64,000 nucleotides of DNA, taken from NCBI GenBank assembly GCA_965208325.1, contig OZ242326.1, positions 1,056,001-1,120,000 on the forward strand, given 5' to 3'. Both the position numbers and the translations under genes were made by a program. Source of the DNA: Candidatus Poribacteria bacterium (lineage in GTDB: Bacteria; Poribacteria; WGA-4E; PCPOR2b). Positions 1 to 64,000 of the stretch are shown here, one piece after another; position 1 is the first letter of the stretch; the number at the start of each line of letters is the position of its first letter. The notes beneath the pieces are model-generated. The model did no database searches. It was not told the origin of the DNA and saw only the letters and a program-made list of their open reading frames with translations.

Positions 1-72
1 AATTATCCAAAACAGATTGAGATTCATGATTCGCAACTCTGCCGTTACAACTTGTGTAAAAGGGGGATAGTC

Positions 73-1830
73 ATGATGCGTTACATTTTAGCTGCAGTAG
101 GTCTCACTTTCGCCGCACTATTGGCGAGTGCGGAAGAGCAGATATTGTACGTTTCCGGAGAAATCAGAAATGCCGAGATATACAGGCAATTTCCCGGCGG
201 GGAACCCGAAAGGCTCACATTTAACGCCGGAACTGACGGCCATCCCGCGTTATCGCCCGATGGGACGAAGATGGCGTATTTCACGACTATTGATAGGGTA
301 TATCAAATCGCCGTCCTCGACTTTGAATCCGGCGAACGCGAGCAACTTACATTTTCGCGCTGGCCGAGGAGCAATTTCCATCCATCATGGTCTCCGGACG
401 GAAAGCGCATCGCTTACTCTTCAGAAGAAGATGGTGATTTCGATATATATATCATGGATGCCGACGGCAAAAACGTGACAAACATGACCGATAATTCCCG
501 TTGGGACGATAGTTGGCTGCATTGGTCGCCAGCAGGCCCAAAAATTGTGTTTACCTCCAATCGAGATGGAGGAGTGGATGAAGTCTATCTGCTTGATGTA
601 AATACGCGTGTTCAACGCAGACTCACAAACTCATTCATCCGTGCGACTTATCCCAGATGGTCGCCGAACGGTTCCCAGATCGCCTACGTATCGGCAGAAT
701 ACCCTGAGTCGAAGCCGTCAACGTGGTCCATTTGGCACATGAAGGCGGATGGATCGGATTTGGAGAGATTAGTAACAGACGTCGACAGAAACGCACGCCC
801 AAAATACTCACCGGATGGAAAGCGGATTGCGTTTGTATCATCTAGAGACTCAAATACAGATATTTATGCTTTCAACGTCGAAACTAATGAGGAAGCCCGT
901 TTAACGGTGCACCTAGGCTACGACTCGTACCCTGATTGGTCTCCAGACGGCGAGCGAATCGCCTTTGTTTCCACCAGAGACGGGAATCGCGACATCTTCA
1001 CAATGACCCTTGAACGAGAGCAGTTAACCAATTTGACAAAGAGCGTTACATCTGAAGGCTACCCGACTTGGTCTCCTGACGGCGAAAAAATCGCTTTCAG
1101 CCGGCGGCTAGGGGACACCAGTACCAAGATTTTCGTGATAGACAGCACTGGTGAAAACGAAATCAAACTGGCCGACTTGCCGTTTTTCAACCTGTATCCG
1201 TCATGGTCGCCTCGAGGGGATAAAGTCGCTTTTGTGAATTACCCAGAGCGTAAAAATTCTATGTTCCGAATTTTTACGGTTGACCCGGATGGTCAAAACC
1301 TACAAGTGTTATATGAAGATCAGTTGGAAGAGTGGGATTCAGGGATTACTTGGTCAAGTGACGGAACTGAGATTATATTCAGTCGAGCTGGCATTTGGAT
1401 AGTCTTTCTCGACACGGTGACCCTTGAAGTTCGCACGGTGCAACTACCAGTGATCGGTTTCAAGGACCCCAATTGGTCGCGCCACGGTCAAAACATCACT
1501 TTTTCCGCGGTCACCGAATTGGCTGAAACATTTCAACCGCGCGATGGCGTCTACATAATTGATCCCGAAGGGAATCCGTTACGAACAATTTTGACGGACG
1601 GGCGTTCTATAACTTACCTTGGATTAGCTTGGTCGCCGGACGGGAATAAGATTCTCGTCGGCCGCGAAGACGGCATATACACGCTTGACCTGGATACCGA
1701 AGCCATGGAGCTATTCATGGAATCCGCAAGTAATCCGAATTGGCAGGATCCGACGCTACCTCGGTCAGTGTCTCCGCGAAATAAGCTGAACACAACGTGG
1801 GGCGACATGAAAAAACTTGGAGCGCGCTGA
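73..1830 (+). CDS. Secreted TolB-like (PD40/WD40-like repeat) double beta-propeller protein
   Basis: N-terminal signal-peptide-like segment, >10 'P-x-WSPDG-xx-IAF' repeats, C-terminal SVSPRNKLNTTWGDMK tail. ATG at 73/76 after AGGGGG is preferred over the ORF-track TTG start at 52. Confidence 0.8.
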   Translation: MMRYILAAVGLTFAALLASAEEQILYVSGEIRNAEIYRQFPGGEPERLTFNAGTDGHPALSPDGTKMAYFTTIDRVYQIAVLDFESGEREQLTFSRWPRSNFHPSWSPDGKRIAYSSEEDGDFDIYIMDADGKNVTNMTDNSRWDDSWLHWSPAGPKIVFTSNRDGGVDEVYLLDVNTRVQRRLTNSFIRATYPRWSPNGSQIAYVSAEYPESKPSTWSIWHMKADGSDLERLVTDVDRNARPKYSPDGKRIAFVSSRDSNTDIYAFNVETNEEARLTVHLGYDSYPDWSPDGERIAFVSTRDGNRDIFTMTLEREQLTNLTKSVTSEGYPTWSPDGEKIAFSRRLGDTSTKIFVIDSTGENEIKLADLPFFNLYPSWSPRGDKVAFVNYPERKNSMFRIFTVDPDGQNLQVLYEDQLEEWDSGITWSSDGTEIIFSRAGIWIVFLDTVTLEVRTVQLPVIGFKDPNWSRHGQNITFSAVTELAETFQPRDGVYIIDPEGNPLRTILTDGRSITYLGLAWSPDGNKILVGREDGIYTLDLDTEAMELFMESASNPNWQDPTLPRSVSPRNKLNTTWGDMKKLGAR

Positions 1831-1885
1831 AACAATAGACATCTTTCCTAATTAACTCAATGTGGTTGACAAAACCGAAGCGTTA

Positions 1886-2020
1886 AGGGCAACCACAAGG
1901 GTTGCCCCTACAGCGTATTAGCCCAATTTGAGGGTAGTCGTTTTACACCTGCCGCCCCTCTGGGGCTAGATGTTGATGTGTAACAATGTTTTCTATATAC
2001 CTGTCGCCCCTCCGGGGCTA
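1886..2020. repeat. REP-like palindromes: GTAG-type REP (GTAGGGGCAACCCTTGTGGTTGCCCT on - strand, 1886-1911) plus two copies of ACCTGYCGCCCCTCYGGGGCTA
   Basis: Intergenic hairpins read directly; a related motif occurs in the opposite orientation near 44757. Confidence 0.65.
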
Positions 2021-2218
2021 TCCGGCGGTGGAATTATTTTGGAAAGATGTCTAATACATTAGCGTGATCGTAGTTCGAAGAAGCCGTGAATACGCGTAGC
2101 GATTATATTACGCCATTGACACACTTTGGACTCGACCTTCGGTTACAGTTAATCCCCCCAACCAATTCAATCCTACATTGCGTCTCGTTCAGTTCAATTA
2201 TTGGAGGAGAGATACAGC

Positions 2219-3973
2219 ATGATTTATCGCATTGCCATGTTCACCGTAGGTCTCGCTTGCATTGCGTTGTACGCTAACGCGGAAGAGCAGATCCTCTTTG
2301 TATCCGACCGAGACGGGAACAGTGAGATATACAGGTATTTCCCCGGCGGCAGACCCAAGAGGCTTACATTTGACGAAGGACCGGACGGCCATCCAGCGTT
2401 ATCCCCGAATGGGAAATCAATGGCGTATGTCACGACGATTAATCGGGTATCCCAAATCGCTGTGCTGGACTTCAACACCGGCAAACGCCGGCAACTGACC
2501 TTTTCGCCCAAGAACGACGTTCATCCCACATGGTCCCCGGACGGCAGACGAATCGCATTTTCGTCCAACCGCGACGGTGATTTCGATATTTATATCATGA
2601 ATAGAAACGGGACGAACGCGATAAATATGACCGATAATTCCCCTCTGCACGACGGATCGCCTCACTGGTCTCCGGCAAGCCAAAAGATTGTATTTACCTC
2701 TGAGCGGGATCGTCTAGCCCCAAAAGAAGTTTATGTGCTTGATTCCCAGGCTGGTAACCGGCGAAGACTCATCACTTCATCATCATTTGCGTTTAATCCC
2801 AAATGGTCACCGAACGGGTCACTGATTGCGTATTATTCTACGGACATGTCTGACACCTCACCGTCGACTACTCTTCTTTGGCGAGTGAAACCAGATGGTA
2901 CAGAATTGGAAGTATTGGTGGCTGAAGGGGAGTCAAATTCACATCCCAAATTTTCTCCTGATGGATCGTCAATTGCGTTTGTGTCTGAGAGAAACTTTAA
3001 CATGGACATTTATGCTTTAAACCTTGAAACCAAGGAGCTAACTCGCTTAACAACACATCTTGGCTACGATTCGCACCCCGATTGGTCTCCAGATGGAGAA
3101 CGGCTAGCCTTCCTTTCCAGCCGAGACGGGAATTCAGATGTCTTTACAATGACAGTCAACGGAGAGCACATCACAAACCTGACCATGAGCGGCATGAATG
3201 AGGGGTTTCCCACTTGGTCCCCTGACGGAGAAAAAATAGCGTTTAGTCGGTTAATGGGGGACAACAGCGTCAGGATTTACGCGGTTGATTCCGATGGTGA
3301 TAATGAGGTTCAACTGGTTGACTTGCCAGTTGCCAACCTCTACCCTGTCTGGTCCCCGCGCGGGAACAGACTGGCTTTTGTGAATCTCCCGGAACGCGGA
3401 GACCCGACACACCGAATTTATACGGTTGACCCCGATGGGATAAACCTACAAATGTTGTATGAAGATTTGCTCGAACCTATTGACGAAATTGCTTGGTCAC
3501 ACGATGAGTCTCAGATTGTTTTTGGTCGAACCAACAATGCAATCGCCTTTCTGGATACGGAGACAGGAGAAGTCCACTCAATAGATGTGCCTGTATGGAA
3601 TCTGAGTTCCCTAGATTCCTCACCCGACGGGGAGGACATTGTCTTTTCAGCGTTAAAGCCAATCGACAATCCAGTACCGCGCTTAGGAATCTCCATCATT
3701 GATACTGAAGGAACGCTCCTACGAATCGTCCCGACGGACCTGCGAATATCGTTGTTGAACCAAGGGCTTTCGTGGTCTCCCGACGGGAATACAATTCTCG
3801 TCAGTGACGAACATGGCATATACACGCTTGACTTGGACACCGAATCCGTTGAGCTATTCATCGAATCTGCCAGTTACCCGGATTGGCAGAATCCGTCTCT
3901 CCCGCGCTCAGTCACTCCTAAGAATAAGCTGAATACCATATGGGGTGAGATGAAATCCGGAGATACGCGTTGA
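2219..3973 (+). CDS. Secreted TolB-like double beta-propeller protein, tandem paralogue of 73..1830
   Basis: Collinear with the upstream paralogue over its whole length; WSPDG repeats; GGAGGAG SD before ATG 2219; C-terminal SVTPKNKLNTIWGEMK. Confidence 0.8.
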   Translation: MIYRIAMFTVGLACIALYANAEEQILFVSDRDGNSEIYRYFPGGRPKRLTFDEGPDGHPALSPNGKSMAYVTTINRVSQIAVLDFNTGKRRQLTFSPKNDVHPTWSPDGRRIAFSSNRDGDFDIYIMNRNGTNAINMTDNSPLHDGSPHWSPASQKIVFTSERDRLAPKEVYVLDSQAGNRRRLITSSSFAFNPKWSPNGSLIAYYSTDMSDTSPSTTLLWRVKPDGTELEVLVAEGESNSHPKFSPDGSSIAFVSERNFNMDIYALNLETKELTRLTTHLGYDSHPDWSPDGERLAFLSSRDGNSDVFTMTVNGEHITNLTMSGMNEGFPTWSPDGEKIAFSRLMGDNSVRIYAVDSDGDNEVQLVDLPVANLYPVWSPRGNRLAFVNLPERGDPTHRIYTVDPDGINLQMLYEDLLEPIDEIAWSHDESQIVFGRTNNAIAFLDTETGEVHSIDVPVWNLSSLDSSPDGEDIVFSALKPIDNPVPRLGISIIDTEGTLLRIVPTDLRISLLNQGLSWSPDGNTILVSDEHGIYTLDLDTESVELFIESASYPDWQNPSLPRSVTPKNKLNTIWGEMKSGDTR

Positions 3974-4093
3974 TACGATTTGTGAAACATTTTCGCGTGA
4001 AATTCGGTTTTATAGCACAAATGTTCGTTTTCACGAAATTCGAAGGATGCGTTACATATCATGTCGCACATCTTATGTCACACGGAGGAAAAC

Positions 4094-4672
4094 ATGTTTC
4101 CAGTCTCAGAAGCGATTCAATCGCGGCGGACTATTTTTCATTTTAAACCTGAACAGGTCGCACGGGATTTACTTGAAGAGGTGCTCGCGGCGGGTATCTG
4201 GGCGCCTAACCACCGTCTAACCGAGCCGTGGCGGTTCACCGTCATCGGTGAACAGACCAAGTTGAAGCTGGCAGAGCGGTATCGACAGATTCAGATTGAA
4301 AAGGTTTCAAAAAGCGCAGATGTCGACGAAGCTGCGCTCGCAAACGTAGGCGAGAAAGGGTTCGACAAGTTCATGTCCAAACCCACGGTCGTAGCCGTTT
4401 CGTGTCTTCAGGAAGGGGACGAACAGCGGCAGCGAGAGGACTATGCGGCGACGTGCTGTGCTTTGTATTGCATTCAGCTCGCCGGATGGGAGCGGGGCAT
4501 CGGGATGCAGTGGAGTACCGGCCCTATTACGCTGGAACGGCAAACTTACGAACTTCTCGGTATTGACGCCGAGCAAGAATACATGGTTGGTTTCTGTTAT
4601 GTCGGCTATCCGGCTGACGTGCCAACCCCCAAGCGCAAACCGCTGCACGACGTACTGCACTGGACAGTATAA
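4094..4672 (+). CDS. Nitroreductase family protein (YdjA-like)
   Basis: SRRTI, WAPNHRLTEPWRF and GIGMQWSTG motifs; GGAGG SD before ATG 4094. Confidence 0.85.
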   Translation: MFPVSEAIQSRRTIFHFKPEQVARDLLEEVLAAGIWAPNHRLTEPWRFTVIGEQTKLKLAERYRQIQIEKVSKSADVDEAALANVGEKGFDKFMSKPTVVAVSCLQEGDEQRQREDYAATCCALYCIQLAGWERGIGMQWSTGPITLERQTYELLGIDAEQEYMVGFCYVGYPADVPTPKRKPLHDVLHWTV

Positions 4673-4705
4673 TCGCAACCGTACCGCTGTTTGACCCATA
4701 CAGCA

Positions 4706-6178
4706 ATGAACGAATACGATCTCACGATTATCGGCGGCGGCAGTGCAGGCTTGGTTTTAGCAGTAGCGAGTGCAAAGCTGGGAAAGAAGACGGCTCTCGT
4801 CGAGAAACATAAACTAGGCGGCGATTGCTTGTGGACAGGGTGTGTCCCATCAAAGGCGTTTCTGAAATCCGCCCACATCGCCCACCTCATGAATACGGCG
4901 GAACGTTTCGGGATTACGGTTGGAGGCGTGGGCATCGACTTTCAGCGTGTCATGCAGCATGTCCGGAGCGCCCAGGGGACTATTGAGCGCGAACACGATA
5001 ATCCGGAGCGATTCCGTGAATTGGGCGTTGATGTCATCTTCGGCAGCGGGCATTTTGACTCACCGAGGTCTTTCATTGTCGAAGATTGTGAGAAGCACGA
5101 TACGACTTCGCTGACTAGTAAGAAATACGTAATTTCAACCGGATCCCGCCCTGCTGCGCCGCCAATTACCGGTATTGAATCCATCAACTATTTGGACAGC
5201 CACAACGTTTGGGAGATTGGGAAACTCCCGCAAACGCTGCTAGTGGCGGGCGCCGGGCCAATCGGCGTCGAATTAGGGCAAGCTTTCAACCGCTTGGGCG
5301 CAGAGGTCACAATTGTGCAGCGGAGTGATCGCATTCTGCCTAGGGAGGAGCACGTCGTCTCCCATCGGATGCTGGAATGCCTTCGAACAGAAGGCATCTC
5401 GATTCTCCTCAACACCAATCTCCACGAAGTGACAGATGCCGTACCAAATCACGATGAAAATCGCCGCGCTCCGACTAATGGGAATTACAGTGTCGTGCTG
5501 GATACACGCGGCGAGAAGCGGGAACTGACAGTAGATCAGATCTTGATAGCGACAGGCCGAAACCCCAACATCGAAGGATTGGGGCTTGAACGAATTGGTG
5601 TACGGGTAGGGAAACACGGAATTGAAGTCAACGAGAAGCTACAAACCTCGGTCAAGAATATTTATGCCGCCGGCGATGTCATCGGACATTACCTGTTTAC
5701 CCACGTCGCGGCATTCCAAGCGCAGCAGATAATTCGCAATATCTTCTTCCCGGGGGCGGCATCAATAAATTACGCTGCAGTCCCTTGGACGACATTCTGC
5801 GATCCGGAGGTAGCCCGGTGCGGACTGACGGAGGCGGAAGCGCGGCGGAAATACGGTGATGTTGATGTGTTTACCGTGGATTTTAAAGATGTGGATAGAG
5901 CGGTGGCAGAAGGTGAAACAGAGGGATTTATCAAGATTGTTGCGACAAAGTGGACCGGCAAGATTCTAGGTGTACACCTGCTTGGTCCGCGCGCCGGGGA
6001 GATTCTCCACGAGTTTGTTTTAGCAATGAAGGCAGGGATTTCGTTGCGCAAGTTGACTTCGATAATACACGTTTATCCAACCTATTCCAGCATCGTTTGG
6101 CAGGTTGCCGGAAAGTGGCTTGCCGAAGGCACGCTTGTCAACACGGTTCGGAACTTCTTACGCAAGAGCGGAAAATAA
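4706..6178 (+). CDS. Class I pyridine nucleotide-disulfide oxidoreductase (dihydrolipoamide dehydrogenase/mercuric reductase-like)
   Basis: GGGSAG FAD-binding motif, GGDCLWTGCVPSK redox disulfide, GAGPIG NAD-binding motif, HVYPT; no C-terminal Cys-Cys. Confidence 0.85.
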   Translation: MNEYDLTIIGGGSAGLVLAVASAKLGKKTALVEKHKLGGDCLWTGCVPSKAFLKSAHIAHLMNTAERFGITVGGVGIDFQRVMQHVRSAQGTIEREHDNPERFRELGVDVIFGSGHFDSPRSFIVEDCEKHDTTSLTSKKYVISTGSRPAAPPITGIESINYLDSHNVWEIGKLPQTLLVAGAGPIGVELGQAFNRLGAEVTIVQRSDRILPREEHVVSHRMLECLRTEGISILLNTNLHEVTDAVPNHDENRRAPTNGNYSVVLDTRGEKRELTVDQILIATGRNPNIEGLGLERIGVRVGKHGIEVNEKLQTSVKNIYAAGDVIGHYLFTHVAAFQAQQIIRNIFFPGAASINYAAVPWTTFCDPEVARCGLTEAEARRKYGDVDVFTVDFKDVDRAVAEGETEGFIKIVATKWTGKILGVHLLGPRAGEILHEFVLAMKAGISLRKLTSIIHVYPTYSSIVWQVAGKWLAEGTLVNTVRNFLRKSGK

Positions 6179-6262
6179 CATAGAGACGAAACACGATTGG
6201 GATCTGTTCAAAGGCGCCTTGTTCAGTAACGTGCGTTCCAACCTTCCGCACCGCACATGATT

Positions 6263-7417
6263 CTATTGCTCCTCGTCATCGTGATTGTGCCGGTGAAACA
6301 GCTTATCGCCTAATTTGTCGAAAAACCCGGTGTGCTCCCCACCTACCTGCTCTCCTCGGACTCGGGCAAACTCCGCCAACATCTCTTGTTCTCGATCGGT
6401 TAAACGCGATGGCGTTTCTATTCTAACCTTCACGATGCAATTCCCACGCCCATAGTGATTGTGGTGTGGAACGCCCTTACCGGGAATGCGCAATCTCCCG
6501 CCATATTGCGTTCCGGGCGGGATGGTAAGCGGGATAGGCCCATCAATTGTATCAACTTCAATCTCCGCGCCCAGCGCAGCTTGTGTGAAGGAGATTGTGG
6601 CTACTGTAATTAGGTCGTTGTCTTCCCGATCGAATCGATTGTGGGGCGCAACTTCAATCAAAATATAGAGATCGCCGGGCGGGCCGCCGTTAACCCCAGC
6701 CTCACCTTCACCGCGCAACGAAATTTTGAATCCTGTATCAACGCCTTTTGGAATTGCCACTTTCAGTTGCCGAGTCACCCGCACGACGCCTTGACCTTGG
6801 CATGATTTACACGGACGAGAGATGATTTGGCCTTCACCGCGGCACCGTGAGCAGGTTCGGGACATGGAAAAAAAGCCCTGTGAACGTGTAACTTGACCGC
6901 GCCCGTGGCAATCGGGGCAGGTTTGTGGGCTTGAACCGGGCTCGCTTCTTGTCCCATGGCAAGCCTTACACGATTCAAGGCGCGGGACATCAATCGGGGC
7001 AGTTTTTCCATTTATAACATCTTCCAGTGAAATTTGTAAGTTGTATTGCAGGCTGCGCCCCCGTTTCGGAGCTCTTTGCCCGCGGGTACTGCCGGTTCCG
7101 AAAAGATCTCCAAAGTCGCCAAAGATATCGCCGACGATGTCTTCAAAGTTGCCGAAATCAAACCCGAATCCGCTAGATCTAATCGAACCTTCTACGCCTG
7201 CATGGCCGAACTGGTCGTAACGGCTGCGCTTTTCAGCGTCACCCAAAACTTCATACGCCTCAGTGGCCTCTTTAAAACTCTCTTCCGCGTTTTTGTCGCC
7301 GGGGTTCTTATCCGGATGGAATTTTATTGCGAGCTTCCGGTACGCCTTCTTAATCTCGTCTTGGCTCGCACCTCTGCCTACGCTGAGCACGTCGTAGTAA
7401 TCTCGTTTTTCTCTCAT
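6263..7417 (-). CDS. dnaJ: Chaperone DnaJ
   Basis: J-domain with HPD, G/F region, four CxxCxGxx zinc-finger repeats. Confidence 0.97.
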
Positions 7418-7428
7418 GGAACTCTCCT

Positions 7429-9393
7429 CTATTGCTTGTCGGTAGTGCCCGTAGCTTTGTCACCAGAGCGGTCGTCAGTATGCTCAACATCTTCTGCTTC
7501 GATGTCGATGATTTTTTCCTCAGCATCCGTATTTTCTGTCTGATTCTCCGTCTCCGTTCCCGCTTCAGCATCACTTTGCCCGTCAGCCGCCGCCTCGGCA
7601 TACATGGCTTCAGCCAACTTGTGGGAAGCTTGCAGCAACGCCTCGGTGTCTGTTTTTATTGTTTCAACATCTTCGCCTTTTAAGCTCTCTTTAAGTTTCT
7701 GAATCGCCGTTTCTATGGTGTTTCGATCCGCTTCAGAAACTTTATCGCCATATTCCTGTAATGATTTTTCCGTGCCATAGACCAGCGAATCGGCTTGGTT
7801 TCGAACTTCAACCGTCTCTTTTCTTTGTTGATCTTCCTCCGCATGAGCTTCACCATCCTTAATCATCTGTTCAATCTCAGTATCCGACAGGCCGCTGGAA
7901 GACTCAATGCGAATTTTCTGTTCCTTACCGGTACCTAAATCTTTCGCCGAGACATGCACAATCCCGTTGGCGTCAATATCAAAGGTGACTTCAATCTGGG
8001 GTACACCGCGCGGTGCGGGGGGAATACCGACCAAATCGAACCGCCCGAGTGTCCGGTTATAGACCGCCATTTCACGTTCGCCCTGCAAGACGTGAATATT
8101 GACAGCCTCTTGGTTGTCAGCGGCTGTCGAAAAAATTTGTGTTTTCTTAGTCGGGATGGTTGTATTTCGTTCAATTAGCCGTGTGAAGACCTGTCCGAGT
8201 GTCTCGATGCCCAATGACAAGGGCGTTACATCAAGCAACAGGACATCTTTGACGCCTTCATCACCGGATAACACCCCGGCCTGAATTGCCGCCCCGATAG
8301 CGACGACTTCGTCCGGATTGACGCCTTTGTGCGGCGCCTTAGTGAATAGCTGTTCAACCATCTCCTGAACTTTGGGCATACGGGTCTGTCCGCCGACGAG
8401 CACGATTTCGTCAATGTCCGAAGGACTCAATTCAGCGTCCGCCATGGCTTGCCGGCAGGGTTCGATTGTCCGTTCAATCAAGTTCATGGTCAGTTGCTCA
8501 AGCTTGGCTCTGGTAAGCGTAATAGTCATATGCTTGGGACCGCTGGCGTCCGCTGTGATAAATGGCAAATTAACTTCCGACTGCAGCGCCGTAGACAGTT
8601 CGCACTTAGCCTTTTCAGCGGCTTCTTTCAGGCGTTGGAGCGCCATTGGATCTTTGCGTAAATCAATGCCATTGTCCTTCAGAAATTCTTCCGCCAACCA
8701 ATCGACGATGCACTGATCGAAATCATCGCCGCCAAGATGCGTGTCTCCATTGGTGCTTTTGACCTCGAAAACGCCATCGCCGATTTCAAGAATTGAGATG
8801 TCAAATGTCCCTCCGCCAAGGTCATAGACCGCGATTTTTTCGTCCGACTTCTTGTCCAGACCGTACACTAGCGAAGCGGCGGTCGGTTCATTGATAATGC
8901 GCAACACTTCCAGCCCCGCGATGCGTCCGGCGTCTTTTGTCGCCTGCCGCTGCGCATCATTAAAATAGGCAGGAACAGTAATCACAGCTTGTGAGACGGC
9001 TTCACCGAGGTAGGCTTCGGCAGTCTCTTTCATCTTTCGCAATGTCATTGCCGATAATTCGAGAGGCGCATATTCTTGGTCGCCGATTTTAACTTTTGCT
9101 TCCTGGTTGGGTCCTGTTACGACTTGATAAGACACCCGCTCAATTTCTTGCGTTACCTCCTCATAACGCCGCCCCATAAAACGCTTGACAGAAAAGACGG
9201 TGTTCTCGGGATTGGTCACAGCTTGCCTTTTTGCAACTTGCCCCACAATTCGTTCGTCATCTTTTGTAAATGCGACCACTGAGGGTGTAGTACGGCTTCC
9301 CTCAGTGTTGGGGATAACCTTCGGTTCACCTCCTTCCAATACTGCGACGCACGAGTTTGTGGTACCAAGGTCTATTCCAATCACTTTACTCAT
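7429..9393 (-). CDS. dnaK: Chaperone DnaK (Hsp70)
   Basis: [22 protein letters not shown] and DLGGGTFD signatures; true start is ATG 9393, overlapping the grpE end. Confidence 0.98.
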
Positions 9394-10111
9394 TCGATTC
9401 TTCCTCCTTTTCACCTTCATCGTCCGGTGATGTGTTTTCCGTCTGTGGTTTTCCCTTAGAGACCGATACCATAGATGGGCGAATGACCCGGTCGTGCAGC
9501 AGATACCCGCGTTGAAACTCCTCAATTACGGCGTTTTCCTCGACATCTTCAGAGTCAATGTGCATTACTGCTTCGTGGAGATTCGGATCGAACGGCTCAC
9601 CTTGAGCTTCAATCACCGTTACATCTCGCTTTTTGAGTAATTCGCCAAGTTGCTTGTGAATCAGTTGAATGCCTTCGTTCAGAGAATCAAAATCTTTCGA
9701 CTCCTTTGCGGATTCGATACCTCTTTCTATACTGTCCATGACTAAAATTAAATCTTTGATGACGCCTTCGACTGCATACTTAAAGAACTCAGTTTTCTCA
9801 CGCTCCGCGCGTTTTTTTGAATTTTCGTAGTCGGCAATGGTACGAAGCATCCGATCAGACCGATCTTCAAACTCGGCATTCTTGGCTTGTGCGCCATCTA
9901 ACTCCTCTTTCATCCGAGCAAATTCTTCGGCGGAAGGCGCTGCTTCCGACTCGGATTCCGCTTCGTCCACGCTTTCACTAGCATCCTCCGAGGCTTCAGC
10001 TTCAGAGGCTGGCGCTTCGTCCGCCGAATCTGCCTGAACGTCTTTTGCGCCGTCTTCCGATGTAGTGCCTTCGGCTTCCGCCTCTATTTGTACCTCTATT
10101 GTTTCTGACAT
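9386..10111 (-). CDS. grpE: Nucleotide exchange factor GrpE
   Basis: [18 protein letters not shown] and [14 protein letters not shown]; lies between hrcA and dnaK. Confidence 0.96.
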
Positions 10112-10152
10112 TTCATCACCTCATATCAATGGATTCAATCACTAATGGCTCA

Positions 10153-11208
10153 TCATACCGCCTTTTGAAGATGTTGACCGATAACATGCGCCGTAAATTT
10201 TACGATTGACACCACACGCGAGTATTCCATCCGCGTTGGTCCGATCACGCCTATGGTGCCGAGTAAATCGCCTTGAACGCTAAAAGTCGACTGGACGACA
10301 CTGCACATCTCCATTCCTTCACACCTATTTTCGCTGCCGATAAGCACCTGAATGTCAGGACTCTCTTTTTTTGGCGAGAGGAGGTCTGCTACTCGTTCTT
10401 TTTGCTCCAAAAAACGAAACAACGGTTCAATTTGTTCCACTTCCAAAAATTCAGGCTGGCCGAAAAAATTGGAAGTGCCGTTTAGATAAACGTGGATTTC
10501 CCTATCCAGCGAAAAGGTGCTGCGCGCCAGCGTTGCGACAGAATCAGACAGATCCTGATCGAAAACCGCTTTTAGATTTTTATGGCTTTGTGAAATTCGT
10601 TGTATCTCCCCCAAGGACAATCCCGCTAACTTTTCATTCAGAATTCGGCTGATTCGTTTGATATCAGCTTTGGATACGCTTTCACGGATGGAAATCACTT
10701 GATTCTTGACAAGCCCTGAATTCGTAATCAATACGACTACTACCCGCTGGGTATCGAGCGGAATGAGTTCCAATCGCCGTAGAATACCATCATGCAATTG
10801 AGGGCTTAAAGCAACTCCGATGTAATGAGAAATTTGAGATAAAATCTTAGAAGTCTGTTCGACGGTTTCAACAATATCGAGTTCCGATGAGTCGTACCAT
10901 TGTCGAATGAATCTACACTCCTCATCCGTTAACCGTTGAGTTGTCATCATATTGTCGACGTACACGCGATAGCCGAGTTCCGTTGGGATTCGCCCCGCCG
11001 ACGTATGCGGTTGCGTCAAGTAGCCATATTCTCCAAGCTGCGCCATCGTATTCCGAATAGTTGCCGGGCTCAATCTCATGTCACATTGCCGAGCAATCGT
11101 CCGGGAGCTGACAGGCTTCGCTGTCCGATTATAGCATGTAATAATCGCTTCAAGCACCTCGCGTTTTCGGGCATTCAGCACAGCGGTTGTCAATGGCGCC
11201 GCCCCCAT
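10153..11208 (-). CDS. hrcA: Heat-inducible transcription repressor HrcA
   Basis: PVSSR, SPATIRN, QPHTSAGRIPT and IGVIGPTRM motifs. Start placed at ATG 11208 because the ORF-track start (11235) lies inside the CIRCE. Confidence 0.95.
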   Translation of the reverse strand: MGAAPLTTAVLNARKREVLEAIITCYNRTAKPVSSRTIARQCDMRLSPATIRNTMAQLGEYGYLTQPHTSAGRIPTELGYRVYVDNMMTTQRLTDEECRFIRQWYDSSELDIVETVEQTSKILSQISHYIGVALSPQLHDGILRRLELIPLDTQRVVVVLITNSGLVKNQVISIRESVSKADIKRISRILNEKLAGLSLGEIQRISQSHKNLKAVFDQDLSDSVATLARSTFSLDREIHVYLNGTSNFFGQPEFLEVEQIEPLFRFLEQKERVADLLSPKKESPDIQVLIGSENRCEGMEMCSVVQSTFSVQGDLLGTIGVIGPTRMEYSRVVSIVKFTAHVIGQHLQKAV

Positions 11209-11219
11209 CTCTCTTAATG

Positions 11220-11246
11220 TTAGCACTCTTTTCATAAGAGTGCTAA
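11220..11246. promoter_or_regulatory. CIRCE operator (HrcA binding site)
   Basis: Perfect TTAGCACTC-N9-GAGTGCTAA just upstream of hrcA. Confidence 0.97.
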
Positions 11247-11254
11247 ATCGGGTA

Positions 11255-11284
11255 AAGATACCATTTTACCCACCGATGTGTCAA
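11255..11284 (-). promoter_or_regulatory. Sigma70-type promoter of the hrcA-grpE-dnaK-dnaJ operon
   Basis: TTGACA-18 nt-TATCTT with a TGn extension, immediately upstream of the CIRCE. Confidence 0.65.
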
Positions 11285-11421
11285 GCCAAAAGGAAAAGAG
11301 TCACATGCCAGCGTCATCGACACGAACCCTTTCTCTCTGCACCTCGAAGACCAGTTTTAATTTGCGCCGCCTTACCGGCCACGCCCATATAAGTAACACT
11401 GCACCCTATCTGTATGCACAC

Positions 11422-12168
11422 TCATCCATGGACTGCATCTGCGAATCTCTTCATTAACGAGAAGGAGTTTTGCTGTTCAATGACGTTTCCTGTCACAATA
11501 AAGTCCGCCCCGGCGTTTACCTTTGCAACAGCCAACTCCGGCGTCGTGATTCCTCCGCCCACTATGATAGGAATAGTAACGTGTTTGCGAACGGCGCCGA
11601 TTAATTCCTCCGGAACGGGTATTCTTGCGCCGCTGCCCGCCTCAAGATAGATGAACTTCATACCGAGATACTCCGCAGCAAGCGCGTGCGCCCACGCAAT
11701 GTCCAATTTATCACGCGGAAGCGGGGCAGTCCCGCTCATAACTTCAACCGACGTAGCAGTACCACCGTCAATAAGCATATACCCTGTGGATATCGCCTCT
11801 ATACCGCAACGGTGAATTAATGGCGCCGCTTTGACCTGCTCGCCGATTAGAAAATTGGCATTCCGGCCGCTGATTAGGCTTAGGTATAATATGGCATCGG
11901 CATGCTGGGATAGGTGCATAGAGTCCCCGGGGAACACAATGACCGGTAAAGACGTCTCGTCCTTCAAGGCTTTTGCAAACGGGTTGAGGTCATTTGTCAA
12001 GAGGCTGCTCCCCAGCAACAGTGCATCAACTCCTGCTTCTTCCGCTTGATGCGCAACATGCATGCAATCGGCGATGGAATGCCGATCGGGGTCTAAGAGC
12101 ACAATGTAGCCTGCTCTGCATCTTGACAGAACATTCAGTAGGTAATCTAAGGTTGAACCTGATTTCAT
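11422..12168 (-). CDS. Geranylgeranylglyceryl phosphate (GGGP) synthase, group II-like
   Basis: LLDPD, FPG, YLSLISGRN, GYMLIDGG, YLEAGSGA and IIVGGGI motifs of the PcrB/GGGPS TIM-barrel family. Confidence 0.92.
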   Translation of the reverse strand: MKSGSTLDYLLNVLSRCRAGYIVLLDPDRHSIADCMHVAHQAEEAGVDALLLGSSLLTNDLNPFAKALKDETSLPVIVFPGDSMHLSQHADAILYLSLISGRNANFLIGEQVKAAPLIHRCGIEAISTGYMLIDGGTATSVEVMSGTAPLPRDKLDIAWAHALAAEYLGMKFIYLEAGSGARIPVPEELIGAVRKHVTIPIIVGGGITTPELAVAKVNAGADFIVTGNVIEQQNSFSLMKRFADAVHG

Positions 12169-12246
12169 GGGGTTAGGTGTTTGGAGATTCGTTTTTTCAA
12201 ATCTGCTCTCGCCGCCATTGAATCTGATGGAATTAGACCGATTGCG

Positions 12247-13440
12247 TCAGAGCCATCCGGAGCGTATGAGATGTCTCAATTCCAGTAGCAAGCGTGGTTG
12301 GTGCATCAACACCGTCTTAAAAATCTGCATCATGTTGACCTTGTCAGGCGGCATCTTTGACACCACCTCCGCACACTTGTCAAAAAGGTCATCACTGAAC
12401 TTAAGCACACCATCTCGTATTCGGCAGACGTGCTTGAAATTACTGCCAATTTCCTTGTCCCACCGGTTTTGATAAGCGCTCAAAATCTTTGCGGACACAT
12501 CTCCAATTCGGATAGCATCGACCGCCGCGTCGGCGGCAAATTGTCCCGAATACATTGCGTTTGCGACCCCGCCGCCAGAAATAGGATCGCTATGGTGCGC
12601 CGCATCGCCAATCAGCATAATCCCGTCACCCACAATCTTGGGCAGACTATTCCCTACCGGCACACAACCGACGACCTGCGCAAGAATTTTTCCGTGCGGA
12701 AATTTTCGTTTGACGAATTCATTTAGATAGTCGATGGCGAGCTTCCCGCCCTTACCGGAGATTGTCCCGCCGATTCCGATGCCGACATTCGCAATGTCAT
12801 CTCCTTTAGGGAAAACCCAGGCATAGCCTCGCGGCGCAAGCTCGCGGCCAAGGTAAAAATCGCAGAAATCGGGGATAATGCCAATCTTAGAAATTAAGTA
12901 TTGGGCGCAAATGTCCACGTCACGTAAATCGTGTGTGCTATCTATGCCCGCCCACCGCGCCACCTGCGATTCAATTCCGTCGGCAGCGATGACGACCTTC
13001 GCCTTACATGAGTAGTCACGTCCGAAATAACGGAATACCACCCCGTTGACGAAACCGCCATCTGACTTGGAAACGGTCGTCGCCCGTGCTTTAACGATAA
13101 TTTCGGCACCCGCATCCGCCGCCATTTCCGCCAAGACTCGATCGAAAACCTTGCGTTCTAAAACATAACCGGCGCCCGGAAAATGGATTGTGGCGGCGGT
13201 TTCGTTGGGAGAAAAGATTCGAGCGCCGTTAATTTCGCGCGAAACCCACGCCGGATCGGGCTGAATAAACTCGCACAGCGACGCTGTACCAATCCCCTCC
13301 GCTCAACGCACCGGCGCGCCAATTTCCTGACGTTTTTCCAACAACAAGACACGCAAGCTATTTTCTGCGGCAACCTTAGCGGCAATTGCACCCCCAGGGC
13401 CGGCACCGACAACAATGACATCATAGTCCGAGTGAACCAT
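12247..13440 (-). CDS. Geranylgeranyl reductase (digeranylgeranylglycerophospholipid reductase-like), candidate selenoprotein with in-frame TGA at codon 46
   Basis: One frame from ATG 13440 reads [17 protein letters not shown]...[16 protein letters not shown]...[17 protein letters not shown] and joins the ORF-track 295-aa fragment ([21 protein letters not shown]). TGA at 13305-13303; 397 codons in total. Confidence 0.9.
13273..13289 (-). promoter_or_regulatory. Candidate bacterial SECIS hairpin
   Basis: GUACAGC-GUC-GCUGUGC starts 13 nt after the UGA, with the apical-loop G at +21 followed by U. Confidence 0.6.
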
Positions 13441-13658
13441 CAAAAAAGTCCCCGTCCTTCGTACGCTGGGTAATACACCTTACCGTTTCGTTCTAATGCA
13501 AGCACGCCTACCGGGCAACCTTTGATGCATCGCGCACAGTCGGTGCACTTGGGCTGGTCTATTTTCAGATAGATATCAACGAGATCAATGATGTTCTCAG
13601 GACAGACGGCAACACAAGCCCCACAATAACTACAAAGTTCTTCGTCTATAAGAATCAT
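13440..13658 (-). CDS. 2[4Fe-4S] ferredoxin
   Basis: [12 protein letters not shown] and [12 protein letters not shown]; its stop overlaps the reductase start (TGATG). Confidence 0.92.
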
Positions 13659-13769
13659 CGCATGCCTTTCCCGCTTGAGAACGTAATTTCTACAGTGCGA
13701 GTTTCCTAATATTTGGATTCATTTAACGGTTAATGGTCAACTATTTTTCTTATGATTTTGGTATCGAAG

Positions 13770-14591
13770 TTAATTTACCGATTGAAACTGCCGCCGTCGG
13801 ACGTGTTCAAACAGTATTATTCCAGCGGCGACCGCAACGTTCAACGAGGATTGGCCAGGCGCCATAGGAATCTTGACAAGGTTGGTGCAAAGTTGGAGAA
13901 TTTCTTCCCTGATTCCTTCGTTTTCATTTCCCACCACAATCGCCAAGGGGGTACTAAGTTCCAAATCATACAGGCTCGTGTTCGCCTTGGCGGTGGCACC
14001 GAGAATCTCAAATTCAGCCGAAATCAACTGAGGAAAATAATCTTCCGGTGACTCGCAAAATGCCAGTGAACTGCGCCCAACAGCTCCTCTAGCAGCCCGG
14101 ACACAGTTCTTATGGAAGGGGTTTGCGCCTTCTCCGATGAACACGACGGAATCAACTGCCGCCGCTTCAGCGGTGCGCAGCACCATGCCAAGGTTATCCG
14201 GATTGGTGACACTATCGGCGATTAACAGCGTACTCTCAGCCGGCAGGTGAAGATCTGCCGCGTTCTGGTAATTCATCCAAACCGATGCGATCACGGCTGG
14301 AACCGGTCTCGTGCTGGTAATGGTCCCCATTAGTCCGGCGCTAAGCATAAATGGGGCGAATTTTGCTGCGGCGGAATTATTCAGTAATGCAACCCCCCGC
14401 TCATTCGCCAACAGGTCGGGAGTATAAAGGATTTTGTCAACCGGTAACCTGTCATGAACAGCACGATCGACGAGCGTAACGCCTTCGACCACAAATCTGG
14501 ACGCCTTCATTCTCCCGTTTAGTGAGCTAAGTTTGCGAAATTCAGAGATGATAGGATGCTTTTTACTGTTTATAACCGCTCGGTTCGCCAC
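13770..14591 (-). CDS. TrmH/SpoU family RNA methyltransferase
   Basis: NPDNLGMVLRTA, VGNENEG and IPMAPGQSSLNVAVA SPOUT motifs. Confidence 0.9.
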   Translation of the reverse strand: MANRAVINSKKHPIISEFRKLSSLNGRMKASRFVVEGVTLVDRAVHDRLPVDKILYTPDLLANERGVALLNNSAAAKFAPFMLSAGLMGTITSTRPVPAVIASVWMNYQNAADLHLPAESTLLIADSVTNPDNLGMVLRTAEAAAVDSVVFIGEGANPFHKNCVRAARGAVGRSSLAFCESPEDYFPQLISAEFEILGATAKANTSLYDLELSTPLAIVVGNENEGIREEILQLCTNLVKIPMAPGQSSLNVAVAAGIILFEHVRRRQFQSVN

Positions 14592-14597
14592 TTTTGC

Positions 14598-15446
14598 CTA
14601 TGGGGAGGATCCAAGGTAGATTGCCCCCAATCCAATGAAAATGTCCCACTTCATCCATTTTTGAATCTGTGCGCTGTTGGCTCTGGAATCATTCCGCCAA
14701 AGCCGATAGCCTAGATATATTAATACCAAATCCACACCTACGATAACGGTTAAAAGATAATGCCACGAATACCAATTCAGAAAATATGGAATCGGACTGA
14801 ACAATATAACCGCGGCGATAAAGATGAGTGCAATCAGCACGGCAACCCGTTTTCCCCAAACTACAGGAATTGTACGCGCATCGTGCCGGACATCACCCTC
14901 CGTGTCCTCAATGTCTTTAATTATCTCTCTTGCGGTGGTAAACAGTAGCGCAAATACCGCCGGAACGAACGTACCGGAAACAGTCCGCACCGAGGTTCCT
15001 CCTACAATGAAAGTTAAGCCTGTCAGTACCCCAACTAGGAGATTACCGAATAACGGTGTTTGTTTCAAGCAGAACGCGTACAAGACAAGACAACCGGACA
15101 CGGTGACGGTAATTGCCGCAGTATGCAGGTTAACTGTAAACCCAAACAAGATTCCCAGTCCCATCAATGTTATAGAAAACACCATAGCGCCTTGTCGGGA
15201 AATCCTTGCGGACGGAATCGGACGATCGGGTTTGTTAATCCGATCTATCTCGTAGTCACAATAGTCGTTGAGCGCATTGCCCGCCGATAGGAGCAGAAAC
15301 GCCGAACTCGCTGCCAACAACACATTGATATTAGTTACGACGACCCATTCCCCCAACCCGACTGCAAACATCGCTCCGAGATAGACAGAGAAAAAAGCGA
15401 TCAATCCGTTTATTGGACGTGAAAGTTGAAGATAAGCTGTAATCAT
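14598..15446 (-). CDS. Digeranylgeranylglyceryl phosphate (DGGGP) synthase-like UbiA prenyltransferase
   Basis: RPIN, NDYCDYEIDRINKPDRPIPS and AREIIKDIEDTEGD motifs as in archaeal DGGGPS; multiple TM helices. Confidence 0.82.
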   Translation of the reverse strand: MITAYLQLSRPINGLIAFFSVYLGAMFAVGLGEWVVVTNINVLLAASSAFLLLSAGNALNDYCDYEIDRINKPDRPIPSARISRQGAMVFSITLMGLGILFGFTVNLHTAAITVTVSGCLVLYAFCLKQTPLFGNLLVGVLTGLTFIVGGTSVRTVSGTFVPAVFALLFTTAREIIKDIEDTEGDVRHDARTIPVVWGKRVAVLIALIFIAAVILFSPIPYFLNWYSWHYLLTVIVGVDLVLIYLGYRLWRNDSRANSAQIQKWMKWDIFIGLGAIYLGSSP

Positions 15447-15474
15447 TAGGGCAACAGTTTAATGCGTTGGATTG

Positions 15475-16542
15475 TTACGCTTCGCGGCCCGGATATGTGA
15501 TGCCGAATCTAACGGAATAATACCAGCGAACGAAAATTAGGCTTCCAGCGAGCAAAATTATGTAAAATGGGGCTAAAACACAAGCGATAAGTGAAAGAAT
15601 GAGTATACCTGCCCGTGCCGCGAAGATAATAACCCTTCGTTCTCTCCTGAAGTTCATATAAATGAAAGGCGGTAAACAGAGTAATGCGGTAAATAATGGT
15701 ATCATATCTTTGACCCACCATGCGGCCAAAATTGCGCCCACCAATAGCACCAAGCTCAACAAGCAGGATAGCTTGGCGCCTAATATTACGCCGGTCGTAC
15801 GATCTCCGAACTCACTGTCGCCGTTCAAATCCGGGAGCGTCGTGTTGACAAAGGCTGCCCCCACACACAAGGCATAAGGGATTATCCGCCGCAAGGCTTC
15901 GCCGTTCATCGGCGCTGCTAACCCCCAGCCGATTAAAAATGCGATGCCGCCATAGCCGGCGGCGTTGGCTAGAAGGTCGAGGAAGGGTCTCCCTTTTAAT
16001 CGAACTGGACGAATGGAATAAACGACGCCAAGTAAGATTGAAAGCCCAATTAGGACGAGATAGCTCAGGTTGTTTCTAAACCAGAAACCTGCCCAAACCA
16101 CGGCAGAAACAAGTAACATGCCGGCTTCCAACACAAGCAGCCGAATTTTCACATGTCCCTGCGCAACGAGAAAGAGTTTGTTGTTTGCTGCGTCTGTTTC
16201 TTTGTCACAGATTTGGTTGATGATGTAAATTGCCCCCATCAGCATAGAGTACAAACAGAGGGTACCCAGCAACTCATGATTGGGACGAACCAAAATATTA
16301 AATTTCGGCAGAAATGCGAGCTGTACTGCCCTCAATCCTTCGTATGTAGAAGTGTCAGACAATGCGCCATAATAGCCAAGCAACACAAGGGTCCAAACCG
16401 GCAGCAGCAGTGTTGGACGAAGGACAATTATATAATCCAAAAGATGTATCGCGCTGCGTTTCGTGGGTTGCAGCTTAGTTTGAGTGAGTGAATTTCCCAT
16501 TCCAAATCCGACTGCGCCTGAGATGCCGCGTCCACAATACAT
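15475..16542 (-). CDS. Second UbiA-family prenyltransferase, substrate unknown
   Basis: LRP, NQICDKETDAANNK, YSIRPVRLKGRP and LPDLNGD motifs; about 8-9 TM helices; alternative start ATG 16500. Confidence 0.8.
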   Translation of the reverse strand: MYCGRGISGAVGFGMGNSLTQTKLQPTKRSAIHLLDYIIVLRPTLLLPVWTLVLLGYYGALSDTSTYEGLRAVQLAFLPKFNILVRPNHELLGTLCLYSMLMGAIYIINQICDKETDAANNKLFLVAQGHVKIRLLVLEAGMLLVSAVVWAGFWFRNNLSYLVLIGLSILLGVVYSIRPVRLKGRPFLDLLANAAGYGGIAFLIGWGLAAPMNGEALRRIIPYALCVGAAFVNTTLPDLNGDSEFGDRTTGVILGAKLSCLLSLVLLVGAILAAWWVKDMIPLFTALLCLPPFIYMNFRRERRVIIFAARAGILILSLIACVLAPFYIILLAGSLIFVRWYYSVRFGITYPGREA

Positions 16543-16564
16543 GGGAATTCTTGCGTATGACGCA

Positions 16565-17401
16565 TCACGCGTAACGTAGTACGTTTAAGTATGCAAAACG
16601 ATTGATGAGTCTGTTTTTTAAGCACTCAAATTTAAAACGGCGTCTTCCCAATAAACCGAGTTTTCCCTGGAAAGATCGAAAGGTGTCACATCGATAGATT
16701 CCCATCCGCGGGAAACGGTACATCGCTTCAAGTGATAACTCCCGGACTGGATCCAAGCTAAACGCGATGCGGTATCCGGCAGATTTCACCAAATCCAATG
16801 TCTCCGCATTCACACTTCCATACGGATATGCGAAACTCCGAACGGGGCGGCCTAGAATATGCTCGAGCCGGTATTTAGATTCCTCGAGCTCTGCGTTTGC
16901 CTCGACCCGGCTGCAATGCGTTAAGAAGCGGTGGTGCAATCCGTGGGACCCAAACCCAATCCCATTTTGGACGAGTGATTTAATTTGGCTTTCGCTTAGA
17001 TGTTTAGGGCGTTTTAAACTGCGCTGCACATCCCACTCATTTAACCGTCCAATGTATGCCGCAATCATAAATACAGTTGCCGTTAAGCCGTATTTTTTCA
17101 GGATCGGGTAGGCGAAATTATAGAAGCTTTCATAGCCGTCATCGAAGGTAATGAGGATTGGATTACATGGCAATGCGGAATGAGATGAGATGAAATGAAT
17201 TAAGCTATCCGGGGTGATAGCGGTATACCCCTGCGCCGCAATAAATCGCATCTGGGACTCAAAAGTTTGCGGAGAAATAGAGTTTACCCCAAGTTCGAAT
17301 TCAACGTCCACTTGATGATAAGCCAGAACAGGAATACACCATTTCATTGGGAGGGGAGTTAGGTGTTTTGAAACTTTTCTACGACCCAGTCGATTCCTCA
17401 T
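16565..17401 (-). CDS. Polysaccharide deacetylase (CE4/NodB-like)
   Basis: PVLAYHQ, ITFDDGY, GSHGLHH and FAYPYG; start may be ATG 17347. Confidence 0.88.
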   Translation of the reverse strand: MRNRLGRRKVSKHLTPLPMKWCIPVLAYHQVDVEFELGVNSISPQTFESQMRFIAAQGYTAITPDSLIHFISSHSALPCNPILITFDDGYESFYNFAYPILKKYGLTATVFMIAAYIGRLNEWDVQRSLKRPKHLSESQIKSLVQNGIGFGSHGLHHRFLTHCSRVEANAELEESKYRLEHILGRPVRSFAYPYGSVNAETLDLVKSAGYRIAFSLDPVRELSLEAMYRFPRMGIYRCDTFRSFQGKLGLLGRRRFKFECLKNRLINRFAYLNVLRYA

Positions 17402-18455
17402 TAATTCGGCGGCATTTATCTTCTAACTCAAGCACTCGCTGCTGTAGCCGGGAGAACTCTTGCAACATAGCGGGTAGTTTGCGGAGAGAGGCTTGGATAC
17501 GTAATTGCTGAGCGTGCGGCCGCGCCGGGAAGCCGGACACATAACTTCCCGCCGGTGTATCTTTTGTAACGGCGGATTTTGCAAAGATAATGTTCCCTTC
17601 GCTTATTGTGAGATGCCCTGCGACCCCTGATTGCCCCGCCATCGTTACCCTGTCTTTGAGTTCGCTGCTGCCTGCGATTCCTGATTGGGCAGCGATACAA
17701 CAATCTTCACCAATTATGACATTGTGAGCAACCTGCACCAGATTGTCGATTTTGGTGCCGCGCTTGATTATTGTCGCCCCATTCGTCATCGTAGCGCGGT
17801 CTATTGTCGAATTGGCGCCAATTTCGACATCGTCCTCAATGATTACTGTGCCAACCTGTGGAATCTTGTAGTACCGATCGCTGACAGCGGCAAAACCAAA
17901 TCCATCGCTGCCAATTACCGCTCTACTGTGAATAATGACACGATTTCCAACCTTGACCGCGTCGTAAATGGTGACACCGGGATAGAAGAGCACATCACTT
18001 CCAATCTCGACGTCATCTCCGATATACACGAATGGGTTGATAACCGCACCATTGCCAATTTTGACGTTATCGCCGACGACGGCAAAGGCTTGGATTGAAA
18101 CCTGCTCCCCAATCTGGGCGTTTTTGCCGATGATTGCAGTTTCATGGATGCCGTACTCGGTTTCCCGTTTTGGCCATGCAAACATCTCCATCACTTTGAC
18201 GAAAGCAAAATACGGATTATCAGCACGGATCGTCGGCTTGCCATTTTCTCCATTCGTCGGAATAAAGTCCTTGCCGATGATAACTGCGGAAGCCTGTGTG
18301 TGCTCTATTTCCCCCCGATACTTGGCGTTTGCGACAAAGGTAATTTCGTGCTCTTGCGCCTCCTTAATACCCGAAACGCCCCGAATTTCAATCTCGCCGT
18401 CGCCGCACAACTCTCCACCGATTAACTCACAGACTTCCTTCAACTTCTTTACCAT
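17379..18455 (-). CDS. lpxD: UDP-3-O-acyl-glucosamine N-acyltransferase LpxD
   Basis: Hexapeptide repeats, IGSDGFGF, KIPQVG, TIDRA and KIDNLVQVAHN. Confidence 0.95.
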   Translation of the reverse strand: MVKKLKEVCELIGGELCGDGEIEIRGVSGIKEAQEHEITFVANAKYRGEIEHTQASAVIIGKDFIPTNGENGKPTIRADNPYFAFVKVMEMFAWPKRETEYGIHETAIIGKNAQIGEQVSIQAFAVVGDNVKIGNGAVINPFVYIGDDVEIGSDVLFYPGVTIYDAVKVGNRVIIHSRAVIGSDGFGFAAVSDRYYKIPQVGTVIIEDDVEIGANSTIDRATMTNGATIIKRGTKIDNLVQVAHNVIIGEDCCIAAQSGIAGSSELKDRVTMAGQSGVAGHLTISEGNIIFAKSAVTKDTPAGSYVSGFPARPHAQQLRIQASLRKLPAMLQEFSRLQQRVLELEDKCRRINEESTGS

Positions 18456-18593
18456 CGTTCTCCGAGTTGACGATTGCTGCGCATCAACCCTGCTCCCTTA
18501 TGCTGCTCTTATTTGACGCCCGGCCGTCTGCGAACGCACAACCCGCCAATAGCCTACTCCACTGTACATTGAAAACCGTACATGTGCCAGCAG

Positions 18594-19187
18594 CTACTCA
18601 TCTTTATTGGCGCCAGTTGCTGCAGCGGGTTTTTCATCCTCAGCAGTGGCTTCTTGTTCGTATTCTGTATTCAATATCTCAATAATGTTATTCGTTAAAT
18701 CGTGCTTCGGGTCAACATACAGCGTCACAAGGCGTTTTTCGAGGATTATACTATAATTTTCGTTCGTACCAATCTGTTGAATTAACGCTTGAATCTCATT
18801 CAAAATGGGCTGGAACAGTTCCGTCTGTTTTTCCTGTAGCGCGCCTTGGCCGACCTCCAGCTCACGCTGAAACTCCTGCTTTTTCCGCAGAATGTCACCC
18901 TCTAAAGTCTGTGTGGCCGATTCATCAAGGAAAAGTTTTTGCTTGGTCAGACTGTCCTCCATGTCTACGATTTCTTCCCTAAGTGCTTCCAGTTTATCGC
19001 TAAGCCGCTTTTCTGCGGATTTCAGAACATTTATCGCTTGCTCAGCTTTTTTGTAACTTTCAAACACACCTTGGGTGTCCACAACGCCGATTTTGAAATT
19101 GCTTTGCGCCAATGCACAAAGGTGGAGAAGAAACAACCCCGATGAAACGATGCTTAAAGGTAAATATAATTTCCGGTTGCGTATCAT
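18594..19187 (-). CDS. skp: Periplasmic chaperone Skp/OmpH
   Basis: Signal peptide, KIGVVD, coiled coil, DLT near the C-terminus; lies between bamA and lpxD. Confidence 0.88.
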   Translation of the reverse strand: MIRNRKLYLPLSIVSSGLFLLHLCALAQSNFKIGVVDTQGVFESYKKAEQAINVLKSAEKRLSDKLEALREEIVDMEDSLTKQKLFLDESATQTLEGDILRKKQEFQRELEVGQGALQEKQTELFQPILNEIQALIQQIGTNENYSIILEKRLVTLYVDPKHDLTNNIIEILNTEYEQEATAEDEKPAAATGANKDE

Positions 19188-19246
19188 GCTTTCATCCTTG
19201 TTAGAGTATGTGAACCTTCCGGTAATTGCAGTTCACCCGAAGGCAA

Positions 19247-21613
19247 TTAAAAACCTGGGCCAATAGTGAAGTGAATCTTACCCCCCGGCTCCTTAATACC
19301 GTCGCCGTTTCTATCGCGATCAAATCCATATCCCCATTCCAATCGCGCGAGCATGCCCAGCAAATCAAAGCGGATGCCAACGCCGGCACCTTTCTTAAAA
19401 TTAAGGTCTTTGAAGATATTTGGAGTACTCTCGTGCCACACATGTCCGATATCAAAAAACACGGCGCCGGTTAACTGTGGGCTGATTGGAATACGATATT
19501 CGAAATTCCCGTAAACCATTTTGTTTCCACCGAATTCGCCGGTGCTTGGACGGATTTCATGCCATTCATACCCGCGGATGGTGTCGTCGCCGCCGAGGCG
19601 GAATCGTTCATAGCGCAGGTATATGCTATCGTCAAGGCGGCTTTTCAAGTATCCGGCTCGTATATGGGTGGCAAAGACAAAGTGTCGACCTGTATTTACA
19701 AATAAACTGGAGTCGAGAGAATATCTTTGAAACTGATTCTCGGCGCCAAAAATTCCGCCAGCGTACTCATAAGAGGCTGTGTTAAGAAGGCCAGATACCG
19801 GGTAGTATGAACTCCGCCAATAGTCGCGTGTATCCCTTGACAAGAAAAACGTCACGCTGCGTGTCAAGCGGCTGGCAATGTCTTCAGGTTCTAGGGTGAT
19901 TGGGTCGAAGGCTCGGTTGTAATGAACACGCTCGTTCTTCAGGCGAACTGATGCATCCATATCCCTAGTGATGGGACGCCCAAGCGTTATAGCGCCTCCT
20001 TTTCGCGTAAAAATATCACGGTCATTTGTAGATTGGCTTGGGAAAATTCTGTTATACGAATAATACCTATTATATCTATATGACCTACGGGTATTGTACA
20101 AACTCAGATTGAGGCGGGTGGGCGTCCCGAGAATCCAGGGTGTATTGAACCGAAGTTCAGCGGTGTGCCGATCTCTGGCGCCTAACTCGCCCTTCAAGTG
20201 AATACGGTAGGCACGTCCGAAGAGGTTATTTTCGCCGACTTCCGCGACGCCAAAAATTCCCCCTTCAGTTCCATAACCGCCTCCCAAACTAAACATACCC
20301 GTGCGCGGGGATTCCGCAACGTTTACGCTAAGATCCCGCAGTGTTCCTTCCGATTCACTTGGTACAAAGTCCACACCTCGAATGAATGGGCCCATCTGGA
20401 AAAGCCGCTGACGCGCTTTGCGCAAGGAGGCAACATCAAAAAATTCGCCCGATTTTATATCTAAATGATTAAGCTCGCGCCGTATTACATTCTCTCTTGT
20501 CTTTTCTAAACCGTTGATGCTAACTTTATCAATGACGATGACAGCCCCTTCGTTCACGTTCAACGCAATCTTGAGGTTCCCACTCTCTTCGTCATAATTA
20601 GGGTGAGGAACAATCTCGGCTAAGATATAACCCTTATTTTGGTAGGCTTCTTGAATCTCGTCAAGGGATTTTTGAAATTCGCCGCTATTGAAGATTTCGC
20701 CCTCAGGCGGCTCTAGCATATCACGAATCTTTTCTTCGGAAAACGCCGGTTTATCCGACTGTTGAAGTTTAATGTCATATAAATCGACGATGTATTGCGT
20801 GCCTTCATCGACGGTAATGTCCAGCATCATCCCTGTCTTATCATCAGTGAAGCGTTTTGTATAATCGTCGTTGATTTTTGCCTGAGTGTATCCCCTGTCC
20901 TGATAATAGTGAAGCAATGTGAGTAAATCCGCTTTAAGTAATTTTTCGTCAAAATGCTTTCCAACACGGATTTTCATCTGCTTCCCGAGTTTTTTCGAGG
21001 AGACTTCATCGTTGCCAATGAAGTTTATTTCTTGGACCTTGATTCTTGGACCTTCACTAATGTCAAATGTTACCGAAATCGTATTGTTCTCCGGATTCAA
21101 ATCCGCATGGGTTTGCACACCAACTAGATAGTAACCAGCGTCTTTGTAGGCATTAAGAATCTTCTGCTCGCTTTCCCAACGGCGTTGATCGCTGTAGATT
21201 TCGCCTGGTTTGAGTGTAATCTCGCCATTGATTTTTTTGTAACTCAACTTTTCATTCCCAATAATGTTAATGCCGCCTTCAATCTTGGGGCTTTCCGTTA
21301 ACCGATAAATGACTTCAAGTCCGCCTTCATCTAGCGGTTCAACATCAACGGCAATGTCGGAGAAAAAGCCTGTATCTTTGTAAAGATTCTTGATATCCTT
21401 CGTTAATTGGTCAGGAGAAATTTCTTCGCCGACTTTGGTCTGTATAATCGCACGAAGCATGTCCTCCGGACCGCCTTTCGCTCCTTGAAACGAGATTTTC
21501 TTGACAGTCAAGGCGTCATCGTTTGCGGGTGTTGTTTCTTCAGCATAGAGGTTAACTGAACCCATGACTACGGTAAGCATCACAACAAATAAAACGGTTC
21601 TAATCGGGTTCAC
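19247..21613 (-). CDS. bamA: Outer membrane protein assembly factor BamA
   Basis: POTRA repeats, GGDDTIRGY and a C-terminal FTIGPGF beta-signal. Confidence 0.93.
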   Translation of the reverse strand: MNPIRTVLFVVMLTVVMGSVNLYAEETTPANDDALTVKKISFQGAKGGPEDMLRAIIQTKVGEEISPDQLTKDIKNLYKDTGFFSDIAVDVEPLDEGGLEVIYRLTESPKIEGGINIIGNEKLSYKKINGEITLKPGEIYSDQRRWESEQKILNAYKDAGYYLVGVQTHADLNPENNTISVTFDISEGPRIKVQEINFIGNDEVSSKKLGKQMKIRVGKHFDEKLLKADLLTLLHYYQDRGYTQAKINDDYTKRFTDDKTGMMLDITVDEGTQYIVDLYDIKLQQSDKPAFSEEKIRDMLEPPEGEIFNSGEFQKSLDEIQEAYQNKGYILAEIVPHPNYDEESGNLKIALNVNEGAVIVIDKVSINGLEKTRENVIRRELNHLDIKSGEFFDVASLRKARQRLFQMGPFIRGVDFVPSESEGTLRDLSVNVAESPRTGMFSLGGGYGTEGGIFGVAEVGENNLFGRAYRIHLKGELGARDRHTAELRFNTPWILGTPTRLNLSLYNTRRSYRYNRYYSYNRIFPSQSTNDRDIFTRKGGAITLGRPITRDMDASVRLKNERVHYNRAFDPITLEPEDIASRLTRSVTFFLSRDTRDYWRSSYYPVSGLLNTASYEYAGGIFGAENQFQRYSLDSSLFVNTGRHFVFATHIRAGYLKSRLDDSIYLRYERFRLGGDDTIRGYEWHEIRPSTGEFGGNKMVYGNFEYRIPISPQLTGAVFFDIGHVWHESTPNIFKDLNFKKGAGVGIRFDLLGMLARLEWGYGFDRDRNGDGIKEPGGKIHFTIGPGF

Positions 21614-21772
21614 GATGATTTCTCCTTTCTATCGTGTATCCTGCCATCAAGACATAAGTCAACGCGGCCACCAAAAGATGACCTTTGTCGAATATGCATT
21701 TTCGCCTAAACTAATAATCCAAATGCGAGAACTTTCTCCGCGATTCTCTTGGTATACCGAACAATGCCTGCA

Positions 21773-22648
21773 TCAATCGGGATAAATTGGGGAACCCACT
21801 AATCCTGTAATCTGGTGAAATTTCTCAATCAACTTCTGAGTTACGACACCAGGACTCCCATTGCCAATGACACGGCTGTCTATTTTCACAACAGGAATAA
21901 CTTCAGCGGCTGTGCCCGTTAGAAAGCATTCATCAGCGATATAAAGGTCATGGCGCGTGAAAATTTTCTCCTCCACAACAAGATCCAGATCCCTCGCTAA
22001 GTCGATTACCGAATTGCGCGTTACGCCCTCTAGAATGCCAATATGAATGGGCGGGGTGACAACTGTACCATTTTTGACGAAGAAGATATTGTCACCCGAA
22101 CACTCGACAACAAAACCCTCGGCATTAAGCATCAGTGCTTCACCGGCTCCAGCCTGTTTACCCTCTATATTCGCCAAGATATTATTGAGGTAGTTCATCG
22201 ATTTGATCCGCGGGTTTATGGCTTCCGCGTAGTTCCGGCGGGTCGGAACCGTTACGATTTCCAGACCGTCCTCATAGCATTGCTGCGGGTAAAGCGTTAT
22301 GTTATCTGCGATAATAATAATCGTGGGTTGGCCGCACTTGTCCGGGTCCAGACCGAGATCGCCGACACCACGGGTGATTATCAGACGAATATAAGCGTCG
22401 TAAAGATTATTTCGGCGAAGCGTTTCCAATACGGCGGCTTCCATCTCCTCGATTGGCACCGCAATCTCCAGCATGATTGCCTTTGCTGAATCGTAAAGCC
22501 GCTGTAGATGCTCGTCCAACTTAAACACCCGTCCTCCATAGGATCGAATTCCTTCAAAAACTCCATCGCCATAGAGGAGACCGTGATCGAAAACAGAAAC
22601 CTTTGCTTCTCCCTTCGGCACATATTGTCCATTAATATAAACTAACAT
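21773..22648 (-). CDS. ilvE: Branched-chain amino acid aminotransferase
   Basis: YGDGVFEGIR, KSMNYL, ILEGVTR and FLTGTAAE. Confidence 0.93.
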   Translation of the reverse strand: MLVYINGQYVPKGEAKVSVFDHGLLYGDGVFEGIRSYGGRVFKLDEHLQRLYDSAKAIMLEIAVPIEEMEAAVLETLRRNNLYDAYIRLIITRGVGDLGLDPDKCGQPTIIIIADNITLYPQQCYEDGLEIVTVPTRRNYAEAINPRIKSMNYLNNILANIEGKQAGAGEALMLNAEGFVVECSGDNIFFVKNGTVVTPPIHIGILEGVTRNSVIDLARDLDLVVEEKIFTRHDLYIADECFLTGTAAEVIPVVKIDSRVIGNGSPGVVTQKLIEKFHQITGLVGSPIYPD

Positions 22649-22792
22649 AGCAATTTTCCTTCGCACGGCGGGCGACCGTGCGGGTTCCCCTGTAAAATCT
22701 ATCGCTTAAAAATTGAATACGCATTGCCCAAGATTTCGAACCTCGTTCCTAAACCGGGATACAATCTTCGCTAATGCTCTAAATTTCGCTCC

Positions 22793-23494
22793 TTATGAAG
22801 ACTGGCTGTCTATTTGCGCCAAATCTGACACTTTTCCGTCGGCGAGGATAATGTGCCGATCTGCTCGCCGGGCAATCGCTTGATTATGCGTCACAACGAT
22901 TAAAGTTTGACCCAACTGCTTATTAAGGTCCCACAATAAATCAATCACGGCTTCACTTGTCCGACGATCGAGGTTTCCCGTCGGTTCATCTGCTAATACG
23001 GCTTGGGGTTGGTTGATTACAGCGCGCGCGATGGCAACGCGCTGCCGTTCGCCGCCGGACAGTTGGCTAGGGTAATGGGCAAGCCGACCTTCTAAACCCA
23101 CGTAGTCAAGCAAGTCTTTGGCTCGGACGTATCCCGCCTCTGAGTTTTCGCCGGCAATCCACGCTGCCATCGCTACATTTTCGACTGCTGTAAACTCCCC
23201 CAATAGGTGGTGAAACTGAAAGACAAATCCGATTTCCTGATTTCTGAATCCATCTAAACGTCTGTCATTAAAGTCAAAAATATCTCGATTTTCGTAAAAG
23301 ATTTGCCCCCGCGTTGGACGGTCTAACCCGCCAATTAGATGAAGCAGTGTACTCTTTCCAACGCCTGACGCGCCGACAATCGCCAGGATTTCACCCGACT
23401 CCACCTCTAAATCCACCCCTTTGAGTACCGGTAGTTCTGTTAACCCGTCATAATAGGATTTATATAAATCCACAACCCGAATCAGATTACTCAT
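22793..23494 (-). CDS. lolD: Lipoprotein-releasing ABC ATPase LolD
   Basis: [16 protein letters not shown] and ADEPTGNLD; adjacent to lolC/E. Confidence 0.9.
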
Positions 23495-24956
23495 ATCTCA
23501 GCGCCTCGACAGGGTTAAGTTTCGAAGCTTGCCATGCAGGGTACATCGTCGCCAACAGGCAGATTGAGAATGATAGGGCGTTAATAAAGCCAACGAAAAA
23601 CCAGTTGATTTTAACGGGTAACCGGTTGAGTTGATAAACCTGACTAAAATCTTGCCCAAATATGCTGTCGAGATAGATGGGTTGAATTAGGCAGAAGAGA
23701 GACAAACCAATTGCCGCCAGCCAAACCAATGTGAGTGTTCCTTTTAGCCCGATATGCAATGTTTTCATTCGCCGCAACGCGAAATGTATCGCAATGGGCA
23801 GCAGAATCAGCAAAGCAAACCAGCGTGAGGGACGGAGTATTTGCAACTCAAGGAACCAACATACGACTAGACCAAACCCTGTGCCCAATAGCGATCCTAG
23901 GATGCCGATGACAGTTCCCTGAAAGACAAAAATTTTCCGAATTGATCCCTTGGAGCCACCCATCGCCCTAAGAATTCCAATGTCGCGTGTTTTTTCCATG
24001 ACCATCATGATTAATGTACTTGCGATATTGAATGCGGCGACAATAATGATTAAAGCCTCAATAATCACGGTCACAATTTTTTCCAACCTAAACGCCTCAA
24101 AAAGGTGTCCGTGAAGCTCCATCCAAGTCTGGGCAATAGGGATAGACCGCAACCCTTCACCAAAACGAAGTTCTTCCAGGATTCGATTACGGATTGCTGG
24201 CGCTAAATCGGCATTATCTATATGCACCTCAATCATATTAATTGCGTTCGGCTGCCCATAAGCTTTCTGCGCTGTTTCTAGGTCGATAAAGCCGAACGCA
24301 TTGTCATAAGTATACATCCCGGACTCGTAAAATCCGATGACAACAAAATTGCGAATTAAAGGAAGAAAACTGTCCGGTTGAACGGGCGACTGCCGCATTT
24401 GGAATATCAGTCGAAGAACATCGCCCTTTGAAACGTGCATGCGATTCGCAACATGGTGACCCAAGACTATACCGCCGGCAATCGTTTCTTTTCCAGCCAG
24501 GCGTTTCCGCACGTCTTCGATCAATCGAGCACTCTTGAAATCGACTGACCCATCGACAAAATTCGAGAATCCCGTTACGTTATCCTCCTTTCGCAAATCA
24601 ATGCCTTTGAGGTAAATTGTCGATTCAATTGTGTCCCTGTCCTTGGGCCAAAGGGCTAGTTGGGTATAAATTACAGGTGAAGCAGCCACGACCCCTTCTA
24701 CCGATTCGACCTGTTGGACTTTTTCCTGGTAATCCTTAAAGTAAACGTCGGGAGATCGAATGATAATGTGAGCTTCATTTGCCAGAAATTTCTGCCTTAA
24801 GCCGTAATCAAATCCGTTCAATACAGAGATAACAAGTATGACAGTTGCAATGCCGAGCGCTACCCCGCCGATAGAAATTACGGTGATAATGGATATAAAG
24901 GACTGCTTGCGCTGCGACCGCAGGTATCGAGAGCCAATGAACCATTCATACTTCAT
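23487..24956 (-). CDS. Lipoprotein-releasing ABC permease LolC/E
   Basis: RYLRS, SVLNGF, EKTRDIGILRAMG and [18 protein letters not shown]. Confidence 0.9.
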   Translation of the reverse strand: MKYEWFIGSRYLRSQRKQSFISIITVISIGGVALGIATVILVISVLNGFDYGLRQKFLANEAHIIIRSPDVYFKDYQEKVQQVESVEGVVAASPVIYTQLALWPKDRDTIESTIYLKGIDLRKEDNVTGFSNFVDGSVDFKSARLIEDVRKRLAGKETIAGGIVLGHHVANRMHVSKGDVLRLIFQMRQSPVQPDSFLPLIRNFVVIGFYESGMYTYDNAFGFIDLETAQKAYGQPNAINMIEVHIDNADLAPAIRNRILEELRFGEGLRSIPIAQTWMELHGHLFEAFRLEKIVTVIIEALIIIVAAFNIASTLIMMVMEKTRDIGILRAMGGSKGSIRKIFVFQGTVIGILGSLLGTGFGLVVCWFLELQILRPSRWFALLILLPIAIHFALRRMKTLHIGLKGTLTLVWLAAIGLSLFCLIQPIYLDSIFGQDFSQVYQLNRLPVKINWFFVGFINALSFSICLLATMYPAWQASKLNPVEALRYE

Positions 24957-25121
24957 AATATGTAACACATTAAATTCACTACGTACATTTCCACTTTAAA
25001 GCAATCCGTGTCCCTTACCTACGGTCTACCGTTCCGCATTTGAGGCATAACCCTGCAACCGCACCTGTTCACCTGGCGCATGACATCACGCGGTACTGTT
25101 ATGGATTCACAATTTCATTAA

Positions 25122-26600
25122 TCACCGTTCGCGTTCCGGGCGCATTTGCGGGAACAAAATTACATCGCGGATTGAACTCTGATCGGTGAGCAGCATTGTG
25201 AGCCGATCTATGCCAATACCGAGTCCTCCCGTCGGCGGCATGCCGTATTCCAAAGCACGCAAATAATCTTCATCCATCATGAACGCTTCCTGCTCGCCTG
25301 CTTCCCACTTCTTGGCTTGCTCTACAAACCGTTCCCTCTGGTCGATGGGATTGTTCAATTCACTGAATGCATTTCCTATTTCCATGCGGCCGATAAACGG
25401 TTCAAATCGTTCGACCAAGTCGTCATTCCCTCGTTTCTTCTTCGCCAGCGGGGAGATTTCAATGGGATAATCGCAAACAAACGTCGGTTGGACAAGGTTG
25501 GGCTCGACCAATTTATCAAACAACAGCGCGATTAGATTCCCCTTCGATTCAGCTCCATCTAGCTCGATTCCGGACTTTAATGCAAAATCCACCAACTGCC
25601 CGCTATTCAGATTCTCGATATCAATTCCAGTTTCATCCTCAATAATCTCAATCATTGAGACTCGGCGCCACGGAGGTGCTAGGGAGATTTCCTCGCCTTG
25701 ATAAGAAATTTCTGTAGTGTTGAGAACCGTTTGCGCGGTGTGAGCAACGAGGTTTTCCGTCAACTCCATCATATCCCCGTAATCCGCATAGGCTTGATAA
25801 AGTTCAAGCATCGTAAATTCGGGATTGTGGTCGCGGTCCATACCCTCATTCCGAAAATCTCTTGCAAATTCGTACACACGGTCAAAGCCGCCAACGATCA
25901 GCCGTTTGAGATACAGTTCGTTCGCAATGCGGAGATAGAACCGAGTATCTAATGCGTTGTGGTGCGTGACAAAGGGACGAGCAAACGCGCCGCCGTAAAT
26001 TGGTTGGAGGATTGGCGTCTCTACTTCAATAAAATCTTGGCTATTGAGGAATTCGCGAATTGCCTGAATGATTTTCGTCCGGTTGATAAAGACCTGTTTT
26101 ACGCCAGGGTTCACGATTAAATCCGCATACCGTTGACGATACCGTGTCTCCTTGTCCTGAAGGCCGTGCCATTTCTCCGGAAGCGGACGCAGGGATTTTG
26201 CCAAAAGCGTAATTTCATTGACCATCACTGTAATTTCGTCGGTTCGAGTCCTAAAAACGAGTCCTTCTACACCAATGACATCTCCCACATCAAGTGATTT
26301 GTATACTGCATACGCTTTTTCGCCTACCAAATCCTTCCGAACAAATATCTGAATTCGGCCTGACATGTCCTGCACATGCGCGAATCCGCTCTTGCCGTGG
26401 TCGCGCTTCGTCATAATACGCCCGGCAATGCAAACAGGCTCAGATTCATCAGGTTGGTGCTCAATGTTGGCAAATTGTTGGTGAATTTCGCGGGTAGTAA
26501 AATTTGGCGAGTAGTTGTATGGATATGGCTGAACGCCGTATTGAAAAATCTCTTCCAATTTTTCTCGGCGTTGACGCAACAATCCGCTAGAATCTTCCAA
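25122..26600 (-). CDS. lysS: Lysine--tRNA ligase (class II)
   Basis: RYRQRYADL, FRNEG, HNPEFTMLE and YGMPPTGGLGIGIDRL. Confidence 0.97.
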   Translation of the reverse strand: MEDSSGLLRQRREKLEEIFQYGVQPYPYNYSPNFTTREIHQQFANIEHQPDESEPVCIAGRIMTKRDHGKSGFAHVQDMSGRIQIFVRKDLVGEKAYAVYKSLDVGDVIGVEGLVFRTRTDEITVMVNEITLLAKSLRPLPEKWHGLQDKETRYRQRYADLIVNPGVKQVFINRTKIIQAIREFLNSQDFIEVETPILQPIYGGAFARPFVTHHNALDTRFYLRIANELYLKRLIVGGFDRVYEFARDFRNEGMDRDHNPEFTMLELYQAYADYGDMMELTENLVAHTAQTVLNTTEISYQGEEISLAPPWRRVSMIEIIEDETGIDIENLNSGQLVDFALKSGIELDGAESKGNLIALLFDKLVEPNLVQPTFVCDYPIEISPLAKKKRGNDDLVERFEPFIGRMEIGNAFSELNNPIDQRERFVEQAKKWEAGEQEAFMMDEDYLRALEYGMPPTGGLGIGIDRLTMLLTDQSSIRDVILFPQMRPERER

Positions 26601-26639
26601 TGGTGATTCCTTCCGGAACTGGCTACCGTAACAAGTTCT

Positions 26640-26668
26640 AGTATAGCACGCCTCTTGCTTTTGGGCAA
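26640..26668 (-). promoter_or_regulatory. Sigma70-type promoter for lysS
   Basis: TTGCCC-17 nt-TATACT with TGn. Confidence 0.5.
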
Positions 26669-26701
26669 CAAAAAAATGGTAACCCTGAGAGGTGATACGC
26701 G

Positions 26702-27803
26702 TTAAGTTTGACTTCTCTTTTTCAAGTAACTTTCGATAAAATTATCTAAATTGCCATCCATGACTGCGTCAATGTTTCCCGTTTCAACATTAGTCCGTAA
26801 ATCTTTTACTAGCCGATAGGGATGAAACACATAGGATCGGATTTGATTGCCAAAATTGATATCCGGGCGTTCTCCCTGCAGCTTCGTAATCTCTTCGCGG
26901 CGGCGCATCTGATAATGTTCGTAGACCCGTGAACGCAATACTTTCATTGCCAATTCCCGGTTCTTATGTTGCGACCGCTCATTCTGGCATTGGGCGACAA
27001 TTCCTGTTGGAATGTGAGTCATCCGGACTGCGGAATCTGTTCGGTTGACATGCTGTCCGCCGGCGCCGCTTGATCGATAAGTATCAATTCGCAGATCGGC
27101 GGGTTGGATGTCAATATCAACAGTCTCACCGATTTCAGGAGAAACGGCAACCGCGGCGAATGAAGTGTGGCGGCGGTGATTAAAATCGAATGGCGAGAGA
27201 CGGACAAGGCGGTGGACACCGACTTCTGCGCTGAGGTAACCGTAGGCATAGTCGCCTGAGACCAAAACGGTCGCACTCTTGATTCCCGCTTCTTCGCCGG
27301 GCATCAGTTCTATGGTTTCGGTTTGGTAGCCGCGGCGCTCACACCAACGCGTATACATTCGCAAGAGCATGAACGCCCAGTCCTGGGATTCTGTGCCGCC
27401 GGCACCGGGGTGAATAGTCAAGATAGCATTACTTATGTCATGCTTACCATTAAGCAGGAGCATGGTTTCTACCTGCTCAATTTGCTCCTCAATACCATCT
27501 AGATTTCTACTAATTTCTCCGCTTACACTCTCATCATTTTCTTCGATTGCCAATTCAAGTAGAATCTGAATATCTTCGAGCTGGGAGTAAAGTTTCCCAA
27601 ATTGTCCAATTTCTTCCTGTAAATTTGCGAGCCGCTGCGTGACTTTTTGGGCGTGTTGAGAGTTATTCCAGAAACCCGGTTCTGACGCCTCCCTTTGAAG
27701 TGCGTCTATCTCTTCCGCTTTACTCGCAATGTCAAAGACACCCCCTGAGATCGAGGAGTCGATTAGAGACCGCTTGGATATTGAGTTTCAAATCAGCTAA
27801 CAT
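26702..27803 (-). CDS. prfB: Peptide chain release factor 2 with programmed +1 frameshift
   Basis: ATG 27803, 23 codons, then AGGGGG-TGT-CTT-TGA-C. The +1 frame continues DIASKAEEID...FWNN into the SPF and GGQ motifs. Confidence 0.96.
27731..27746 (-). promoter_or_regulatory. RF2 frameshift site (internal SD + CTT TGA C)
   Basis: AGGGGGTGTCTTTGAC on the minus strand. Confidence 0.93.
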
Positions 27804-27871
27804 ACTTTCTTCCTTTCATTTTTGCGGTTTACATTGAATGATTTTAGATTTTGGTTCAAGTGCGTTCGTGG

Positions 27872-29419
27872 CTACTGTTGCTTTATCTGTTTGCGAAAGG
27901 GGATGAGTTTGAAGGCGATTCCGGCAGCACGAGTGTACAACAACAATACAATGCAAACGACCGTGCAGATGATTGGCAACCAATCACCGAAACGCGTATA
28001 GAGGGTGCGCTGCTGTTCGTTTATGGGGACTTGCGCAATCAAGAAATCCTGCTCTGCATTGGGATGAATCGGCTTGGTTATTACATTGCCATACGAGTCA
28101 ATTATACATGAAATTCCTCCATTCGCGCAACGGAAAACTGGGACTCGGTTCTCGACTGCGCGAAACGGGGCAACTGAGAAATGTTGATGGGGCGCTGCCG
28201 TCCCATCAAACCATGCGTCATTGGTGAGAATACCCATAACAGTTGCTCCCTTTTTAACAAACATTCGGAAATGATTTGGAAACACGGATTCGAAACAGAT
28301 GGAAATTCCCATCCGCGCGTCTTTGGTAAGTGGAATTGGAAAGATATTCACCGACTTCCCCGGTTCATACGGTTTAAACTGGATGAGATTCGGGAGGTAG
28401 CGGCCGAGCGGGACATATTCACCGAACGGCACTAGATGCATCTTGGAATAGCTGCCGATTTCCTCGCCGTTTGGGGATAGCAGAAACACCCGATTATACA
28501 CCTTCGAGTCGGGGCTATAATGCGGCGCCCCAATGAGTAAGTTTATCTGTCCGTCAGACAATGTCTGCTCCAATTTTTTGCGATAGTCATTTGGCGCTGA
28601 AAAAATGGCGCCGGGGATAGCGGTCTCGGGTAATACAATGAGAACGGGGCGGGCAGTATCGGCTTGTTCAATCAGATTCACGTATTTATTGAAGATCTTA
28701 TTCAAGTTTTTCCCCCGCCATTTCTCTTCCTGCGGCACATTGCCGGGTACAAGTGCTATTTTAATCGTCGAGGCGGCCTGACGTGGAGTGGACATAGCAA
28801 CTACTCCGTAAACAAGCGAGGCGATAACAATAAAGAGCGGCAATGCCGCCGACTTGAGTTGGCGCCGCCAGAATGGACGCGCACAAAACACGTTTGCGAT
28901 TGCGGCATTGAGGAGAACAATGATGAAGCTTACGCCGTGTACACCCGTTATTGATGCAATTTGAATTGCGTATGAGTTATTCCATTGGCTATATCCCATG
29001 CTTCCCCAAGGAAACCCGGTTAGCATCCAGCTGCGAACCCATTCTAACGCTGTCCAAATCACCGGAACCATGAACATATACCGCAAATCGGAATTCCAAG
29101 GAAACCGAAATATAATGGCAGAAAAAATAGCTGGGTAGACGGCAAGATAGGCAACCAGCGCGGCGCACGCGAACGATGTCACAAAGATATTCGCAAACGG
29201 ATAGAGCAGGGCTATCCAATAGGTCATGCCGAAGAAAAAAATGGCGCCGGCAACGTATCCACACCAAAATGCTGTCTTCCAACTGGATGCCGAATTCAAG
29301 CTAACCAGAAGAGGGGTAAGCCCCACCCACGCGAGAGGAAACAGATTAAAGTTCGGTTGGCTGAAAATTAGCAGTAGGCCGGATAAGCCCGCGAGAACGA
29401 ATTTCTGATAACGTTTCAT
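27872..29419 (-). CDS. lnt: Apolipoprotein N-acyltransferase
   Basis: TM N-terminus, TGFPW, PETA, YSKMHLVPFGEY, ICFES and TNDAWF. Confidence 0.95.
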   Translation of the reverse strand: MKRYQKFVLAGLSGLLLIFSQPNFNLFPLAWVGLTPLLVSLNSASSWKTAFWCGYVAGAIFFFGMTYWIALLYPFANIFVTSFACAALVAYLAVYPAIFSAIIFRFPWNSDLRYMFMVPVIWTALEWVRSWMLTGFPWGSMGYSQWNNSYAIQIASITGVHGVSFIIVLLNAAIANVFCARPFWRRQLKSAALPLFIVIASLVYGVVAMSTPRQAASTIKIALVPGNVPQEEKWRGKNLNKIFNKYVNLIEQADTARPVLIVLPETAIPGAIFSAPNDYRKKLEQTLSDGQINLLIGAPHYSPDSKVYNRVFLLSPNGEEIGSYSKMHLVPFGEYVPLGRYLPNLIQFKPYEPGKSVNIFPIPLTKDARMGISICFESVFPNHFRMFVKKGATVMGILTNDAWFDGTAAPHQHFSVAPFRAVENRVPVFRCANGGISCIIDSYGNVITKPIHPNAEQDFLIAQVPINEQQRTLYTRFGDWLPIICTVVCIVLLLYTRAAGIAFKLIPFRKQIKQQ

Positions 29420-29789
29420 GCTCTAACCTAAAAGGCTCAAAAAACGAGTCCTTCATCCCATGCCGCCGTCGATGCATCTCAGAAAAAGCAGGCGCATTGG
29501 AATTCAATACGAAATTCTTAAAAGGCGATGAATCTCAATTACCCGCCGTGATACACGGCACTAACTTGCGCCGCCGCGTCGCGTGATGTGTAATTGGACC
29601 GGGCAGGGCTTAGCTCAGAAATCAGCATGTATGGCGTTGCAAGCCCAAGGATTCAAATGGGAATAAGAATTTTGGAGTAGATATAGCGGGAAAAGGCTGC
29701 GCCAAACGGCAAACATCAATTCAAAACCGGAATTCGGGCGAATCCGTGAATCGCAGGTAAATCTCGCATGGGAATGCTGGTCCCACCTG

Positions 29790-30893
29790 TCACCGAAGCT
29801 TGAGCGTGCTTAATGCCATTAGCATAAGTATGAATGCAACAATCCAAAATCGAATGACGATTTTCGATTCCTTCCAACCGATTTGTTCAAAATGGTGGTG
29901 TAAAGGCGACATCTTGAACACACGCTTTTTCCGCGTCCGATACGACCATACTTGAATAATGACGGAGAGTATTTCCGCAACGAAGATACCGCCGACAAGT
30001 ACTAGCAGAATCTCCGCTTTTGCTAGAATGGCGACCGTACCCAGCGCACCGCCGAGCGCCAATGAGCCTGTATCTCCCATCATGACCTGTGCCGGATGGC
30101 AATTGTACCACAAGAATCCCAAGCCCGCCCCGATGAGCGCCGCACAGAAGATTGCAACCGCCTCTCCGCTTGCGGGTAGGTGTGCAATGTCCAAATAACT
30201 TGCCAACTGTTGATGCGTCGTCAAATATCCCAATGCGCCAAACGTGGCTGCCACAAACAATGTACAACCGATCGCTAGGCCGTCAAGCCCATCTGTCAAG
30301 TTTACAGCGTTGGAAGTCCCCACGATTACGATTGTAGCGAATGGAATAAATAAAAACTCAAGATTCGGGCGAAGTTGCTTGAAAAATGGGATGATAATTG
30401 ATGTTCTCGTTGCCAGGTCGTCCTTCGGGGCGGGACCCCAATGGTAAAGATAAAAAGCGATAGCTAAGGCGCCAATCGTTTGAAGGAAGATTTTATGCCA
30501 GCCCCGCAAACCAAGCGACTGTTTCCTTGAGATTTTAAGATAATCATCAAGAAAACCGATGCCGCCAAACCATAGTAAACTCAACGCTAACAGGAAGATA
30601 TAAGGTTGATCCAACCGCGCCCACAGAAGCGTTGAAATCAACACGGACGAGATAACTAACACACCGCCCATTGTCGGCGTACCAGCCTTGATAACGTGGC
30701 TTTGGGGGCCATCCTCCTGGATGTACTGGCCAATCTTCAACTGGCGAAGATGTCGAATGACAAGCGGGCCAAAAACCAAAGCAATCAACAACGCCGTTAC
30801 CGTCGCATAGATTGCCCGAAAGCTAATATACCGGAAGACGTTAAAAGGCGAAAAAACGTCTGTTAATAGTTCAAAAAATAGGTAGTAAAACAT
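29790..30893 (-). CDS. mraY: Phospho-N-acetylmuramoyl-pentapeptide transferase
   Basis: TPTMGG, NAVNLTDGLDGLA, MGDTGS and PLHHHFE. Confidence 0.97.
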   Translation of the reverse strand: MFYYLFFELLTDVFSPFNVFRYISFRAIYATVTALLIALVFGPLVIRHLRQLKIGQYIQEDGPQSHVIKAGTPTMGGVLVISSVLISTLLWARLDQPYIFLLALSLLWFGGIGFLDDYLKISRKQSLGLRGWHKIFLQTIGALAIAFYLYHWGPAPKDDLATRTSIIIPFFKQLRPNLEFLFIPFATIVIVGTSNAVNLTDGLDGLAIGCTLFVAATFGALGYLTTHQQLASYLDIAHLPASGEAVAIFCAALIGAGLGFLWYNCHPAQVMMGDTGSLALGGALGTVAILAKAEILLVLVGGIFVAEILSVIIQVWSYRTRKKRVFKMSPLHHHFEQIGWKESKIVIRFWIVAFILMLMALSTLKLR

Positions 30894-30941
30894 CGTAATA
30901 AATTGGGAGATTGAGATTTGATGTTACGTTTAATCGGGCGC

Positions 30942-32135
30942 CTAATTTTTCACGCCCGCGCCCGAATTGATTTTGCCTGATTTGAGATTCAGCCGACTCA
31001 GAAGATTAGCACCGTAAGAATATGAAACGCTGTTTCGCTCTGCATACACTTCAAAAGCGAGTTCAATCAGATTGTCGACTAACAGCGGGAAATCGACATT
31101 TTCGCGTTCCCATAAGTAAAAACTAAATGAGCCGGGAATAGTATTGATTTCATTTACAATGGGAATCTCGCCCTTTCCAACCAGGAAGTCAACCCGCGCG
31201 ATACCCTTGCAGTCGAGAACTTCGAAGGTGCGCTTGGCTAAATCTTGGATTTTCGAAGTTAGCTCGGGCGAAATTGGCGCAGGGATCGTTCGGTCAGCAC
31301 CCGCCATGCCAGAAATTTTACTTTCATCGTGAACGTACTTATCGTCAAAACTCAGGAATTCACCGGAAGACACCGGTTGTTCACATACGGACGCAGCTAA
31401 ATCGTAGCTACCCATTACCGAGCAATTGATTTCTATTGCGTCCTCTAATCCCTCTTCTACAATAACACGCATGTCGTATTGGCACGCCAGATCAAGAGCC
31501 GACTTAAGATTGCCCTGATTTTGAACTTGGCTTACTCCGATACTGGAGCCGGAGTTTGCCGGTTTAACGAACACAGGGTAATTTAGGTTATGTTCAACCT
31601 TTTTTGCGGCGCATTCCGGATTAGCTTCCAACTCTTTCTTCGTGAACCACAAGTATGACACAACCGGGAGATTTTCCTCCTTAAGGATTGCCTTCATGAC
31701 AATTTTGTCCATTCCCACCGCCGATCCAAGCACTCCTGCTCCAATGTAGGGAATATTCATGAGTTCCAGCAATCCCGGCAGCGTTCCATCCTCACCGTGA
31801 GCCCCGTGTATTACCGGAAATACGACATCGACCGGCAGGAGTTTACACCGTTGAAATCGCCCAAATCCACGTTTAGATGCCCGAAACCGTGGTTTTTGCC
31901 CGAATTCTATGATAACTTTGTCCGAGTTGGCGTCATTCGGAAGATCCCCGCGCGTAAAAGTGTCCAATTCAAGAAAATTATTGCTTGTTAACCACTCACC
32001 GGTTTTCGTAATGTAGATGGGTGTTACCTTGTATCTTCCTTTTAGAGCGGCAAGAACCTGATGAGCCGTTACAATGGAAACTTCGTGCTCCGGCGAACGG
32101 CCGCCGAAAATTACGGCGACATTTTTTTTCCGCAT
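30942..32135 (-). CDS. ddl: D-alanine--D-alanine ligase
   Basis: FGGRSPEHEVS, HGAHGEDG, KPANSGSSIG, FDDKY and NEINTIPG; start placed at ATG 32135. Confidence 0.93.
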   Translation of the reverse strand: MRKKNVAVIFGGRSPEHEVSIVTAHQVLAALKGRYKVTPIYITKTGEWLTSNNFLELDTFTRGDLPNDANSDKVIIEFGQKPRFRASKRGFGRFQRCKLLPVDVVFPVIHGAHGEDGTLPGLLELMNIPYIGAGVLGSAVGMDKIVMKAILKEENLPVVSYLWFTKKELEANPECAAKKVEHNLNYPVFVKPANSGSSIGVSQVQNQGNLKSALDLACQYDMRVIVEEGLEDAIEINCSVMGSYDLAASVCEQPVSSGEFLSFDDKYVHDESKISGMAGADRTIPAPISPELTSKIQDLAKRTFEVLDCKGIARVDFLVGKGEIPIVNEINTIPGSFSFYLWERENVDFPLLVDNLIELAFEVYAERNSVSYSYGANLLSRLNLKSGKINSGAGVKN

Positions 32136-32276
32136 CCCCTTAATTGATTCCTTTCTTGGCTCGAAATGCTGCGCCTTGGCTCTGGAAGCGGTGACACTAT
32201 GGCGTTGTCGTGAATTTACGCCCAACTATCACAAACCCCGGTACACTGATGATGTGTTCAGTGTTACCTAAATTGT

Positions 32277-33950
32277 TCAAACTCCCTCGCTGTAGCTGTC
32301 TGGAAGGTCATTTTCAAATAATACTACATCGCCGGATTTTAAGATTTGCTTTAAAGATTCCGATGCTCGCGGCAGGCTTTCAACTTGCAGAATCTTCTCT
32401 TTAGGATACCCAGCAGTTGCTAACCCCTCCAAGATGGGCTTGGTTTGCACGGGGCCGACCAAAATGACGAAATCACATACGTTGGCGGCTTCCAGGCCGA
32501 AAGTTCGGTTTTCGTCGAATTCCATGTTACCTAGCTCTACCATGCCCGGTGTAACGAGGATTTTTCTGCCGTCACTAAACCCTTCTAACACCTCAAGCGC
32601 CGCTTTAGCCCCCACCGGATTAGCATTGAACCCATCATCAATAACGGTTACGCCGCCAGCGCCATTGATTAACTGCAATCTGTGAGGAATGGGTTCGAGC
32701 ATGCATGTTGCTTGGCGAACTTCATCCAACGTCAACCCACATTCTAAAGCAACTGTAGCAGCAGCCAAAATATTATAAACGTTATTACGCCCAAGCAGCT
32801 TGGTTACTACCCTACAAGTTTCGCCCGAAGGTTTTTCGATAATGAAGGTAAGTCCGCTTCGAGTATTTTCAATTCCACGCGCCGTCAATCCGACCTTTTC
32901 ATCGAGTCTATCCACTGCGTACCTGGCGGTTTTGATGGATGTTTTATCCGCAAGTTTGGAACAATATTCATTATCATCATTGAAAACCGCAGTGCCATCT
33001 TCAGGCAGTGACTCGATCAGCTCATATTTTGTGCGTGCAATGTTTTCAATGTTTTTGAACCGTTCCAGATGCTGCGCACCTACCGCGGTAAGTATCCCGA
33101 TTTCTGGGTATACTAATCGGCACAATTCCGCAATATCGCCCCTTTTATACGCTCCCATTTCTACTATAAATATCTCGTGATCCGCTTCAAGTTGACCCCT
33201 TATCACTTTGCAAATCCCCATAGGAGTGTTGTAACTGTCGGGAGTCATTAATACATTGAATTTTTGCGAGAGCATCGAGTTAAGAATGTACTTTGTGCTT
33301 GTTTTGCCATAACTGCCCGTGATTCCAATTACCTTCGGATGGAGATTTTTCATTTTTCTGCGGGCCGACCGTAGGTAACTTTGGTAAATAGTTCGCTCTA
33401 CGGGATAGATAACGAGATTGGCTGCGGTCAGATTAAAAGCGGCGAGTTGATTGAAAATAAATGTGAATATGAGAAGTGCCGTAAATTGCGGGTAAAGTTG
33501 AAGCGCCGATAGCCGCCATAAGGATAAACCGCCGTTTAACCACAAAAATGATAAGACCGCGACGGCGAGAAGTATTAAAGCTAGCCCAAATACCCGTTTT
33601 GCTCGCGCTGTGTAAACCAGAGGCTTCTTCGCTTTGAATCTATTCTCTTTTGCGGTAAAGTATGTTTCAATTGCAATCCAAGTCAAGATTATAAAAGGCA
33701 AAACTGGCGTTTTTATGTCAAAGGGAATGAGGATTAGTGTTAGAATGATAAGACAGCCAATAACTACAGTCTCACGGACATCAATTAACCGTTTCGGGTG
33801 ATTAATTGACCAACCCAAAAACCGTCCGCTTTTATATCCTTCTAATTGGAGAATATGGAGCGCACGAATGGTTCGAACAACTGCCCTCGCCAGCCACACT
33901 AAAATAGCCGGAATTACAAGCAGCGCAGAATAGTTGATAAAATCGGACAT
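32277..33950 (-). CDS. murF: UDP-MurNAc-tripeptide--D-Ala-D-Ala ligase with N-terminal membrane domain
   Basis: GITGSYGKTSTK, SYNTPMG, EMGA and DDGFNANP, preceded by about 200 aa with several hydrophobic helices. Confidence 0.88.
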   Translation of the reverse strand: MSDFINYSALLVIPAILVWLARAVVRTIRALHILQLEGYKSGRFLGWSINHPKRLIDVRETVVIGCLIILTLILIPFDIKTPVLPFIILTWIAIETYFTAKENRFKAKKPLVYTARAKRVFGLALILLAVAVLSFLWLNGGLSLWRLSALQLYPQFTALLIFTFIFNQLAAFNLTAANLVIYPVERTIYQSYLRSARRKMKNLHPKVIGITGSYGKTSTKYILNSMLSQKFNVLMTPDSYNTPMGICKVIRGQLEADHEIFIVEMGAYKRGDIAELCRLVYPEIGILTAVGAQHLERFKNIENIARTKYELIESLPEDGTAVFNDDNEYCSKLADKTSIKTARYAVDRLDEKVGLTARGIENTRSGLTFIIEKPSGETCRVVTKLLGRNNVYNILAAATVALECGLTLDEVRQATCMLEPIPHRLQLINGAGGVTVIDDGFNANPVGAKAALEVLEGFSDGRKILVTPGMVELGNMEFDENRTFGLEAANVCDFVILVGPVQTKPILEGLATAGYPKEKILQVESLPRASESLKQILKSGDVVLFENDLPDSYSEGV

Positions 33951-33952
33951 GA

Positions 33953-34711
33953 CTATTTTCCCAAGAATCTAGAAACAATTCGGCAAAACTGCGGGAAATT
34001 ATCTAGATAAGAAAAATGCCCCGCATTTTGCAGAACGACCAATCCTGCATCTTCAATCTCTTTTTCCATTATTTTCGCATGTGAAATTGGCGTCGCCGTG
34101 TCTTTCTCTCCCCAGACAAGCAAAGTCGATGCTCTGATTTTGGGCAATCGCGGCTTTAAATCTTCATTGACGACTTTCACAAATGTCCCGCGCAATTCAC
34201 CTGCATCTTGATAGTCCTTCGAGCCGACCAATCTAGAAATAGCGTTCCTGCCTCTTTCTCCGAAAGTTCCGAATAGCTGCGGTGCAAACAACAGTTTTCC
34301 CATCTTGGCAATTGACACTCGCACACGGTATTTGACCGTACGCCGCGGTATTATTCCGGCGCTATCAACTAGGACTAGCTTTTCCACTTTTTCTGGTTGT
34401 TCGGCTGCTAGCACGATAGCAATCCGTCCACCGAAGGAATGTGCTATAATGTTGGCTTTATCGATTTGAAGCTTGTCGAAAAAGCCTAAAATTAATCTCG
34501 CGTAGTCACCGGCGCCCCAAGGACAAGGCGGCAAATCGCTGTTGCCAAATCCGGGCAGATCCAATGTATAGGTTTTATAATTGTTGATGAGATAATCAAA
34601 GACAGGTTTGAAGCTTTCTGAATTGCCGCCCCATCCATGAAGCAGAACGACAGATGCACCCGACCCTCCAACTTCGTAAAAAACATTTAGGCCGTCAATC
34701 TCGACATTCAT
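33953..34711 (-). CDS. Alpha/beta-fold hydrolase
   Basis: LHGWG, DLPGFG, AHSFGG nucleophile elbow, GEKD and AGHF. Confidence 0.9.
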   Translation of the reverse strand: MNVEIDGLNVFYEVGGSGASVVLLHGWGGNSESFKPVFDYLINNYKTYTLDLPGFGNSDLPPCPWGAGDYARLILGFFDKLQIDKANIIAHSFGGRIAIVLAAEQPEKVEKLVLVDSAGIIPRRTVKYRVRVSIAKMGKLLFAPQLFGTFGERGRNAISRLVGSKDYQDAGELRGTFVKVVNEDLKPRLPKIRASTLLVWGEKDTATPISHAKIMEKEIEDAGLVVLQNAGHFSYLDNFPQFCRIVSRFLGK

Positions 34712-34922
34712 CTTTTCGCTCAATTGTAACGTACTAATCTTGCAACGGGTTGCCGTTAACTTCAAAAATTCCTGCCCACCTACTTAACGTTATTGGATCA
34801 CCTTTGTTCGGTTGCACCATAATCTTGCAAGCGGGCAAGTAGGCCAATAGCATTCGCGCTAATCGGTTTAGCGAAATTCTACGGCTAAAACCGGCATGGT
34901 CTGCACCGTCGGGGCAGGTTTT

Positions 34923-36407
34923 TCATTTGCTCAACTTCAACAGTTCAAGAGACGAGGAGGCAATTTCGCGGTCATCGAAATGGAAACGTTGCCCATTAAT
35001 TTCTTGATAAGACTCATGCCCTTTTCCCGCAATTGCCACAAGATCCCCGGGTTCAGCCATCTCTATCGCATGCTTGATTGCAGCTTTCCGATTCACGATC
35101 TCAACATGGTTTGCACCATTTGGCAATCCGTTTACAATATCGGCGATAATCAAATCGGGGGCTTCGGTACGCGGGTTGTCGGAGGTGATTACGCTGAAAT
35201 CAGCGATTGCCGTGGAAATCTTCCCCATCTTCGGACGTTTACCTGAATCTCGATCTCCGCCGCAGCCGAACACGCAAATTAACCGCCCGTTAGTAATCTT
35301 TCGTGCGGCCGCCAGAAGGTTTTCGAGACCGTCCGGGGTATGTGCATAATCTACAACCACGGCGAAATCCTGCCCTTTATCAACCCGCTCAAATCTCCCC
35401 GGCACTACGGTCGATTCTAGTCCTTCTTTGATTGTCTGAAGAGAACATCCGTGATGCAAGCCTACCCCAATTGCGGCAAGTGCGTTGTAAAGATTATAAT
35501 CGCCTAACAAGCGCAGTTTAACGCGAATGTTGCCCGATGGCGTCACGGCGGTAAAAATGAGACCGTTAAGCGTTGATTTCACGTCACGAGCGGTAAGATG
35601 GGCTTGGCGTTGGAGCCCGTAAGTCAAGATATTGTCGTGACCTACGGTTAAGTTTATTCGCTGTCGAATTAATTCATAAACTTCGTCATCCGCATTGAGA
35701 ATCGCCATCCCATTTTTCGTTCGAAGCTGCTGAAATAGCATGAGCTTCGCATTCAGGTAGTTTTCCATCGTACGGTGGTAGTCCAGGTGATCCTGTGTCA
35801 AATTTGTGAATACAGCGGTTTCAAACGTAAGCCCCGCCAACCGATGTTGCGCTAGTCCTTGCGACGACGTTTCCATGATGGCATACCCTATATCAGCATT
35901 AACGATTTTGGCGAATAGCCCATGCAAGACAAGCGGATCAGGGGTTGTAGTCGCCGCCGGAACGGTCACATCCCCGTAACGGTGACTAACTGTTCCCATA
36001 ATTGCAGATTTGATTCCAGCGGTTTTGAAGATGGAATGCACGAAGAATGCCGTTGAGGTCTTACCGTTTGTGCCAGTTATTCCGACTAGCTTCAGTTTAG
36101 CGGCGGGGGTACGGTGCCAATTGGCCGACATAACCGACAGCGCAATTCGCCCGTTCGGTGTTTGAATGTAGGTCGCATTTGGCGGAAGGTCTTTTGGGGG
36201 TAGTTTTTCACCGACTACTACATTTGCACCATTCTGAATTGCCCGTTGAATAAACGTGTGGCTGTCAACTTTAATACCTTCGTAACATATGAAGGCGCAT
36301 CCTGGCTGCACCTTGCGATGATCGCTAACAATGCAATTAACTTCTCGATCGAAATCGCCAACTGAAGAGAGTACGTCCACACCGCGGAGTAATTTTTGGA
36401 GATTCAC
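34923..36407 (-). CDS. murE: UDP-MurNAc-dipeptide--meso-DAP ligase
   Basis: GITGTNGKTS, TTPD, DHLDYH, DYAHTPD and DNPR (DAP-type) motifs. Confidence 0.96.
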   Translation of the reverse strand: MNLQKLLRGVDVLSSVGDFDREVNCIVSDHRKVQPGCAFICYEGIKVDSHTFIQRAIQNGANVVVGEKLPPKDLPPNATYIQTPNGRIALSVMSANWHRTPAAKLKLVGITGTNGKTSTAFFVHSIFKTAGIKSAIMGTVSHRYGDVTVPAATTTPDPLVLHGLFAKIVNADIGYAIMETSSQGLAQHRLAGLTFETAVFTNLTQDHLDYHRTMENYLNAKLMLFQQLRTKNGMAILNADDEVYELIRQRINLTVGHDNILTYGLQRQAHLTARDVKSTLNGLIFTAVTPSGNIRVKLRLLGDYNLYNALAAIGVGLHHGCSLQTIKEGLESTVVPGRFERVDKGQDFAVVVDYAHTPDGLENLLAAARKITNGRLICVFGCGGDRDSGKRPKMGKISTAIADFSVITSDNPRTEAPDLIIADIVNGLPNGANHVEIVNRKAAIKHAIEMAEPGDLVAIAGKGHESYQEINGQRFHFDDREIASSSLELLKLSK

Positions 36408-36463
36408 ATCGTGGTACCTGCAGTTTCAGACAGACAAATCGGGAATTACCTCACACCGTTCCC

Positions 36464-38188
36464 TCAATTCGTATCATAGCCGTTCGTGTTTCTTTGGGCG
36501 AAAAGATCCTTCTGGGTCAGGTAACGCATCACGGGATTGGCAATCTCCCGGAAAATTGGTGCAGCCACTCGACTACTTAGCGGTGCACCTGCGGGTTCGT
36601 CAACAACTACAATAATTGATATCAGTGGATCTTCGGCTGGAAGGAAACCTGCAAAACTTGTAATGACTTTGCCATCCACATACCCTCTACCTTTTTCCGC
36701 CTTCTGTGCCGTACCAGTTTTACCGGCTACGCGGTATCCCCCTACCCGTGCATGAAAGCCGCCGCCTAGTTCTGTGACCTTGACGAGCATATCTGTGATA
36801 ATCTCCGCGGTTTCGGGCGATATCACACGGCGCATCTTTGTCAGGTGAAAACGCTTTAACTGACGGCCATCTTTATCGAGAATCTGTTGGGTCACGTAAG
36901 GCTGTAGCAGCATTCCGCCCGTGGCGATTGCGTTCATGGCATTCAACATTTGAATTGCCGTCCCGGAAATTCCCTGGCCGAAAGGCACCGTAGCCATAGA
37001 ATAACCATCCCACTTGCGAAATCCTCTCAGACTGCCGTCTTGCTCGAAGGGCAAATCAATGCCAGTTTTCTGCCCAAAGCCGAACCGCCGAGTATAATCC
37101 TCCAACCGCTCCTTTCCGAGCCTACTCGCAATCTTCAAGATGCCGATATTGCTCGATTTTTGAATCACTTCCGTGAGGGTTAGCCAAGCGTTTGGCTTAA
37201 TATCGTTGATGACATGCCCATTCGGCAAACGGAATTTACCCATTTCGCAATACACTTCCGAATCAGCTGTCATAATGTTTTCGTTAATTGCTGCTGCCGC
37301 CGTGACAATCTTAAACACTGAACCGGGTTCATATTGCGCCCAAATCGAGAGATTTCGTTTGGATAACTCTTGACTCCGAGAATACTGGTTTGGGTCATAG
37401 TTAGGATAGTTCGCCATCGCCAGAATCTCACCGCTTTTTGAGTGCATGACGATGACCGATCCTGATAAGGCGCGCCACTTCTTACATCCGGCAATCAATT
37501 CCTTTTCTGCAATGTACTGGATGGACTCATCTATTGTAAGGACAACGTTGTGCCCATACGCTGCCGGATCTGGACGAAGATGTGAAATAGCACTTGCGCT
37601 GTCATCGGCATCCGACGCATCTGGTTTCGATACCAAAATTCTCGGCGTCAAATGAGAATTGTGTTGATGCTCGATCCCTTCAATCCCCCTGCTCTGAAAA
37701 TCCGTATACCCTACTATGTGGCACCCCAATTCATCTCTAGGATATTGCCGTTTTCCACCAACCTCATAATCCAATCCATAAATGTCTTTCGTCATCCCCC
37801 GAAGTTCCTTCAGCAGACTGTAGTCCAAATTCCGCGCGAGCACGACGTACTCTTTGTCCTTTTTCCGAAGTTCCGGCAGCAATTTGGACGCTGAGGTCTT
37901 TAACAAAGGTGCAAGTTTGCCGGCGACCTCGTGCGGTGTTTTTTTCATGACCTTTGGATCCGCAACGACTGAAACTAAGTCCTGGTGGATTGCAAATACG
38001 TTACGGTGCCGATCTACAATCTTACCGCGCTTAACTTGAGCTTTTGGATTAGTAATCCATAGGTTCACGAGGTGTGACTCGCGTTGAACATACTGAACCA
38101 GAAAAAGTCGGGCAATTAGCGCGACCATGCAAATTTCTAACACAATGAGCGTCTTTAAAATTCGAGAATAATATGCAGGTTTGAACAT
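36464..38188 (-). CDS. ftsI: Class B penicillin-binding protein FtsI
   Basis: RGKIVDR, EPGSVFK, SSN and KTGT; follows ftsL. Confidence 0.9.
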   Translation of the reverse strand: MFKPAYYSRILKTLIVLEICMVALIARLFLVQYVQRESHLVNLWITNPKAQVKRGKIVDRHRNVFAIHQDLVSVVADPKVMKKTPHEVAGKLAPLLKTSASKLLPELRKKDKEYVVLARNLDYSLLKELRGMTKDIYGLDYEVGGKRQYPRDELGCHIVGYTDFQSRGIEGIEHQHNSHLTPRILVSKPDASDADDSASAISHLRPDPAAYGHNVVLTIDESIQYIAEKELIAGCKKWRALSGSVIVMHSKSGEILAMANYPNYDPNQYSRSQELSKRNLSIWAQYEPGSVFKIVTAAAAINENIMTADSEVYCEMGKFRLPNGHVINDIKPNAWLTLTEVIQKSSNIGILKIASRLGKERLEDYTRRFGFGQKTGIDLPFEQDGSLRGFRKWDGYSMATVPFGQGISGTAIQMLNAMNAIATGGMLLQPYVTQQILDKDGRQLKRFHLTKMRRVISPETAEIITDMLVKVTELGGGFHARVGGYRVAGKTGTAQKAEKGRGYVDGKVITSFAGFLPAEDPLISIIVVVDEPAGAPLSSRVAAPIFREIANPVMRYLTQKDLFAQRNTNGYDTN

Positions 38189-38209
38189 TTCTCTTTTGAT
38201 TTAAAATCG

Positions 38210-38509
38210 TCAGTTTTTGTCATCTTGAAGAATCTGGACAGGCTCGGAAGATTGAACCATGTTTAGTTTTTTCGCGATTTTATGTATATTCTTCACCGAA
38301 GTCAATTTCGCTTCCTGCCTTTCAAGCTCGCTGATTTCGTCGAGCAAAAAATGCTTGTGCGGCTCAAGTTCCTCGCGCACCTCTTCAATCGTTTTGTCTT
38401 GGTAGGAGGAAAACCATACTGTCACCAAAAACATGCTAACGAACAACGCCAGTACAAAGTACGCAATTGGAGTCAGTTTTTTCGATGTTCTCAATCTTCT
38501 ACGATGCAT
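38210..38509 (-). CDS. ftsL: Cell division protein FtsL-like
   Basis: Small protein with a basic N-terminus, one TM helix and a coiled coil; lies between rsmH and ftsI. Confidence 0.7.
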   Translation of the reverse strand: MHRRRLRTSKKLTPIAYFVLALFVSMFLVTVWFSSYQDKTIEEVREELEPHKHFLLDEISELERQEAKLTSVKNIHKIAKKLNMVQSSEPVQILQDDKN

Positions 38510-38722
38510 GGGACCATTTTAAGAAGGAACTTAATGTTGATTTCCGCGCAGGCGCAAGATTCTGTTCAGTAAAGTACACGTAAGTAACTTGGTCCGTGTC
38601 GGGCATCACCTAATCTCTGACGGTGCGCATCGTTACTCACTACAAACCTAGTAACAAATCTCGGCGCGTGAAGCAGCCTGAAGCGTTATTATACCGTTGA
38701 TAATAAACGTTCAATCGGTGAT

Positions 38723-39697
38723 TTAAGATTCACAGATCTTCATTGCGGCGCGCAATTTCGCACTGCGCGAACGGGGGTTTTTCTGAATTTCATCAATCCG
38801 CGGGGTTATTGGACGTTTCGTCAAGATGTGGAGAGACGCTCGGTGGCGGCACACACAGATTGGCGATTTAGGTGGGCAAACGCAGTCACAAGAAAGTCTT
38901 TGAAACTGTTGTTTCACAATCCTGTCCTCAAGAGAATGGAATGAAATGACGCAAATGCGCCCGCCCGGCGCTAAAGCCTCCACGGCGCAATCTAATCCCA
39001 ATTGAAGACGCTTCAACTCATCATTGACATATATTCTGAGCGCCTGAAAGACGCGTGTTGCATTGTGGATTCGTGATCGTCTTGCTTTTGGAGGAATTGC
39101 ATCTTCAATTATCGCGGCAAGTTGAAGTGTCGTTGTAACGGGTTGGGTTCTTCGAGATTGAACTATTCGGCGAGCGACACTTCGCGCATTGCGTTCTTCG
39201 CCATAATTCCAAAAAATGTCGGCTAGTTTTTCCTCACTGCTGCTGTTTACAACCTCCTCTGCAGAAAGCGGGTGATTTGGGTTCATACGCATGTCTAGGG
39301 GACCTGAGCGCGCAAAACTAAACCCTCGAGTCGGCGTGTCAAGTTGCAGAGATGAAACCCCCAAATCAAACAACACGCCATCAACATCATTTAACGAATG
39401 TCTTTTGAGAATCACGTCCAGATTAACGAAGTCTTCATGAACCAAGGTGAATCGATCGTTGAATTCACCGAGTTTTTCCTTGGCAAGCGATAAGGCTTCT
39501 AAATCCAAATCTACGCCGAGGAGCCGACCGTCCGGACTACATGCCCGTAATATGGCAGCCGCATGTCCCCCCAGCCCAACGGTGCCGTCAAAATAGCGGC
39601 CATTGTTCGTAGGTTGCAATTGTTCAACGACTTCATGGACTAATACAGACTCGTGTATCGTCTCTGCTTTCCGCTGTGGTTCCTCGACCGACGACAT
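38723..39697 (-). CDS. rsmH: 16S rRNA m4C1402 methyltransferase
   Basis: DGTVGLGGH, DLGVSS, PLDMRM, FHSLEDRIVK and NPRSRSAKLR. Confidence 0.97.
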   Translation of the reverse strand: MSSVEEPQRKAETIHESVLVHEVVEQLQPTNNGRYFDGTVGLGGHAAAILRACSPDGRLLGVDLDLEALSLAKEKLGEFNDRFTLVHEDFVNLDVILKRHSLNDVDGVLFDLGVSSLQLDTPTRGFSFARSGPLDMRMNPNHPLSAEEVVNSSSEEKLADIFWNYGEERNARSVARRIVQSRRTQPVTTTLQLAAIIEDAIPPKARRSRIHNATRVFQALRIYVNDELKRLQLGLDCAVEALAPGGRICVISFHSLEDRIVKQQFQRLSCDCVCPPKSPICVCRHRASLHILTKRPITPRIDEIQKNPRSRSAKLRAAMKICES

Positions 39698-39763
39698 GAT
39701 TAGTGATCCTCGGCCAGCGTGGCCATCTGACCCTCCTAAAGTTTCATCATTAATGCGAAGTCT

Positions 39764-39791
39764 ATTATATCATAGGTGTAGACTGTGTCAA
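39764..39791 (-). promoter_or_regulatory. Sigma70 promoter for the rsmH/dcw block
   Basis: TTGACA-16 nt-TATAAT with TGn. Confidence 0.75.
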
Positions 39792-39818
39792 GCGAAAACC
39801 TTCCATCTTGCAATCCCG

Positions 39819-39847
39819 TTGACACCAATTTGCCGATATGATATTCT
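39819..39847 (+). promoter_or_regulatory. Divergent sigma70 promoter for the SDR/cytochrome genes
   Basis: TTGACA-17 nt-TATTCT with TGn. Confidence 0.65.
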
Positions 39848-39953
39848 ATCTGAAAAAAATTATGAGCACACCTAACCTCAAGCGGATAATCCGTAGTAAG
39901 ACTTACGGTGTCTCAAGCAGTTTGCCGACGAACGCATAAGGGGAAAACGTGCC

Positions 39954-40703
39954 ATGCGGCTTGCAAACAAAGTTGCCATAATCACTGGAGGCGCCTCTGG
40001 AATCGGGCAAGCAACTGCCCTTCTGTTTGCGAAGGAAGGAGCGAAGATTGTCGTGGCGGATTTGAACGAGGAATCCAGCCATGAAACCGTAGAGCGCATC
40101 CGATTTGCGGGAGGCGAAGCCGTTTTCGCCCGCACCGACGTAACCTCAGCCAGGGACGTTGAAGAGATGGTGCAATTTACGTGCAGCGTTTACGGCAAGC
40201 TTGATGTGCTGTTCACCGGCGCCGGTATCGCAATGAGACTTCCCGTCGTGGATTTGCCGGAGGAAGATTGGGATCGCTGCATCGCTATCAATTTGAAAGG
40301 GATTTATCTCAGTTGCAAATACGCAATACCGGAAATGCTCAAGCACGGCGGGGGTTCAATTATCAATGTATCTTCAATTTACGGAATTGTTGGATCCAAG
40401 AACCGTGCCGCTTACCTCGCTTCCAAAGGGGGTGTTGCGAATCTGACTCGCGGTATGGCGCTTGACTACGCCGCCGATAACATTCGGGCAAACTGTATCT
40501 GTCCCGGTTTCACTGACACTCCGCTTGTTCGAGGCATCGTAAAAACACAGGAAGAATATCAATCTCTTGCAGAACAACACCCGATTGCCCGTCTCGCCAC
40601 CCCACAGGATATAGCCTACGGCGCATTGTACTTGGCGTCGGACGAAGCTGCTTTCGTTACCGGAATTACCTTGCCAATTGACGGAGGGTATACGGCGGGA
40701 TAA
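39954..40703 (+). CDS. Short-chain dehydrogenase/reductase
   Basis: TGGASGIG, YLASK and ICPG motifs. Confidence 0.92.
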   Translation: MRLANKVAIITGGASGIGQATALLFAKEGAKIVVADLNEESSHETVERIRFAGGEAVFARTDVTSARDVEEMVQFTCSVYGKLDVLFTGAGIAMRLPVVDLPEEDWDRCIAINLKGIYLSCKYAIPEMLKHGGGSIINVSSIYGIVGSKNRAAYLASKGGVANLTRGMALDYAADNIRANCICPGFTDTPLVRGIVKTQEEYQSLAEQHPIARLATPQDIAYGALYLASDEAAFVTGITLPIDGGYTAG

Positions 40704-40751
40704 ATTCACCCGCGCTCCATGCGTCGCACCTACAAGAGGGAATGGCTGAAA

Positions 40752-43583
40752 ATGAAATTCTGGTCAAAGCTATGCTATGCCGCGTTTCTCGCCTTGTTAA
40801 TTAACAGCACTTACAAGATTAGCTTCGGAGAACCGACAAAATTCTACATTGCGAATGGGTTAATTCACATTCTCCTTGGGGTTGCCTTGATTATCCCATT
40901 CGTCATCTATGCGTGCAGGCATTTTACCGCTTTGACTGCAGCTGGAAAAAGCGCGGTAGTCTTGCTTGGGCTTGGAGCAGTTTCGGGCGGATGCTTGATG
41001 AATGTCGGCGCGACGACACCCTATCGTTGGCTGCTCATGCTCCACATTATCACCGTGACGCTCGGCACGATTCTGTTTATCGGCGACCTGTTCTACCGTT
41101 CAAGACTGCACGCCGCTACGATTCAATTCAAGAAGGCAGCGAACACGGGAGTAGTTGTCCTCGGAATCGTCTTGCTTTTCCCATTCGCAGCGAAAATTAT
41201 CCAGCATTACCTGCCAAACCCGGACTACCTGGTCCAGAATCCGCTGTCGCCGCCAACCAGCATGTATGAGGAAGGGGGCGGTACCGACGGCCCATTTTTC
41301 CCCGGCTCTGTCGAAACATACTCCGGCGATATTATCCCAACTGACTTCTTCTTGACATCTGACTCCTGCGCCGAGAGCGGATGTCATCCCGACATTTATG
41401 AGCAGTGGAACGAGTCGGCGCACCATTTCGCTTCCTTCAACAATCAGTGGTACCGAAAATCAATAATGTATATGCAAGATATGAACGGGATTCAGCCGTC
41501 CAAATGGTGCGGCGGGTGTCACGATCCCGCCATACTGCTCAACGGCGTGATGGACTTCCCAATCCGTGAGAATTTGCACACCCCAGCGGCCCAAGCCGGG
41601 CTCTCGTGTACGGCATGCCATTCGATGGAGAAGGTGAAGGACACAATGGGCAATAATGGGTACATTATCAAATATCCGCCCCTGCATGACATCGCCGCTA
41701 GCGATAATCCAATCGTTCGGAAACTCCATAATTACCTCATCCGCCTCGACCCGGAACCGCACAAAAAGAGTTTTCTCAAGCCTTTCCACCGCGATAACAC
41801 CGCGGAATTTTGCTCGACGTGCCACAAAGTACACCTTGACGAACCCGTCAACAATTTCCGCTGGTTCCGCGGTTTTAATGACTACGACCAATGGCAATCC
41901 AGCGGCGTTTCCCATCAGGGGGCGCTGTCGTTTTACTATCCTGAGAAAGCAAAGAAGTGCACAGACTGCCACATGCCGCTTGTCGCTTCAAATGATGCTG
42001 GAAACATAAACGGTAAAGTTCACAATCACCGGTTTCCGGGCGCAAATACGGCATTGCCTTTAGTAAACAAACATGACGAGCAGCTCAAGTTAGTTACCGA
42101 ATTTCTGCAAGATAATCAAGTAACAGTCGATATCTTTGCCTTGAGTCCGGCGACGCCGATTCAACTATACGGCGATTCCAGCGCCGCTGGCGGCCCCTCC
42201 GTCTTCAGTATGACGGGGGAAGAGAGTGACGTAGGCCGAGCGGTAGGCACTGTGACAGACGTCGCGAAGATTGTTGCCCCAATTGACCAATCTAATGCAG
42301 CCGTCAAACGCGGCGATTCGGTTCGCGTCGATGTCGTGGTACGCACAAGAGGCGTGGGACACCGGTTCCCCGCCGGAACAATTGATGCTTTCGATGTCTG
42401 GGTGGAGTTGAAGGCGACCGACGAAAACGGCAAGATCCTCTTCTGGAGCGGTATGATTGAGGCAGAAGACGGAAACGGCCCTGTTGATGAAAGCGCGCAT
42501 TTCTACCGCGCTTACATGTTGGATGAGCACGGAAACCTTATCAATAAACGTAATGCGTGGGCGACCCGGACGGTTCTCTACGCTCGCACCATTCCACCCG
42601 GCGCGGCTGACACGGTTCACTACAGGCTTTCCATTCCCGATGATTGCGGGGACAAGATTTACCTGCACGCAAAGCTGAATTATCGCAAGTTCAACTGGTG
42701 GCACACCCAATGGGCGTACGCGGGAGTTCGCGATCCTGACGACACCGATTTTAAATATGGTAAAGGGTACGATGATGGGCGCTGGGTGTTTACGGGCGTC
42801 ACATCAGATGTCGCCGGCAAAATCAAAGCTATTCCCAATCTACCAATCGTCGTGATGGCTGAGGACACGGCGTCCCTAAACGTGATTGACGCCGATACCG
42901 TACCGTCCGAACCTAAAGTCATCGCTGGAGAAAATGATCGTGAGCGATGGAACGACTACGGCATCGGCCTCTTCCTTCAAGGCGATCTCAAAGGCGCAGA
43001 AGCGGTGTTCAAGAAGGTCACTGAGATTGATTCGGAATACCTGGACGGCTGGGTAAACATCGCTCGATGCCGCATTCGGGAAGGGAACATGAGTGGCGCA
43101 GACGAAGTGCTCAATAAGGCTTTTGAAATTCAGCAAAATTTGCCGCCGGAAAACTCGCATCGCGCGAAAGTACATTACTTTTTTGCCTTAGTCAAAAAGG
43201 CCTACGGTGAGTACGACGCCGCTCTTCATCAGTTGCGTTTAGCTGCCGCGCAATTCCCGCGCGACAGAAAAGTGCGCAATGAAATTGGCCGTCTGCTGTA
43301 CCTCCAACGCAAATATGAGGATGCACTGGTTGAATTTCAGAAAACCGTGGAGGTTAATCCAGAGGATTTGGACGCGCACTACAACATGATGCTCTGTTAT
43401 CGCGCGCTGAAGAATCAAGTAATGGCGGCGAAAGAAGAAAAGTTGTACCGGCGATTCAAAGAGGATGAAGCCGTCGAATCCATTACGGGTCCTGTGCGCC
43501 GCACAAATCCTTTCGCCAATATAGAGCGCCAACAGATTCACGAACATACATCCGCATGGAGAAGCGGCACCACTGGATACTAA
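40752..43583 (+). CDS. Membrane-anchored multiheme c-type cytochrome with C-terminal TPR repeats
   Basis: N-terminal TM helices; CGGCH, CTACH, CSTCH and CTDCH plus atypical CAESGCH; TPR-like helices at the C-terminus. Alternative start 40719. Confidence 0.82.
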   Translation: MKFWSKLCYAAFLALLINSTYKISFGEPTKFYIANGLIHILLGVALIIPFVIYACRHFTALTAAGKSAVVLLGLGAVSGGCLMNVGATTPYRWLLMLHIITVTLGTILFIGDLFYRSRLHAATIQFKKAANTGVVVLGIVLLFPFAAKIIQHYLPNPDYLVQNPLSPPTSMYEEGGGTDGPFFPGSVETYSGDIIPTDFFLTSDSCAESGCHPDIYEQWNESAHHFASFNNQWYRKSIMYMQDMNGIQPSKWCGGCHDPAILLNGVMDFPIRENLHTPAAQAGLSCTACHSMEKVKDTMGNNGYIIKYPPLHDIAASDNPIVRKLHNYLIRLDPEPHKKSFLKPFHRDNTAEFCSTCHKVHLDEPVNNFRWFRGFNDYDQWQSSGVSHQGALSFYYPEKAKKCTDCHMPLVASNDAGNINGKVHNHRFPGANTALPLVNKHDEQLKLVTEFLQDNQVTVDIFALSPATPIQLYGDSSAAGGPSVFSMTGEESDVGRAVGTVTDVAKIVAPIDQSNAAVKRGDSVRVDVVVRTRGVGHRFPAGTIDAFDVWVELKATDENGKILFWSGMIEAEDGNGPVDESAHFYRAYMLDEHGNLINKRNAWATRTVLYARTIPPGAADTVHYRLSIPDDCGDKIYLHAKLNYRKFNWWHTQWAYAGVRDPDDTDFKYGKGYDDGRWVFTGVTSDVAGKIKAIPNLPIVVMAEDTASLNVIDADTVPSEPKVIAGENDRERWNDYGIGLFLQGDLKGAEAVFKKVTEIDSEYLDGWVNIARCRIREGNMSGADEVLNKAFEIQQNLPPENSHRAKVHYFFALVKKAYGEYDAALHQLRLAAAQFPRDRKVRNEIGRLLYLQRKYEDALVEFQKTVEVNPEDLDAHYNMMLCYRALKNQVMAAKEEKLYRRFKEDEAVESITGPVRRTNPFANIERQQIHEHTSAWRSGTTGY

Positions 43584-43780
43584 GTACACCGGCCCTGTAC
43601 TACTAAAACGAATCATCCCATATTTGCGGCGGCATTAGGACATACATGCCGAATTCAAGAAAAACACCCTTCACTCTCAACTCGCAATGAGGTAAGGATA
43701 GATCATCTCGACAAGAACAGAATTGTGAGCGTCTGCCTATATAACCTACTGGTTGTCGCATTCCTGTTTATTGGAGGTCA

Positions 43781-44731
43781 ATGATGCTAAACGCCGGTTT
43801 TATCGGCGCAGGCCGCCGCGCGCAGGGCGGCCATTACCCATGCGTCAATCGCCTCGGCGGTGCCACCATTGTGGCTGTCGCCGAACTCGACGAAAACCGA
43901 ATGAAGCAGGTTGTGGAGACGTACGATATCCCGCGTACGTTTTCCGACTATCGTACTATGCTCAATGAAGTGGACCTCGACGTGGTTTACATCATCATGG
44001 GCGAGACGCTTGTTACTCAACCCGCCGTTGACTGCATGAACGCGGGAAAGCACGTTTTTGTCGAAAAACCGCCGGGCGCGAACACTAACGAATCCCAAGA
44101 CCTGCTAAATGCCGCCGTTAGAAATAACGTCTACTGTATGGTGGGATACCAACGGCGTTATACTGCAGTAACCCAAGAAGCCATGCGGCGAGTTAAAGAA
44201 AAGGGACCTGCAACACTCGCGGTTGGAGAGTTTCACAAGCTGTTACGCGAAGGGCCAGGCGCCACCAGCACATTGTGGAATGATGGCTGCCACGTGGTGG
44301 ATCTCGTGCGCTACATGGTCGGCAGCAGCGTCGTCGAAGTGCACGCTTATCAGGACAGCCATGCGTCAACTTGGCCGAATTGTTACAACGGTTTGATTCG
44401 ATTTGCTAGCAATGCGGTTGGAATTGTCACGGCGAACCGTTCGTCTGGAGCCAGGTACTTGCGTGCGGAACTGCATGGGCTAGGTGTTGCCGCTTATATG
44501 CAAATACCGGAACGAATGGAAATTTACGAAGCCAACAGCGGTCCGGAAATTCTCACGGGGTCACAAATCTGCGGGACAGACCCTAACGATGCAATGCGTT
44601 ATGAAGGCACATTGGAAATGCACTCGCATTTTGTCCAGTGTATTCATAACGGCGAGACGCCCTGCAGCGATATACGCGATGTCATACAAACATCACACCT
44701 CGTTGACCAGTTGGAGGGGCTGACACACTGA
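43781..44731 (+). CDS. Gfo/Idh/MocA family oxidoreductase
   Basis: GFIGAG, GKHVFVEKP, VGYQRRY and DGCHVVD. Confidence 0.9.
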   Translation: MMLNAGFIGAGRRAQGGHYPCVNRLGGATIVAVAELDENRMKQVVETYDIPRTFSDYRTMLNEVDLDVVYIIMGETLVTQPAVDCMNAGKHVFVEKPPGANTNESQDLLNAAVRNNVYCMVGYQRRYTAVTQEAMRRVKEKGPATLAVGEFHKLLREGPGATSTLWNDGCHVVDLVRYMVGSSVVEVHAYQDSHASTWPNCYNGLIRFASNAVGIVTANRSSGARYLRAELHGLGVAAYMQIPERMEIYEANSGPEILTGSQICGTDPNDAMRYEGTLEMHSHFVQCIHNGETPCSDIRDVIQTSHLVDQLEGLTH

Positions 44732-44756
44732 AAACCTGTATGAAAATTCATTTTAT

Positions 44757-44970
44757 ACAGCCCTAGAGGGGCAACAAGTGGGTAGTACCCCACTACCTTC
44801 CGTAGGCGGGGCATCTTGCCCCGCACCCGCCACCACGCCCTGTAGGCGGGGATCAAGCGACTGAATAGGGAGTGCGATAGAGATCTTCATTGCCCCGCAC
44901 AATGCTGGAGTAAGGTATTTGGTGGAATCAAGCGACCCCATAGCATCAACTGAGCGAATAGCGAAGGCAA
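44757..44970. repeat. Cluster of REP-like elements between convergent genes
   Basis: GTAGGCGGGGCATCTTGCCCCGC (44802-44824). A 38-mer (44851-44888) and a 24-mer (44945-44968) recur in the 55.4-56.9 kb array. Confidence 0.7.
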
Positions 44971-45124
44971 TCGTGAATCCAGCGCGATAGAATTTCCACC
45001 AGTTATGCCAACGCAAAAACCCAATAACGGCTTTGTCACATATTATTCAAACAAGCTCTGATAACCACGGTGCCAGTTCGGTTTACAGCCGTTCAATAAC
45101 CTCTATTAAAGCGATAATGAAGCC

Positions 45125-45925
45125 TCAAGCCAAGTATTTCCCGGGCGATCTGGTGCGTTCATATGCAGCTTCAGGATCGCGCTTAAGGATAGCCTCCGGC
45201 ACCTCATCGGTCCAATACTTCGGCGCAGTGCACGGGCGATCGTGCCATCCTAGCAACAGCGTGCGCCGCTGTGTACTGCGGTTACCACGCGCCGCATGCA
45301 GCACGCGCCCCTCACCAATGACCAGAGAACCTGCGGTCGCCGGCACATCAATGGCGTCGGGATGATCGTAAAACATATGCGGATCGCTCTCTGAAACGTA
45401 ATATGCCCCTTGTTCATGAGCGGGCGTCAGGCGGTCGTGCAGCGGAATGCGGTTGAGATGCGTCCCGGGAATCACTCGAAAACACCCGTTTTCTATGCTC
45501 GTATCCACCAGATAATAGGATAGGAATATATACTGTACCCATGGCGCCGTGCTTATCGGGTCGTTCCAGCGCATCCAGTCTTGGTGCCAATAGAGCGGCG
45601 GCGCACCCGGCGGTTTACTGAGGATAATGAATCCGCCGTGGGAATAGAAATCGTCCAGTTGCATCGCGTTAAGTACCTCCCACGTCGGTTCCCAGTGAAT
45701 TAACCGGTCAATTACCGGTTCCGCAGTGCCCCGTACCGACAGATCAGAACCCTGGTACTTCCATTCCGGAGGGTGCGCTACAGAATCAAGCAACCGGTTG
45801 GTCTCCCGCCGCAACTCGTCAAGAAAATCATCGGACAATAACTCCTCCACCACGCAATACCCATCCTTGATTAACTGGTTGCGCTTCTCAAGCGCGGTAT
45901 CAGGTTCCACGATAACCGGGTTCAC
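45125..45925 (-). CDS. Phytanoyl-CoA dioxygenase (PhyH) family Fe(II)/2OG oxygenase
   Basis: DGYCVVE, WHQD, ENGCFRVIPGTH and LHAARGNRS..RR. Confidence 0.9.
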   Translation of the reverse strand: MNPVIVEPDTALEKRNQLIKDGYCVVEELLSDDFLDELRRETNRLLDSVAHPPEWKYQGSDLSVRGTAEPVIDRLIHWEPTWEVLNAMQLDDFYSHGGFIILSKPPGAPPLYWHQDWMRWNDPISTAPWVQYIFLSYYLVDTSIENGCFRVIPGTHLNRIPLHDRLTPAHEQGAYYVSESDPHMFYDHPDAIDVPATAGSLVIGEGRVLHAARGNRSTQRRTLLLGWHDRPCTAPKYWTDEVPEAILKRDPEAAYERTRSPGKYLA

Positions 45926-46012
45926 CCTCTCATTCTGATGTTAGAGTAGCATCTCACGCGCCCTATACCAACGAAACTGTCAATTACTGTCCGATGCGAT
46001 AGTTATGTATAA

Positions 46013-48409
46013 TTATTCGCAGGATTCGCTGTCGGAATCCTCTTTATTGCCGGCTTGGATGATTCGGTGCGCAAATCCGCCGGGGGCGCAAAATTCTCGA
46101 ATGTCTTGCCCGAACAACGCCGGGGGCACCGCCCATATTGCCATACCAAAGTAATCATCGCAAGCGCGCGGCACCGCGCCGTCTGTCTTGAAGAAACCTT
46201 GCGGAAAATCCCAGGCAAAAAGATGTTCTAACACCAAGTTGCGGAGCATCTGCTCCATAATTTCCGCCGCCGCTTCTGGACGCCCTTGATAAGCGAATTC
46301 TGCTGAAAGCAATGCGTTGTGCGACGGAAATATACCTTCTGAATCCACCGACCCGGAGCTATCAATTGACCCATCCGGACGCATTGAGTTCGCAGCGCCT
46401 ACCGCTATCGGTTTGACGCACAGCCGTTCAATGGTATCCAGCACGGCGTTCAATCGGTCCGCAGGAAACACCTCCGGCAGTCCGAGGAGCGCGCAACTGA
46501 AAGACCCTTCCAACTGGTAGGAAAAAACGGTGTCCGATCGGTATTCCGTGCCCGGCGCGTTATACGTATAGTAGGATTGCGCATCCGCATTCCACAAAGT
46601 CTCCTCCATCGCCCGGCTTCCCCGGTCAATCCAATCCCGGCACATCTCGGCGAAGGTTCTGTCGCCAAGGTGCTCCGCCATCCGCTCAGCAACTCTCAGC
46701 GCGCATAGCCAATGCCCCGCCGTATACGAGGCGTTGCCGCGCCAATCCCAAGAATCGTAAGGCTGGCCCCGCGGAGCGGTAATCGGATCATATGAAACCA
46801 ACCCGTCATCGTAGACCGACTGCGTCATGTGAAAACGCATAGCGCGTTTGATAGTCGGATAAAATTCACACACCACTCCGTCATCGCCAGTCCGCTGCCA
46901 CAGCCGATCCACCATTTCAGTAAACAGGAAGCCGTTAACCAATGGGTGCGCGTAAGCAGGCATGTCGTGCTCATTTATGCCGAGTTGCAAGGGTATCCGT
47001 CCGTCATCCAGTTGATAGGCTGCTATCGCGCGAAGTGTTCCCCGCCTGAGTTCGGGGAAAAAATAGGTGATGGCAAAATCGCCCCAAACGGCTTGACAGA
47101 TGACTTCTCGGAGCGGCATCGTCCGCGCAGCTTCAACAAGGGTTAACAGCCCGTCTCGCGGATTTGCGCCCGGGAGGCGTATGTATGAACTGTCCTTTGT
47201 GATCAGGTGAAGGATGTTCACGAGTGCGTCGCGCAAGTAATCCGGCAATGTCTCGTCGGAATAGATTTCCCCCTGCCAAGCGAGCACATTCGCCAGCAAG
47301 GACGAGTGTTCATTCGCTAAGTGTTGGGCAACCTCAAGCGGACTCCTAAAATGTGTATGGTACATGTTGATTGTACGAGTCTTTGGCCAATACGGTGCGT
47401 ACCAAGACAGCACAAACCGAACTGTTTTCGTTTCGCCCGGATTGAGTGTAATGTCCGCTGCCACGGAACTCCCTAAATCCCCGCGCTGCGGCTGCGGCAG
47501 GGTTTCTGCGATGTTAGCCCATCCATTGTCACGTAGCGGTCCGCCCGCACGGACGTTATCGGCATTCAGGACGCCCAAAGCATATCCGTTCGGCACCCAA
47601 TTCTCAGAAACCGGATATCCGCCGGGAAATTTAGCGTCCGGATCGGGGCCGGGCCAACCGCCAGACCAAGCAGTAACCGCCACCCCGCGAAAAGGGCTTG
47701 TGACATCCTCACGCTGAACATCGGAGGCGCCTCGCGTTTCATCCTCGTCCGGACCCGGAAAGCTGAACGCAACCGTGCCGCGTTGCGCACGATTGCTCGT
47801 GTTTCTCAGGCGTAACTCAAAGACAGCGCCGGGAATGTTCGATTTTACCGAATCTCCCGGAATAAAGGGCGTCCACGCACGTAATCCGATACGGATGGGT
47901 GCACCAAGTTCGTATTCCAAATCGGCGACCGGGTAGTGCCCCCAATAGTGAATCTGCTGCGCACCCTTTACGCCGTCCGGGGCATCGAGACATAGCACGT
48001 AGCTTTTGTCTCCCAACGCCAGACCGAGGAATGGCAGGTCAACGTTACGAGTCTGCGGCACCGGCGTTGTCCACCAGTTCAATTTCGCCCCGGTATCCGG
48101 GTTAGCCAAGTTGTTGTAGAGAGACCAGCCGCCAAGTCGACCGTCCAGACGCAGCGTTACGTAACCGGTGCCAATGCCTCCCAACGGTACGCCGCATTCT
48201 CGAATTAAAGGCCAATGCGCTATGTGCGACGCCGTCACTTCGGGATTGCTGAATCCGGTATACGGCACGCCGCCGCCGTTACGGTAAATCACACCCACCA
48301 CCGGTTGCGCGTATCCTTGGGCGTCAAATGTCTGCCATTGCCGTTCGGGCAAGTCAGTGGGAAATAGTTCGTGATGGTGCGGGTTCCCAACGGTAGAGGA
48401 GGGGCTCAT
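46013..48409 (-). CDS. GH116-like glycoside hydrolase (non-lysosomal glucosylceramidase family)
   Basis: GVPLGGIGTG, TPFIPGD...SNIP, QPYDSW and D...SYQLEG motifs. Confidence 0.75.
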   Translation of the reverse strand: MSPSSTVGNPHHHELFPTDLPERQWQTFDAQGYAQPVVGVIYRNGGGVPYTGFSNPEVTASHIAHWPLIRECGVPLGGIGTGYVTLRLDGRLGGWSLYNNLANPDTGAKLNWWTTPVPQTRNVDLPFLGLALGDKSYVLCLDAPDGVKGAQQIHYWGHYPVADLEYELGAPIRIGLRAWTPFIPGDSVKSNIPGAVFELRLRNTSNRAQRGTVAFSFPGPDEDETRGASDVQREDVTSPFRGVAVTAWSGGWPGPDPDAKFPGGYPVSENWVPNGYALGVLNADNVRAGGPLRDNGWANIAETLPQPQRGDLGSSVAADITLNPGETKTVRFVLSWYAPYWPKTRTINMYHTHFRSPLEVAQHLANEHSSLLANVLAWQGEIYSDETLPDYLRDALVNILHLITKDSSYIRLPGANPRDGLLTLVEAARTMPLREVICQAVWGDFAITYFFPELRRGTLRAIAAYQLDDGRIPLQLGINEHDMPAYAHPLVNGFLFTEMVDRLWQRTGDDGVVCEFYPTIKRAMRFHMTQSVYDDGLVSYDPITAPRGQPYDSWDWRGNASYTAGHWLCALRVAERMAEHLGDRTFAEMCRDWIDRGSRAMEETLWNADAQSYYTYNAPGTEYRSDTVFSYQLEGSFSCALLGLPEVFPADRLNAVLDTIERLCVKPIAVGAANSMRPDGSIDSSGSVDSEGIFPSHNALLSAEFAYQGRPEAAAEIMEQMLRNLVLEHLFAWDFPQGFFKTDGAVPRACDDYFGMAIWAVPPALFGQDIREFCAPGGFAHRIIQAGNKEDSDSESCE

Positions 48410-48719
48410 ACTTATCTCCCGTGGTCGTCTTTGTTCAATAAAATTGCGCTATTTCTTAGATTAAGTATGAGGCGATTATAGCACTATTCTTGAATCCGGT
48501 CAAGAGCAATGCTCTGCATGGCTTTAAATGCAACATCAAGTCCATTTTAACCAAAATCCGCCGAACTTCACGGCCGCAGGTTGTGCCGCTGTTACAGTTT
48601 GAACAAAACCACTGTTAGCGCATCAGGTAACTGCGCCGTTTACATTTTTCTCTTGACAATTCAGGCGACCTGTGAAATTATATGGCTTTTTGGCAGATCA
48701 TTCGAGAGGAGAGAATTCT

Positions 48720-49064
48720 ATGGAGATAAATGTTCGTGAAAGTCAAGGCGTTACGGTATTTGACCTCAGTGGCAGGATTATCGGCGCCGACAGCAATCAA
48801 CTCAAGCAAGCTATAGACCAATCAATAGAGGAATCGGAAAAACCGAAACTGTTGTTCAATCTATCCGGCGTTTCAATGTTAGATAGTACCGGTCTAGGAA
48901 CCTTGGTCGGCTCTCATCTGTCGGCGTCGCGGAAAGGCGGGCGTATCGGTATTATCAATGTTGCGGAGGGCGCGCAGAGCATATTGATAATTGCCAAGTT
49001 GGTTTCAGTGCTGGAGCGTTTCGAATCGGAAGCGGAAGCAGTTGACGCATTAACGTCTAGTTGA
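48720..49064 (+). CDS. STAS-domain anti-sigma factor antagonist
   Basis: LSGVSMLDSTGLG phosphorylation motif; GAGGAG SD before ATG 48720. Confidence 0.88.
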   Translation: MEINVRESQGVTVFDLSGRIIGADSNQLKQAIDQSIEESEKPKLLFNLSGVSMLDSTGLGTLVGSHLSASRKGGRIGIINVAEGAQSILIIAKLVSVLERFESEAEAVDALTSS

Positions 49065-49213
49065 GCGCGTTTCCAAGTCGGTCTGCCATCCGGCGTCGTT
49101 GAATTTCAACGTGGTTAAGGAGTATACCGATGGGCTTATAAGAAGCGAAACCGCACGCGTAAATCTACATGATGCGAGCGCAAAATAGACGGTCGAGCCT
49201 CATCTCTTTTCCG

Positions 49214-49855
49214 CTAGACACTCAACCCCCACTCGAGTTGTTCGTTTTTCAGGTAGGGCAAGAGCAGCATTTGAAGACGGCGGTGAGCGTGGTGTAAATG
49301 CGCCTTGATAGTACCTTCCGATCGGTCCAACCGGGCGGCGATTTCTTTTAGCTGCAGCCCCTCCTGATAACGGAGATTAAAGACGCGTTGTTGTCCGGGC
49401 GGAAGTTGCCTGACTGCTCTGCCGATAATCTGTCCGAGTTCTTTCGTTACCGCTTGGTCCTGCGGCAGTGGATTGGAATCGTTAAATGTCCACTCCTCAT
49501 CGGTAGCAGCCGGCGATGTGTCAATCGGCAATATCTGGACACGTTTCTGTTGGCGAATGAAATCTATGCACTGATTGGTCGCGATTCGATAAAGCCAGCT
49601 ATAAAATGCCGCCTGTTTCTTGAACTGGGGTAGCGCTTGAAAGGCTTTGATAAATATATCTTGGCAGAGATCGTTCGCTGATTCAGGGTTGGAGACATAT
49701 TTGTAAACGACATTATATATTTTTCCTTGGTACCGCAAAACTAGCTCGTTGAAAACTTCCTTCTCGCCCTTCTGAAACCGGTCGATTAGTGCGCTTTCGT
49801 TAATGGATGCATTTCTCATTTCATTTGATGGGATGCCGCCAAATTCATTAACCAT
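49214..49855 (-). CDS. ECF-type RNA polymerase sigma factor
   Basis: DLCQDIFIKA, FYSWLYRIATN and EIAARLDRSEGTIK. Confidence 0.9.
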   Translation of the reverse strand: MVNEFGGIPSNEMRNASINESALIDRFQKGEKEVFNELVLRYQGKIYNVVYKYVSNPESANDLCQDIFIKAFQALPQFKKQAAFYSWLYRIATNQCIDFIRQQKRVQILPIDTSPAATDEEWTFNDSNPLPQDQAVTKELGQIIGRAVRQLPPGQQRVFNLRYQEGLQLKEIAARLDRSEGTIKAHLHHAHRRLQMLLLPYLKNEQLEWGLSV

Positions 49856-50106
49856 TTCGGTCTCCTCCCGTAGGAATTATGTGACACGGCTTACCTCGCA
49901 ATAAAACTGTGGCGCGCACACTGCTTCGCTGTATTTAAGTTTATACACTACACTCTCTTCAATTAGTTCCATATCTTTTGATTTAGTGTTCCCACGGCGA
50001 AAAAATTAAAGATTGATTAGCTGCAACTGCTTAGCTTCGGAAGACTTACAATATTCTGCGGCGCAGGTTCCGGAAATGCGGCTCGCACCACTGAATCATC
50101 TATATC

Positions 50107-51528
50107 ATGCGGCGATATAGCATCCAAACCAAAATCATCTTGCCTTTCATGGTGTTCTCTGCCGTCGTTGTTTTCGGTGTAGCGCTCATAACCATGAATC
50201 AGTTCAATCGAATTTACGATGAGCAATTTAGCCGGGAGACTAGAGAATGGTTAAAGGTAATTGTGGGCACCGGTTATATTGACCATCCTAATAAGGTTAA
50301 GGAAGCATACGGTGCAGAGGTTATAGTGTTCAGTTCGCATAATGTCCTAAACGCCACAACGTTGCCGGAGGAATTGTCAGATGAAGAATTGGCTAATTTA
50401 ACCGTGAATATGAAACTCCGCGAAGCCCGAAAACTCATTCAGGAGTCAGACGCCGACCTGGTTATCCAGAATGTGACCGTTGGCGGAATGCCGTACAAAG
50501 CAATTTATTATTTGCTGCCGCATAATCGCCTTTACTGTTTGATGCGTCCAATGGACAAGATTGCCGCGGCAAAACGTCACGCCACGATGTTGATGTTGGG
50601 AATCACAGGCCTTGTCGTCTTATTAGTTGCAATCATCAGCCATTTTATTGGGAAAAATTTAGCAACTCCAATCAAGTCGCTGGTACGGTTCACAAAGCAG
50701 GTTGCCGAGGGTGATTTAGATGGGCAGTGTGAAGTAAAGACGCATGATGAGATTGGCGATTTGGCGACCGCATTTAATCAGATGACCCGCGATTTAAGGA
50801 ATTCTCGAGTTGAACTGATAAGTGCGGAACGTCTGGCTACGGCGGGAAAAATGGCGGCATCTTTTGCGCACGAAATCCGGAATCCGCTTTCATCAATGCG
50901 CATGGTCACCCAAATGTTGTCGCGAAAACAGGAACCAGCGAAGGAGAAACAACAGCAGTCCGTGGCGCATATTTTGGAAGAGATTGAACGGATTGATGTT
51001 ATTGTCAAAGGTTTTATGAATTTTGCGCGTCCAGCTTCGCTTGAACGCGCCCCACACAACCTAAATCAAGCCTTGGAAGCGGTGCTGAACCTCATGGAAG
51101 CCAACCTCAATCACCATCAAATTGCATTGAAAAAAAGATTCGACACCCGCCTTCCCGCTGTTTCGTTCGATTTGGATAAGATTAAACAGGCGTTTATGAA
51201 CATCGTGTTGAACGCCATGGATGCCATGCCTGACGGCGGCAGTCTCACAATCGTAACGTTGCGAGACTCGGACGACGTTCATATTGATGTTGCGGACACA
51301 GGCGGCGGCATCCCGCCAGAAGATTTAAATCGGCTGTTCGAGCCGTTCTTCACAACGAAACCCCAGGGCACAGGGCTTGGACTCGTAAATGCGAAACGGG
51401 TTTTTGAGCAGCATGGCGGGGACATAAAATTCAAGAGTGTCGTTGGAAGCGGCACTACGGTATCTTTGCGGATGCCGCTAACAAACAACAAAACACAGGG
51501 CGTGGAAGAGCGCGAAAAGCCGCATTGA
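50107..51528 (+). CDS. Sensor histidine kinase (2 TM, HAMP, HisKA, HATPase)
   Basis: DEIGDLA HAMP, AHEIRNPL, NIVLNA, DTGGG and FFTTK..GTGLGL. Confidence 0.93.
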   Translation: MRRYSIQTKIILPFMVFSAVVVFGVALITMNQFNRIYDEQFSRETREWLKVIVGTGYIDHPNKVKEAYGAEVIVFSSHNVLNATTLPEELSDEELANLTVNMKLREARKLIQESDADLVIQNVTVGGMPYKAIYYLLPHNRLYCLMRPMDKIAAAKRHATMLMLGITGLVVLLVAIISHFIGKNLATPIKSLVRFTKQVAEGDLDGQCEVKTHDEIGDLATAFNQMTRDLRNSRVELISAERLATAGKMAASFAHEIRNPLSSMRMVTQMLSRKQEPAKEKQQQSVAHILEEIERIDVIVKGFMNFARPASLERAPHNLNQALEAVLNLMEANLNHHQIALKKRFDTRLPAVSFDLDKIKQAFMNIVLNAMDAMPDGGSLTIVTLRDSDDVHIDVADTGGGIPPEDLNRLFEPFFTTKPQGTGLGLVNAKRVFEQHGGDIKFKSVVGSGTTVSLRMPLTNNKTQGVEEREKPH

Positions 51529-51591
51529 GACGGGGCGGCCGCCGAATTCGTAAGCCGCCCAAGAGGCCGCGCCCGCTAAGGTGAGAAATCT

Positions 51592-52212
51592 ATGGTTCAA
51601 CAAAAGGCAACAAATGTCACCTGGTTTGAAGGTATTGTCACGCAGAACGCCAGGGAAAACCTTCTCGATCAGAGTGGGTGCGTGCTCTGGTTCACAGGGC
51701 TTTCCGGATCTGGAAAGTCCACACTTGCCATTGAAGTCGAAAATGTACTGTACCAGCGCGGACATTTAACCTACGTCCTTGATGGTGATAACGTCCGCCA
51801 CGGCTTGAACAAAAATCTCGGCTTTTCACCCGAAGATCGGGCTGAAAATATCCGGCGCATCGGCGAAGTTTCCAGGTTATTTGTCGATGCCGGCGTCATC
51901 GTAATGACAGCTTTCATTTCACCCTACCGCACGGATCGGGATAACGCACGAGCGCTGGTGAGTGAAGGCCGGTTCATTGAAATTTTTGTCGATTGTGCCA
52001 TTGAGGTCTGTGAGGAACGGGACACGAAAGGGCTGTACAAGCGCGCGCGTGCCGGTGAAATCAAGGAATTTACCGGAATCAGCGCTCCCTATGAACCGCC
52101 AATTCATCCGGAAATCACATTAAATACGGACGCACAGAGCATCGCAGAAAGCACAAAACGGGTGCTTGATTTCCTTGAGCAAAAGAACATAGTTCCGGCG
52201 GCCGTGGAATAA
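51592..52212 (+). CDS. cysC: Adenylyl-sulfate kinase
   Basis: WFTGLSGSGKST, LDGDNVRHGL and FTGISAPYE. Confidence 0.96.
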   Translation: MVQQKATNVTWFEGIVTQNARENLLDQSGCVLWFTGLSGSGKSTLAIEVENVLYQRGHLTYVLDGDNVRHGLNKNLGFSPEDRAENIRRIGEVSRLFVDAGVIVMTAFISPYRTDRDNARALVSEGRFIEIFVDCAIEVCEERDTKGLYKRARAGEIKEFTGISAPYEPPIHPEITLNTDAQSIAESTKRVLDFLEQKNIVPAAVE

Positions 52213-52441
52213 CCGCATGTCAATAGCGGGAAGATTTCGGCGGCAAAATTTGAATCGCCGCCAATAAAAAAGGCATCTACGATTGTCACGGCGAATTATT
52301 TTCTGCGCTCCCTTTTTGAGAGCCGCACACGCCGTGCCACGCAGACGCCTTTCAATTGTTCTTTTTCTTTACACGAATCCGTCAGTCCGTTGAGTCCTTC
52401 GACCGAGCGAATGGGTGAGTCAGCGATATTTAAACTGCCGC

Positions 52442-52639
52442 TCAACGATTGTCATAATAGCTGCGGGATTTGAGTTTTCGCTGCCGTTTCAATTCGAGCC
52501 GCCGCCGTTTCTCGCTCGGCTTTTCATAGAAACTGCGCTTCTTGATTTCCGTGACAATACCTGCCTTGCCACACATTTTTTTAAATCGGGCGAGGGCTCT
52601 GTCAAATGTTTCGTCTGGTCCAACCGTAACTTGAATCAT
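52442..52639 (-). CDS. rpsU: 30S ribosomal protein bS21
   Basis: FDRALARFKK and FYEKPSEKRR. Confidence 0.93.
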   Translation of the reverse strand: MIQVTVGPDETFDRALARFKKMCGKAGIVTEIKKRSFYEKPSEKRRRLELKRQRKLKSRSYYDNR

Positions 52640-52784
52640 ATTTTTGTTCTACCCTTCCTTCGATACTCAGCCTTCAGTACCTAGGCGCAATAGCGCAGCA
52701 AATTGTTTTATTTAATAGCCACGCCGTCAGACGACCTAGCACGAAATTCCAAGCTTAAATTTTGTTGTCTACATTAGATGCCAT

Positions 52785-52813
52785 ATTATATCAAATGGTT
52801 CTTATTTTCTCAA
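52785..52813 (-). promoter_or_regulatory. Sigma70 promoter for rpsU
   Basis: TTGAGA-17 nt-TATAAT with TGn. Confidence 0.65.
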
Positions 52814-52923
52814 CACAAAAATCGGCTTCGGAACAAATTTCAAATCTGACCCAAGAGTGCCTTAGCTTCAAAACCCACTCAACTGAGTGCTGAACCACAG
52901 CCTTGGCGGGGGTTGAATCGATA

Positions 52924-53907
52924 ATGAACGCACAGCCGCAAGCGCGCATAGATCTCAATGATATCCAACGTATCTTGATTCTCCGTATGGGACCGCTCGG
53001 CGAGACTATCCTGACGACGCCCGTAATTCGCGCGCTGCGCACCCGTTTCCCAAACGCGTACATGGCTTATATGGTCGCACCGGATCGAGAACAGCTTGTC
53101 TCTGCCAATCCGTATCTCGACGAGGTCATTACGTACGATATATGCGTACCTAAGTTGGTTTATGGTATAATGAAACGGGCGTTTCAGATGGCGGTCGTCC
53201 TACAACCCACGTTTCGCTTGGTGCTGCACACATTCCTTGCGCGCATCCCGTTTCGAGTCGGCTTCGAGACCAACTGTTGCAGCGGAAGATTGCTGCATGT
53301 CGCCGTTCCCAATAACACCGCACAGCACGAAACCAATCGCTATCTTGATGTAGTGCGCGGCATCGGCATCCAGCCGGATAGCGGCGAACCGGAGATGTTC
53401 GTGGATGACCGTGCGCAGCGATGGGCGGACGAATTACTTGTGAACATCGAACTTGATGCTAATCGCCCGCTAATTGGGCTTAACCCGGGCACAGGCTCCG
53501 TTTCGCGTCGTTGGCAAAAAGAGCGGTTTGCGAAGATTGGAAATCTGCTCTATCGGGGACACAATGCACAAATCATAATTACCGGGGGACCTCGTGAAGG
53601 TTCGCTGCCATACGAATTGGCGGATATGATGGGTTGTTCACCGATTGTTCTCACAGGCACAACACCCATGCAACTGGGAGCGGTGATTCAGCGGTGCCGT
53701 CTTTTCATCAGCAACGACACGGGGCCGATGCACATGAGTACCGCGGTAAAAACACCGACAATTGCGCTGTTCGGGTCGTCAAATCCGTCGCGGTGGGGAC
53801 CGTATTGGAATCGACATACAATTATCGCACGAGATAGTATGGACGAAATTGCCGTCAATGACGTGCTGTTAGCAGCTGAGAAACACCTGTCTACGGCCGA
53901 TCGCTAA
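52924..53907 (+). CDS. Glycosyltransferase family 9 (LPS heptosyltransferase-like)
   Basis: ILILRMGPLGE, NPG...RRW and ISNDTGPMH...IALFG. Confidence 0.9.
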   Translation: MNAQPQARIDLNDIQRILILRMGPLGETILTTPVIRALRTRFPNAYMAYMVAPDREQLVSANPYLDEVITYDICVPKLVYGIMKRAFQMAVVLQPTFRLVLHTFLARIPFRVGFETNCCSGRLLHVAVPNNTAQHETNRYLDVVRGIGIQPDSGEPEMFVDDRAQRWADELLVNIELDANRPLIGLNPGTGSVSRRWQKERFAKIGNLLYRGHNAQIIITGGPREGSLPYELADMMGCSPIVLTGTTPMQLGAVIQRCRLFISNDTGPMHMSTAVKTPTIALFGSSNPSRWGPYWNRHTIIARDSMDEIAVNDVLLAAEKHLSTADR

Positions 53908-53937
53908 AGACAAAAGCAACACTAAAAAGGGGATGTC

Positions 53938-55404
53938 ATGCGCACCGCCATCCAAAACCAACCCGAGCAGATTATCGAAAGCCGCCTTATTGAAATTCGG
54001 CGGCGAATGCACTTGAACTCGTTCCTGAGCCATCTCGCGCGTTTTGGGTTCTGGGGGCTTCTCATTGCCGGAATCCTTCTCATCCTCAATCGGCTCTTCC
54101 CGCTGCCGATTCCAGTCAGTCTTGCTGCACCGCTTCCCCTCGCCGTCGGATTCGCCGCAGCGCTGTGCCTTTCCCTGTTGCGCAAATCAAATCTTTTCGC
54201 CGTTGCGCGCGCCGTGGACACCCGTCTAAATCTAAAGGAACGCCTCAGTACCGCGCTTGAAGCCATCCATAGCGCGAAGTCGGACGATAACTTTCTCCGT
54301 TTGCAAATTAAAGATGCAGGAGATGTTGCTCGGGCGATCGACTCGGGGGCGTCCTTTCCGTACACCTCCCCGCCAACGCTCAAGTGGATCCCAATCGCCC
54401 TCTTGCTCATCGCCTCCGCTTTTGTGATTCCTCAAATGTATGAACCGCCGCCTCCGCTGTCCGCAGCCGAGCGCGCAGCCATAAATCAAGCCGCAGAAAC
54501 GCTCGAATCAGAGCGAAACGCGGTTCCCGATACCGACCTCGCGATTAAAATACGGGATACCATCGGAAAATTGCGTCATAGTGACATTAATGCCAATCGG
54601 TCGCAAGCGGAGTTGAGCGCACTGCGTGATGAAATCCGAGCCAAAAAAAGCCTGGTTGAAAGTGGAATAGCTAGACTTGCAAAGGCGGTTTCTGATACGG
54701 ACGAACTGTCCAAACATTTCAAAGGCAACACCGCGGGCGAAATCGCCTCGGACATAGAAAAACTCGCGGCGCAGATGAATGATCTTACGCCCGCACAACG
54801 GGCGGAATTGGAGACGATGCTGAAAAAGATTGCCCAAAGTCTCGGTGATAACCCCGCGATGGAAAATCTGATGAATCTGTTGCCGGAGCTTCAGTCAGAA
54901 GCCGTGAGTGCCGAAATGCTTCAGCGAATCGCGCAGGCACTCCTTCAAAGTACAGATGAAATTGCCCAGTTGGATGAGCTGTTGCAACAAATAAGGACGA
55001 ATCGCCGTAACATTGCGTTAGCCGGTATAGAGTTGGATCGAAAATCACCGAGCGTGGCGGGCGGCGGTAGCGGCTCCGGCGAAGTTTCAGATGCAGCGGA
55101 ATCTCCAGATTCAGTGAGTGGGGCAAAACCCCAGCCGCTCAATCCCCCAACGGACAATCCCTTAACCAATCTCGAACTCACAGCTCCCCCATCCGACTCG
55201 CAGGCGTTTACACAGGTCTACGTTGATGAAGACCCCACCGGCGACGGTGAGCCTACCTACATGCCCTACCGCGAAGTCTATCTCCACGCCCAACAAGCCT
55301 ACGCCCAAGCCATAGAAAGAGATGAAATACCAGTAAAATATCGGGAACAAGTCAAGGCTTACCTAGAAGCCATCGCCAACCTAGATAACAAAGACTCACA
55401 ATAA
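53938..55404 (+). CDS. Membrane-anchored coiled-coil hypothetical protein (DUF4175-like architecture)
   Basis: N-terminal TM helices, LKERLSTALE, long helical region, Gly/Ser linker, C-terminal IPVKYREQVKAYL. Confidence 0.65.
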   Translation: MRTAIQNQPEQIIESRLIEIRRRMHLNSFLSHLARFGFWGLLIAGILLILNRLFPLPIPVSLAAPLPLAVGFAAALCLSLLRKSNLFAVARAVDTRLNLKERLSTALEAIHSAKSDDNFLRLQIKDAGDVARAIDSGASFPYTSPPTLKWIPIALLLIASAFVIPQMYEPPPPLSAAERAAINQAAETLESERNAVPDTDLAIKIRDTIGKLRHSDINANRSQAELSALRDEIRAKKSLVESGIARLAKAVSDTDELSKHFKGNTAGEIASDIEKLAAQMNDLTPAQRAELETMLKKIAQSLGDNPAMENLMNLLPELQSEAVSAEMLQRIAQALLQSTDEIAQLDELLQQIRTNRRNIALAGIELDRKSPSVAGGGSGSGEVSDAAESPDSVSGAKPQPLNPPTDNPLTNLELTAPPSDSQAFTQVYVDEDPTGDGEPTYMPYREVYLHAQQAYAQAIERDEIPVKYREQVKAYLEAIANLDNKDSQ

Positions 55405-55410
55405 TCTCTC

Positions 55411-56924
55411 GTAGGTTCGGTAGGAGCCATCTCCGCATCGCGACCCTCATTTAAAACCGAGTTTTTTCTTCAAAACTCGGTTTTTTAAACGCAACTTTTG
55501 TAGGTTGGGTTAAACGGTGATGACGAAAGAGAGTATATTCGCTGTATGCGATTCAAAATTAGAAAGCGTTTGAAATTTTGATATGATGTAGCGAAACCCA
55601 ACGATCAACTGAGCGAATAGATCGAGCGACCGTATAAGGAGTGCGATAGAACTCTTCGGCGATAGTCTTCAGCATAAAAATCGTGCGACCACCTGATCAT
55701 TTCCTGCTCCCTTAAAAATAGCCCATCATTTAGTCCCACAAATCGCAATTCAGACAATCTTTTTGCGTTCGGTAGGAGCAATCTCCGAATCGCGACCCTC
55801 ATTCAAAACCGAGTTTTTTCTTCAAAACTCGGTTTTTCAAACGCAACTTTTGTAGGTTGGGTAAAGTGGATAATCCCAAGACTGTTCCGACAGCATTAAC
55901 CGTTCAGGACGTTAATCATTGCTCATTGCACATCACGTGTAGCGAAACCCAACGATCAACTGAGCGAATAGCGAAGGCGATAGTCTTCAGCATAAAAAAT
56001 CTTGCGACCGCCTGATGATTTCCTGCTCCCTTAAAAATAGCCCATCATTTAGTCCCACAAGTCACAGTTCAGACAATCTTTTTGCGTTCGGTAGGAGCGA
56101 TCTCCGAATCGCGACCCTTATTTAAAACCGAGTTTTTTCTTCAAATCTCGGTTTTTTAAACGCAGCTTTTGTAGGTTGGGTAGAGCGGATAATCCCATAA
56201 CCGTTCCGATAGCGTTAACCGGTCAGGACGTTAATCATTGCTCATTGCAAATTACGCATAGCGAAACCCAACGTTTTTGAAACCTTTCGACACCGAAAGG
56301 CGGACGCCACCACCAGAACGATGGGAATAACCCTTATTTAAAACCGAGTTTTTTCTTCAAAACTCGGTTTTTTAATCGCAGCTCTTGTAGGTTGGGTAGA
56401 GCGGATAATCCCATAACCGTTCCGATAGCGTTAACCGGTCAGGACGTTAATCATTGCTCATTGCAAATTACGCATAGCGAAACCCAACGATTTTGAAACC
56501 TTTCGACACCTAAAGGCGGACGCCACCACCAGAACGATGGGAATAACCCTTATTTAAAACCGAGTTTTTTCTTCAAAACTCGGTTTTTTAATCGCAGCTC
56601 TTGTAGGTTGGGTAGAGCGGATTATCCCAAAACCGTTCAGATAGCATAAACCGTCCACGACGTTTATCATTGCTCATTGCAAATTACGCATAGCGAAACC
56701 CAACGATTTTGAAACCTTTCGACACCTAAAGGCGGACGCCACCACCAGAACGATGGGAATAACCCTTGTTTAAAACCGAGTTTTTTTCTTCAAAACTCGG
56801 TTTTTTAATCGCAGCTCTTGTAGGTTGGGTAGAGCGGTAATCCCAAAACCGTTCAGATAGCATAAACCGTCCACGACGTTTATCATTGCTCATTGCACAT
56901 TACGCATAGCGAAACCCAACCTAC
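55411..56924. repeat. Six-unit composite REP/BIME-like tandem array
   Basis: Hairpin AAAACCGAGTTTT-TTCTTC-AAAACTCGGTTTT at about 55453, 55805, 56124, 56340, 56556 and 56772 (periods 352, 319, 216, 216, 216). Each is followed by GTAGGTTGGGT...~70 nt...AGCGAAACCCAAC. Confidence 0.92.
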
Positions 56925-56945
56925 AGCATCGCCGCGCAATCCTAT

Positions 56946-56975
56946 TTGCATATAATTTTTACTATATGGTACAAT
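56946..56975 (+). promoter_or_regulatory. Sigma70-type promoter for hsdM
   Basis: TTGCAT-18 nt-TACAAT with TGn. Confidence 0.5.
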
Positions 56976-57023
56976 TCCGAACAATTCATTTCGATCCATC
57001 TTTATATCTTGTGAGGTTTTTCT

Positions 57024-58583
57024 GTGAACACCAACCAATCCGAAATCGAACGGCGGCTGTGGAGCGCCGCCGATGAACTCCGCGCCAATTCACGGCTGCG
57101 GCCGTCTGAATATTCAACGCCGGTTCTCGGTCTAATCTTCCTTCGCTACGCCGACCACAGGTTCACGCAGACAGAATCCGAAATAAACCGCGAACCGACC
57201 GCGGGGCGGCGCAGACGCGCAGACAAAACCGAATTTCAGGCGCGCGGCGCATTCTACCTCCCAGAGACCGCACGATTCAATCATCTCCTAAACCTACCGG
57301 AGAGCGAAAACATCGGGCAAGCGATCAACAACGCCATGAGGGCAATCGAAGAGGAAAACAGACAGGTTGACGGCGTCCTGCCCAAGACCTACAACCGGCT
57401 CGAAAAGGCCACGCTGCTTGAACTGCTCCGCATCATGGAACGTATTCCGATGGACATTGAGGGCGACGCCTTCGGCAAAGTCTACGAATATTTCCTCGGC
57501 AACTTCGCCATGACCGAAGGCGCGCGCGGCGGCGAGTTTTTCACCCCAACCTCGCTCGTTAAGCTAATCGTCGAAATCATCGAACCGTTCCAAGGACGCA
57601 TCCTCGACCCCGCCTGCGGCTCCGGTGGCATGTTCGTCCAGAGCGCCGATTTCGTGCAGCGGCACCGCGAAAACGGTAACGGGCAAATCAGCATCCACGG
57701 AATCGAACGCGTCGCTGAGACTATCCGCCTGTGCAAGATGAACCTCGCCGTCCACGGACTCGAAGGCGACATCAAGCAGGCAAATAGCTACTACGATGAC
57801 GCGCACCGCGCCTTTGAAAAATTCGACTTCGTCATGGCGAATCCCCCCTTCAACGTTGACCGCGTGGACAGGGAACGTATCAAAGACGACCCGCGTTTCC
57901 CGTTCGGCATGCCCCGTGTGGACAACGCCAACTATCTCTGGATTCAACTCTTTTTCAGCACGCTTAACACCTTCGGACGCGCCGGCTTTGTAATGGCGAA
58001 CTCCGCAGCCGACGCCCGCGCCTCAGAGCTGGAAATCCGCCGGCAATTTATCGAATCCCGCGCCGTTGATGTCATGGTCAGCATTGGGTCTAACTTCTTC
58101 TACACCGTTACGCTGCCCTGCACCCTCTGGTTCTTCGACAAGTCGAAAGCGCACGGCGATAGGCGGGATACTGTGTTGTTCATCGATGCCCGCCACATTT
58201 ATCATCAAGTCAGCCGCGCACATCGCGAGTTTACACCCAAACAACTGGAGTTTCTAGCCAACATTGTCCGGCTGCATCGCGGCAAACCGCCCGAAAACCG
58301 GCACGACAGTGCGGAACTGATGGGGTCGAAGTTCACCGATGGCGCGTATGCCGACGTGCCCGGTCTCTGTAAAGTCGCGTCAATTTCGGAAATCGAAGCG
58401 CAAGGCTGGAGCCTCAACCCCGGACGATACGTCGGCGTCGCCGATCGCGAGGCGGATGCCTTCGACTTCGCCGAGCGGTTGGGCGAACTCAACGAGGAAC
58501 TCGAAATCCTGAACGCCGAAGCGCATCAGTTAGAAGAACGTATCGGTGAGAATGTAACCATGATTTTGGAGGAGGCGAGGTAA
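57024..58583 (+). CDS. hsdM: Type I restriction-modification methyltransferase subunit M
   Basis: [23 protein letters not shown] (motif I), ANPPF (motif IV) and SLNPGRYVG. Confidence 0.95.
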
Positions 58584-58585
58584 GT

Positions 58586-59017
58586 TGTTAGAATCAGGAT
58601 ACTCAGGATAGGAGGATTTTCAGGATGATCGAGGATAAACTGACATATCAAATCATCGGTTGCGCAATGGAAGTACATAAAGCCCTTGGGAACGGTTTTC
58701 AGGAAGTAATTTATCAGCGGTGTCTCGCAATTGAGTTGGACAGGGCTAGGCTCAGTTTTGGTCGAGAGGTGGAGCAACCTATCTTTTATCGGGGTGTTGA
58801 AATAGGAACTAGAAGAGCCGATTTTATTGTCGCCAATCGTGTCGTCGTTGAATTAAAAGCTTTGACTGCCCTTGAGGACGTTCATATTGCACAAGCTAAA
58901 AACTATGTGGTTGCTTACAACTTTGAAATCGGGCTTCTGATTAATTTCGGTGCGATTCGTTTAGAATACAAACGCATATTCAACGATAAAAAGAACCCCG
59001 TGAATCCAAATTCAGAC
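58586..59017. mobile_element. Inverted-repeat-bounded unit carrying a GxxExxY gene
   Basis: Left end TGTTAGAATCAGGATACTCAGGATAGGAGGATTTTCAGGAT; degenerate inverted right end AACCCCGTGAATCCAAATTCAGAC. Confidence 0.55.
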
Positions 59018-59032
59018 GAGGAGCCGAAATGA
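58625..59032 (+). CDS. GxxExxY protein (PD-(D/E)XK nuclease-like)
   Basis: IIGCAMEVHKALGNGFQEVIYQ, RADFIV, VVELKA, QAKNY and GLLINFG. Confidence 0.92.
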   Translation: MIEDKLTYQIIGCAMEVHKALGNGFQEVIYQRCLAIELDRARLSFGREVEQPIFYRGVEIGTRRADFIVANRVVVELKALTALEDVHIAQAKNYVVAYNFEIGLLINFGAIRLEYKRIFNDKKNPVNPNSDEEPK

Positions 59033-59054
59033 TTTCGGACGACGGGGTGTGAAT

Positions 59055-59127
59055 GGTCAGAATCAGGCTACCAGGATACTCAGAATGACGACAGTGACAG
59101 CCAATCCTGTAAATCCTGATTCAGACA
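59055..59127. repeat. Short non-coding copy of the CAGGAT inverted-repeat element
   Basis: GGTCAGAATCAGGCTACCAGGATACTCAGAAT...AATCCTGTAAATCCTGATTCAGACA. Confidence 0.7.
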
Positions 59128-59527
59128 GAATTCTGCAACATTTTAAAAGGAGGCGATGTAAAACCAGAAATATCCAAAATTTTGTGAGGTTTTGTGACAT
59201 ACACGGAAGTTTCGGCAAAACTGATGATCCGCTAAAACCGCATCACAAGCGGATTTTAGCGAATTTTACAAGTCCCATTTTCCACGTCACAGACCGCCTC
59301 ACACATTGTGACAAAGTGTGACGTGAGACTAAAATTATGATAACGCCAAAAATCCGCCGAACCCTTATGATAAGCGGACTAACACGGATTTCACTGATGA
59401 AAAATGATATGTCACACTCAACCTCACATAATGTGACATCGTGTGCGTTTTTGTGACATACGATATTGATGGATAGGCGGGTCACAACCGAGAAAAAATT
59501 ACTACTTCTGTAGAGGAGACTTATAGC

Positions 59528-59814
59528 ATGGATAATGACCGAAAAAAAACACCACCAGCCGCAGCGCTTGTTACGATTCGCAAGTCGCGGCTGTCACCGC
59601 ACGTGCACAAAAGGCGATTGCTGTACTCGACGGGTTGCTCGACAGCGAGGACGAAAAAATCCGCCTTCAAGCCGTTAGTTTACTCCTCAAGTTAACACCT
59701 TCGCTCAAAGAAGCCAATCCTAAATCAACTACGCAGGATTTGAGGGTGTATAGGGAGCTTAGCGATCTTTACAAGCCAATCGGATTGGAGCCCAAATTCC
59801 GCGAAGAAAAATAA
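59528..59814 (+). pseudogene. Small helical hypothetical gene split at an A8 run
   Basis: GAGGAG SD plus ATG 59528. A -1 shift at A8 (59542-59549) opens an 88-codon frame (..AIAVLDGLLDSEDEKIRLQAVSLLLK..) ending at TAA 59814. Confidence 0.45.
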
Positions 59815-59915
59815 AACACAGAGCACCACCCTGAACCCTGCATTTCCCTTAACAACGCGGTCAAGGGTTATGTTCATGTGTTTATAAGGAGGTTCTTGGT
59901 AGGTTGGGGTGCAAA

Positions 59916-60023
59916 TTGTCTGAATCAGGATACTCAGGATTATATGATTTTCAGGATAATAAACGGCAGCGGATAGAAAAACTCCTGTAAATCCTTTAAT
60001 CCGGTAAATCCTGATTCAGACAA
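59916..60023. mobile_element. 108-bp MITE-like element
   Basis: Perfect 16-bp terminal inverted repeats TTGTCTGAATCAGGAT / ATCCTGATTCAGACAA, with internal ~9-bp CAGGAT/ATCCTG subrepeats. Confidence 0.75.
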
Positions 60024-60052
60024 AATGTAACGATGATTTCGGAGTAAGCGGT

Positions 60053-61222
60053 GTGATTCCTACGACGAAAATTAAGCATCTTCCGATAGCGATTATTGAC
60101 GGAGACCGATCTAAAAGGTATCCGAAAAGAAGCGAATTTCGTCTCGGTACAAAAATTCAATCAGATAAAAAAAGGGCGGCTCCGACGCCTTGATATCGTG
60201 ATGACCACACGAGGGAGCATTGGAAAAGTGGCACTCTTTGATTGCCAACCTCCTACGGGGTTAATCAATGCACAGATGCTTATTCTGAGAGCCGATGGCG
60301 AGATAATTAATCCCAAATTTCTATTTTATCAGATTTGTAGCGAGGATTTTCAAACGAAGCTGAGAAACTTTGCGTCTGGTTCCGCACAACCACAGATTCC
60401 AATTATAGATTTAATGGAGGTTGAAGTTGCCGTTCCAGATTTACCTGTCCAGCATCAAATCGCCTCCATCCTCAGCGCCTACGACGACCTCATAGATAAC
60501 AACACCCGCCGCATCAAAATCCTTGAAGACATGGCGGCAACTATCTACCGGCAATGGTTCGTCGAATTCCGCTTCCCCGGCCACGAACACGTCCCAATGG
60601 TCGAGTCAGAGTTAGGATTGATACCGCAGGGGTGGGCGGTGAGCACACTCGGAGATTTGGCGGAATCCGTCAGACGTAATATCAAGCCAAGCGATGTAAA
60701 TCAACCAACACCATATTTTGGTTTAGAACACCTACCCCGAAAATCAATCGCCCTTACAAATTGGGCCTCTCCGATTCAATTAACAGTACAAAGTTGGGAT
60801 TCAAAAAGGGCGAAATTCTGTTCAGTAAAATTCGCCCCTATTTTCACAAAGTTGGTGTTGCGCCAATAGATGGCATTTGTTCATCGGATACAATCGTGAT
60901 ACGTCCAATAAAAAACGAATTCTTTGCAATTACCTTGTCTTGCGTTTCAAGTGAGCACTTTATCGAATACGCGACTACAACCTCCCAAGGAACAAAAATG
61001 CCACGAGCCGATTGGAACGTGCTTTCAGATTATCCACTTGTAATGCCACATGATCAAATTGTTCAGCGTTTCCGTGGTTTTGTTGACGATGCGATCGACA
61101 AAATTCAGAATATGATTTTTCGGAACAGAAACCTCCGTCAAACCCGAGACCTTCACCTTCCCAAACTCATCTCTGGTGAGATTGACATATCCGAATTTAA
61201 CATCGACATGGACGGAACATAA
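60053..61222 (+). pseudogene. hsdS: Type I R-M specificity subunit S, split over three frames
   Basis: GTG 60053 gives MIPTT..IIDGDRSKRYPKRSEF. After a shift near 60134-60140 come ..DIVMTTRGSIG..GSAQP..IASILSAYDDLIDNN..WFVEFRFPG. After a shift at GGG 60763-60765 come ..ILFSKIRPYFHK..GTKMPRADW..RDLHLPKLISGEID. Confidence 0.88.
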
Positions 61223-61474
61223 CTGCGTACAAATGCCAACGCAAACCCTGTATCCGTTTTAACGCATCATTGCAAAAACTATGAAAATTTCATAGTACCA
61301 TTTTTTCAAAAGTCGGCTAAACCCGCACCCTACCTACGTTTACTGACATTCGTCGCCCGCTCTTTTTCACAGTTTACTATGAAAACTATGAAATTCTGGC
61401 ACCAAAATCGCCCATCGCTTCACAGATACGAAAATTTTACAACAACCTGATATTAGCGAGAATTACGATTAACT

Positions 61475-61502
61475 TTCGCAATAAACCAATGTGTGATAAA
61501 AT
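61475..61502 (+). promoter_or_regulatory. Extended -10 promoter for the ATPase operon
   Basis: TTCGCA-16 nt-TAAAAT with TGn. Confidence 0.4.
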
Positions 61503-61547
61503 ATCTTCGTCTTATTGCCGTACACTAGCGAGGAAAGGTGCCCACCC

Positions 61548-62729
61548 ATGCCGCAAGCGAAACCATTTTTGGAAAAAGTTCATATCAAAAACTACCGGAG
61601 TTTGCGCGATGTCACTCTCTCGCTTAAACCAATAACAGTGCTAGTCGGACCGAACGCAAGTGGCAAATCAAATATCATAAGAGCCTTGAACGGTCTGAGC
61701 GCGATGATGATACGTGAAAGCCTGCCCCAAGTTCAGGCATTTCGAGACGCGCTTTGGGCAGGCGGTGCGAACGACATAGCTTTCCAATTACAAGCAAGAG
61801 TCGGGAAGTTCCTGGCCATATATGATTTGGTGCTTAAAGGGGATACTGATGAGACTTCAGTGGACGAGGCATTATTGGTAAACGATGTTCAAGTCATATC
61901 AATTCAGAGCGGCCAGGGCGTAGTTCAGGATGAGGATGGCACGACGCGGACAAAATACAAATCCAAAAAACTCGCTTTGAAATCGGCTGGCGATTACGGA
62001 AACAAGCCAGTTACAAAAGCCCTAACCCAGTACATTAAGGCTTGGGTAATTTCTGATTTACGACCGGAACGCATACGAGATGATTTCGAGGAATTTACGT
62101 TAGTTACAGCGGGACTAACTCCTGGTCAATCCAGTACGTTGCGTGACTCTTCACGGCATCGTAATAGACATGTAATATCTGCGCAACTCTGGTACTGGTA
62201 CGAGAACGATCGCGCGCGTTTCGACAGCGTAAGTTCATCCCTCGAAAATTCTACAAATTTCAGAATAGACCAATGCCCAATTGACGGAAACGATCAACTC
62301 TGTCTGTTGAAAGGATATGAGACGCCGCTAACTCTGGTGGGCGCATCTGACGGCACATTGAGTCTCGTCGCATACTACGTCATTCTCAACCAGCCCGAAT
62401 TACCACCACTTCTTGCCCTTGAAGAACCGGAGCGCAATCTCCACCCCGGAGTTTTGACCGACATTGCAAATGTCCTTGAACAGCTTTCCAAACGTACCCA
62501 AGTCATTATCACGACCCATAGCTCCCAACTCCTTGATGCCTTTAATAGTGAAAATTTGTCGGAGTCGTTGGGGGTTTTGCTCCTACGCAACCGCCCCGGT
62601 AGTGGGACGGAAGTTATCAACATTGAAGACATCCGCGAAAACAGAGCCTCCCTGGACGGTTGGATTACGGATTTCGGAATTGGCAGCGCGATTTTTGAGA
62701 GTGAACTTCTGCAAGACCTAATGGAGTAA
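61548..62729 (+). CDS. ABC/SMC-like (AAA_21-type) ATPase
   Basis: IKNYRSL, Walker A GPNASGKS, signature ASDGT, Walker B LALEEPE, NLHP and H-loop ITTHS. Confidence 0.9.
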   Translation: MPQAKPFLEKVHIKNYRSLRDVTLSLKPITVLVGPNASGKSNIIRALNGLSAMMIRESLPQVQAFRDALWAGGANDIAFQLQARVGKFLAIYDLVLKGDTDETSVDEALLVNDVQVISIQSGQGVVQDEDGTTRTKYKSKKLALKSAGDYGNKPVTKALTQYIKAWVISDLRPERIRDDFEEFTLVTAGLTPGQSSTLRDSSRHRNRHVISAQLWYWYENDRARFDSVSSSLENSTNFRIDQCPIDGNDQLCLLKGYETPLTLVGASDGTLSLVAYYVILNQPELPPLLALEEPERNLHPGVLTDIANVLEQLSKRTQVIITTHSSQLLDAFNSENLSESLGVLLLRNRPGSGTEVINIEDIRENRASLDGWITDFGIGSAIFESELLQDLME

Positions 62730-62734
62730 CCAGA

Positions 62735-63271
62735 ATGTCAACTGTAAGAATCTGGGATTTGAATTCGGATTACAACGCTATATCGGTCAAACGTATGACT
62801 GAAAAGTTGTCGCCAGATTTGCAACCTGCTGGACCACTAACGATCCGAACAGCCCGTAAAAAGGGGTTCCTGATTCGAAAAGGAAAAGGGAAAACCTTGA
62901 GCAACACATTGAGGAAGGCGATTCACCATTACCTCCAACAAGATGACTATGTCATTTTCGTCGCCGATTCCAATAGTCCGCCGCTGACACATCTACAACC
63001 ACAAACGTCGGACTCTTTAATCCGTCACGTTGAACAAGTCGTACAAGACAATATATTTGATGGCAAGGTATTCCTCGCACGAGGTATTCAGGAATTGAAA
63101 GCGTGGTTGCCAATTGTGCATAAATCTCTTGCAAGCCGCTCAACGAAATGGCAAGAAGAGTGGAACAGTGCCGTCGCGCTATTCCACGACGCCTTTGCCA
63201 ACACGCCTGAGAATGAGGTTGCGCGAGATCTTGATGAAACACTGGCGGAGGTGAGGCGTGAACGAACCTGA
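62735..63271 (+). CDS. Hypothetical protein: degenerate DUF4276/TOPRIM-like N-part plus antitoxin-like acidic C-terminal helix
   Basis: YVIFVADSN and IQELKAWL resemble the VVDxD/ELEAW motifs of ATPase-partner proteins; C-terminus ENEVARDLDETLAEVRRE overlaps the PIN gene start. Confidence 0.5.
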   Translation: MSTVRIWDLNSDYNAISVKRMTEKLSPDLQPAGPLTIRTARKKGFLIRKGKGKTLSNTLRKAIHHYLQQDDYVIFVADSNSPPLTHLQPQTSDSLIRHVEQVVQDNIFDGKVFLARGIQELKAWLPIVHKSLASRSTKWQEEWNSAVALFHDAFANTPENEVARDLDETLAEVRRERT

Positions 63272-63725
63272 AAATCGGTGGCGCGTTTACCGGATAACTA
63301 TTGACACCAATGTCCTTTTGCGTTCATTAATTGGGAGCAAAAACGACGCTAATCAACTGCTCTCCCTTTGGCATGAGTTGCGGTTTGTCCTTGTGTTATC
63401 GCAGGCAATTCTTGATGAAATACGGGAAGTTCTGACAAGACCCAATCTCACCCAAAAATATTCATATACGTTGCATTCAGTCACCAATCTAATCAATCTA
63501 TTGGGGCAACGAGCAGTCATTGTTGAAGTGCCTTTCTCATATGAATTATGCCGCGATGTTAAAGATAATCCGGTAGCCGATTGTGCGGTCTGGGGAAGAG
63601 TACAATTCTTGGTATCCTATGACAACGACTTCTTAGAAGATTCCACACTCAGACAAGTTTTGTTCGAATTTGGCGTTGAAATCGTTCATCCCGGTACCTT
63701 TCTGGAGACAATTCAGGGCACGTAA
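63258..63725 (+). CDS. PIN-domain putative toxin (PIN_3-like)
   Basis: IDTNVL, ILDEIREVL, CRDVKDN and LVSYDND acidic PIN residues. Confidence 0.88.
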   Translation: MNEPENRWRVYRITIDTNVLLRSLIGSKNDANQLLSLWHELRFVLVLSQAILDEIREVLTRPNLTQKYSYTLHSVTNLINLLGQRAVIVEVPFSYELCRDVKDNPVADCAVWGRVQFLVSYDNDFLEDSTLRQVLFEFGVEIVHPGTFLETIQGT

Positions 63726-63819
63726 GTCAACGCATCCGTTCCCGTCATTGATCGAGAGACGTTACATCTCAACAAATCTCTCCGCAAGCTAGGAAACGCG
63801 CTCGCCCATTTCAATTGAT

Positions 63820-63842
63820 GGGACTGAAAGCCCCTTTTTTTT
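63820..63842 (+). terminator. Possible intrinsic terminator
   Basis: Weak GGGACT-GAA-AGCCCC hairpin followed by T8. Confidence 0.3.
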
Positions 63843-63947
63843 ATAGACTGTAAAAACTGTAATTTTTTCGCAAGGGATTTACTGGACTAAAGGCAACGCT
63901 CAACTAAGCAAGGAAAGGGCAAACGTCACCTGACACAGTAAGAGAAT

Positions 63948-64000
63948 ATGAGTGAAGATATTAGATTCGAGCAGAGTTTTGGTAATGTGTTTCAGGACAT
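63948..64000 (+). CDS. Partial XRE/HigA-like HTH antitoxin (runs off the window)
   Basis: MSEDIRFEQSFGNVFQD resembles the 'SxGNVFxDLG' N-terminus of this family. Confidence 0.55.
   Translation, partial: MSEDIRFEQSFGNVFQD

Follow-up and report, generated by a model that had tools for sequence, protein, structure and literature searches.

The window (the whole stretch of 64,000 nt that was analysed) belongs to Candidatus Poribacteria, a sponge-associated type of bacterium, and not to an FCB bacterium. A sequence-only reading had described co-oriented genes for a UbiA prenyltransferase, a TrmH-like methyltransferase, a ferredoxin, a GGR and a GGGPS between 11422 and 15446. All five genes of this putative ether-lipid block do lie on the minus strand at the coordinates listed here, but the block extends further than the range given, as a second UbiA gene (UbiA2) outside it is also part of the conserved block.

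11220..11246, plus strand: CIRCE operator of the hrcA-grpE-dnaK operon; perfect consensus match
11422..12168, minus strand: GGGPS, group II by family scores; 248 aa; PF01884 142.7 bits
12247..13440, minus strand: GGR, predicted selenoprotein; 397 codons, UGA as codon 46
13260..13302, minus strand: SECIS-like hairpin directly 3' of the UGA; upper stem of 7 bp at 13273-13289
13303..13305, minus strand: in-frame TGA, codon 46, predicted Sec codon at the site of the conserved active-site Cys
13440..13658, minus strand: ferredoxin, 2x[4Fe-4S]; 72 aa; Fer4 families
13770..14591, minus strand: SpoU-family RNA 2'-O-methyltransferase (RlmB/TrmH-like); PF00588 118.9 bits
14598..15446, minus strand: UbiA1, DGGGPS-like UbiA prenyltransferase; 282 aa; NF009523 best model
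15475..16542, minus strand: UbiA2, second, divergent UbiA-family prenyltransferase; 355 aa; PF01040 64.5 bits

Directly upstream of the block are lpxD, skp and bamA, together with a polysaccharide deacetylase gene, and no clear terminator separates these genes from it; downstream follows hrcA-grpE-dnaK. The block ends at the CIRCE operator, which matches the consensus without a mismatch (0 chance matches expected), and a sigma-70-like promoter is found nearby at 11284-11255. Further along the window lie mraW-ftsI-murE-murF-ddl-mraY, lnt and prfB, and the lpxD/skp/bamA genes, the mur genes and the perfect CIRCE all confirm that this is a clearly bacterial chromosome, as had been claimed. The genome consists of a single 4.7-Mb contig with even GC, and the gene order is common to families f1, f3 and f4 and recurs in three congeneric genomes; the locus is therefore not chimeric, a possibility that had been raised beforehand.

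Enzymes of the block

By its family scores and nearest structures, the gene at 11422..12168 is assigned to the group II GGGPS enzymes. The product scores above both curated cut-offs (NF003198, 274.7 bits, cut-off 247; TIGR01769, 210.7 bits, cut-off 161.55) and reaches 181.7, 172.9 and 155.9 bits with the structures 4jej, 4mm1 and 6nke, which we take to be group II enzymes, versus 31.6 bits with 2f6u, presumably a group I enzyme, and 24.2 bits with the heptaprenylglyceryl phosphate synthase 4nae. In the tree, poribacterial GGGPS groups with the GGGPS of Ignavibacteria and LCP-89; the gene is present in 25 of 41 related genomes.

UbiA1 stays below every DGGGPS equivalog cut-off (NF009523, 245.7 bits, cut-off 269; NF009521, 231.7 bits, cut-off 296; NF009522, 175.4 bits, cut-off 353), but these three models are still its top matches, followed by EboC (94 bits) and ChlG (93.2 bits). 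Its nearest structure is the M. jannaschii DGGGPS 6m31 (131 bits, versus 51.9 bits for chlorophyll synthase), and when aligned to 6m31 it keeps both Asp-rich motifs (NDxxDxxxD and the second stretch). In a tree built only from the best UbiA matches of 28 genomes, UbiA1 is sister to LCP-89 and Ignavibacteria proteins and stands among archaeal DGGGPS candidates, some members of these groups being encoded next to GGGPS, and the best UbiA matches of Chloroflexota form a far clade apart from it. Grouping with quinone or heme prenyltransferases had been named as the result that would speak against a DGGGPS; instead, its neighbours in the tree are DGGGPS-like proteins of archaea and FCB bacteria. A DGGGPS was found in 24 of the 41 related genomes. 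UbiA2 forms its own long-branch clade in the same tree, adjoins UbiA1 in the poribacterial loci examined and has as its nearest Atlas clusters unnamed UbiA proteins of WOR-3, Bacteroidota and Zixiibacteriota. The SpoU-family methyltransferase (TIGR00186, 114.7 bits, below the cut-off of 160.15) has no counterpart at this place in several poribacterial loci, in which UbiA1 directly adjoins the ferredoxin gene, and is probably a passenger gene of the block.

Read through its in-frame TGA, the GGR gene yields a protein with 230 bits to TIGR02032 (cut-off 158.8) and a catalytic domain with 89.2 bits to PF22578 GGR_cat (cut-off 27). The nearest structure is the T. acidophilum DGGGPL reductase 3oz2 (263.6 bits), aligned over the full length. 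Against the archaeal DGGGPL reductase equivalogs, which are lineage-specific models, it remains below the cut-offs (NF041160, 295 bits, cut-off 780; NF041080, 171.1 bits, cut-off 580; NF041385, 99.5 bits, cut-off 700). The TGA stop of the ferredoxin gene overlaps the GGR start codon ATG by one base, and natural ferredoxin-GGR fusions occur in other Poribacteria; the 2x[4Fe-4S] ferredoxin is presumed to be the electron donor of GGR. This pairing had been taken to go beyond the known two-gene arrangement, a claim that is not supported in that form: a ferredoxin homologue lies at most 400 nt upstream of GGR on the same strand at 76 of 92 loci, among which archaeal ones are numerous, and an M. acetivorans GGR plus ferredoxin is credited to Isobe et al. 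2014 (as cited in PMC7852524, PMC6309074).

A predicted ether-lipid pathway

From its gene content, the block UbiA2-UbiA1(DGGGPS)-(SpoU)-ferredoxin-GGR-GGGPS probably represents the core of an archaeal-type ether-lipid pathway, with GGR as a selenoprotein. The archaeal ether-lipid type already proposed for GGGPS, UbiA1 and GGR agrees with their nearest structures (4jej, 6m31 and 3oz2, respectively). GGGPS would join geranylgeranyl diphosphate, made by the MEP pathway together with a short-chain prenyl synthase whose gene lies elsewhere, with glycerol phosphate; UbiA1 would add the second chain, bacterial CdsA would act in place of the absent CarS, and GGR, a flavoenzyme receiving its electrons from the co-translated ferredoxin, would saturate the chains. 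No G1P dehydrogenase or CarS had been seen in the window, and a genome-wide profile search likewise found neither (the best of five Fe-ADH_2 matches in the genome reaches 80.5 bits with NF002022, cut-off 413); the origin of the backbone and the activation step are thus assumptions. The proposed search for EgsA/AraM, CarS and CdsA recovered CdsA but not the other two. The genome also keeps PlsC-family acyltransferases and Lnt, which together with CdsA indicates that acyl lipids are made as well.

It is possible, but in our view unlikely, that the product of these genes is not a bulk membrane phospholipid of the archaeol type but a minor specialised prenyl-glycerol lipid, for example an anchor or a part of the envelope. 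Such a product could be linked to UbiA2 and to the lpxD and deacetylase genes nearby and would be comparable to that of Bacillus PcrB, which makes heptaprenylglyceryl phosphate. The position of the block behind bamA-skp-lpxD and the deacetylase gene without a clear terminator would suit this explanation, as would the missing G1P dehydrogenase and CarS, the retained genes for acyl lipids and the distribution of UbiA2, which is found in 18 of the 41 related genomes, GGGPS-positive ones only; against it stand the much higher scores with GGGPS structures than with heptaprenylglyceryl phosphate synthase (181.7 versus 24.2 bits), the co-distribution of the DGGGPS-like UbiA and the DGGGPL-reductase-like GGR with GGGPS, and the fact that the deacetylase is gone from the corresponding position in some poribacterial loci.

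A second alternative, which we consider improbable, is that GGR saturates another isoprenoid (a quinone side chain, a polyprenol carrier or free GGPP) and adjoins GGGPS only incidentally. GGR orthologues, full or partial, are restricted to GGGPS-positive genomes (none in the 16 GGGPS-lacking genomes among the 41 relatives), and GGR immediately adjoins GGGPS in families f1, f3 and f4, which argues for a role in the ether-lipid pathway. However, the nearest GGRs outside Poribacteria come from Chloroflexota genomes, in which PcrB/GGGPS was detected in 0 of 8, so that a GGR of the poribacterial type can serve other isoprenoids; in addition, the ferredoxin-GGR pair of family f2 lies apart from GGGPS and DGGGPS, and GGRs have been described as promiscuous (PMC10821996). 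Three relatives (G028, G037 and G040) encode GGGPS and DGGGPS and have no GGR.

The in-frame UGA codon of GGR

Translation table 11 splits the GGR gene and leaves a 295-aa ORF (12247-13134). The sequence-only reading missed the main point of the locus: the coding sequence spans an in-frame TGA at codon 46 and runs from 12247 to 13440. Instead of a Cys codon at the conserved active-site position of the GGR family, the gene has this TGA, which aligns with Cys47 of the Sulfolobus enzyme and Cys45 of the Thermoplasma enzyme, a residue that catalysis is reported to require (PMC10821996) and that has been called a critical redox modulator (PMC6309074). Cys occupies the position in 64 of 64 non-poribacterial homologues, whereas a stop is found there in 28 of 28 poribacterial loci; among the 24 distinct sequences this codon is always TGA and never TAA or TAG, although these genes form one clade and counts across them are not independent. 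Within the order to which the window belongs, each of the 39 matches that span the site has one TGA, and none of 13 matches in other poribacterial orders and classes has a stop at it. Purifying selection acts on the coding sequence before and after the TGA (dN/dS 0.044 for codons 1-45 versus 0.049 for codons 47-397). A few damaged copies exist: the reading frame is lost in L046, the gene of G029 is split, a TAG is added in G163 and only a remnant is left in G026. Elsewhere in the window TGA is an ordinary stop, which ends 20 of 51 crude ORFs and also the ferredoxin gene itself, and prfB carries a CTT-TGA-C frameshift site.

The hairpin following the TGA, as folded from the window sequence, exposes an apical loop GUC at 13280-13282. 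Its positions pair in 88.2% of the alignment cells versus 28.6-52.7% in slid controls, and compensatory double changes occur 4, 6 and 10 times at the pairs 33-47, 34-46 and 38-42; none of 500 shuffles reached the covariation score. Two further measures did not stand out from the shuffles: the value for pairs changed on both sides was reached by 351 of 500 of them, and the value for further pair types by 499 of 500. RNAalifold gave another, weak consensus structure (-9.05 kcal/mol) and not the SECIS-like hairpin, and the 81-nt stretch of the window taken alone is only a little more stable than its shuffled versions (z = -1.11). Over the 45 nt that follow the codon, the mean folding energy is -14.5 kcal/mol for 23 Sec genes versus -8.8 kcal/mol for 64 Cys genes. 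All 23 distinct sequences agree with the rules for bacterial SECIS elements in PMC13188914: a stem of 4-16 bp, a loop of 3-9 nt with a G among its first two positions, a distance of 16-37 nt from the UGA and a minimum free energy of -7.5 kcal/mol or lower.

The genome encodes selA (588.7 bits), selB (373.5 bits) and selD (376.8 bits), all above the cut-offs, as well as a tRNA-Sec (77.5 bits, also above the cut-off) adjoining selB; selD carries an in-frame TGA of its own, and selB is present in 40 of the 41 relatives. A search of the GGR protein against NCBIfam brought up no selenoprotein-subtype model. Considering the UGA conserved at the Cys site, the SECIS-like hairpin, the purifying selection and the presence of selA, selB, tRNA-Sec and selD, GGR is very probably a selenoprotein with Sec at codon 46. 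SelB and tRNA-Sec would recognise the hairpin about 20 nt downstream, so that the UGA would be read as Sec, which would stand for the active-site Cys behind the flavin ring of the enzyme and would have analogous chemistry. That the UGA is instead read as a standard residue by near-cognate decoding (as Cys or Trp, for instance) or is a true stop in a split or dead gene is highly improbable: gene callers do stop GGR at products of 283-346 aa and the damaged copies point the same way, but a stop would cut off the 45-residue FAD-binding start, both parts evolve in one frame with a dN/dS of about 0.05, the codon is invariably TGA at a Cys position, and a rule-conforming hairpin and the full Sec machinery are present.

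Relation to known systems

The predicted pathway resembles the one published for Ca. Cloacimonetes and other FCB bacteria, which likewise combine a group II GGGPS, a DGGGPS-type UbiA and a euryarchaeal-like GGR (PMC7852524, PMC6431249) and in which CarS and G1P dehydrogenase are absent and bacterial CdsA is present (PMC7852524); the trees also place poribacterial GGGPS and UbiA1 next to Ignavibacteria and LCP-89. The reductase had been thought to go beyond a known two-gene arrangement, but Villanueva et al. (PMC7852524) already reported euryarchaeal-like GGRs in Ca. Cloacimonetes MAGs, with CarS and G1P dehydrogenase missing as well. Different from the FCB set are the phylum ('Poribacteria' occurs 0 times in PMC7852524 and in PMC6431249), the placing of every step, ferredoxin and GGR included, in a single block behind bamA-skp-lpxD, the second UbiA, and the UGA of GGR in place of a Cys codon. 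While the Cloacimonetes pair has been expressed in E. coli (PMC7852524, PMC6431249), the poribacterial enzymes are known here from their genes, from which lipid production is predicted.

With the archaeal GGRs (T. acidophilum 3oz2, S. acidocaldarius 3atq/4opc) the poribacterial enzyme shares the TIGR02032 family, the YxWxFP and GGG motifs (named as in PMC6309074) and a ferredoxin gene directly upstream; it differs from them in the UGA encoding residue 46, in an identity of only 34-43% and in its diderm bacterial host. As in known bacterial selenoproteins, the UGA replaces a redox-active Cys conserved in homologues (PMC13188914, PMC12013277), and the hairpin within 16-37 nt, the apical-loop G and selA/selB/selC/selD are likewise shared (PMC13188914); the enzyme family, however, sets GGR apart from them (PMC13188914, PMC12013277). 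The main text of the review PMC13188914 contains neither 'geranyl' nor 'isoprenoid' and that of the deep-Sep paper PMC12013277 neither 'geranyl' nor 'lipid', and in these two main texts we found no GGR-family selenoprotein reported.

We tentatively suggest, as a scenario that is less likely than not, that ether-lipid saturation in one poribacterial order might be selenium-dependent, owing to a single ancestral Cys-to-Sec conversion of GGR that was retained throughout the radiation of the order, and that an independent second conversion might have taken place in an FCB-like lineage. If this is true, GGR would be the first selenoenzyme in the biosynthesis of membrane lipids or isoprenoids, and a diderm with LPS would build saturated isoprenoid ether lipids although no G1P dehydrogenase can be recognised in it. 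In the GGR tree the Sec clade (support 100/99) is nested among Cys forms, and a second Sec gene, L203, which has a hairpin of its own, groups with the Cys forms of LCP-89 and Ignavibacteria.

The ether-lipid gene block and its setting

Profile searches of the window found six closely packed genes on the minus strand between 11422 and 16542:

15475-16542, minus strand: UbiA2, a second, divergent UbiA prenyltransferase
14598-15446, minus strand: UbiA1, a DGGGPS-like UbiA prenyltransferase
13770-14591, minus strand: SpoU-family methyltransferase
13440-13658, minus strand: 2x[4Fe-4S] ferredoxin, 72 residues
13440 down to 12247, minus strand: geranylgeranyl reductase (GGR), 397 residues with TGA read as selenocysteine (Sec, U)
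11422-12168, minus strand: GGGPS

The co-oriented cluster of UbiA, SpoU/TrmH-type, ferredoxin, GGR and group II GGGPS genes described in the sequence-only reading is thus present, with all members on the minus strand. Upstream of the block the same strand carries a polysaccharide deacetylase gene, lpxD, skp and bamA, and farther along an ABC pair resembling LolCD, lysS, prfB, lnt and dcw genes; downstream follow a sigma-70-like promoter, a perfect CIRCE element (11220-11246) and hrcA-grpE-dnaK. A chimeric contig at this position, which would have undermined that reading, can be ruled out because GC content is even across the block (0.485-0.504), the genome consists of one contig of 4,707,648 bases (95.6% complete), and the order lpxD-deacetylase-UbiA2-UbiA1-SpoU-ferredoxin-GGR-GGGPS-hrcA is kept at 73-100% protein identity in the closed genomes of three congeners (L033, L034, L036). 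Candidatus Poribacteria, a candidate phylum outside the FCB group (NCBI taxonomy), thereby joins the bacteria carrying archaeal ether-lipid enzymes, and the closed 4.7-Mb genome removes the usual worry of metagenome-bin contamination.

The SpoU methyltransferase is unlikely to belong to the pathway since it is absent from the same position in several related loci, and an 88-aa ORF at 13158-13424, which matches no family, is off-frame and overlies the GGR start. Elsewhere in the window we noted, on the plus strand, a defence-type island (57024-63725) in which genes for the M and S subunits of a type I restriction-modification system accompany those for a PD-(D/E)XK nuclease, an ATPase of the AAA_21/AbiEii-like kind and a PIN-domain protein; a TPR-repeat protein of 954 aa, part of which weakly resembles cytochrome c554 (40719-43583); and a 488-aa ORF without Pfam match (53938-55404).

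An in-frame UGA at the active site of GGR

With translation table 11, GGR is called as an ORF of 295 residues whose match to the Thermoplasmatales reductase model begins only at model position 107. The shortening is caused by an in-frame TGA (13303-13305) that breaks a longer frame: translation from the ATG at 13440, which shares one base with the TGA stop of the ferredoxin gene, gives an N-terminus (17 letters not shown here) leading to EIGAPVR and then the TGA, codon 46, after which the same frame continues to 12247. Translated with TGA as U, the protein scores 230 bits against TIGR02032 (cut-off 158.8), and its best solved relative is the DGGGPL reductase of T. acidophilum (3oz2; 263.6 bits, end-to-end alignment). 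In the alignment with 3oz2, position 46 falls on chain residue 45; PMC6309074 places the active-site cysteine behind the isoalloxazine ring at Cys47 in SaGGR and Cys45 in TaGGR, and Cys47 is termed essential for catalysis in PMC10821996.

When 92 fetched loci were searched with GGR by tblastn, this position was a stop in all 28 poribacterial loci and a cysteine in all 64 others, which derive from Chloroflexota, Ignavibacteria, LCP-89 and many archaea and show 34-45% identity. The poribacterial loci comprise 24 distinct coding sequences, each with the codon TGA; one (L046) loses the frame later. A survey across the phylum covered 176 genomes, of which 56 had a GGR match at E <= 1e-60, four of these without coverage of the site. 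Within the poribacterial order to which the window's genome belongs, all 39 site-covering matches contained one TGA (one of them also a TAG), and the 13 site-covering matches from other poribacterial orders and classes were all free of stops. Estimates of dN/dS were similar on both sides of the codon, with 0.044 for codons 1-45 (96/210 pairs estimable) and 0.049 for codons 47-397 (44/210 pairs estimable, the others being saturated). Some copies are damaged, namely a split gene with extra stops (G029:C2:1265194-1266383), a remnant of 60 residues (G026:C20:68680-68862), a copy with an extra TAG (G163:C136:31529-32719) and the L046 gene with its frame loss, which could reflect decay or assembly error. 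No GGR paralogue of the cysteine type was found in the window's genome, where the two further matches were weak and short.

The genome encodes the machinery for selenocysteine insertion: selA (588.7 bits) adjoins selB (373.5 bits), which is closely followed by a tRNA-Sec gene (77.5 bits), and selD (376.8 bits; G000:C1:4481278-4482201, minus strand, outside the window) itself holds one in-frame TGA, so that SelD is probably a selenoprotein as well. Among 41 closest relatives selB was found in 40, the exception being an 80% complete genome, and Poribacteria are among the phyla reported to have Sec-containing hydrogenases (PMC13582414). An alternative genetic code can be ruled out, as TGA terminates 20 of the 51 crude ORFs in the window in addition to the ferredoxin gene, and prfB, encoding release factor 2, carries the usual UGA site for programmed +1 frameshifting (AGGGGG-N-CTT-TGA-C at about 27725-27745, minus strand), which also explains why the called prfB ORF (26702-27553) lacks its N-terminus.

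Directly 3' of the UGA the RNA can be folded into a SECIS-like stem-loop, whose upper stem of 7 bp (13289-13273) closes a GUC loop starting 20 nt past the UGA. The four bSECIS constraints quoted in PMC13188914 hold for each of the 23 distinct sequences. When 24 sequences (23 distinct) were aligned without gaps, 88.2% of the hairpin cells were paired, compared with 28.6-52.7% for slid 3' partners. Three pairs of the upper stem show changes on both sides (CG to UA, n=4; AU to GC, n=6; CG to AU or UA, n=10), and these double changes switch amino acids jointly (Thr with Cys to Ala with His), as expected if the RNA pairing is the feature under conservation. The observed covariation score and the count of double-changed cells were reached by 0/500 shuffles; on two other measures, the number of pairs showing any double change and the number of further pair types, the alignment did not exceed the shuffles (reached by 351/500 and 499/500, respectively). 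RNAalifold proposed a different, weak structure for the 24-sequence alignment and did not recover the hairpin, which we nevertheless retain because of the pair counts and the slid controls. The window's own 81 nt are barely more stable than shuffled sequence (z = -1.11). For the 45 nt past the codon, mean folding energy was -14.5 kcal/mol (z = -1.32) in the 23 Sec genes, which are all one clade and therefore do not represent independent trials, versus -8.8 kcal/mol (z = -0.23) in 64 Cys genes. An Rfam scan of 11000-16700 with E up to 1 returned nothing at the hairpin and one sub-threshold snoRNA match.

These sequence features point to a GGR in which the catalytic cysteine is replaced by selenocysteine, a predicted selenoprotein family for which we found no report. 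None of the papers retrieved deals with a Sec-GGR, as far as titles and abstracts show, the terms 'geranyl' and 'isoprenoid' do not occur in the main text of a 2026 selenoproteome review (PMC13188914), and 'geranyl' and 'lipid' are absent from the deep-Sep paper (PMC12013277; supplements aside).

Cysteine relatives and the probable origin of the predicted selenocysteine

Close matches in a protein search, with 283-346 residues, proved to be truncated gene calls; since gene callers cut Sec-GGRs in this way, lipid-gene surveys of Poribacteria will miss GGR or record it as a fragment. The search also returned full-length forms (395-449 residues, 56-67% identity) and fused forms with an N-terminal ferredoxin domain (465-480 residues, 50-55% identity), two of each carrying the NCBI name Candidatus Poribacteria. 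All 13 aligned full-length or fused forms have Cys at the site, including the ferredoxin-GGR fusions P0070, P0073, P0097 and P0103; open frames of 475-477 aa were also seen at the GGR matches of G069 and G070, two genomes that belong to other poribacterial classes. These natural fusions agree with the gene arrangement, as 76 of the 92 loci have a ferredoxin homologue on the GGR strand, no more than 400 nt upstream of that gene. The closest GGRs outside Poribacteria belong to Chloroflexota (G041-G044, G049, G050, G052, G054), each with an upstream ferredoxin, and a PcrB/GGGPS gene was found in none of these eight genomes.

A careful tree of 42 rows unites the Sec sequences in a single clade (100/99), nested within a ladder of Cys forms inside a group supported by 99/98. 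Rooted anywhere outside this group, the tree has Cys as the ancestral residue and a single switch to Sec. A metagenome scan with the motif E-I-G-x-P-x-R-TGA-[A/G]-E-[G/A] returned 35 stretches, comprising 26 Sec genes of the poribacterial type (70-84% identity), eight chance matches without GGR, and one contig, L203, whose GGR (109-1260, plus strand; 44% identity) has a TGA at the same site and its own hairpin about 15 nt past the UGA. As this protein groups with Cys forms of LCP-89 and Ignavibacteria (100/99), the single metagenome contig suggests a second, independent switch from Cys to Sec. Such natural Sec/Cys pairs provide a means to probe the role of the residue beside the flavin.

The rest of the proposed pathway and its distribution

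The GGGPS scores above two curated family cut-offs and resembles the solved structures 4jej (181.7 bits) and 4mm1 (172.9 bits) far more than 2f6u (31.6 bits) or the heptaprenylglyceryl phosphate synthase 4nae (24.2 bits). Comparison sequences for the GGGPS and UbiA trees were taken from 28 named genomes holding the nearest GGRs. Poribacterial GGGPS sequences form one clade (SH-aLRT 99; quick search, 33 rows) within a group of support 100 that includes Ignavibacteria, LCP-89 and one Micrarchaeota sequence, with the other archaeal sequences lying apart. For UbiA1 the top three NCBIfam models are all of the DGGGPS type, each below its equivalog cut-off, and the best solved relative is the M. jannaschii DGGGPS (6m31; 131 bits, both Asp-rich motifs aligned), compared with 51.9 bits for chlorophyll synthase. 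The earlier assignment of this UbiA as DGGGPS-like is borne out by a tree of 49 rows, in which the UbiA1 clade (99) is sister to LCP-89 and Ignavibacteria proteins (98) and placed among the best UbiA matches of archaea, two of which adjoin GGGPS, while the best matches of Chloroflexota form a distant clade. UbiA2 forms its own long-branch clade with intact Asp-rich motifs; a PDB sequence search found chlorophyll synthase only (28.8 bits), and Atlas gave unnamed UbiA clusters. It adjoins the DGGGPS-like gene in the loci examined, and in an LCP-89 bacterium (L061) the ferredoxin-GGR pair is immediately preceded by a homologue with 30% identity.

Across the 41 closest genomes, GGGPS was found in 25 and the DGGGPS-like UbiA in 24, the GGGPS-positive genome without a match being a 910-contig assembly. 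UbiA2 (18/41) and intact Sec-GGR (19/41, with broken or partial copies in three more) occur exclusively in GGGPS-positive genomes, and no orthologue of this GGR was found in the 16 genomes without GGGPS. Three relatives (G028, G037, G040) have GGGPS and DGGGPS but no GGR, and in one genus of 16 species the ether-lipid genes are present in a single species only.

Elsewhere the window's genome encodes IspH, one CdsA, PlsC-family acyltransferases and two prenyl diphosphate synthases. One of the latter, with its best scores against short-chain and GGPP-synthase models, is a candidate for the GGPP synthase not visible in the window, although neither reaches an equivalog cut-off. The lack of G1P dehydrogenase and CarS noted for the window extends to the genome-wide search, in which five Fe-ADH_2 matches were a GldA-like protein, AroB and three alcohol dehydrogenases. 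The same pattern, with CarS and G1P dehydrogenase missing and CdsA present, has been described for Ca. Cloacimonetes by Villanueva et al. (PMC7852524), who argue that CdsA stands in for CarS and leave the source of the backbone open. A genome search for PlsY (PF02660) also found nothing; we give this no weight, given the PlsC-family acyltransferases, CdsA and Lnt encoded there. Tetraether synthase (Tes), sought beside GGR in four archaeal loci, was not detected; the six large ORFs scanned there were KaiC-like, TldD, CoaBC, SMC, a helicase and one without match. Homologues of Tes have been reported for 10 of 29 Poribacteria MAGs (PMC11868695).

Judged by homology, GGGPS would join GGPP to glycerol phosphate, UbiA1 would attach the second chain, and CdsA and bacterial head-group enzymes would complete the phospholipid. 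The ferredoxin, translationally coupled with GGR, would reduce the FAD of GGR, and Sec46 behind the flavin may play the role of the archaeal cysteine during successive reduction of the double bonds. One guess is that Sec became fixed because a selenol reacts more readily when the redox potential is low.

In the literature searched, we found no mention of GGGPS or geranylgeranylglyceryl phosphate in Poribacteria; general papers on evolution refer to the phylum for its taxonomy or cell compartments. Ether lipids of sponge symbionts are the subject of a 2026 preprint, which for Poribacteria describes the routes elb, agps and mss; 'GGGP' is absent from its text (supplements aside). A PhyH (phytanoyl-CoA dioxygenase) family protein is encoded at 45125-45925 on the minus strand of the window, which is of note if the genome makes phytanyl chains.

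Follow-up and report, generated by a model that had tools for sequence, protein, structure and literature searches.

The geranylgeranyl reductases (GGRs) of Sulfolobus acidocaldarius (SaGGR) and Thermoplasma acidophilum (TaGGR) carry an active-site cysteine, Cys47 and Cys45 respectively, which is placed behind the isoalloxazine ring of FAD (PMC6309074, PMC10821996). In SaGGR, Cys47 is essential, and the available accounts speculate that it takes part in electron transfer or tunes the flavin (PMC6309074, PMC10821996, PMC12004948). The GGR of Methanosarcina is described as requiring the ferredoxin encoded at its own locus (PMC10821996), and GGR homologues are described as acting on other isoprenoids as well, sterols among them (PMC12004948, PMC10821996).

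Our search of titles and abstracts found no report of a selenocysteine (Sec)-containing GGR, a search to which supplementary tables could add candidates. Likewise, the main text of a 2026 catalogue of 119 prokaryotic selenoprotein families, its supplementary tables aside, names neither a GGR nor a prenyl reductase. Within the phylum Poribacteria, Sec hydrogenases are already on record. We found no report of a poribacterial gene set comprising GGGP synthase (GGGPS), a DGGGP-synthase-like (DGGGPS-like) enzyme and a GGR, and Poribacteria and ether lipids came up together only in two general evolutionary essays. Here we describe a poribacterial locus that carries this set and in which the reductase is predicted to be a selenoprotein.

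A GGR-family frame with a single UGA at the active-site position

The window, by which we mean the whole 64,000-nucleotide stretch of Candidatus Poribacteria DNA that was analysed, contains the gene of the candidate Sec-containing GGR at positions 12247..13440 of the minus strand, on which all other features described below also lie. Its frame runs from an ATG at 13440 to a TGA stop at 12249-12247 and comprises 397 sense codons plus that stop. The sole interruption is a TGA at codon 46 (13303..13305), in the context EIGAPVR*AEGIG, which is taken to specify Sec. An original prediction, made from the letters and their translations, had read the region as one frame broken by this TGA with no frameshift, and both letters and translation agree with it. 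The motifs to which it pointed are intact as well, namely GAGPGG (GxGxxG), PRGYAWVFP (PxxYxWxFP), LIGDAA (GDAA) and PISGGG (PxxGGG). Elsewhere TGA is an ordinary stop: it ends 18 of the 46 open reading frames in the window, those of the reductase and the adjoining ferredoxin included.

The read-through translation scores 230 bits against TIGR02032 (cut-off 158.8) and 88.6 bits against PF22578 (GGR_cat; cut-off 27), and it matches the sequence of PDB 3OZ2 with E=3e-77. This last alignment is gapless around PVR[C/U]xEG and places U46 opposite chain residue 45. Codon 46 thereby aligns with Cys45 of TaGGR and Cys47 of SaGGR, in keeping with the earlier claim that the UGA falls on the conserved active-site Cys; at this position of the GGR family, the alignments predict, Sec is present instead. 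Residues G12, G14, G17, Y206, W208, F210, P211, G278, D279 and G289-G291 are invariant in a 28-sequence alignment. An AlphaFold2 model of the product (pLDDT 90, pTM 0.89), whose confidence is low near the active site, at residues 39-43 and 286-289, has the three-domain GGR fold, and Foldseek pairs it with 3OZ2 (TM 0.90/0.90, rmsd 2.7) and with SaGGR (TM 0.82-0.84).

The reductase is the sole TIGR02032/GGR-family member above cut-off in the genome. The one other family match, which scores 139 bits and so misses that cut-off, was considered as a replacement Cys-type GGR and rejected: it reads NFKIGESL at the site and has no Cys there. Cys56 was similarly rejected as a selenenylsulfide partner: residue 56 tracks the RNA pairing described below and is Cys in 32 of the 38 Sec forms, the others having His (4) or Arg (2). 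Only C178 and C339 are invariant cysteines of the Sec forms, and none lies near position 46.

TGA and Cys forms of the reductase in Poribacteria

Among 176 poribacterial genomes, 56 carry the reductase gene. Codon 46 is TGA in 40 of them and Cys in 13, and it is not covered in the 3 remaining, partial copies. The TGA-form genomes all belong to four families (f1-f4) of one order, and the Cys-form genomes all fall outside that order. The former supply 38 full-length orthologues and 2 partial or broken copies, at 69-100% protein identity across the four families. In 80 more distant bacterial and archaeal loci the aligned codon is TGT or TGC in 60 and TGA in 15, every one of the 15 from Poribacteria; these 80 loci and 120 listed proteins define the scope of our search for Sec-type GGRs outside the phylum. 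The alternation of TGA and Cys codons between independent genomes for which the original prediction had proposed to look is thus found both within Poribacteria and beyond.

In a tree built by a quick search with SH-aLRT support, 37 Sec forms group together as a single clade (SH-aLRT 99) that lies within the Cys forms, a topology that points to a single Cys-to-Sec switch. This switch would lie at the base of one poribacterial order.

Purifying selection acts ahead of the TGA as well as after it: over all 496 pairs, uncorrected pN/pS is 0.11 in codons 1-45 and 0.18 in codons 59-397. We give the uncorrected ratio as well because JC-corrected dN/dS is limited to the unsaturated pairs, 231 and 100 of the 496. 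The relaxed selection on the downstream frame that would have told against recoding is accordingly not what these ratios show. TGA and the hairpin that follows it are unaltered in contigs from four sequencing runs of four studies, one of which is probably the source of the present sequence; across the reductase gene these contigs differ by 0, 9, 18 and 21 substitutions, with no indels. Among the sequencing runs listed as containing the gene, none is of RNA. The codon, whose genuineness the original prediction had wished to see checked in sequencing data, is in this way present in independent metagenomes.

These data bear directly on the possibility that the locus is a pseudogene, or that codon 46 is a sequencing or assembly error. 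Two relatives do show further defects, G029 being split with extra stops and G135 carrying an extra TAG, and these could be decay or assembly error in their turn. The same TGA nevertheless recurs across four families, in 40 genomes; 37 of the 38 full-length copies are free of frameshifts and of further stops, purifying selection acts on either side, and the TGA is found in the contigs of all four studies. The comparative data already refute this explanation, and we hold its probability to be practically nil.

Translation might, alternatively, terminate at the UGA, leaving a split or truncated gene with a product initiated downstream, or two polypeptides. Gene callers do return the downstream part only: as the original prediction had noted, automated calling splits the gene, and the longest table-11 call (12247..13134) is just 295 residues long. 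Moreover, all entries of at least 68% identity among the 120 proteins listed have 283-346 residues. A product of the codons past 46 would, however, be deprived of the GxGxxG FAD-binding segment, and the first common in-frame start beyond the UGA is 13134, at about codon 103. Codons 1-45 are strongly constrained in frame, as their pN/pS attests, and the near-universal integrity of the full-length copies argues in the same direction. Finally, the reductase ATG (13440-13438) shares its first base with the TGA stop of the upstream ferredoxin gene (13442-13440), an arrangement suggestive of coupled initiation at 13440. Termination at codon 46 is, on this evidence, extremely unlikely. With the full-length product as the preferred reading, the Sec-form database entries among the 120 proteins listed are all truncated at the N terminus and devoid of the FAD-binding segment; annotation and symbiont metabolic reconstructions are therefore wrong at the reductase gene.

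A SECIS-type hairpin co-occurs with the TGA codon

The bacterial SECIS (bSECIS) model specifies an apical loop of 3-9 nt on an upper stem of 4-16 bp (PMC13188914, Fig. 2A legend), a G within the first two loop positions, a UGA-to-loop distance of 16-37 nt and an MFE of at most -7.5 kcal/mol (PMC13188914). The hairpin GUACAGC-GUC-GCUGUGC (13273..13289, minus strand) begins 13 nt past the UGA, exactly as had been predicted. Its 7-bp stem (13289-13283 with 13279-13273) carries a 3-nt loop, GUC (13282-13280), which is 20 nt from the UGA and opens with a G at +21 followed by U. With an MFE of -9.8 kcal/mol for the 23-nt core (z=-2.71), the hairpin agrees with the published model in loop, stem, G, spacing and core MFE alike. 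Longer regions, folded as single sequences, are unremarkable (76 nt, z=-0.63; 63 nt, z=-0.65).

Comparison across genomes ties the hairpin closely to the TGA codon. The loop reads G then G or U in 38 of 38 Sec genes, and the core reaches an MFE of -7.5 kcal/mol or lower in 33 of them, the 5 weaker values referring to the 23-nt core alone. Among 36 distinct sequences, 97.2% of the cells of the 7-bp stem are paired, and double compensatory changes occur at 3 of its 7 pairs (26 cells). Its covariation score was reached by none of 500 shuffles, and slid controls gave 25-56% pairing. All 38 Sec forms make 6-7 of the 7 stem pairs, versus 1-4 in all 13 Cys forms, from which the hairpin is absent. The covariation that the original prediction had suggested seeking is thereby seen in the Sec genes.

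The protein-coding sequence bears a corresponding imprint. Codons 47-58 show the lowest synonymous divergence of 125 codon windows (0.435 versus a median of 0.774), and residues 52 and 56 change in concert (Thr/Cys, Ala/His or Ala/Arg), in exactly the combinations that RNA pairing demands.

The original prediction had further extended the stem downward, and this part fared less well. A possible lower helix around the apical hairpin (13267..13295, minus strand; 13295-13291 with 13271-13267) does appear in the single-sequence fold, and 77% of the cells in its GAUU/AGUU helix are paired. About half of the sequences, however, break two of its five pairs, none of the 36 distinct sequences shows a compensatory change in it, and the pairs distal to it are poorly conserved. 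Covariation thus supports the apical hairpin but not the lower extensions. In Rfam, nothing matched 13150-13400 to a meaningful degree, the best score being that of a SAH riboswitch at 14.8 bits versus 37 (E=1.5).

A complete selenocysteine machinery in the genome

The poribacterial MAG encodes selA (588.7 bits) and selB (373.5 bits), together with a tRNA-SeC(tca) that adjoins selB. Its selD (376.8 bits) is of the Sec type, with a UGA of its own, and reads KCAGUASKL. All four components on whose presence the original prediction depended are thus found, each with a score that exceeds its curated cut-off. A selA gene accompanies the TGA form of the reductase in every genome but G009 (730 contigs, 90% complete), in which the search for selA returned no match.

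Some systems can place Cys at Sec codons when selenium is limiting. This counts in favour of a reading in which the UGA is read through without selenium, either as Cys (by a Cys-loaded tRNA-Sec or by near-cognate decoding) or as Trp, the product then being a normal thiol enzyme or one that carries a substitution. Against it stand the complete Sec machinery of a genome in which TGA is otherwise a normal stop, and the strict co-occurrence of TGA with a hairpin of the SelB-type SECIS model. TGA has, in addition, been kept throughout the order though a change of one base would yield TGY. We regard selenium-free read-through as very unlikely.

The UGA at codon 46 is, on the strength of these comparative sequence data, very probably read as Sec. 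A full-length, 397-residue GGR-family flavoenzyme with Sec46 is, with a confidence only slightly lower, the best explanation of the whole. The original prediction of a recoded selenoenzyme in place of a pseudogene is hence supported, and none of the tests by which it had offered itself for refutation spoke against it.

Gene neighbourhood and a proposed lipid substrate

Immediately upstream of the reductase, and probably its electron donor, is a 72-residue 2x[4Fe-4S] ferredoxin (13440..13658, minus strand) recognised by Pfam Fer4 families. A ferredoxin homologue directly precedes the GGR gene in 67 of 80 bacterial and archaeal loci, and other Poribacteria carry N-terminal Fd-GGR fusions.

Directly downstream of the reductase is a GGGP synthase of the PcrB family (11422..12168, minus strand), with 274.7 bits against NF003198 (cut-off 247) and 210.7 against TIGR01769 (cut-off 161.55). 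Farther upstream are two UbiA-family prenyltransferases, the nearer of which (14598..15446, minus strand; PF01040, 147.5 bits) is DGGGP-synthase-like. Its best NCBIfam matches, NF009523 at 245.7 bits (cut-off 269) and the DGGGP synthase model NF009521 at 231.7 (cut-off 296), are both below cut-off. The second (15475..16542, minus strand; PF01040, 64.5 bits), of unassigned specificity, is retained next to the cluster in 6 of 16 poribacterial loci. The space that separates the prenyltransferases from the ferredoxin is taken up by a SpoU-type RNA 2'-O-methyltransferase (13770..14591, minus strand; PF00588, 118.9 bits), which occupies this position in only 4 of the 16 loci and is probably outside the lipid function.

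The reductase does not reach the cut-offs of the DGGGPL reductase equivalogs, scoring 295 versus 780 bits for NF041160, 171 versus 580 for NF041080 and 99.5 versus 700 for NF041385. We therefore do not file it as an equivalog, and we infer its lipid substrate from gene context. That context makes ether lipids the somewhat favoured substrate.

A genuine selenoenzyme with another substrate is the principal alternative. The reductase might convert GGPP to phytyl-PP, or it might saturate a polyprenol or a lipid that carries glycans, the side chain of menaquinone, or an isoprenoid of the carotenoid or sterol type, its GGGPS neighbourhood being incidental. Beyond the equivalog scores and the use of sterols and other isoprenoids by GGR-family enzymes (PMC12004948, PMC10821996), several aspects of gene distribution speak for this. 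The GGGPS gene and the DGGGPS-like gene are each adjacent to the reductase in just 8 of 16 poribacterial loci. GGGPS is commoner than the reductase, at 144 versus 56 of 176 genomes, and most genomes of family f2 have GGGPS without the reductase (102 versus 16 of 112). CarS (PF01864) was not found in the 95.6%-complete genome, and none of its five Fe-ADH_2 matches, which are GldA-like, AroB or alcohol-dehydrogenase-like, is above cut-off as a G1P dehydrogenase (G1PDH).

Other features of the same distribution point back to ether lipids. GGGPS is present in 54 of the 56 reductase-bearing genomes, the two that lack it being 73% and 64% complete. In family f1, the reductase and GGGPS each occur in 8 of 28 genomes and never one without the other, and in f1, f3 and f4 GGGPS lies directly downstream of the reductase with the DGGGPS-like gene two genes upstream. 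Lipid GGRs supply both the models with the highest scores and the nearest structure. Furthermore, the gene set of Ca. Cloacimonetes likewise comes without CarS and G1PDH, and its GGGPS and DGGGPS have been shown to be active (PMC7852524). We consider a substrate other than ether lipids somewhat unlikely, yet a possibility to be taken seriously. It is compatible with Sec decoding of the UGA and concerns the substrate alone.

Discussion

The reading that we prefer can be set out as a mechanism. A bacterial apparatus of SelA, SelB, tRNA-Sec and SelD would decode UGA 46 as directed by the intragenic SECIS hairpin, and Sec46 would thereby stand in place of the essential Cys behind the isoalloxazine ring of FAD. 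Electrons would pass from the translationally coupled 2x[4Fe-4S] ferredoxin to the reductase, which would saturate the C=C bonds in geranylgeranyl chains, those of ether lipids made by GGGPS and the DGGGPS-like enzyme being the likeliest. The selenol may take on the part proposed for the Cys, be it to transfer electrons or to tune the flavin. Any particular advantage of Sec over Cys is a matter of speculation; two that may be considered are a higher turnover rate and greater protection from irreversible oxidation. In its most extended form, our proposal is that one poribacterial order possesses saturated archaeal-type isoprenoid glycerol ether lipids whose saturation depends on selenium, with Sec as the electron/proton relay between ferredoxin and FAD. 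We advance this form only tentatively, at a little short of even confidence.

Thiol-redox proteins, formate dehydrogenases and hydrogenases predominate in the list of selenoproteins, to which an enzyme of isoprenoid-lipid saturation would now be added. If the reading holds, membrane-lipid (isoprenoid) biosynthesis would gain its first selenoenzyme, and nature would have provided a Cys-to-Sec experiment on the catalytic role of the active-site Cys of GGRs. The Sec/Cys pairs of close orthologues, which are 64-67% identical, offer a direct handle on that role. The reading would also tie the membrane composition of these sponge symbionts to selenium supply. The host is a bacterium with an archaeal-type gene set, not an archaeon, and the occurrence of GGGPS, DGGGPS-like, GGR and ferredoxin genes in the uncultured, sponge-associated Poribacteria carries the discussion of the 'lipid divide' beyond the FCB group.

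The closest relatives in structure are the archaeal GGRs of Thermoplasma acidophilum (Ta0516, 3OZ2) and Sulfolobus acidocaldarius (3ATQ/3ATR/4OPC), which belong to the same family and have the same fold. Likeness to 3OZ2 amounts to a TM of 0.90 by the model and 38% identity in the structural alignment, and the GxGxxG, YxWxFP, LxGD and GGG motifs are common to both sides. Unlike these enzymes, the poribacterial reductase is predicted to contain Sec, is encoded with an intragenic SECIS, resides in a bacterial host and falls below the equivalog cut-offs for lipid reductases; its activity is a predicted one.

In gene arrangement, the locus resembles that of the Methanosarcina acetivorans GGR, where a small ferredoxin gene sits beside the reductase (Isobe/Ogawa et al. 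2014, as related in PMC10821996 and PMC7852524). Here the ferredoxin gene lies upstream with its stop overlapping the reductase start, and dependence on this ferredoxin is likewise probable. The two differ in that the M. acetivorans enzyme has Cys where Sec is predicted here, and in that ferredoxin and GGR are fused in some Poribacteria.

The nearest bacterial parallel is Ca. Cloacimonetes of the FCB group, which is reported to have GGGPS, a DGGGPS-like enzyme and a euryarchaeal-like GGR with no CarS or G1PDH detected (Villanueva et al. 2020/21, PMC7852524). The present set differs from it in belonging to the phylum Poribacteria and in the prediction that its reductase is a selenoprotein. Finally, known Sec flavoenzymes share with the poribacterial reductase the replacement of a flavin-site Cys by Sec, the existence of Sec/Cys pairs and a downstream bSECIS. 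They belong to other flavoprotein families and carry out thiol/disulfide chemistry and sulfide oxidation, whereas a GGR, as an enzyme of isoprenoid lipid metabolism, reduces unactivated C=C bonds.

A geranylgeranyl reductase frame interrupted by a single TGA

The reductase gene runs on the minus strand from the ATG at 13440 to a TGA stop at 12249-12247 (397 sense codons), and translation bears out the original prediction that its sole interruption is a TGA at codon 46 (13305-13303, context EIGAPVR-TGA-AEGIG), with the GxGxxG (GAGPGG), PxxYxWxFP (PRGYAWVFP), GDAA, and PxxGGG motifs intact. As also anticipated, standard ORF calling breaks the gene, recovering a 295-aa piece only (12247..13134). 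The read-through protein scores 230 bits against the geranylgeranyl reductase (GGR) family model TIGR02032 (cut-off 158.8) and 88.6 bits against Pfam GGR_cat (cut-off 27); it misses the equivalog cut-offs for archaeal digeranylgeranylglycerophospholipid reductase (best 295 vs 780 bits).

The nearest solved structure by sequence is the Thermoplasma acidophilum GGR, TaGGR (3OZ2, E=3e-77, residues 5-392 aligned), followed by entries for the Sulfolobus acidocaldarius enzyme, SaGGR (E about 6e-32). An AlphaFold2 model computed from a 28-sequence alignment (mean pLDDT 90, pTM 0.89; low confidence in loops 39-43 and 286-289) superimposes on 3OZ2 with a TM of 0.90 and an rmsd of 2.7, and on the Sulfolobus enzyme with a TM of 0.82-0.84. 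Codon 46 falls on Thermoplasma residue 45 in an alignment gapless around PVR[C]xEG. SaGGR Cys47 and TaGGR Cys45 are described in PMC6309074, PMC10821996, and PMC12004948 as the active-site cysteine, which is essential in SaGGR and whose function, in electron transfer or flavin tuning, is speculated. In a family profile search, the window's 95.6%-complete genome has no other GGR that passes the cut-off, and the active-site cysteine is missing from its one weaker paralogue.

TGA and cysteine codons across Poribacteria and beyond

The read-through protein was compared with all 176 poribacterial genomes, 56 of which contain a match (E<=1e-40). Thirty-eight matches are full-length with one TGA, among them that of genome G135, which also carries a TAG; the match in genome G124 is a contig-end fragment from residue 44 on with TGA present, and the copy in genome G029 is split and has extra stops, its codon 46 still TGA. 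Thirteen are stop-free and three are partial, with codon 46 outside their span. The 40 TGA copies all belong to families f1-f4 within the window's order (69-100% protein identity; G124 fragment, 68%), and the TGA occupies the identical codon in every parsed copy (19/19; then 38 plus the G124 fragment). PVRCAE is the reading in all 13 stop-free orthologues, every one of which comes from outside this order (families f5-f11) and shows 49-67% identity. Among the best 80 loci from 185,579 species genomes, 15 carry TGA, every one from Poribacteria, and 60 carry TGT or TGC (30 each), from Chloroflexota, Ignavibacteriota, LCP-89, and many archaea; two further loci are false pattern matches and three were unparsed. 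The codon thus varies between TGA and cysteine across independent genomes in the manner expected of a selenocysteine (Sec) site, as originally proposed.

In a quick maximum-likelihood tree built with the Sec/Cys column masked, 37 Sec sequences form one clade (SH-aLRT 99) nested within Cys-bearing poribacterial sequences, and branching inside this clade agrees with taxonomy. This topology indicates that Sec replaced Cys once, at the base of the order, and that the gene was inherited vertically from then on; among the genomes compared, the Sec variant is confined to that one order.

The reductase is patchily distributed, occurring in 1/20 species of genus g5 and 16/112 of family f2. Two Sec-type copies are damaged: that of G029 (C2:1265194-1266383, loci L032/L034) is split, changes frame near codon 115, and contains extra stops, and that of G135 (locus L066) has its additional in-frame TAG at codon 65. 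Either could reflect gene decay or assembly error.

A conserved hairpin follows the UGA

Thirteen nucleotides past the UGA, exactly as predicted, begins the hairpin GUACAGC-GUC-GCUGUGC (13289-13273, minus strand). Its 3-nt loop, 7-bp stem, and 20 nt from UGA to loop fit the bacterial SECIS consensus set out in PMC13188914 (apical loop 3-9 nt; upper stem 4-16 bp; UGA to loop 16-37 nt; G within the first two loop positions, mostly then G or U; MFE <= -7.5 kcal/mol), and its core MFE is -9.8 kcal/mol (z=-2.7; 1/200 shuffles as stable). The loop reads G then G or U in 38/38 Sec genes (34 distinct; GGC 15, GUC 13, GGA 10), and 33/38 cores reach -7.5 kcal/mol for the 23-nt core alone. Rfam has no match at the hairpin site.

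Across an alignment of 38 sequences (36 distinct rows), 97.2% of the cells in the 7-bp stem are paired, and two-sided changes occur at three of its seven pairs (C-G/U-A, A-U/G-C, and C-G/A-U/U-A; 26 cells in total), a covariation score matched by 0/500 shuffles. Sliding the partners by 1-3 columns gives 25-56% pairing vs 88.9% in register, taking the twelve pairs of both helices together, and an independent RNAalifold prediction recovers the seven pairs of the stem. In contrast to all 38 Sec genes, which form 6-7 of the 7 pairs, the 13 Cys-form genes can form only 1-4 at the homologous positions, a decisive control. Of the structure originally proposed, the apical hairpin is conserved and co-varies; the lower extension is 77% paired without compensatory change and belongs to a longer fold that is thermodynamically ordinary (z about -0.6).

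Of 125 twelve-codon windows across the gene, the one covering codons 47-58 diverges least at synonymous sites (0.435 vs a median of 0.774), and the next-lowest windows overlap it. Residues 52/56 in the Sec forms are Thr/Cys (31), Ala/His (4), Ala/Arg (2), or Ala/Cys (1), exactly those combinations that preserve two stem pairs, and the protein thus adapts to the RNA.

Selection and independent sequence data

For the 496 pairs among 32 Sec genes of the same length, uncorrected pN and pS are 0.080 and 0.720 over codons 1-45, and 0.143 and 0.779 over codons 59-397; JC-corrected dN/dS, from unsaturated pairs only, is about 0.05-0.06 on both sides of the TGA. Relaxed selection on the downstream frame is not borne out, and the gene is not decaying. 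Codons 1-45 encode the FAD-binding beta-alpha-beta segment, which would thus be translated in frame and useful only when joined to the rest. Sponge metagenomes supply independent data sets containing the stretch: contigs of four runs from four studies (one probably the source) differ by 0, 9, 18, and 21 substitutions across the gene, with no indels and no change in the TGA or hairpin, leaving the TGA intact in all four.

Selenocysteine machinery and the genetic code

The window's genome, a single 4.71-Mb contig (95.6% complete), encodes all four components named in the original prediction. Adjacent selA (588.7 bits) and selB (373.5 bits) genes are present, tRNA-SeC(tca) directly adjoins selB, and selD (376.8 bits) carries its own in-frame UGA, reading KCAGUASKL. 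Across the phylum, selA is detected in 164/176 genomes, including every TGA-form genome except G009 (730 contigs, 90% complete), and was not found in four Cys-form genomes. Sec use is already known in the phylum, since a 2026 paper counts Poribacteria with the phyla that have group 4 hydrogenases of Sec type. A reassigned genetic code is excluded because TGA is an ordinary stop, ending 18/46 window ORFs, including the reductase and ferredoxin genes.

The locus is a genuine and strongly supported selenoprotein gene, the Sec form of a familiar enzyme family, with a conserved, co-varying SECIS hairpin and a full Sec machinery.

Just upstream of selD (locus L010, about 1989-3305; genome C1, about 4481766-4483082) the DNA is highly repetitive over a long stretch; in one frame it reads as repeated ...APVTKNRITTPYRS(I/T)ALTA(H/P)TVG(A/G)ASCR... 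units, suggesting tandem copies of a DNA unit about 90 nt long. A gene for a release factor with PCRF and RF-1 domains (26702-27800, minus strand) has an N-terminally short ORF. A short upstream frame ends ...LLDLRGCL-TGA at CTTTGAC, preceded by AGGGGG, and the protein resumes in the +1 frame (about 27737-27731, minus strand); by these features it is evidently prfB (RF2, reader of UGA) with a classical programmed +1 frameshift.

Relation to described selenoproteins and a proposed role of selenium

Public entries of the Sec form, among the matches listed, span only 283-346 aa and lack the FAD-binding N-terminus; full-length entries among them (393-449 aa, mostly 393-401, from 67% identity down) are Cys forms. 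They are named 'NAD(P)/FAD-dependent oxidoreductase', 'geranylgeranyl reductase family protein', or 'digeranylgeranylglycerophospholipid reductase'. Table 1 of PMC13188914, a May 2026 review that describes itself as the most comprehensive inventory and covers 119 families or subfamilies, nowhere names a geranylgeranyl or prenyl reductase; its flavoprotein entries are CoA-disulfide reductase and type III sulfide:quinone reductase. The word 'geranylgeranyl' is likewise absent from the main text of the deep-Sep paper and of a 2022 review, and direct literature searching for a Sec-type GGR found nothing relevant among the titles and abstracts listed.

The selenol would sit in cysteine's place against the flavin. 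Sec has a lower pKa, higher nucleophilicity, and more easily reversible oxidation states. If the residue relays electrons or protons between ferredoxin-reduced flavin and substrate, these properties could raise turnover, or shield the site in a symbiont that is exposed to oxygen. Residue 56 is His or Arg in 6/38 Sec forms, which makes a selenenylsulfide mechanism with Cys56 unlikely.

Lipid gene context and a probable electron donor

The reductase lies in a minus-strand block that starts with a second UbiA prenyltransferase (16542..15475), followed by a UbiA gene resembling DGGGP synthase (DGGGPS; 15446..14598), whose best NCBIfam matches, DGGGP synthase models, fall just below cut-off. A SpoU methyltransferase, a ferredoxin, and the reductase come next, then a GGGP synthase (GGGPS; 12168..11422) above two curated cut-offs, after which stands a bacterial hrcA-grpE-dnaK-dnaJ group. 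The second UbiA protein, which adjoins the DGGGPS-like gene, is divergent (355 aa, 64.5 bits) and is found at the cluster in 6/16 poribacterial loci.

The reductase lies between GGGPS and the DGGGPS-like gene in 8/16 poribacterial loci (f1, f3, and f4, not f2). GGGPS occurs in 54/56 reductase-bearing genomes (the exceptions are 73% and 64% complete), and in f1 the two occur together in 8/28 genomes. With a probability a little above even, judged from this gene context, the reductase would saturate the geranylgeranyl chains of glycerol ether lipids. Action on another polyprenyl substrate is a serious rival. GGGPS is commoner than the reductase (144/176 genomes; 102/112 vs 16/112 in f2), so that in most f2 Poribacteria GGGPS products would be made in the absence of this reductase.

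Elsewhere in the window, a phytanoyl-CoA dioxygenase (PhyH) family gene (45125-45925, minus strand), about 32 kb from the cluster, is possibly relevant to branched isoprenoid chain metabolism, or unrelated. In a defence-type island (57024-63725, plus strand), a PD-(D/E)XK nuclease-family gene lies between the type I restriction-modification genes hsdM (57024-58583) and hsdS (60096-60869); genes for an AAA_21/AbiEii-like ATPase (61515-62729) and for a PIN-domain protein (63258-63725) follow.

In the window's genome (95.6% complete), CarS was not found and G1P dehydrogenase gave no match above cut-off. The same gap is reported in PMC7852524 for Ca. Cloacimonetes, yet their GGGPS and DGGGPS were shown to be active.

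The 72-aa 2x[4Fe-4S] ferredoxin gene (13658..13440, minus strand) lies directly upstream of the reductase, its TGA stop overlapping the reductase ATG by one base, and a homologue directly precedes the GGR in 67 of the best 80 loci, in bacteria and archaea. Other Poribacteria encode 465-480-aa ferredoxin-reductase fusions, to residues 5-76 of one of which the window ferredoxin aligns. The fusions (loci L053/L054 in genomes G042 and G041; listed proteins P0070-P0118) place the ferredoxin first, the order of the separate genes in the window, and their reductase is Cys-type. From these arrangements we infer that the 72-aa ferredoxin probably serves as the electron donor, as in Methanosarcina, whose GGR reportedly needs the ferredoxin of its own locus (PMC10821996) and whose reductase, like that of the window, shares its locus with a ferredoxin gene.
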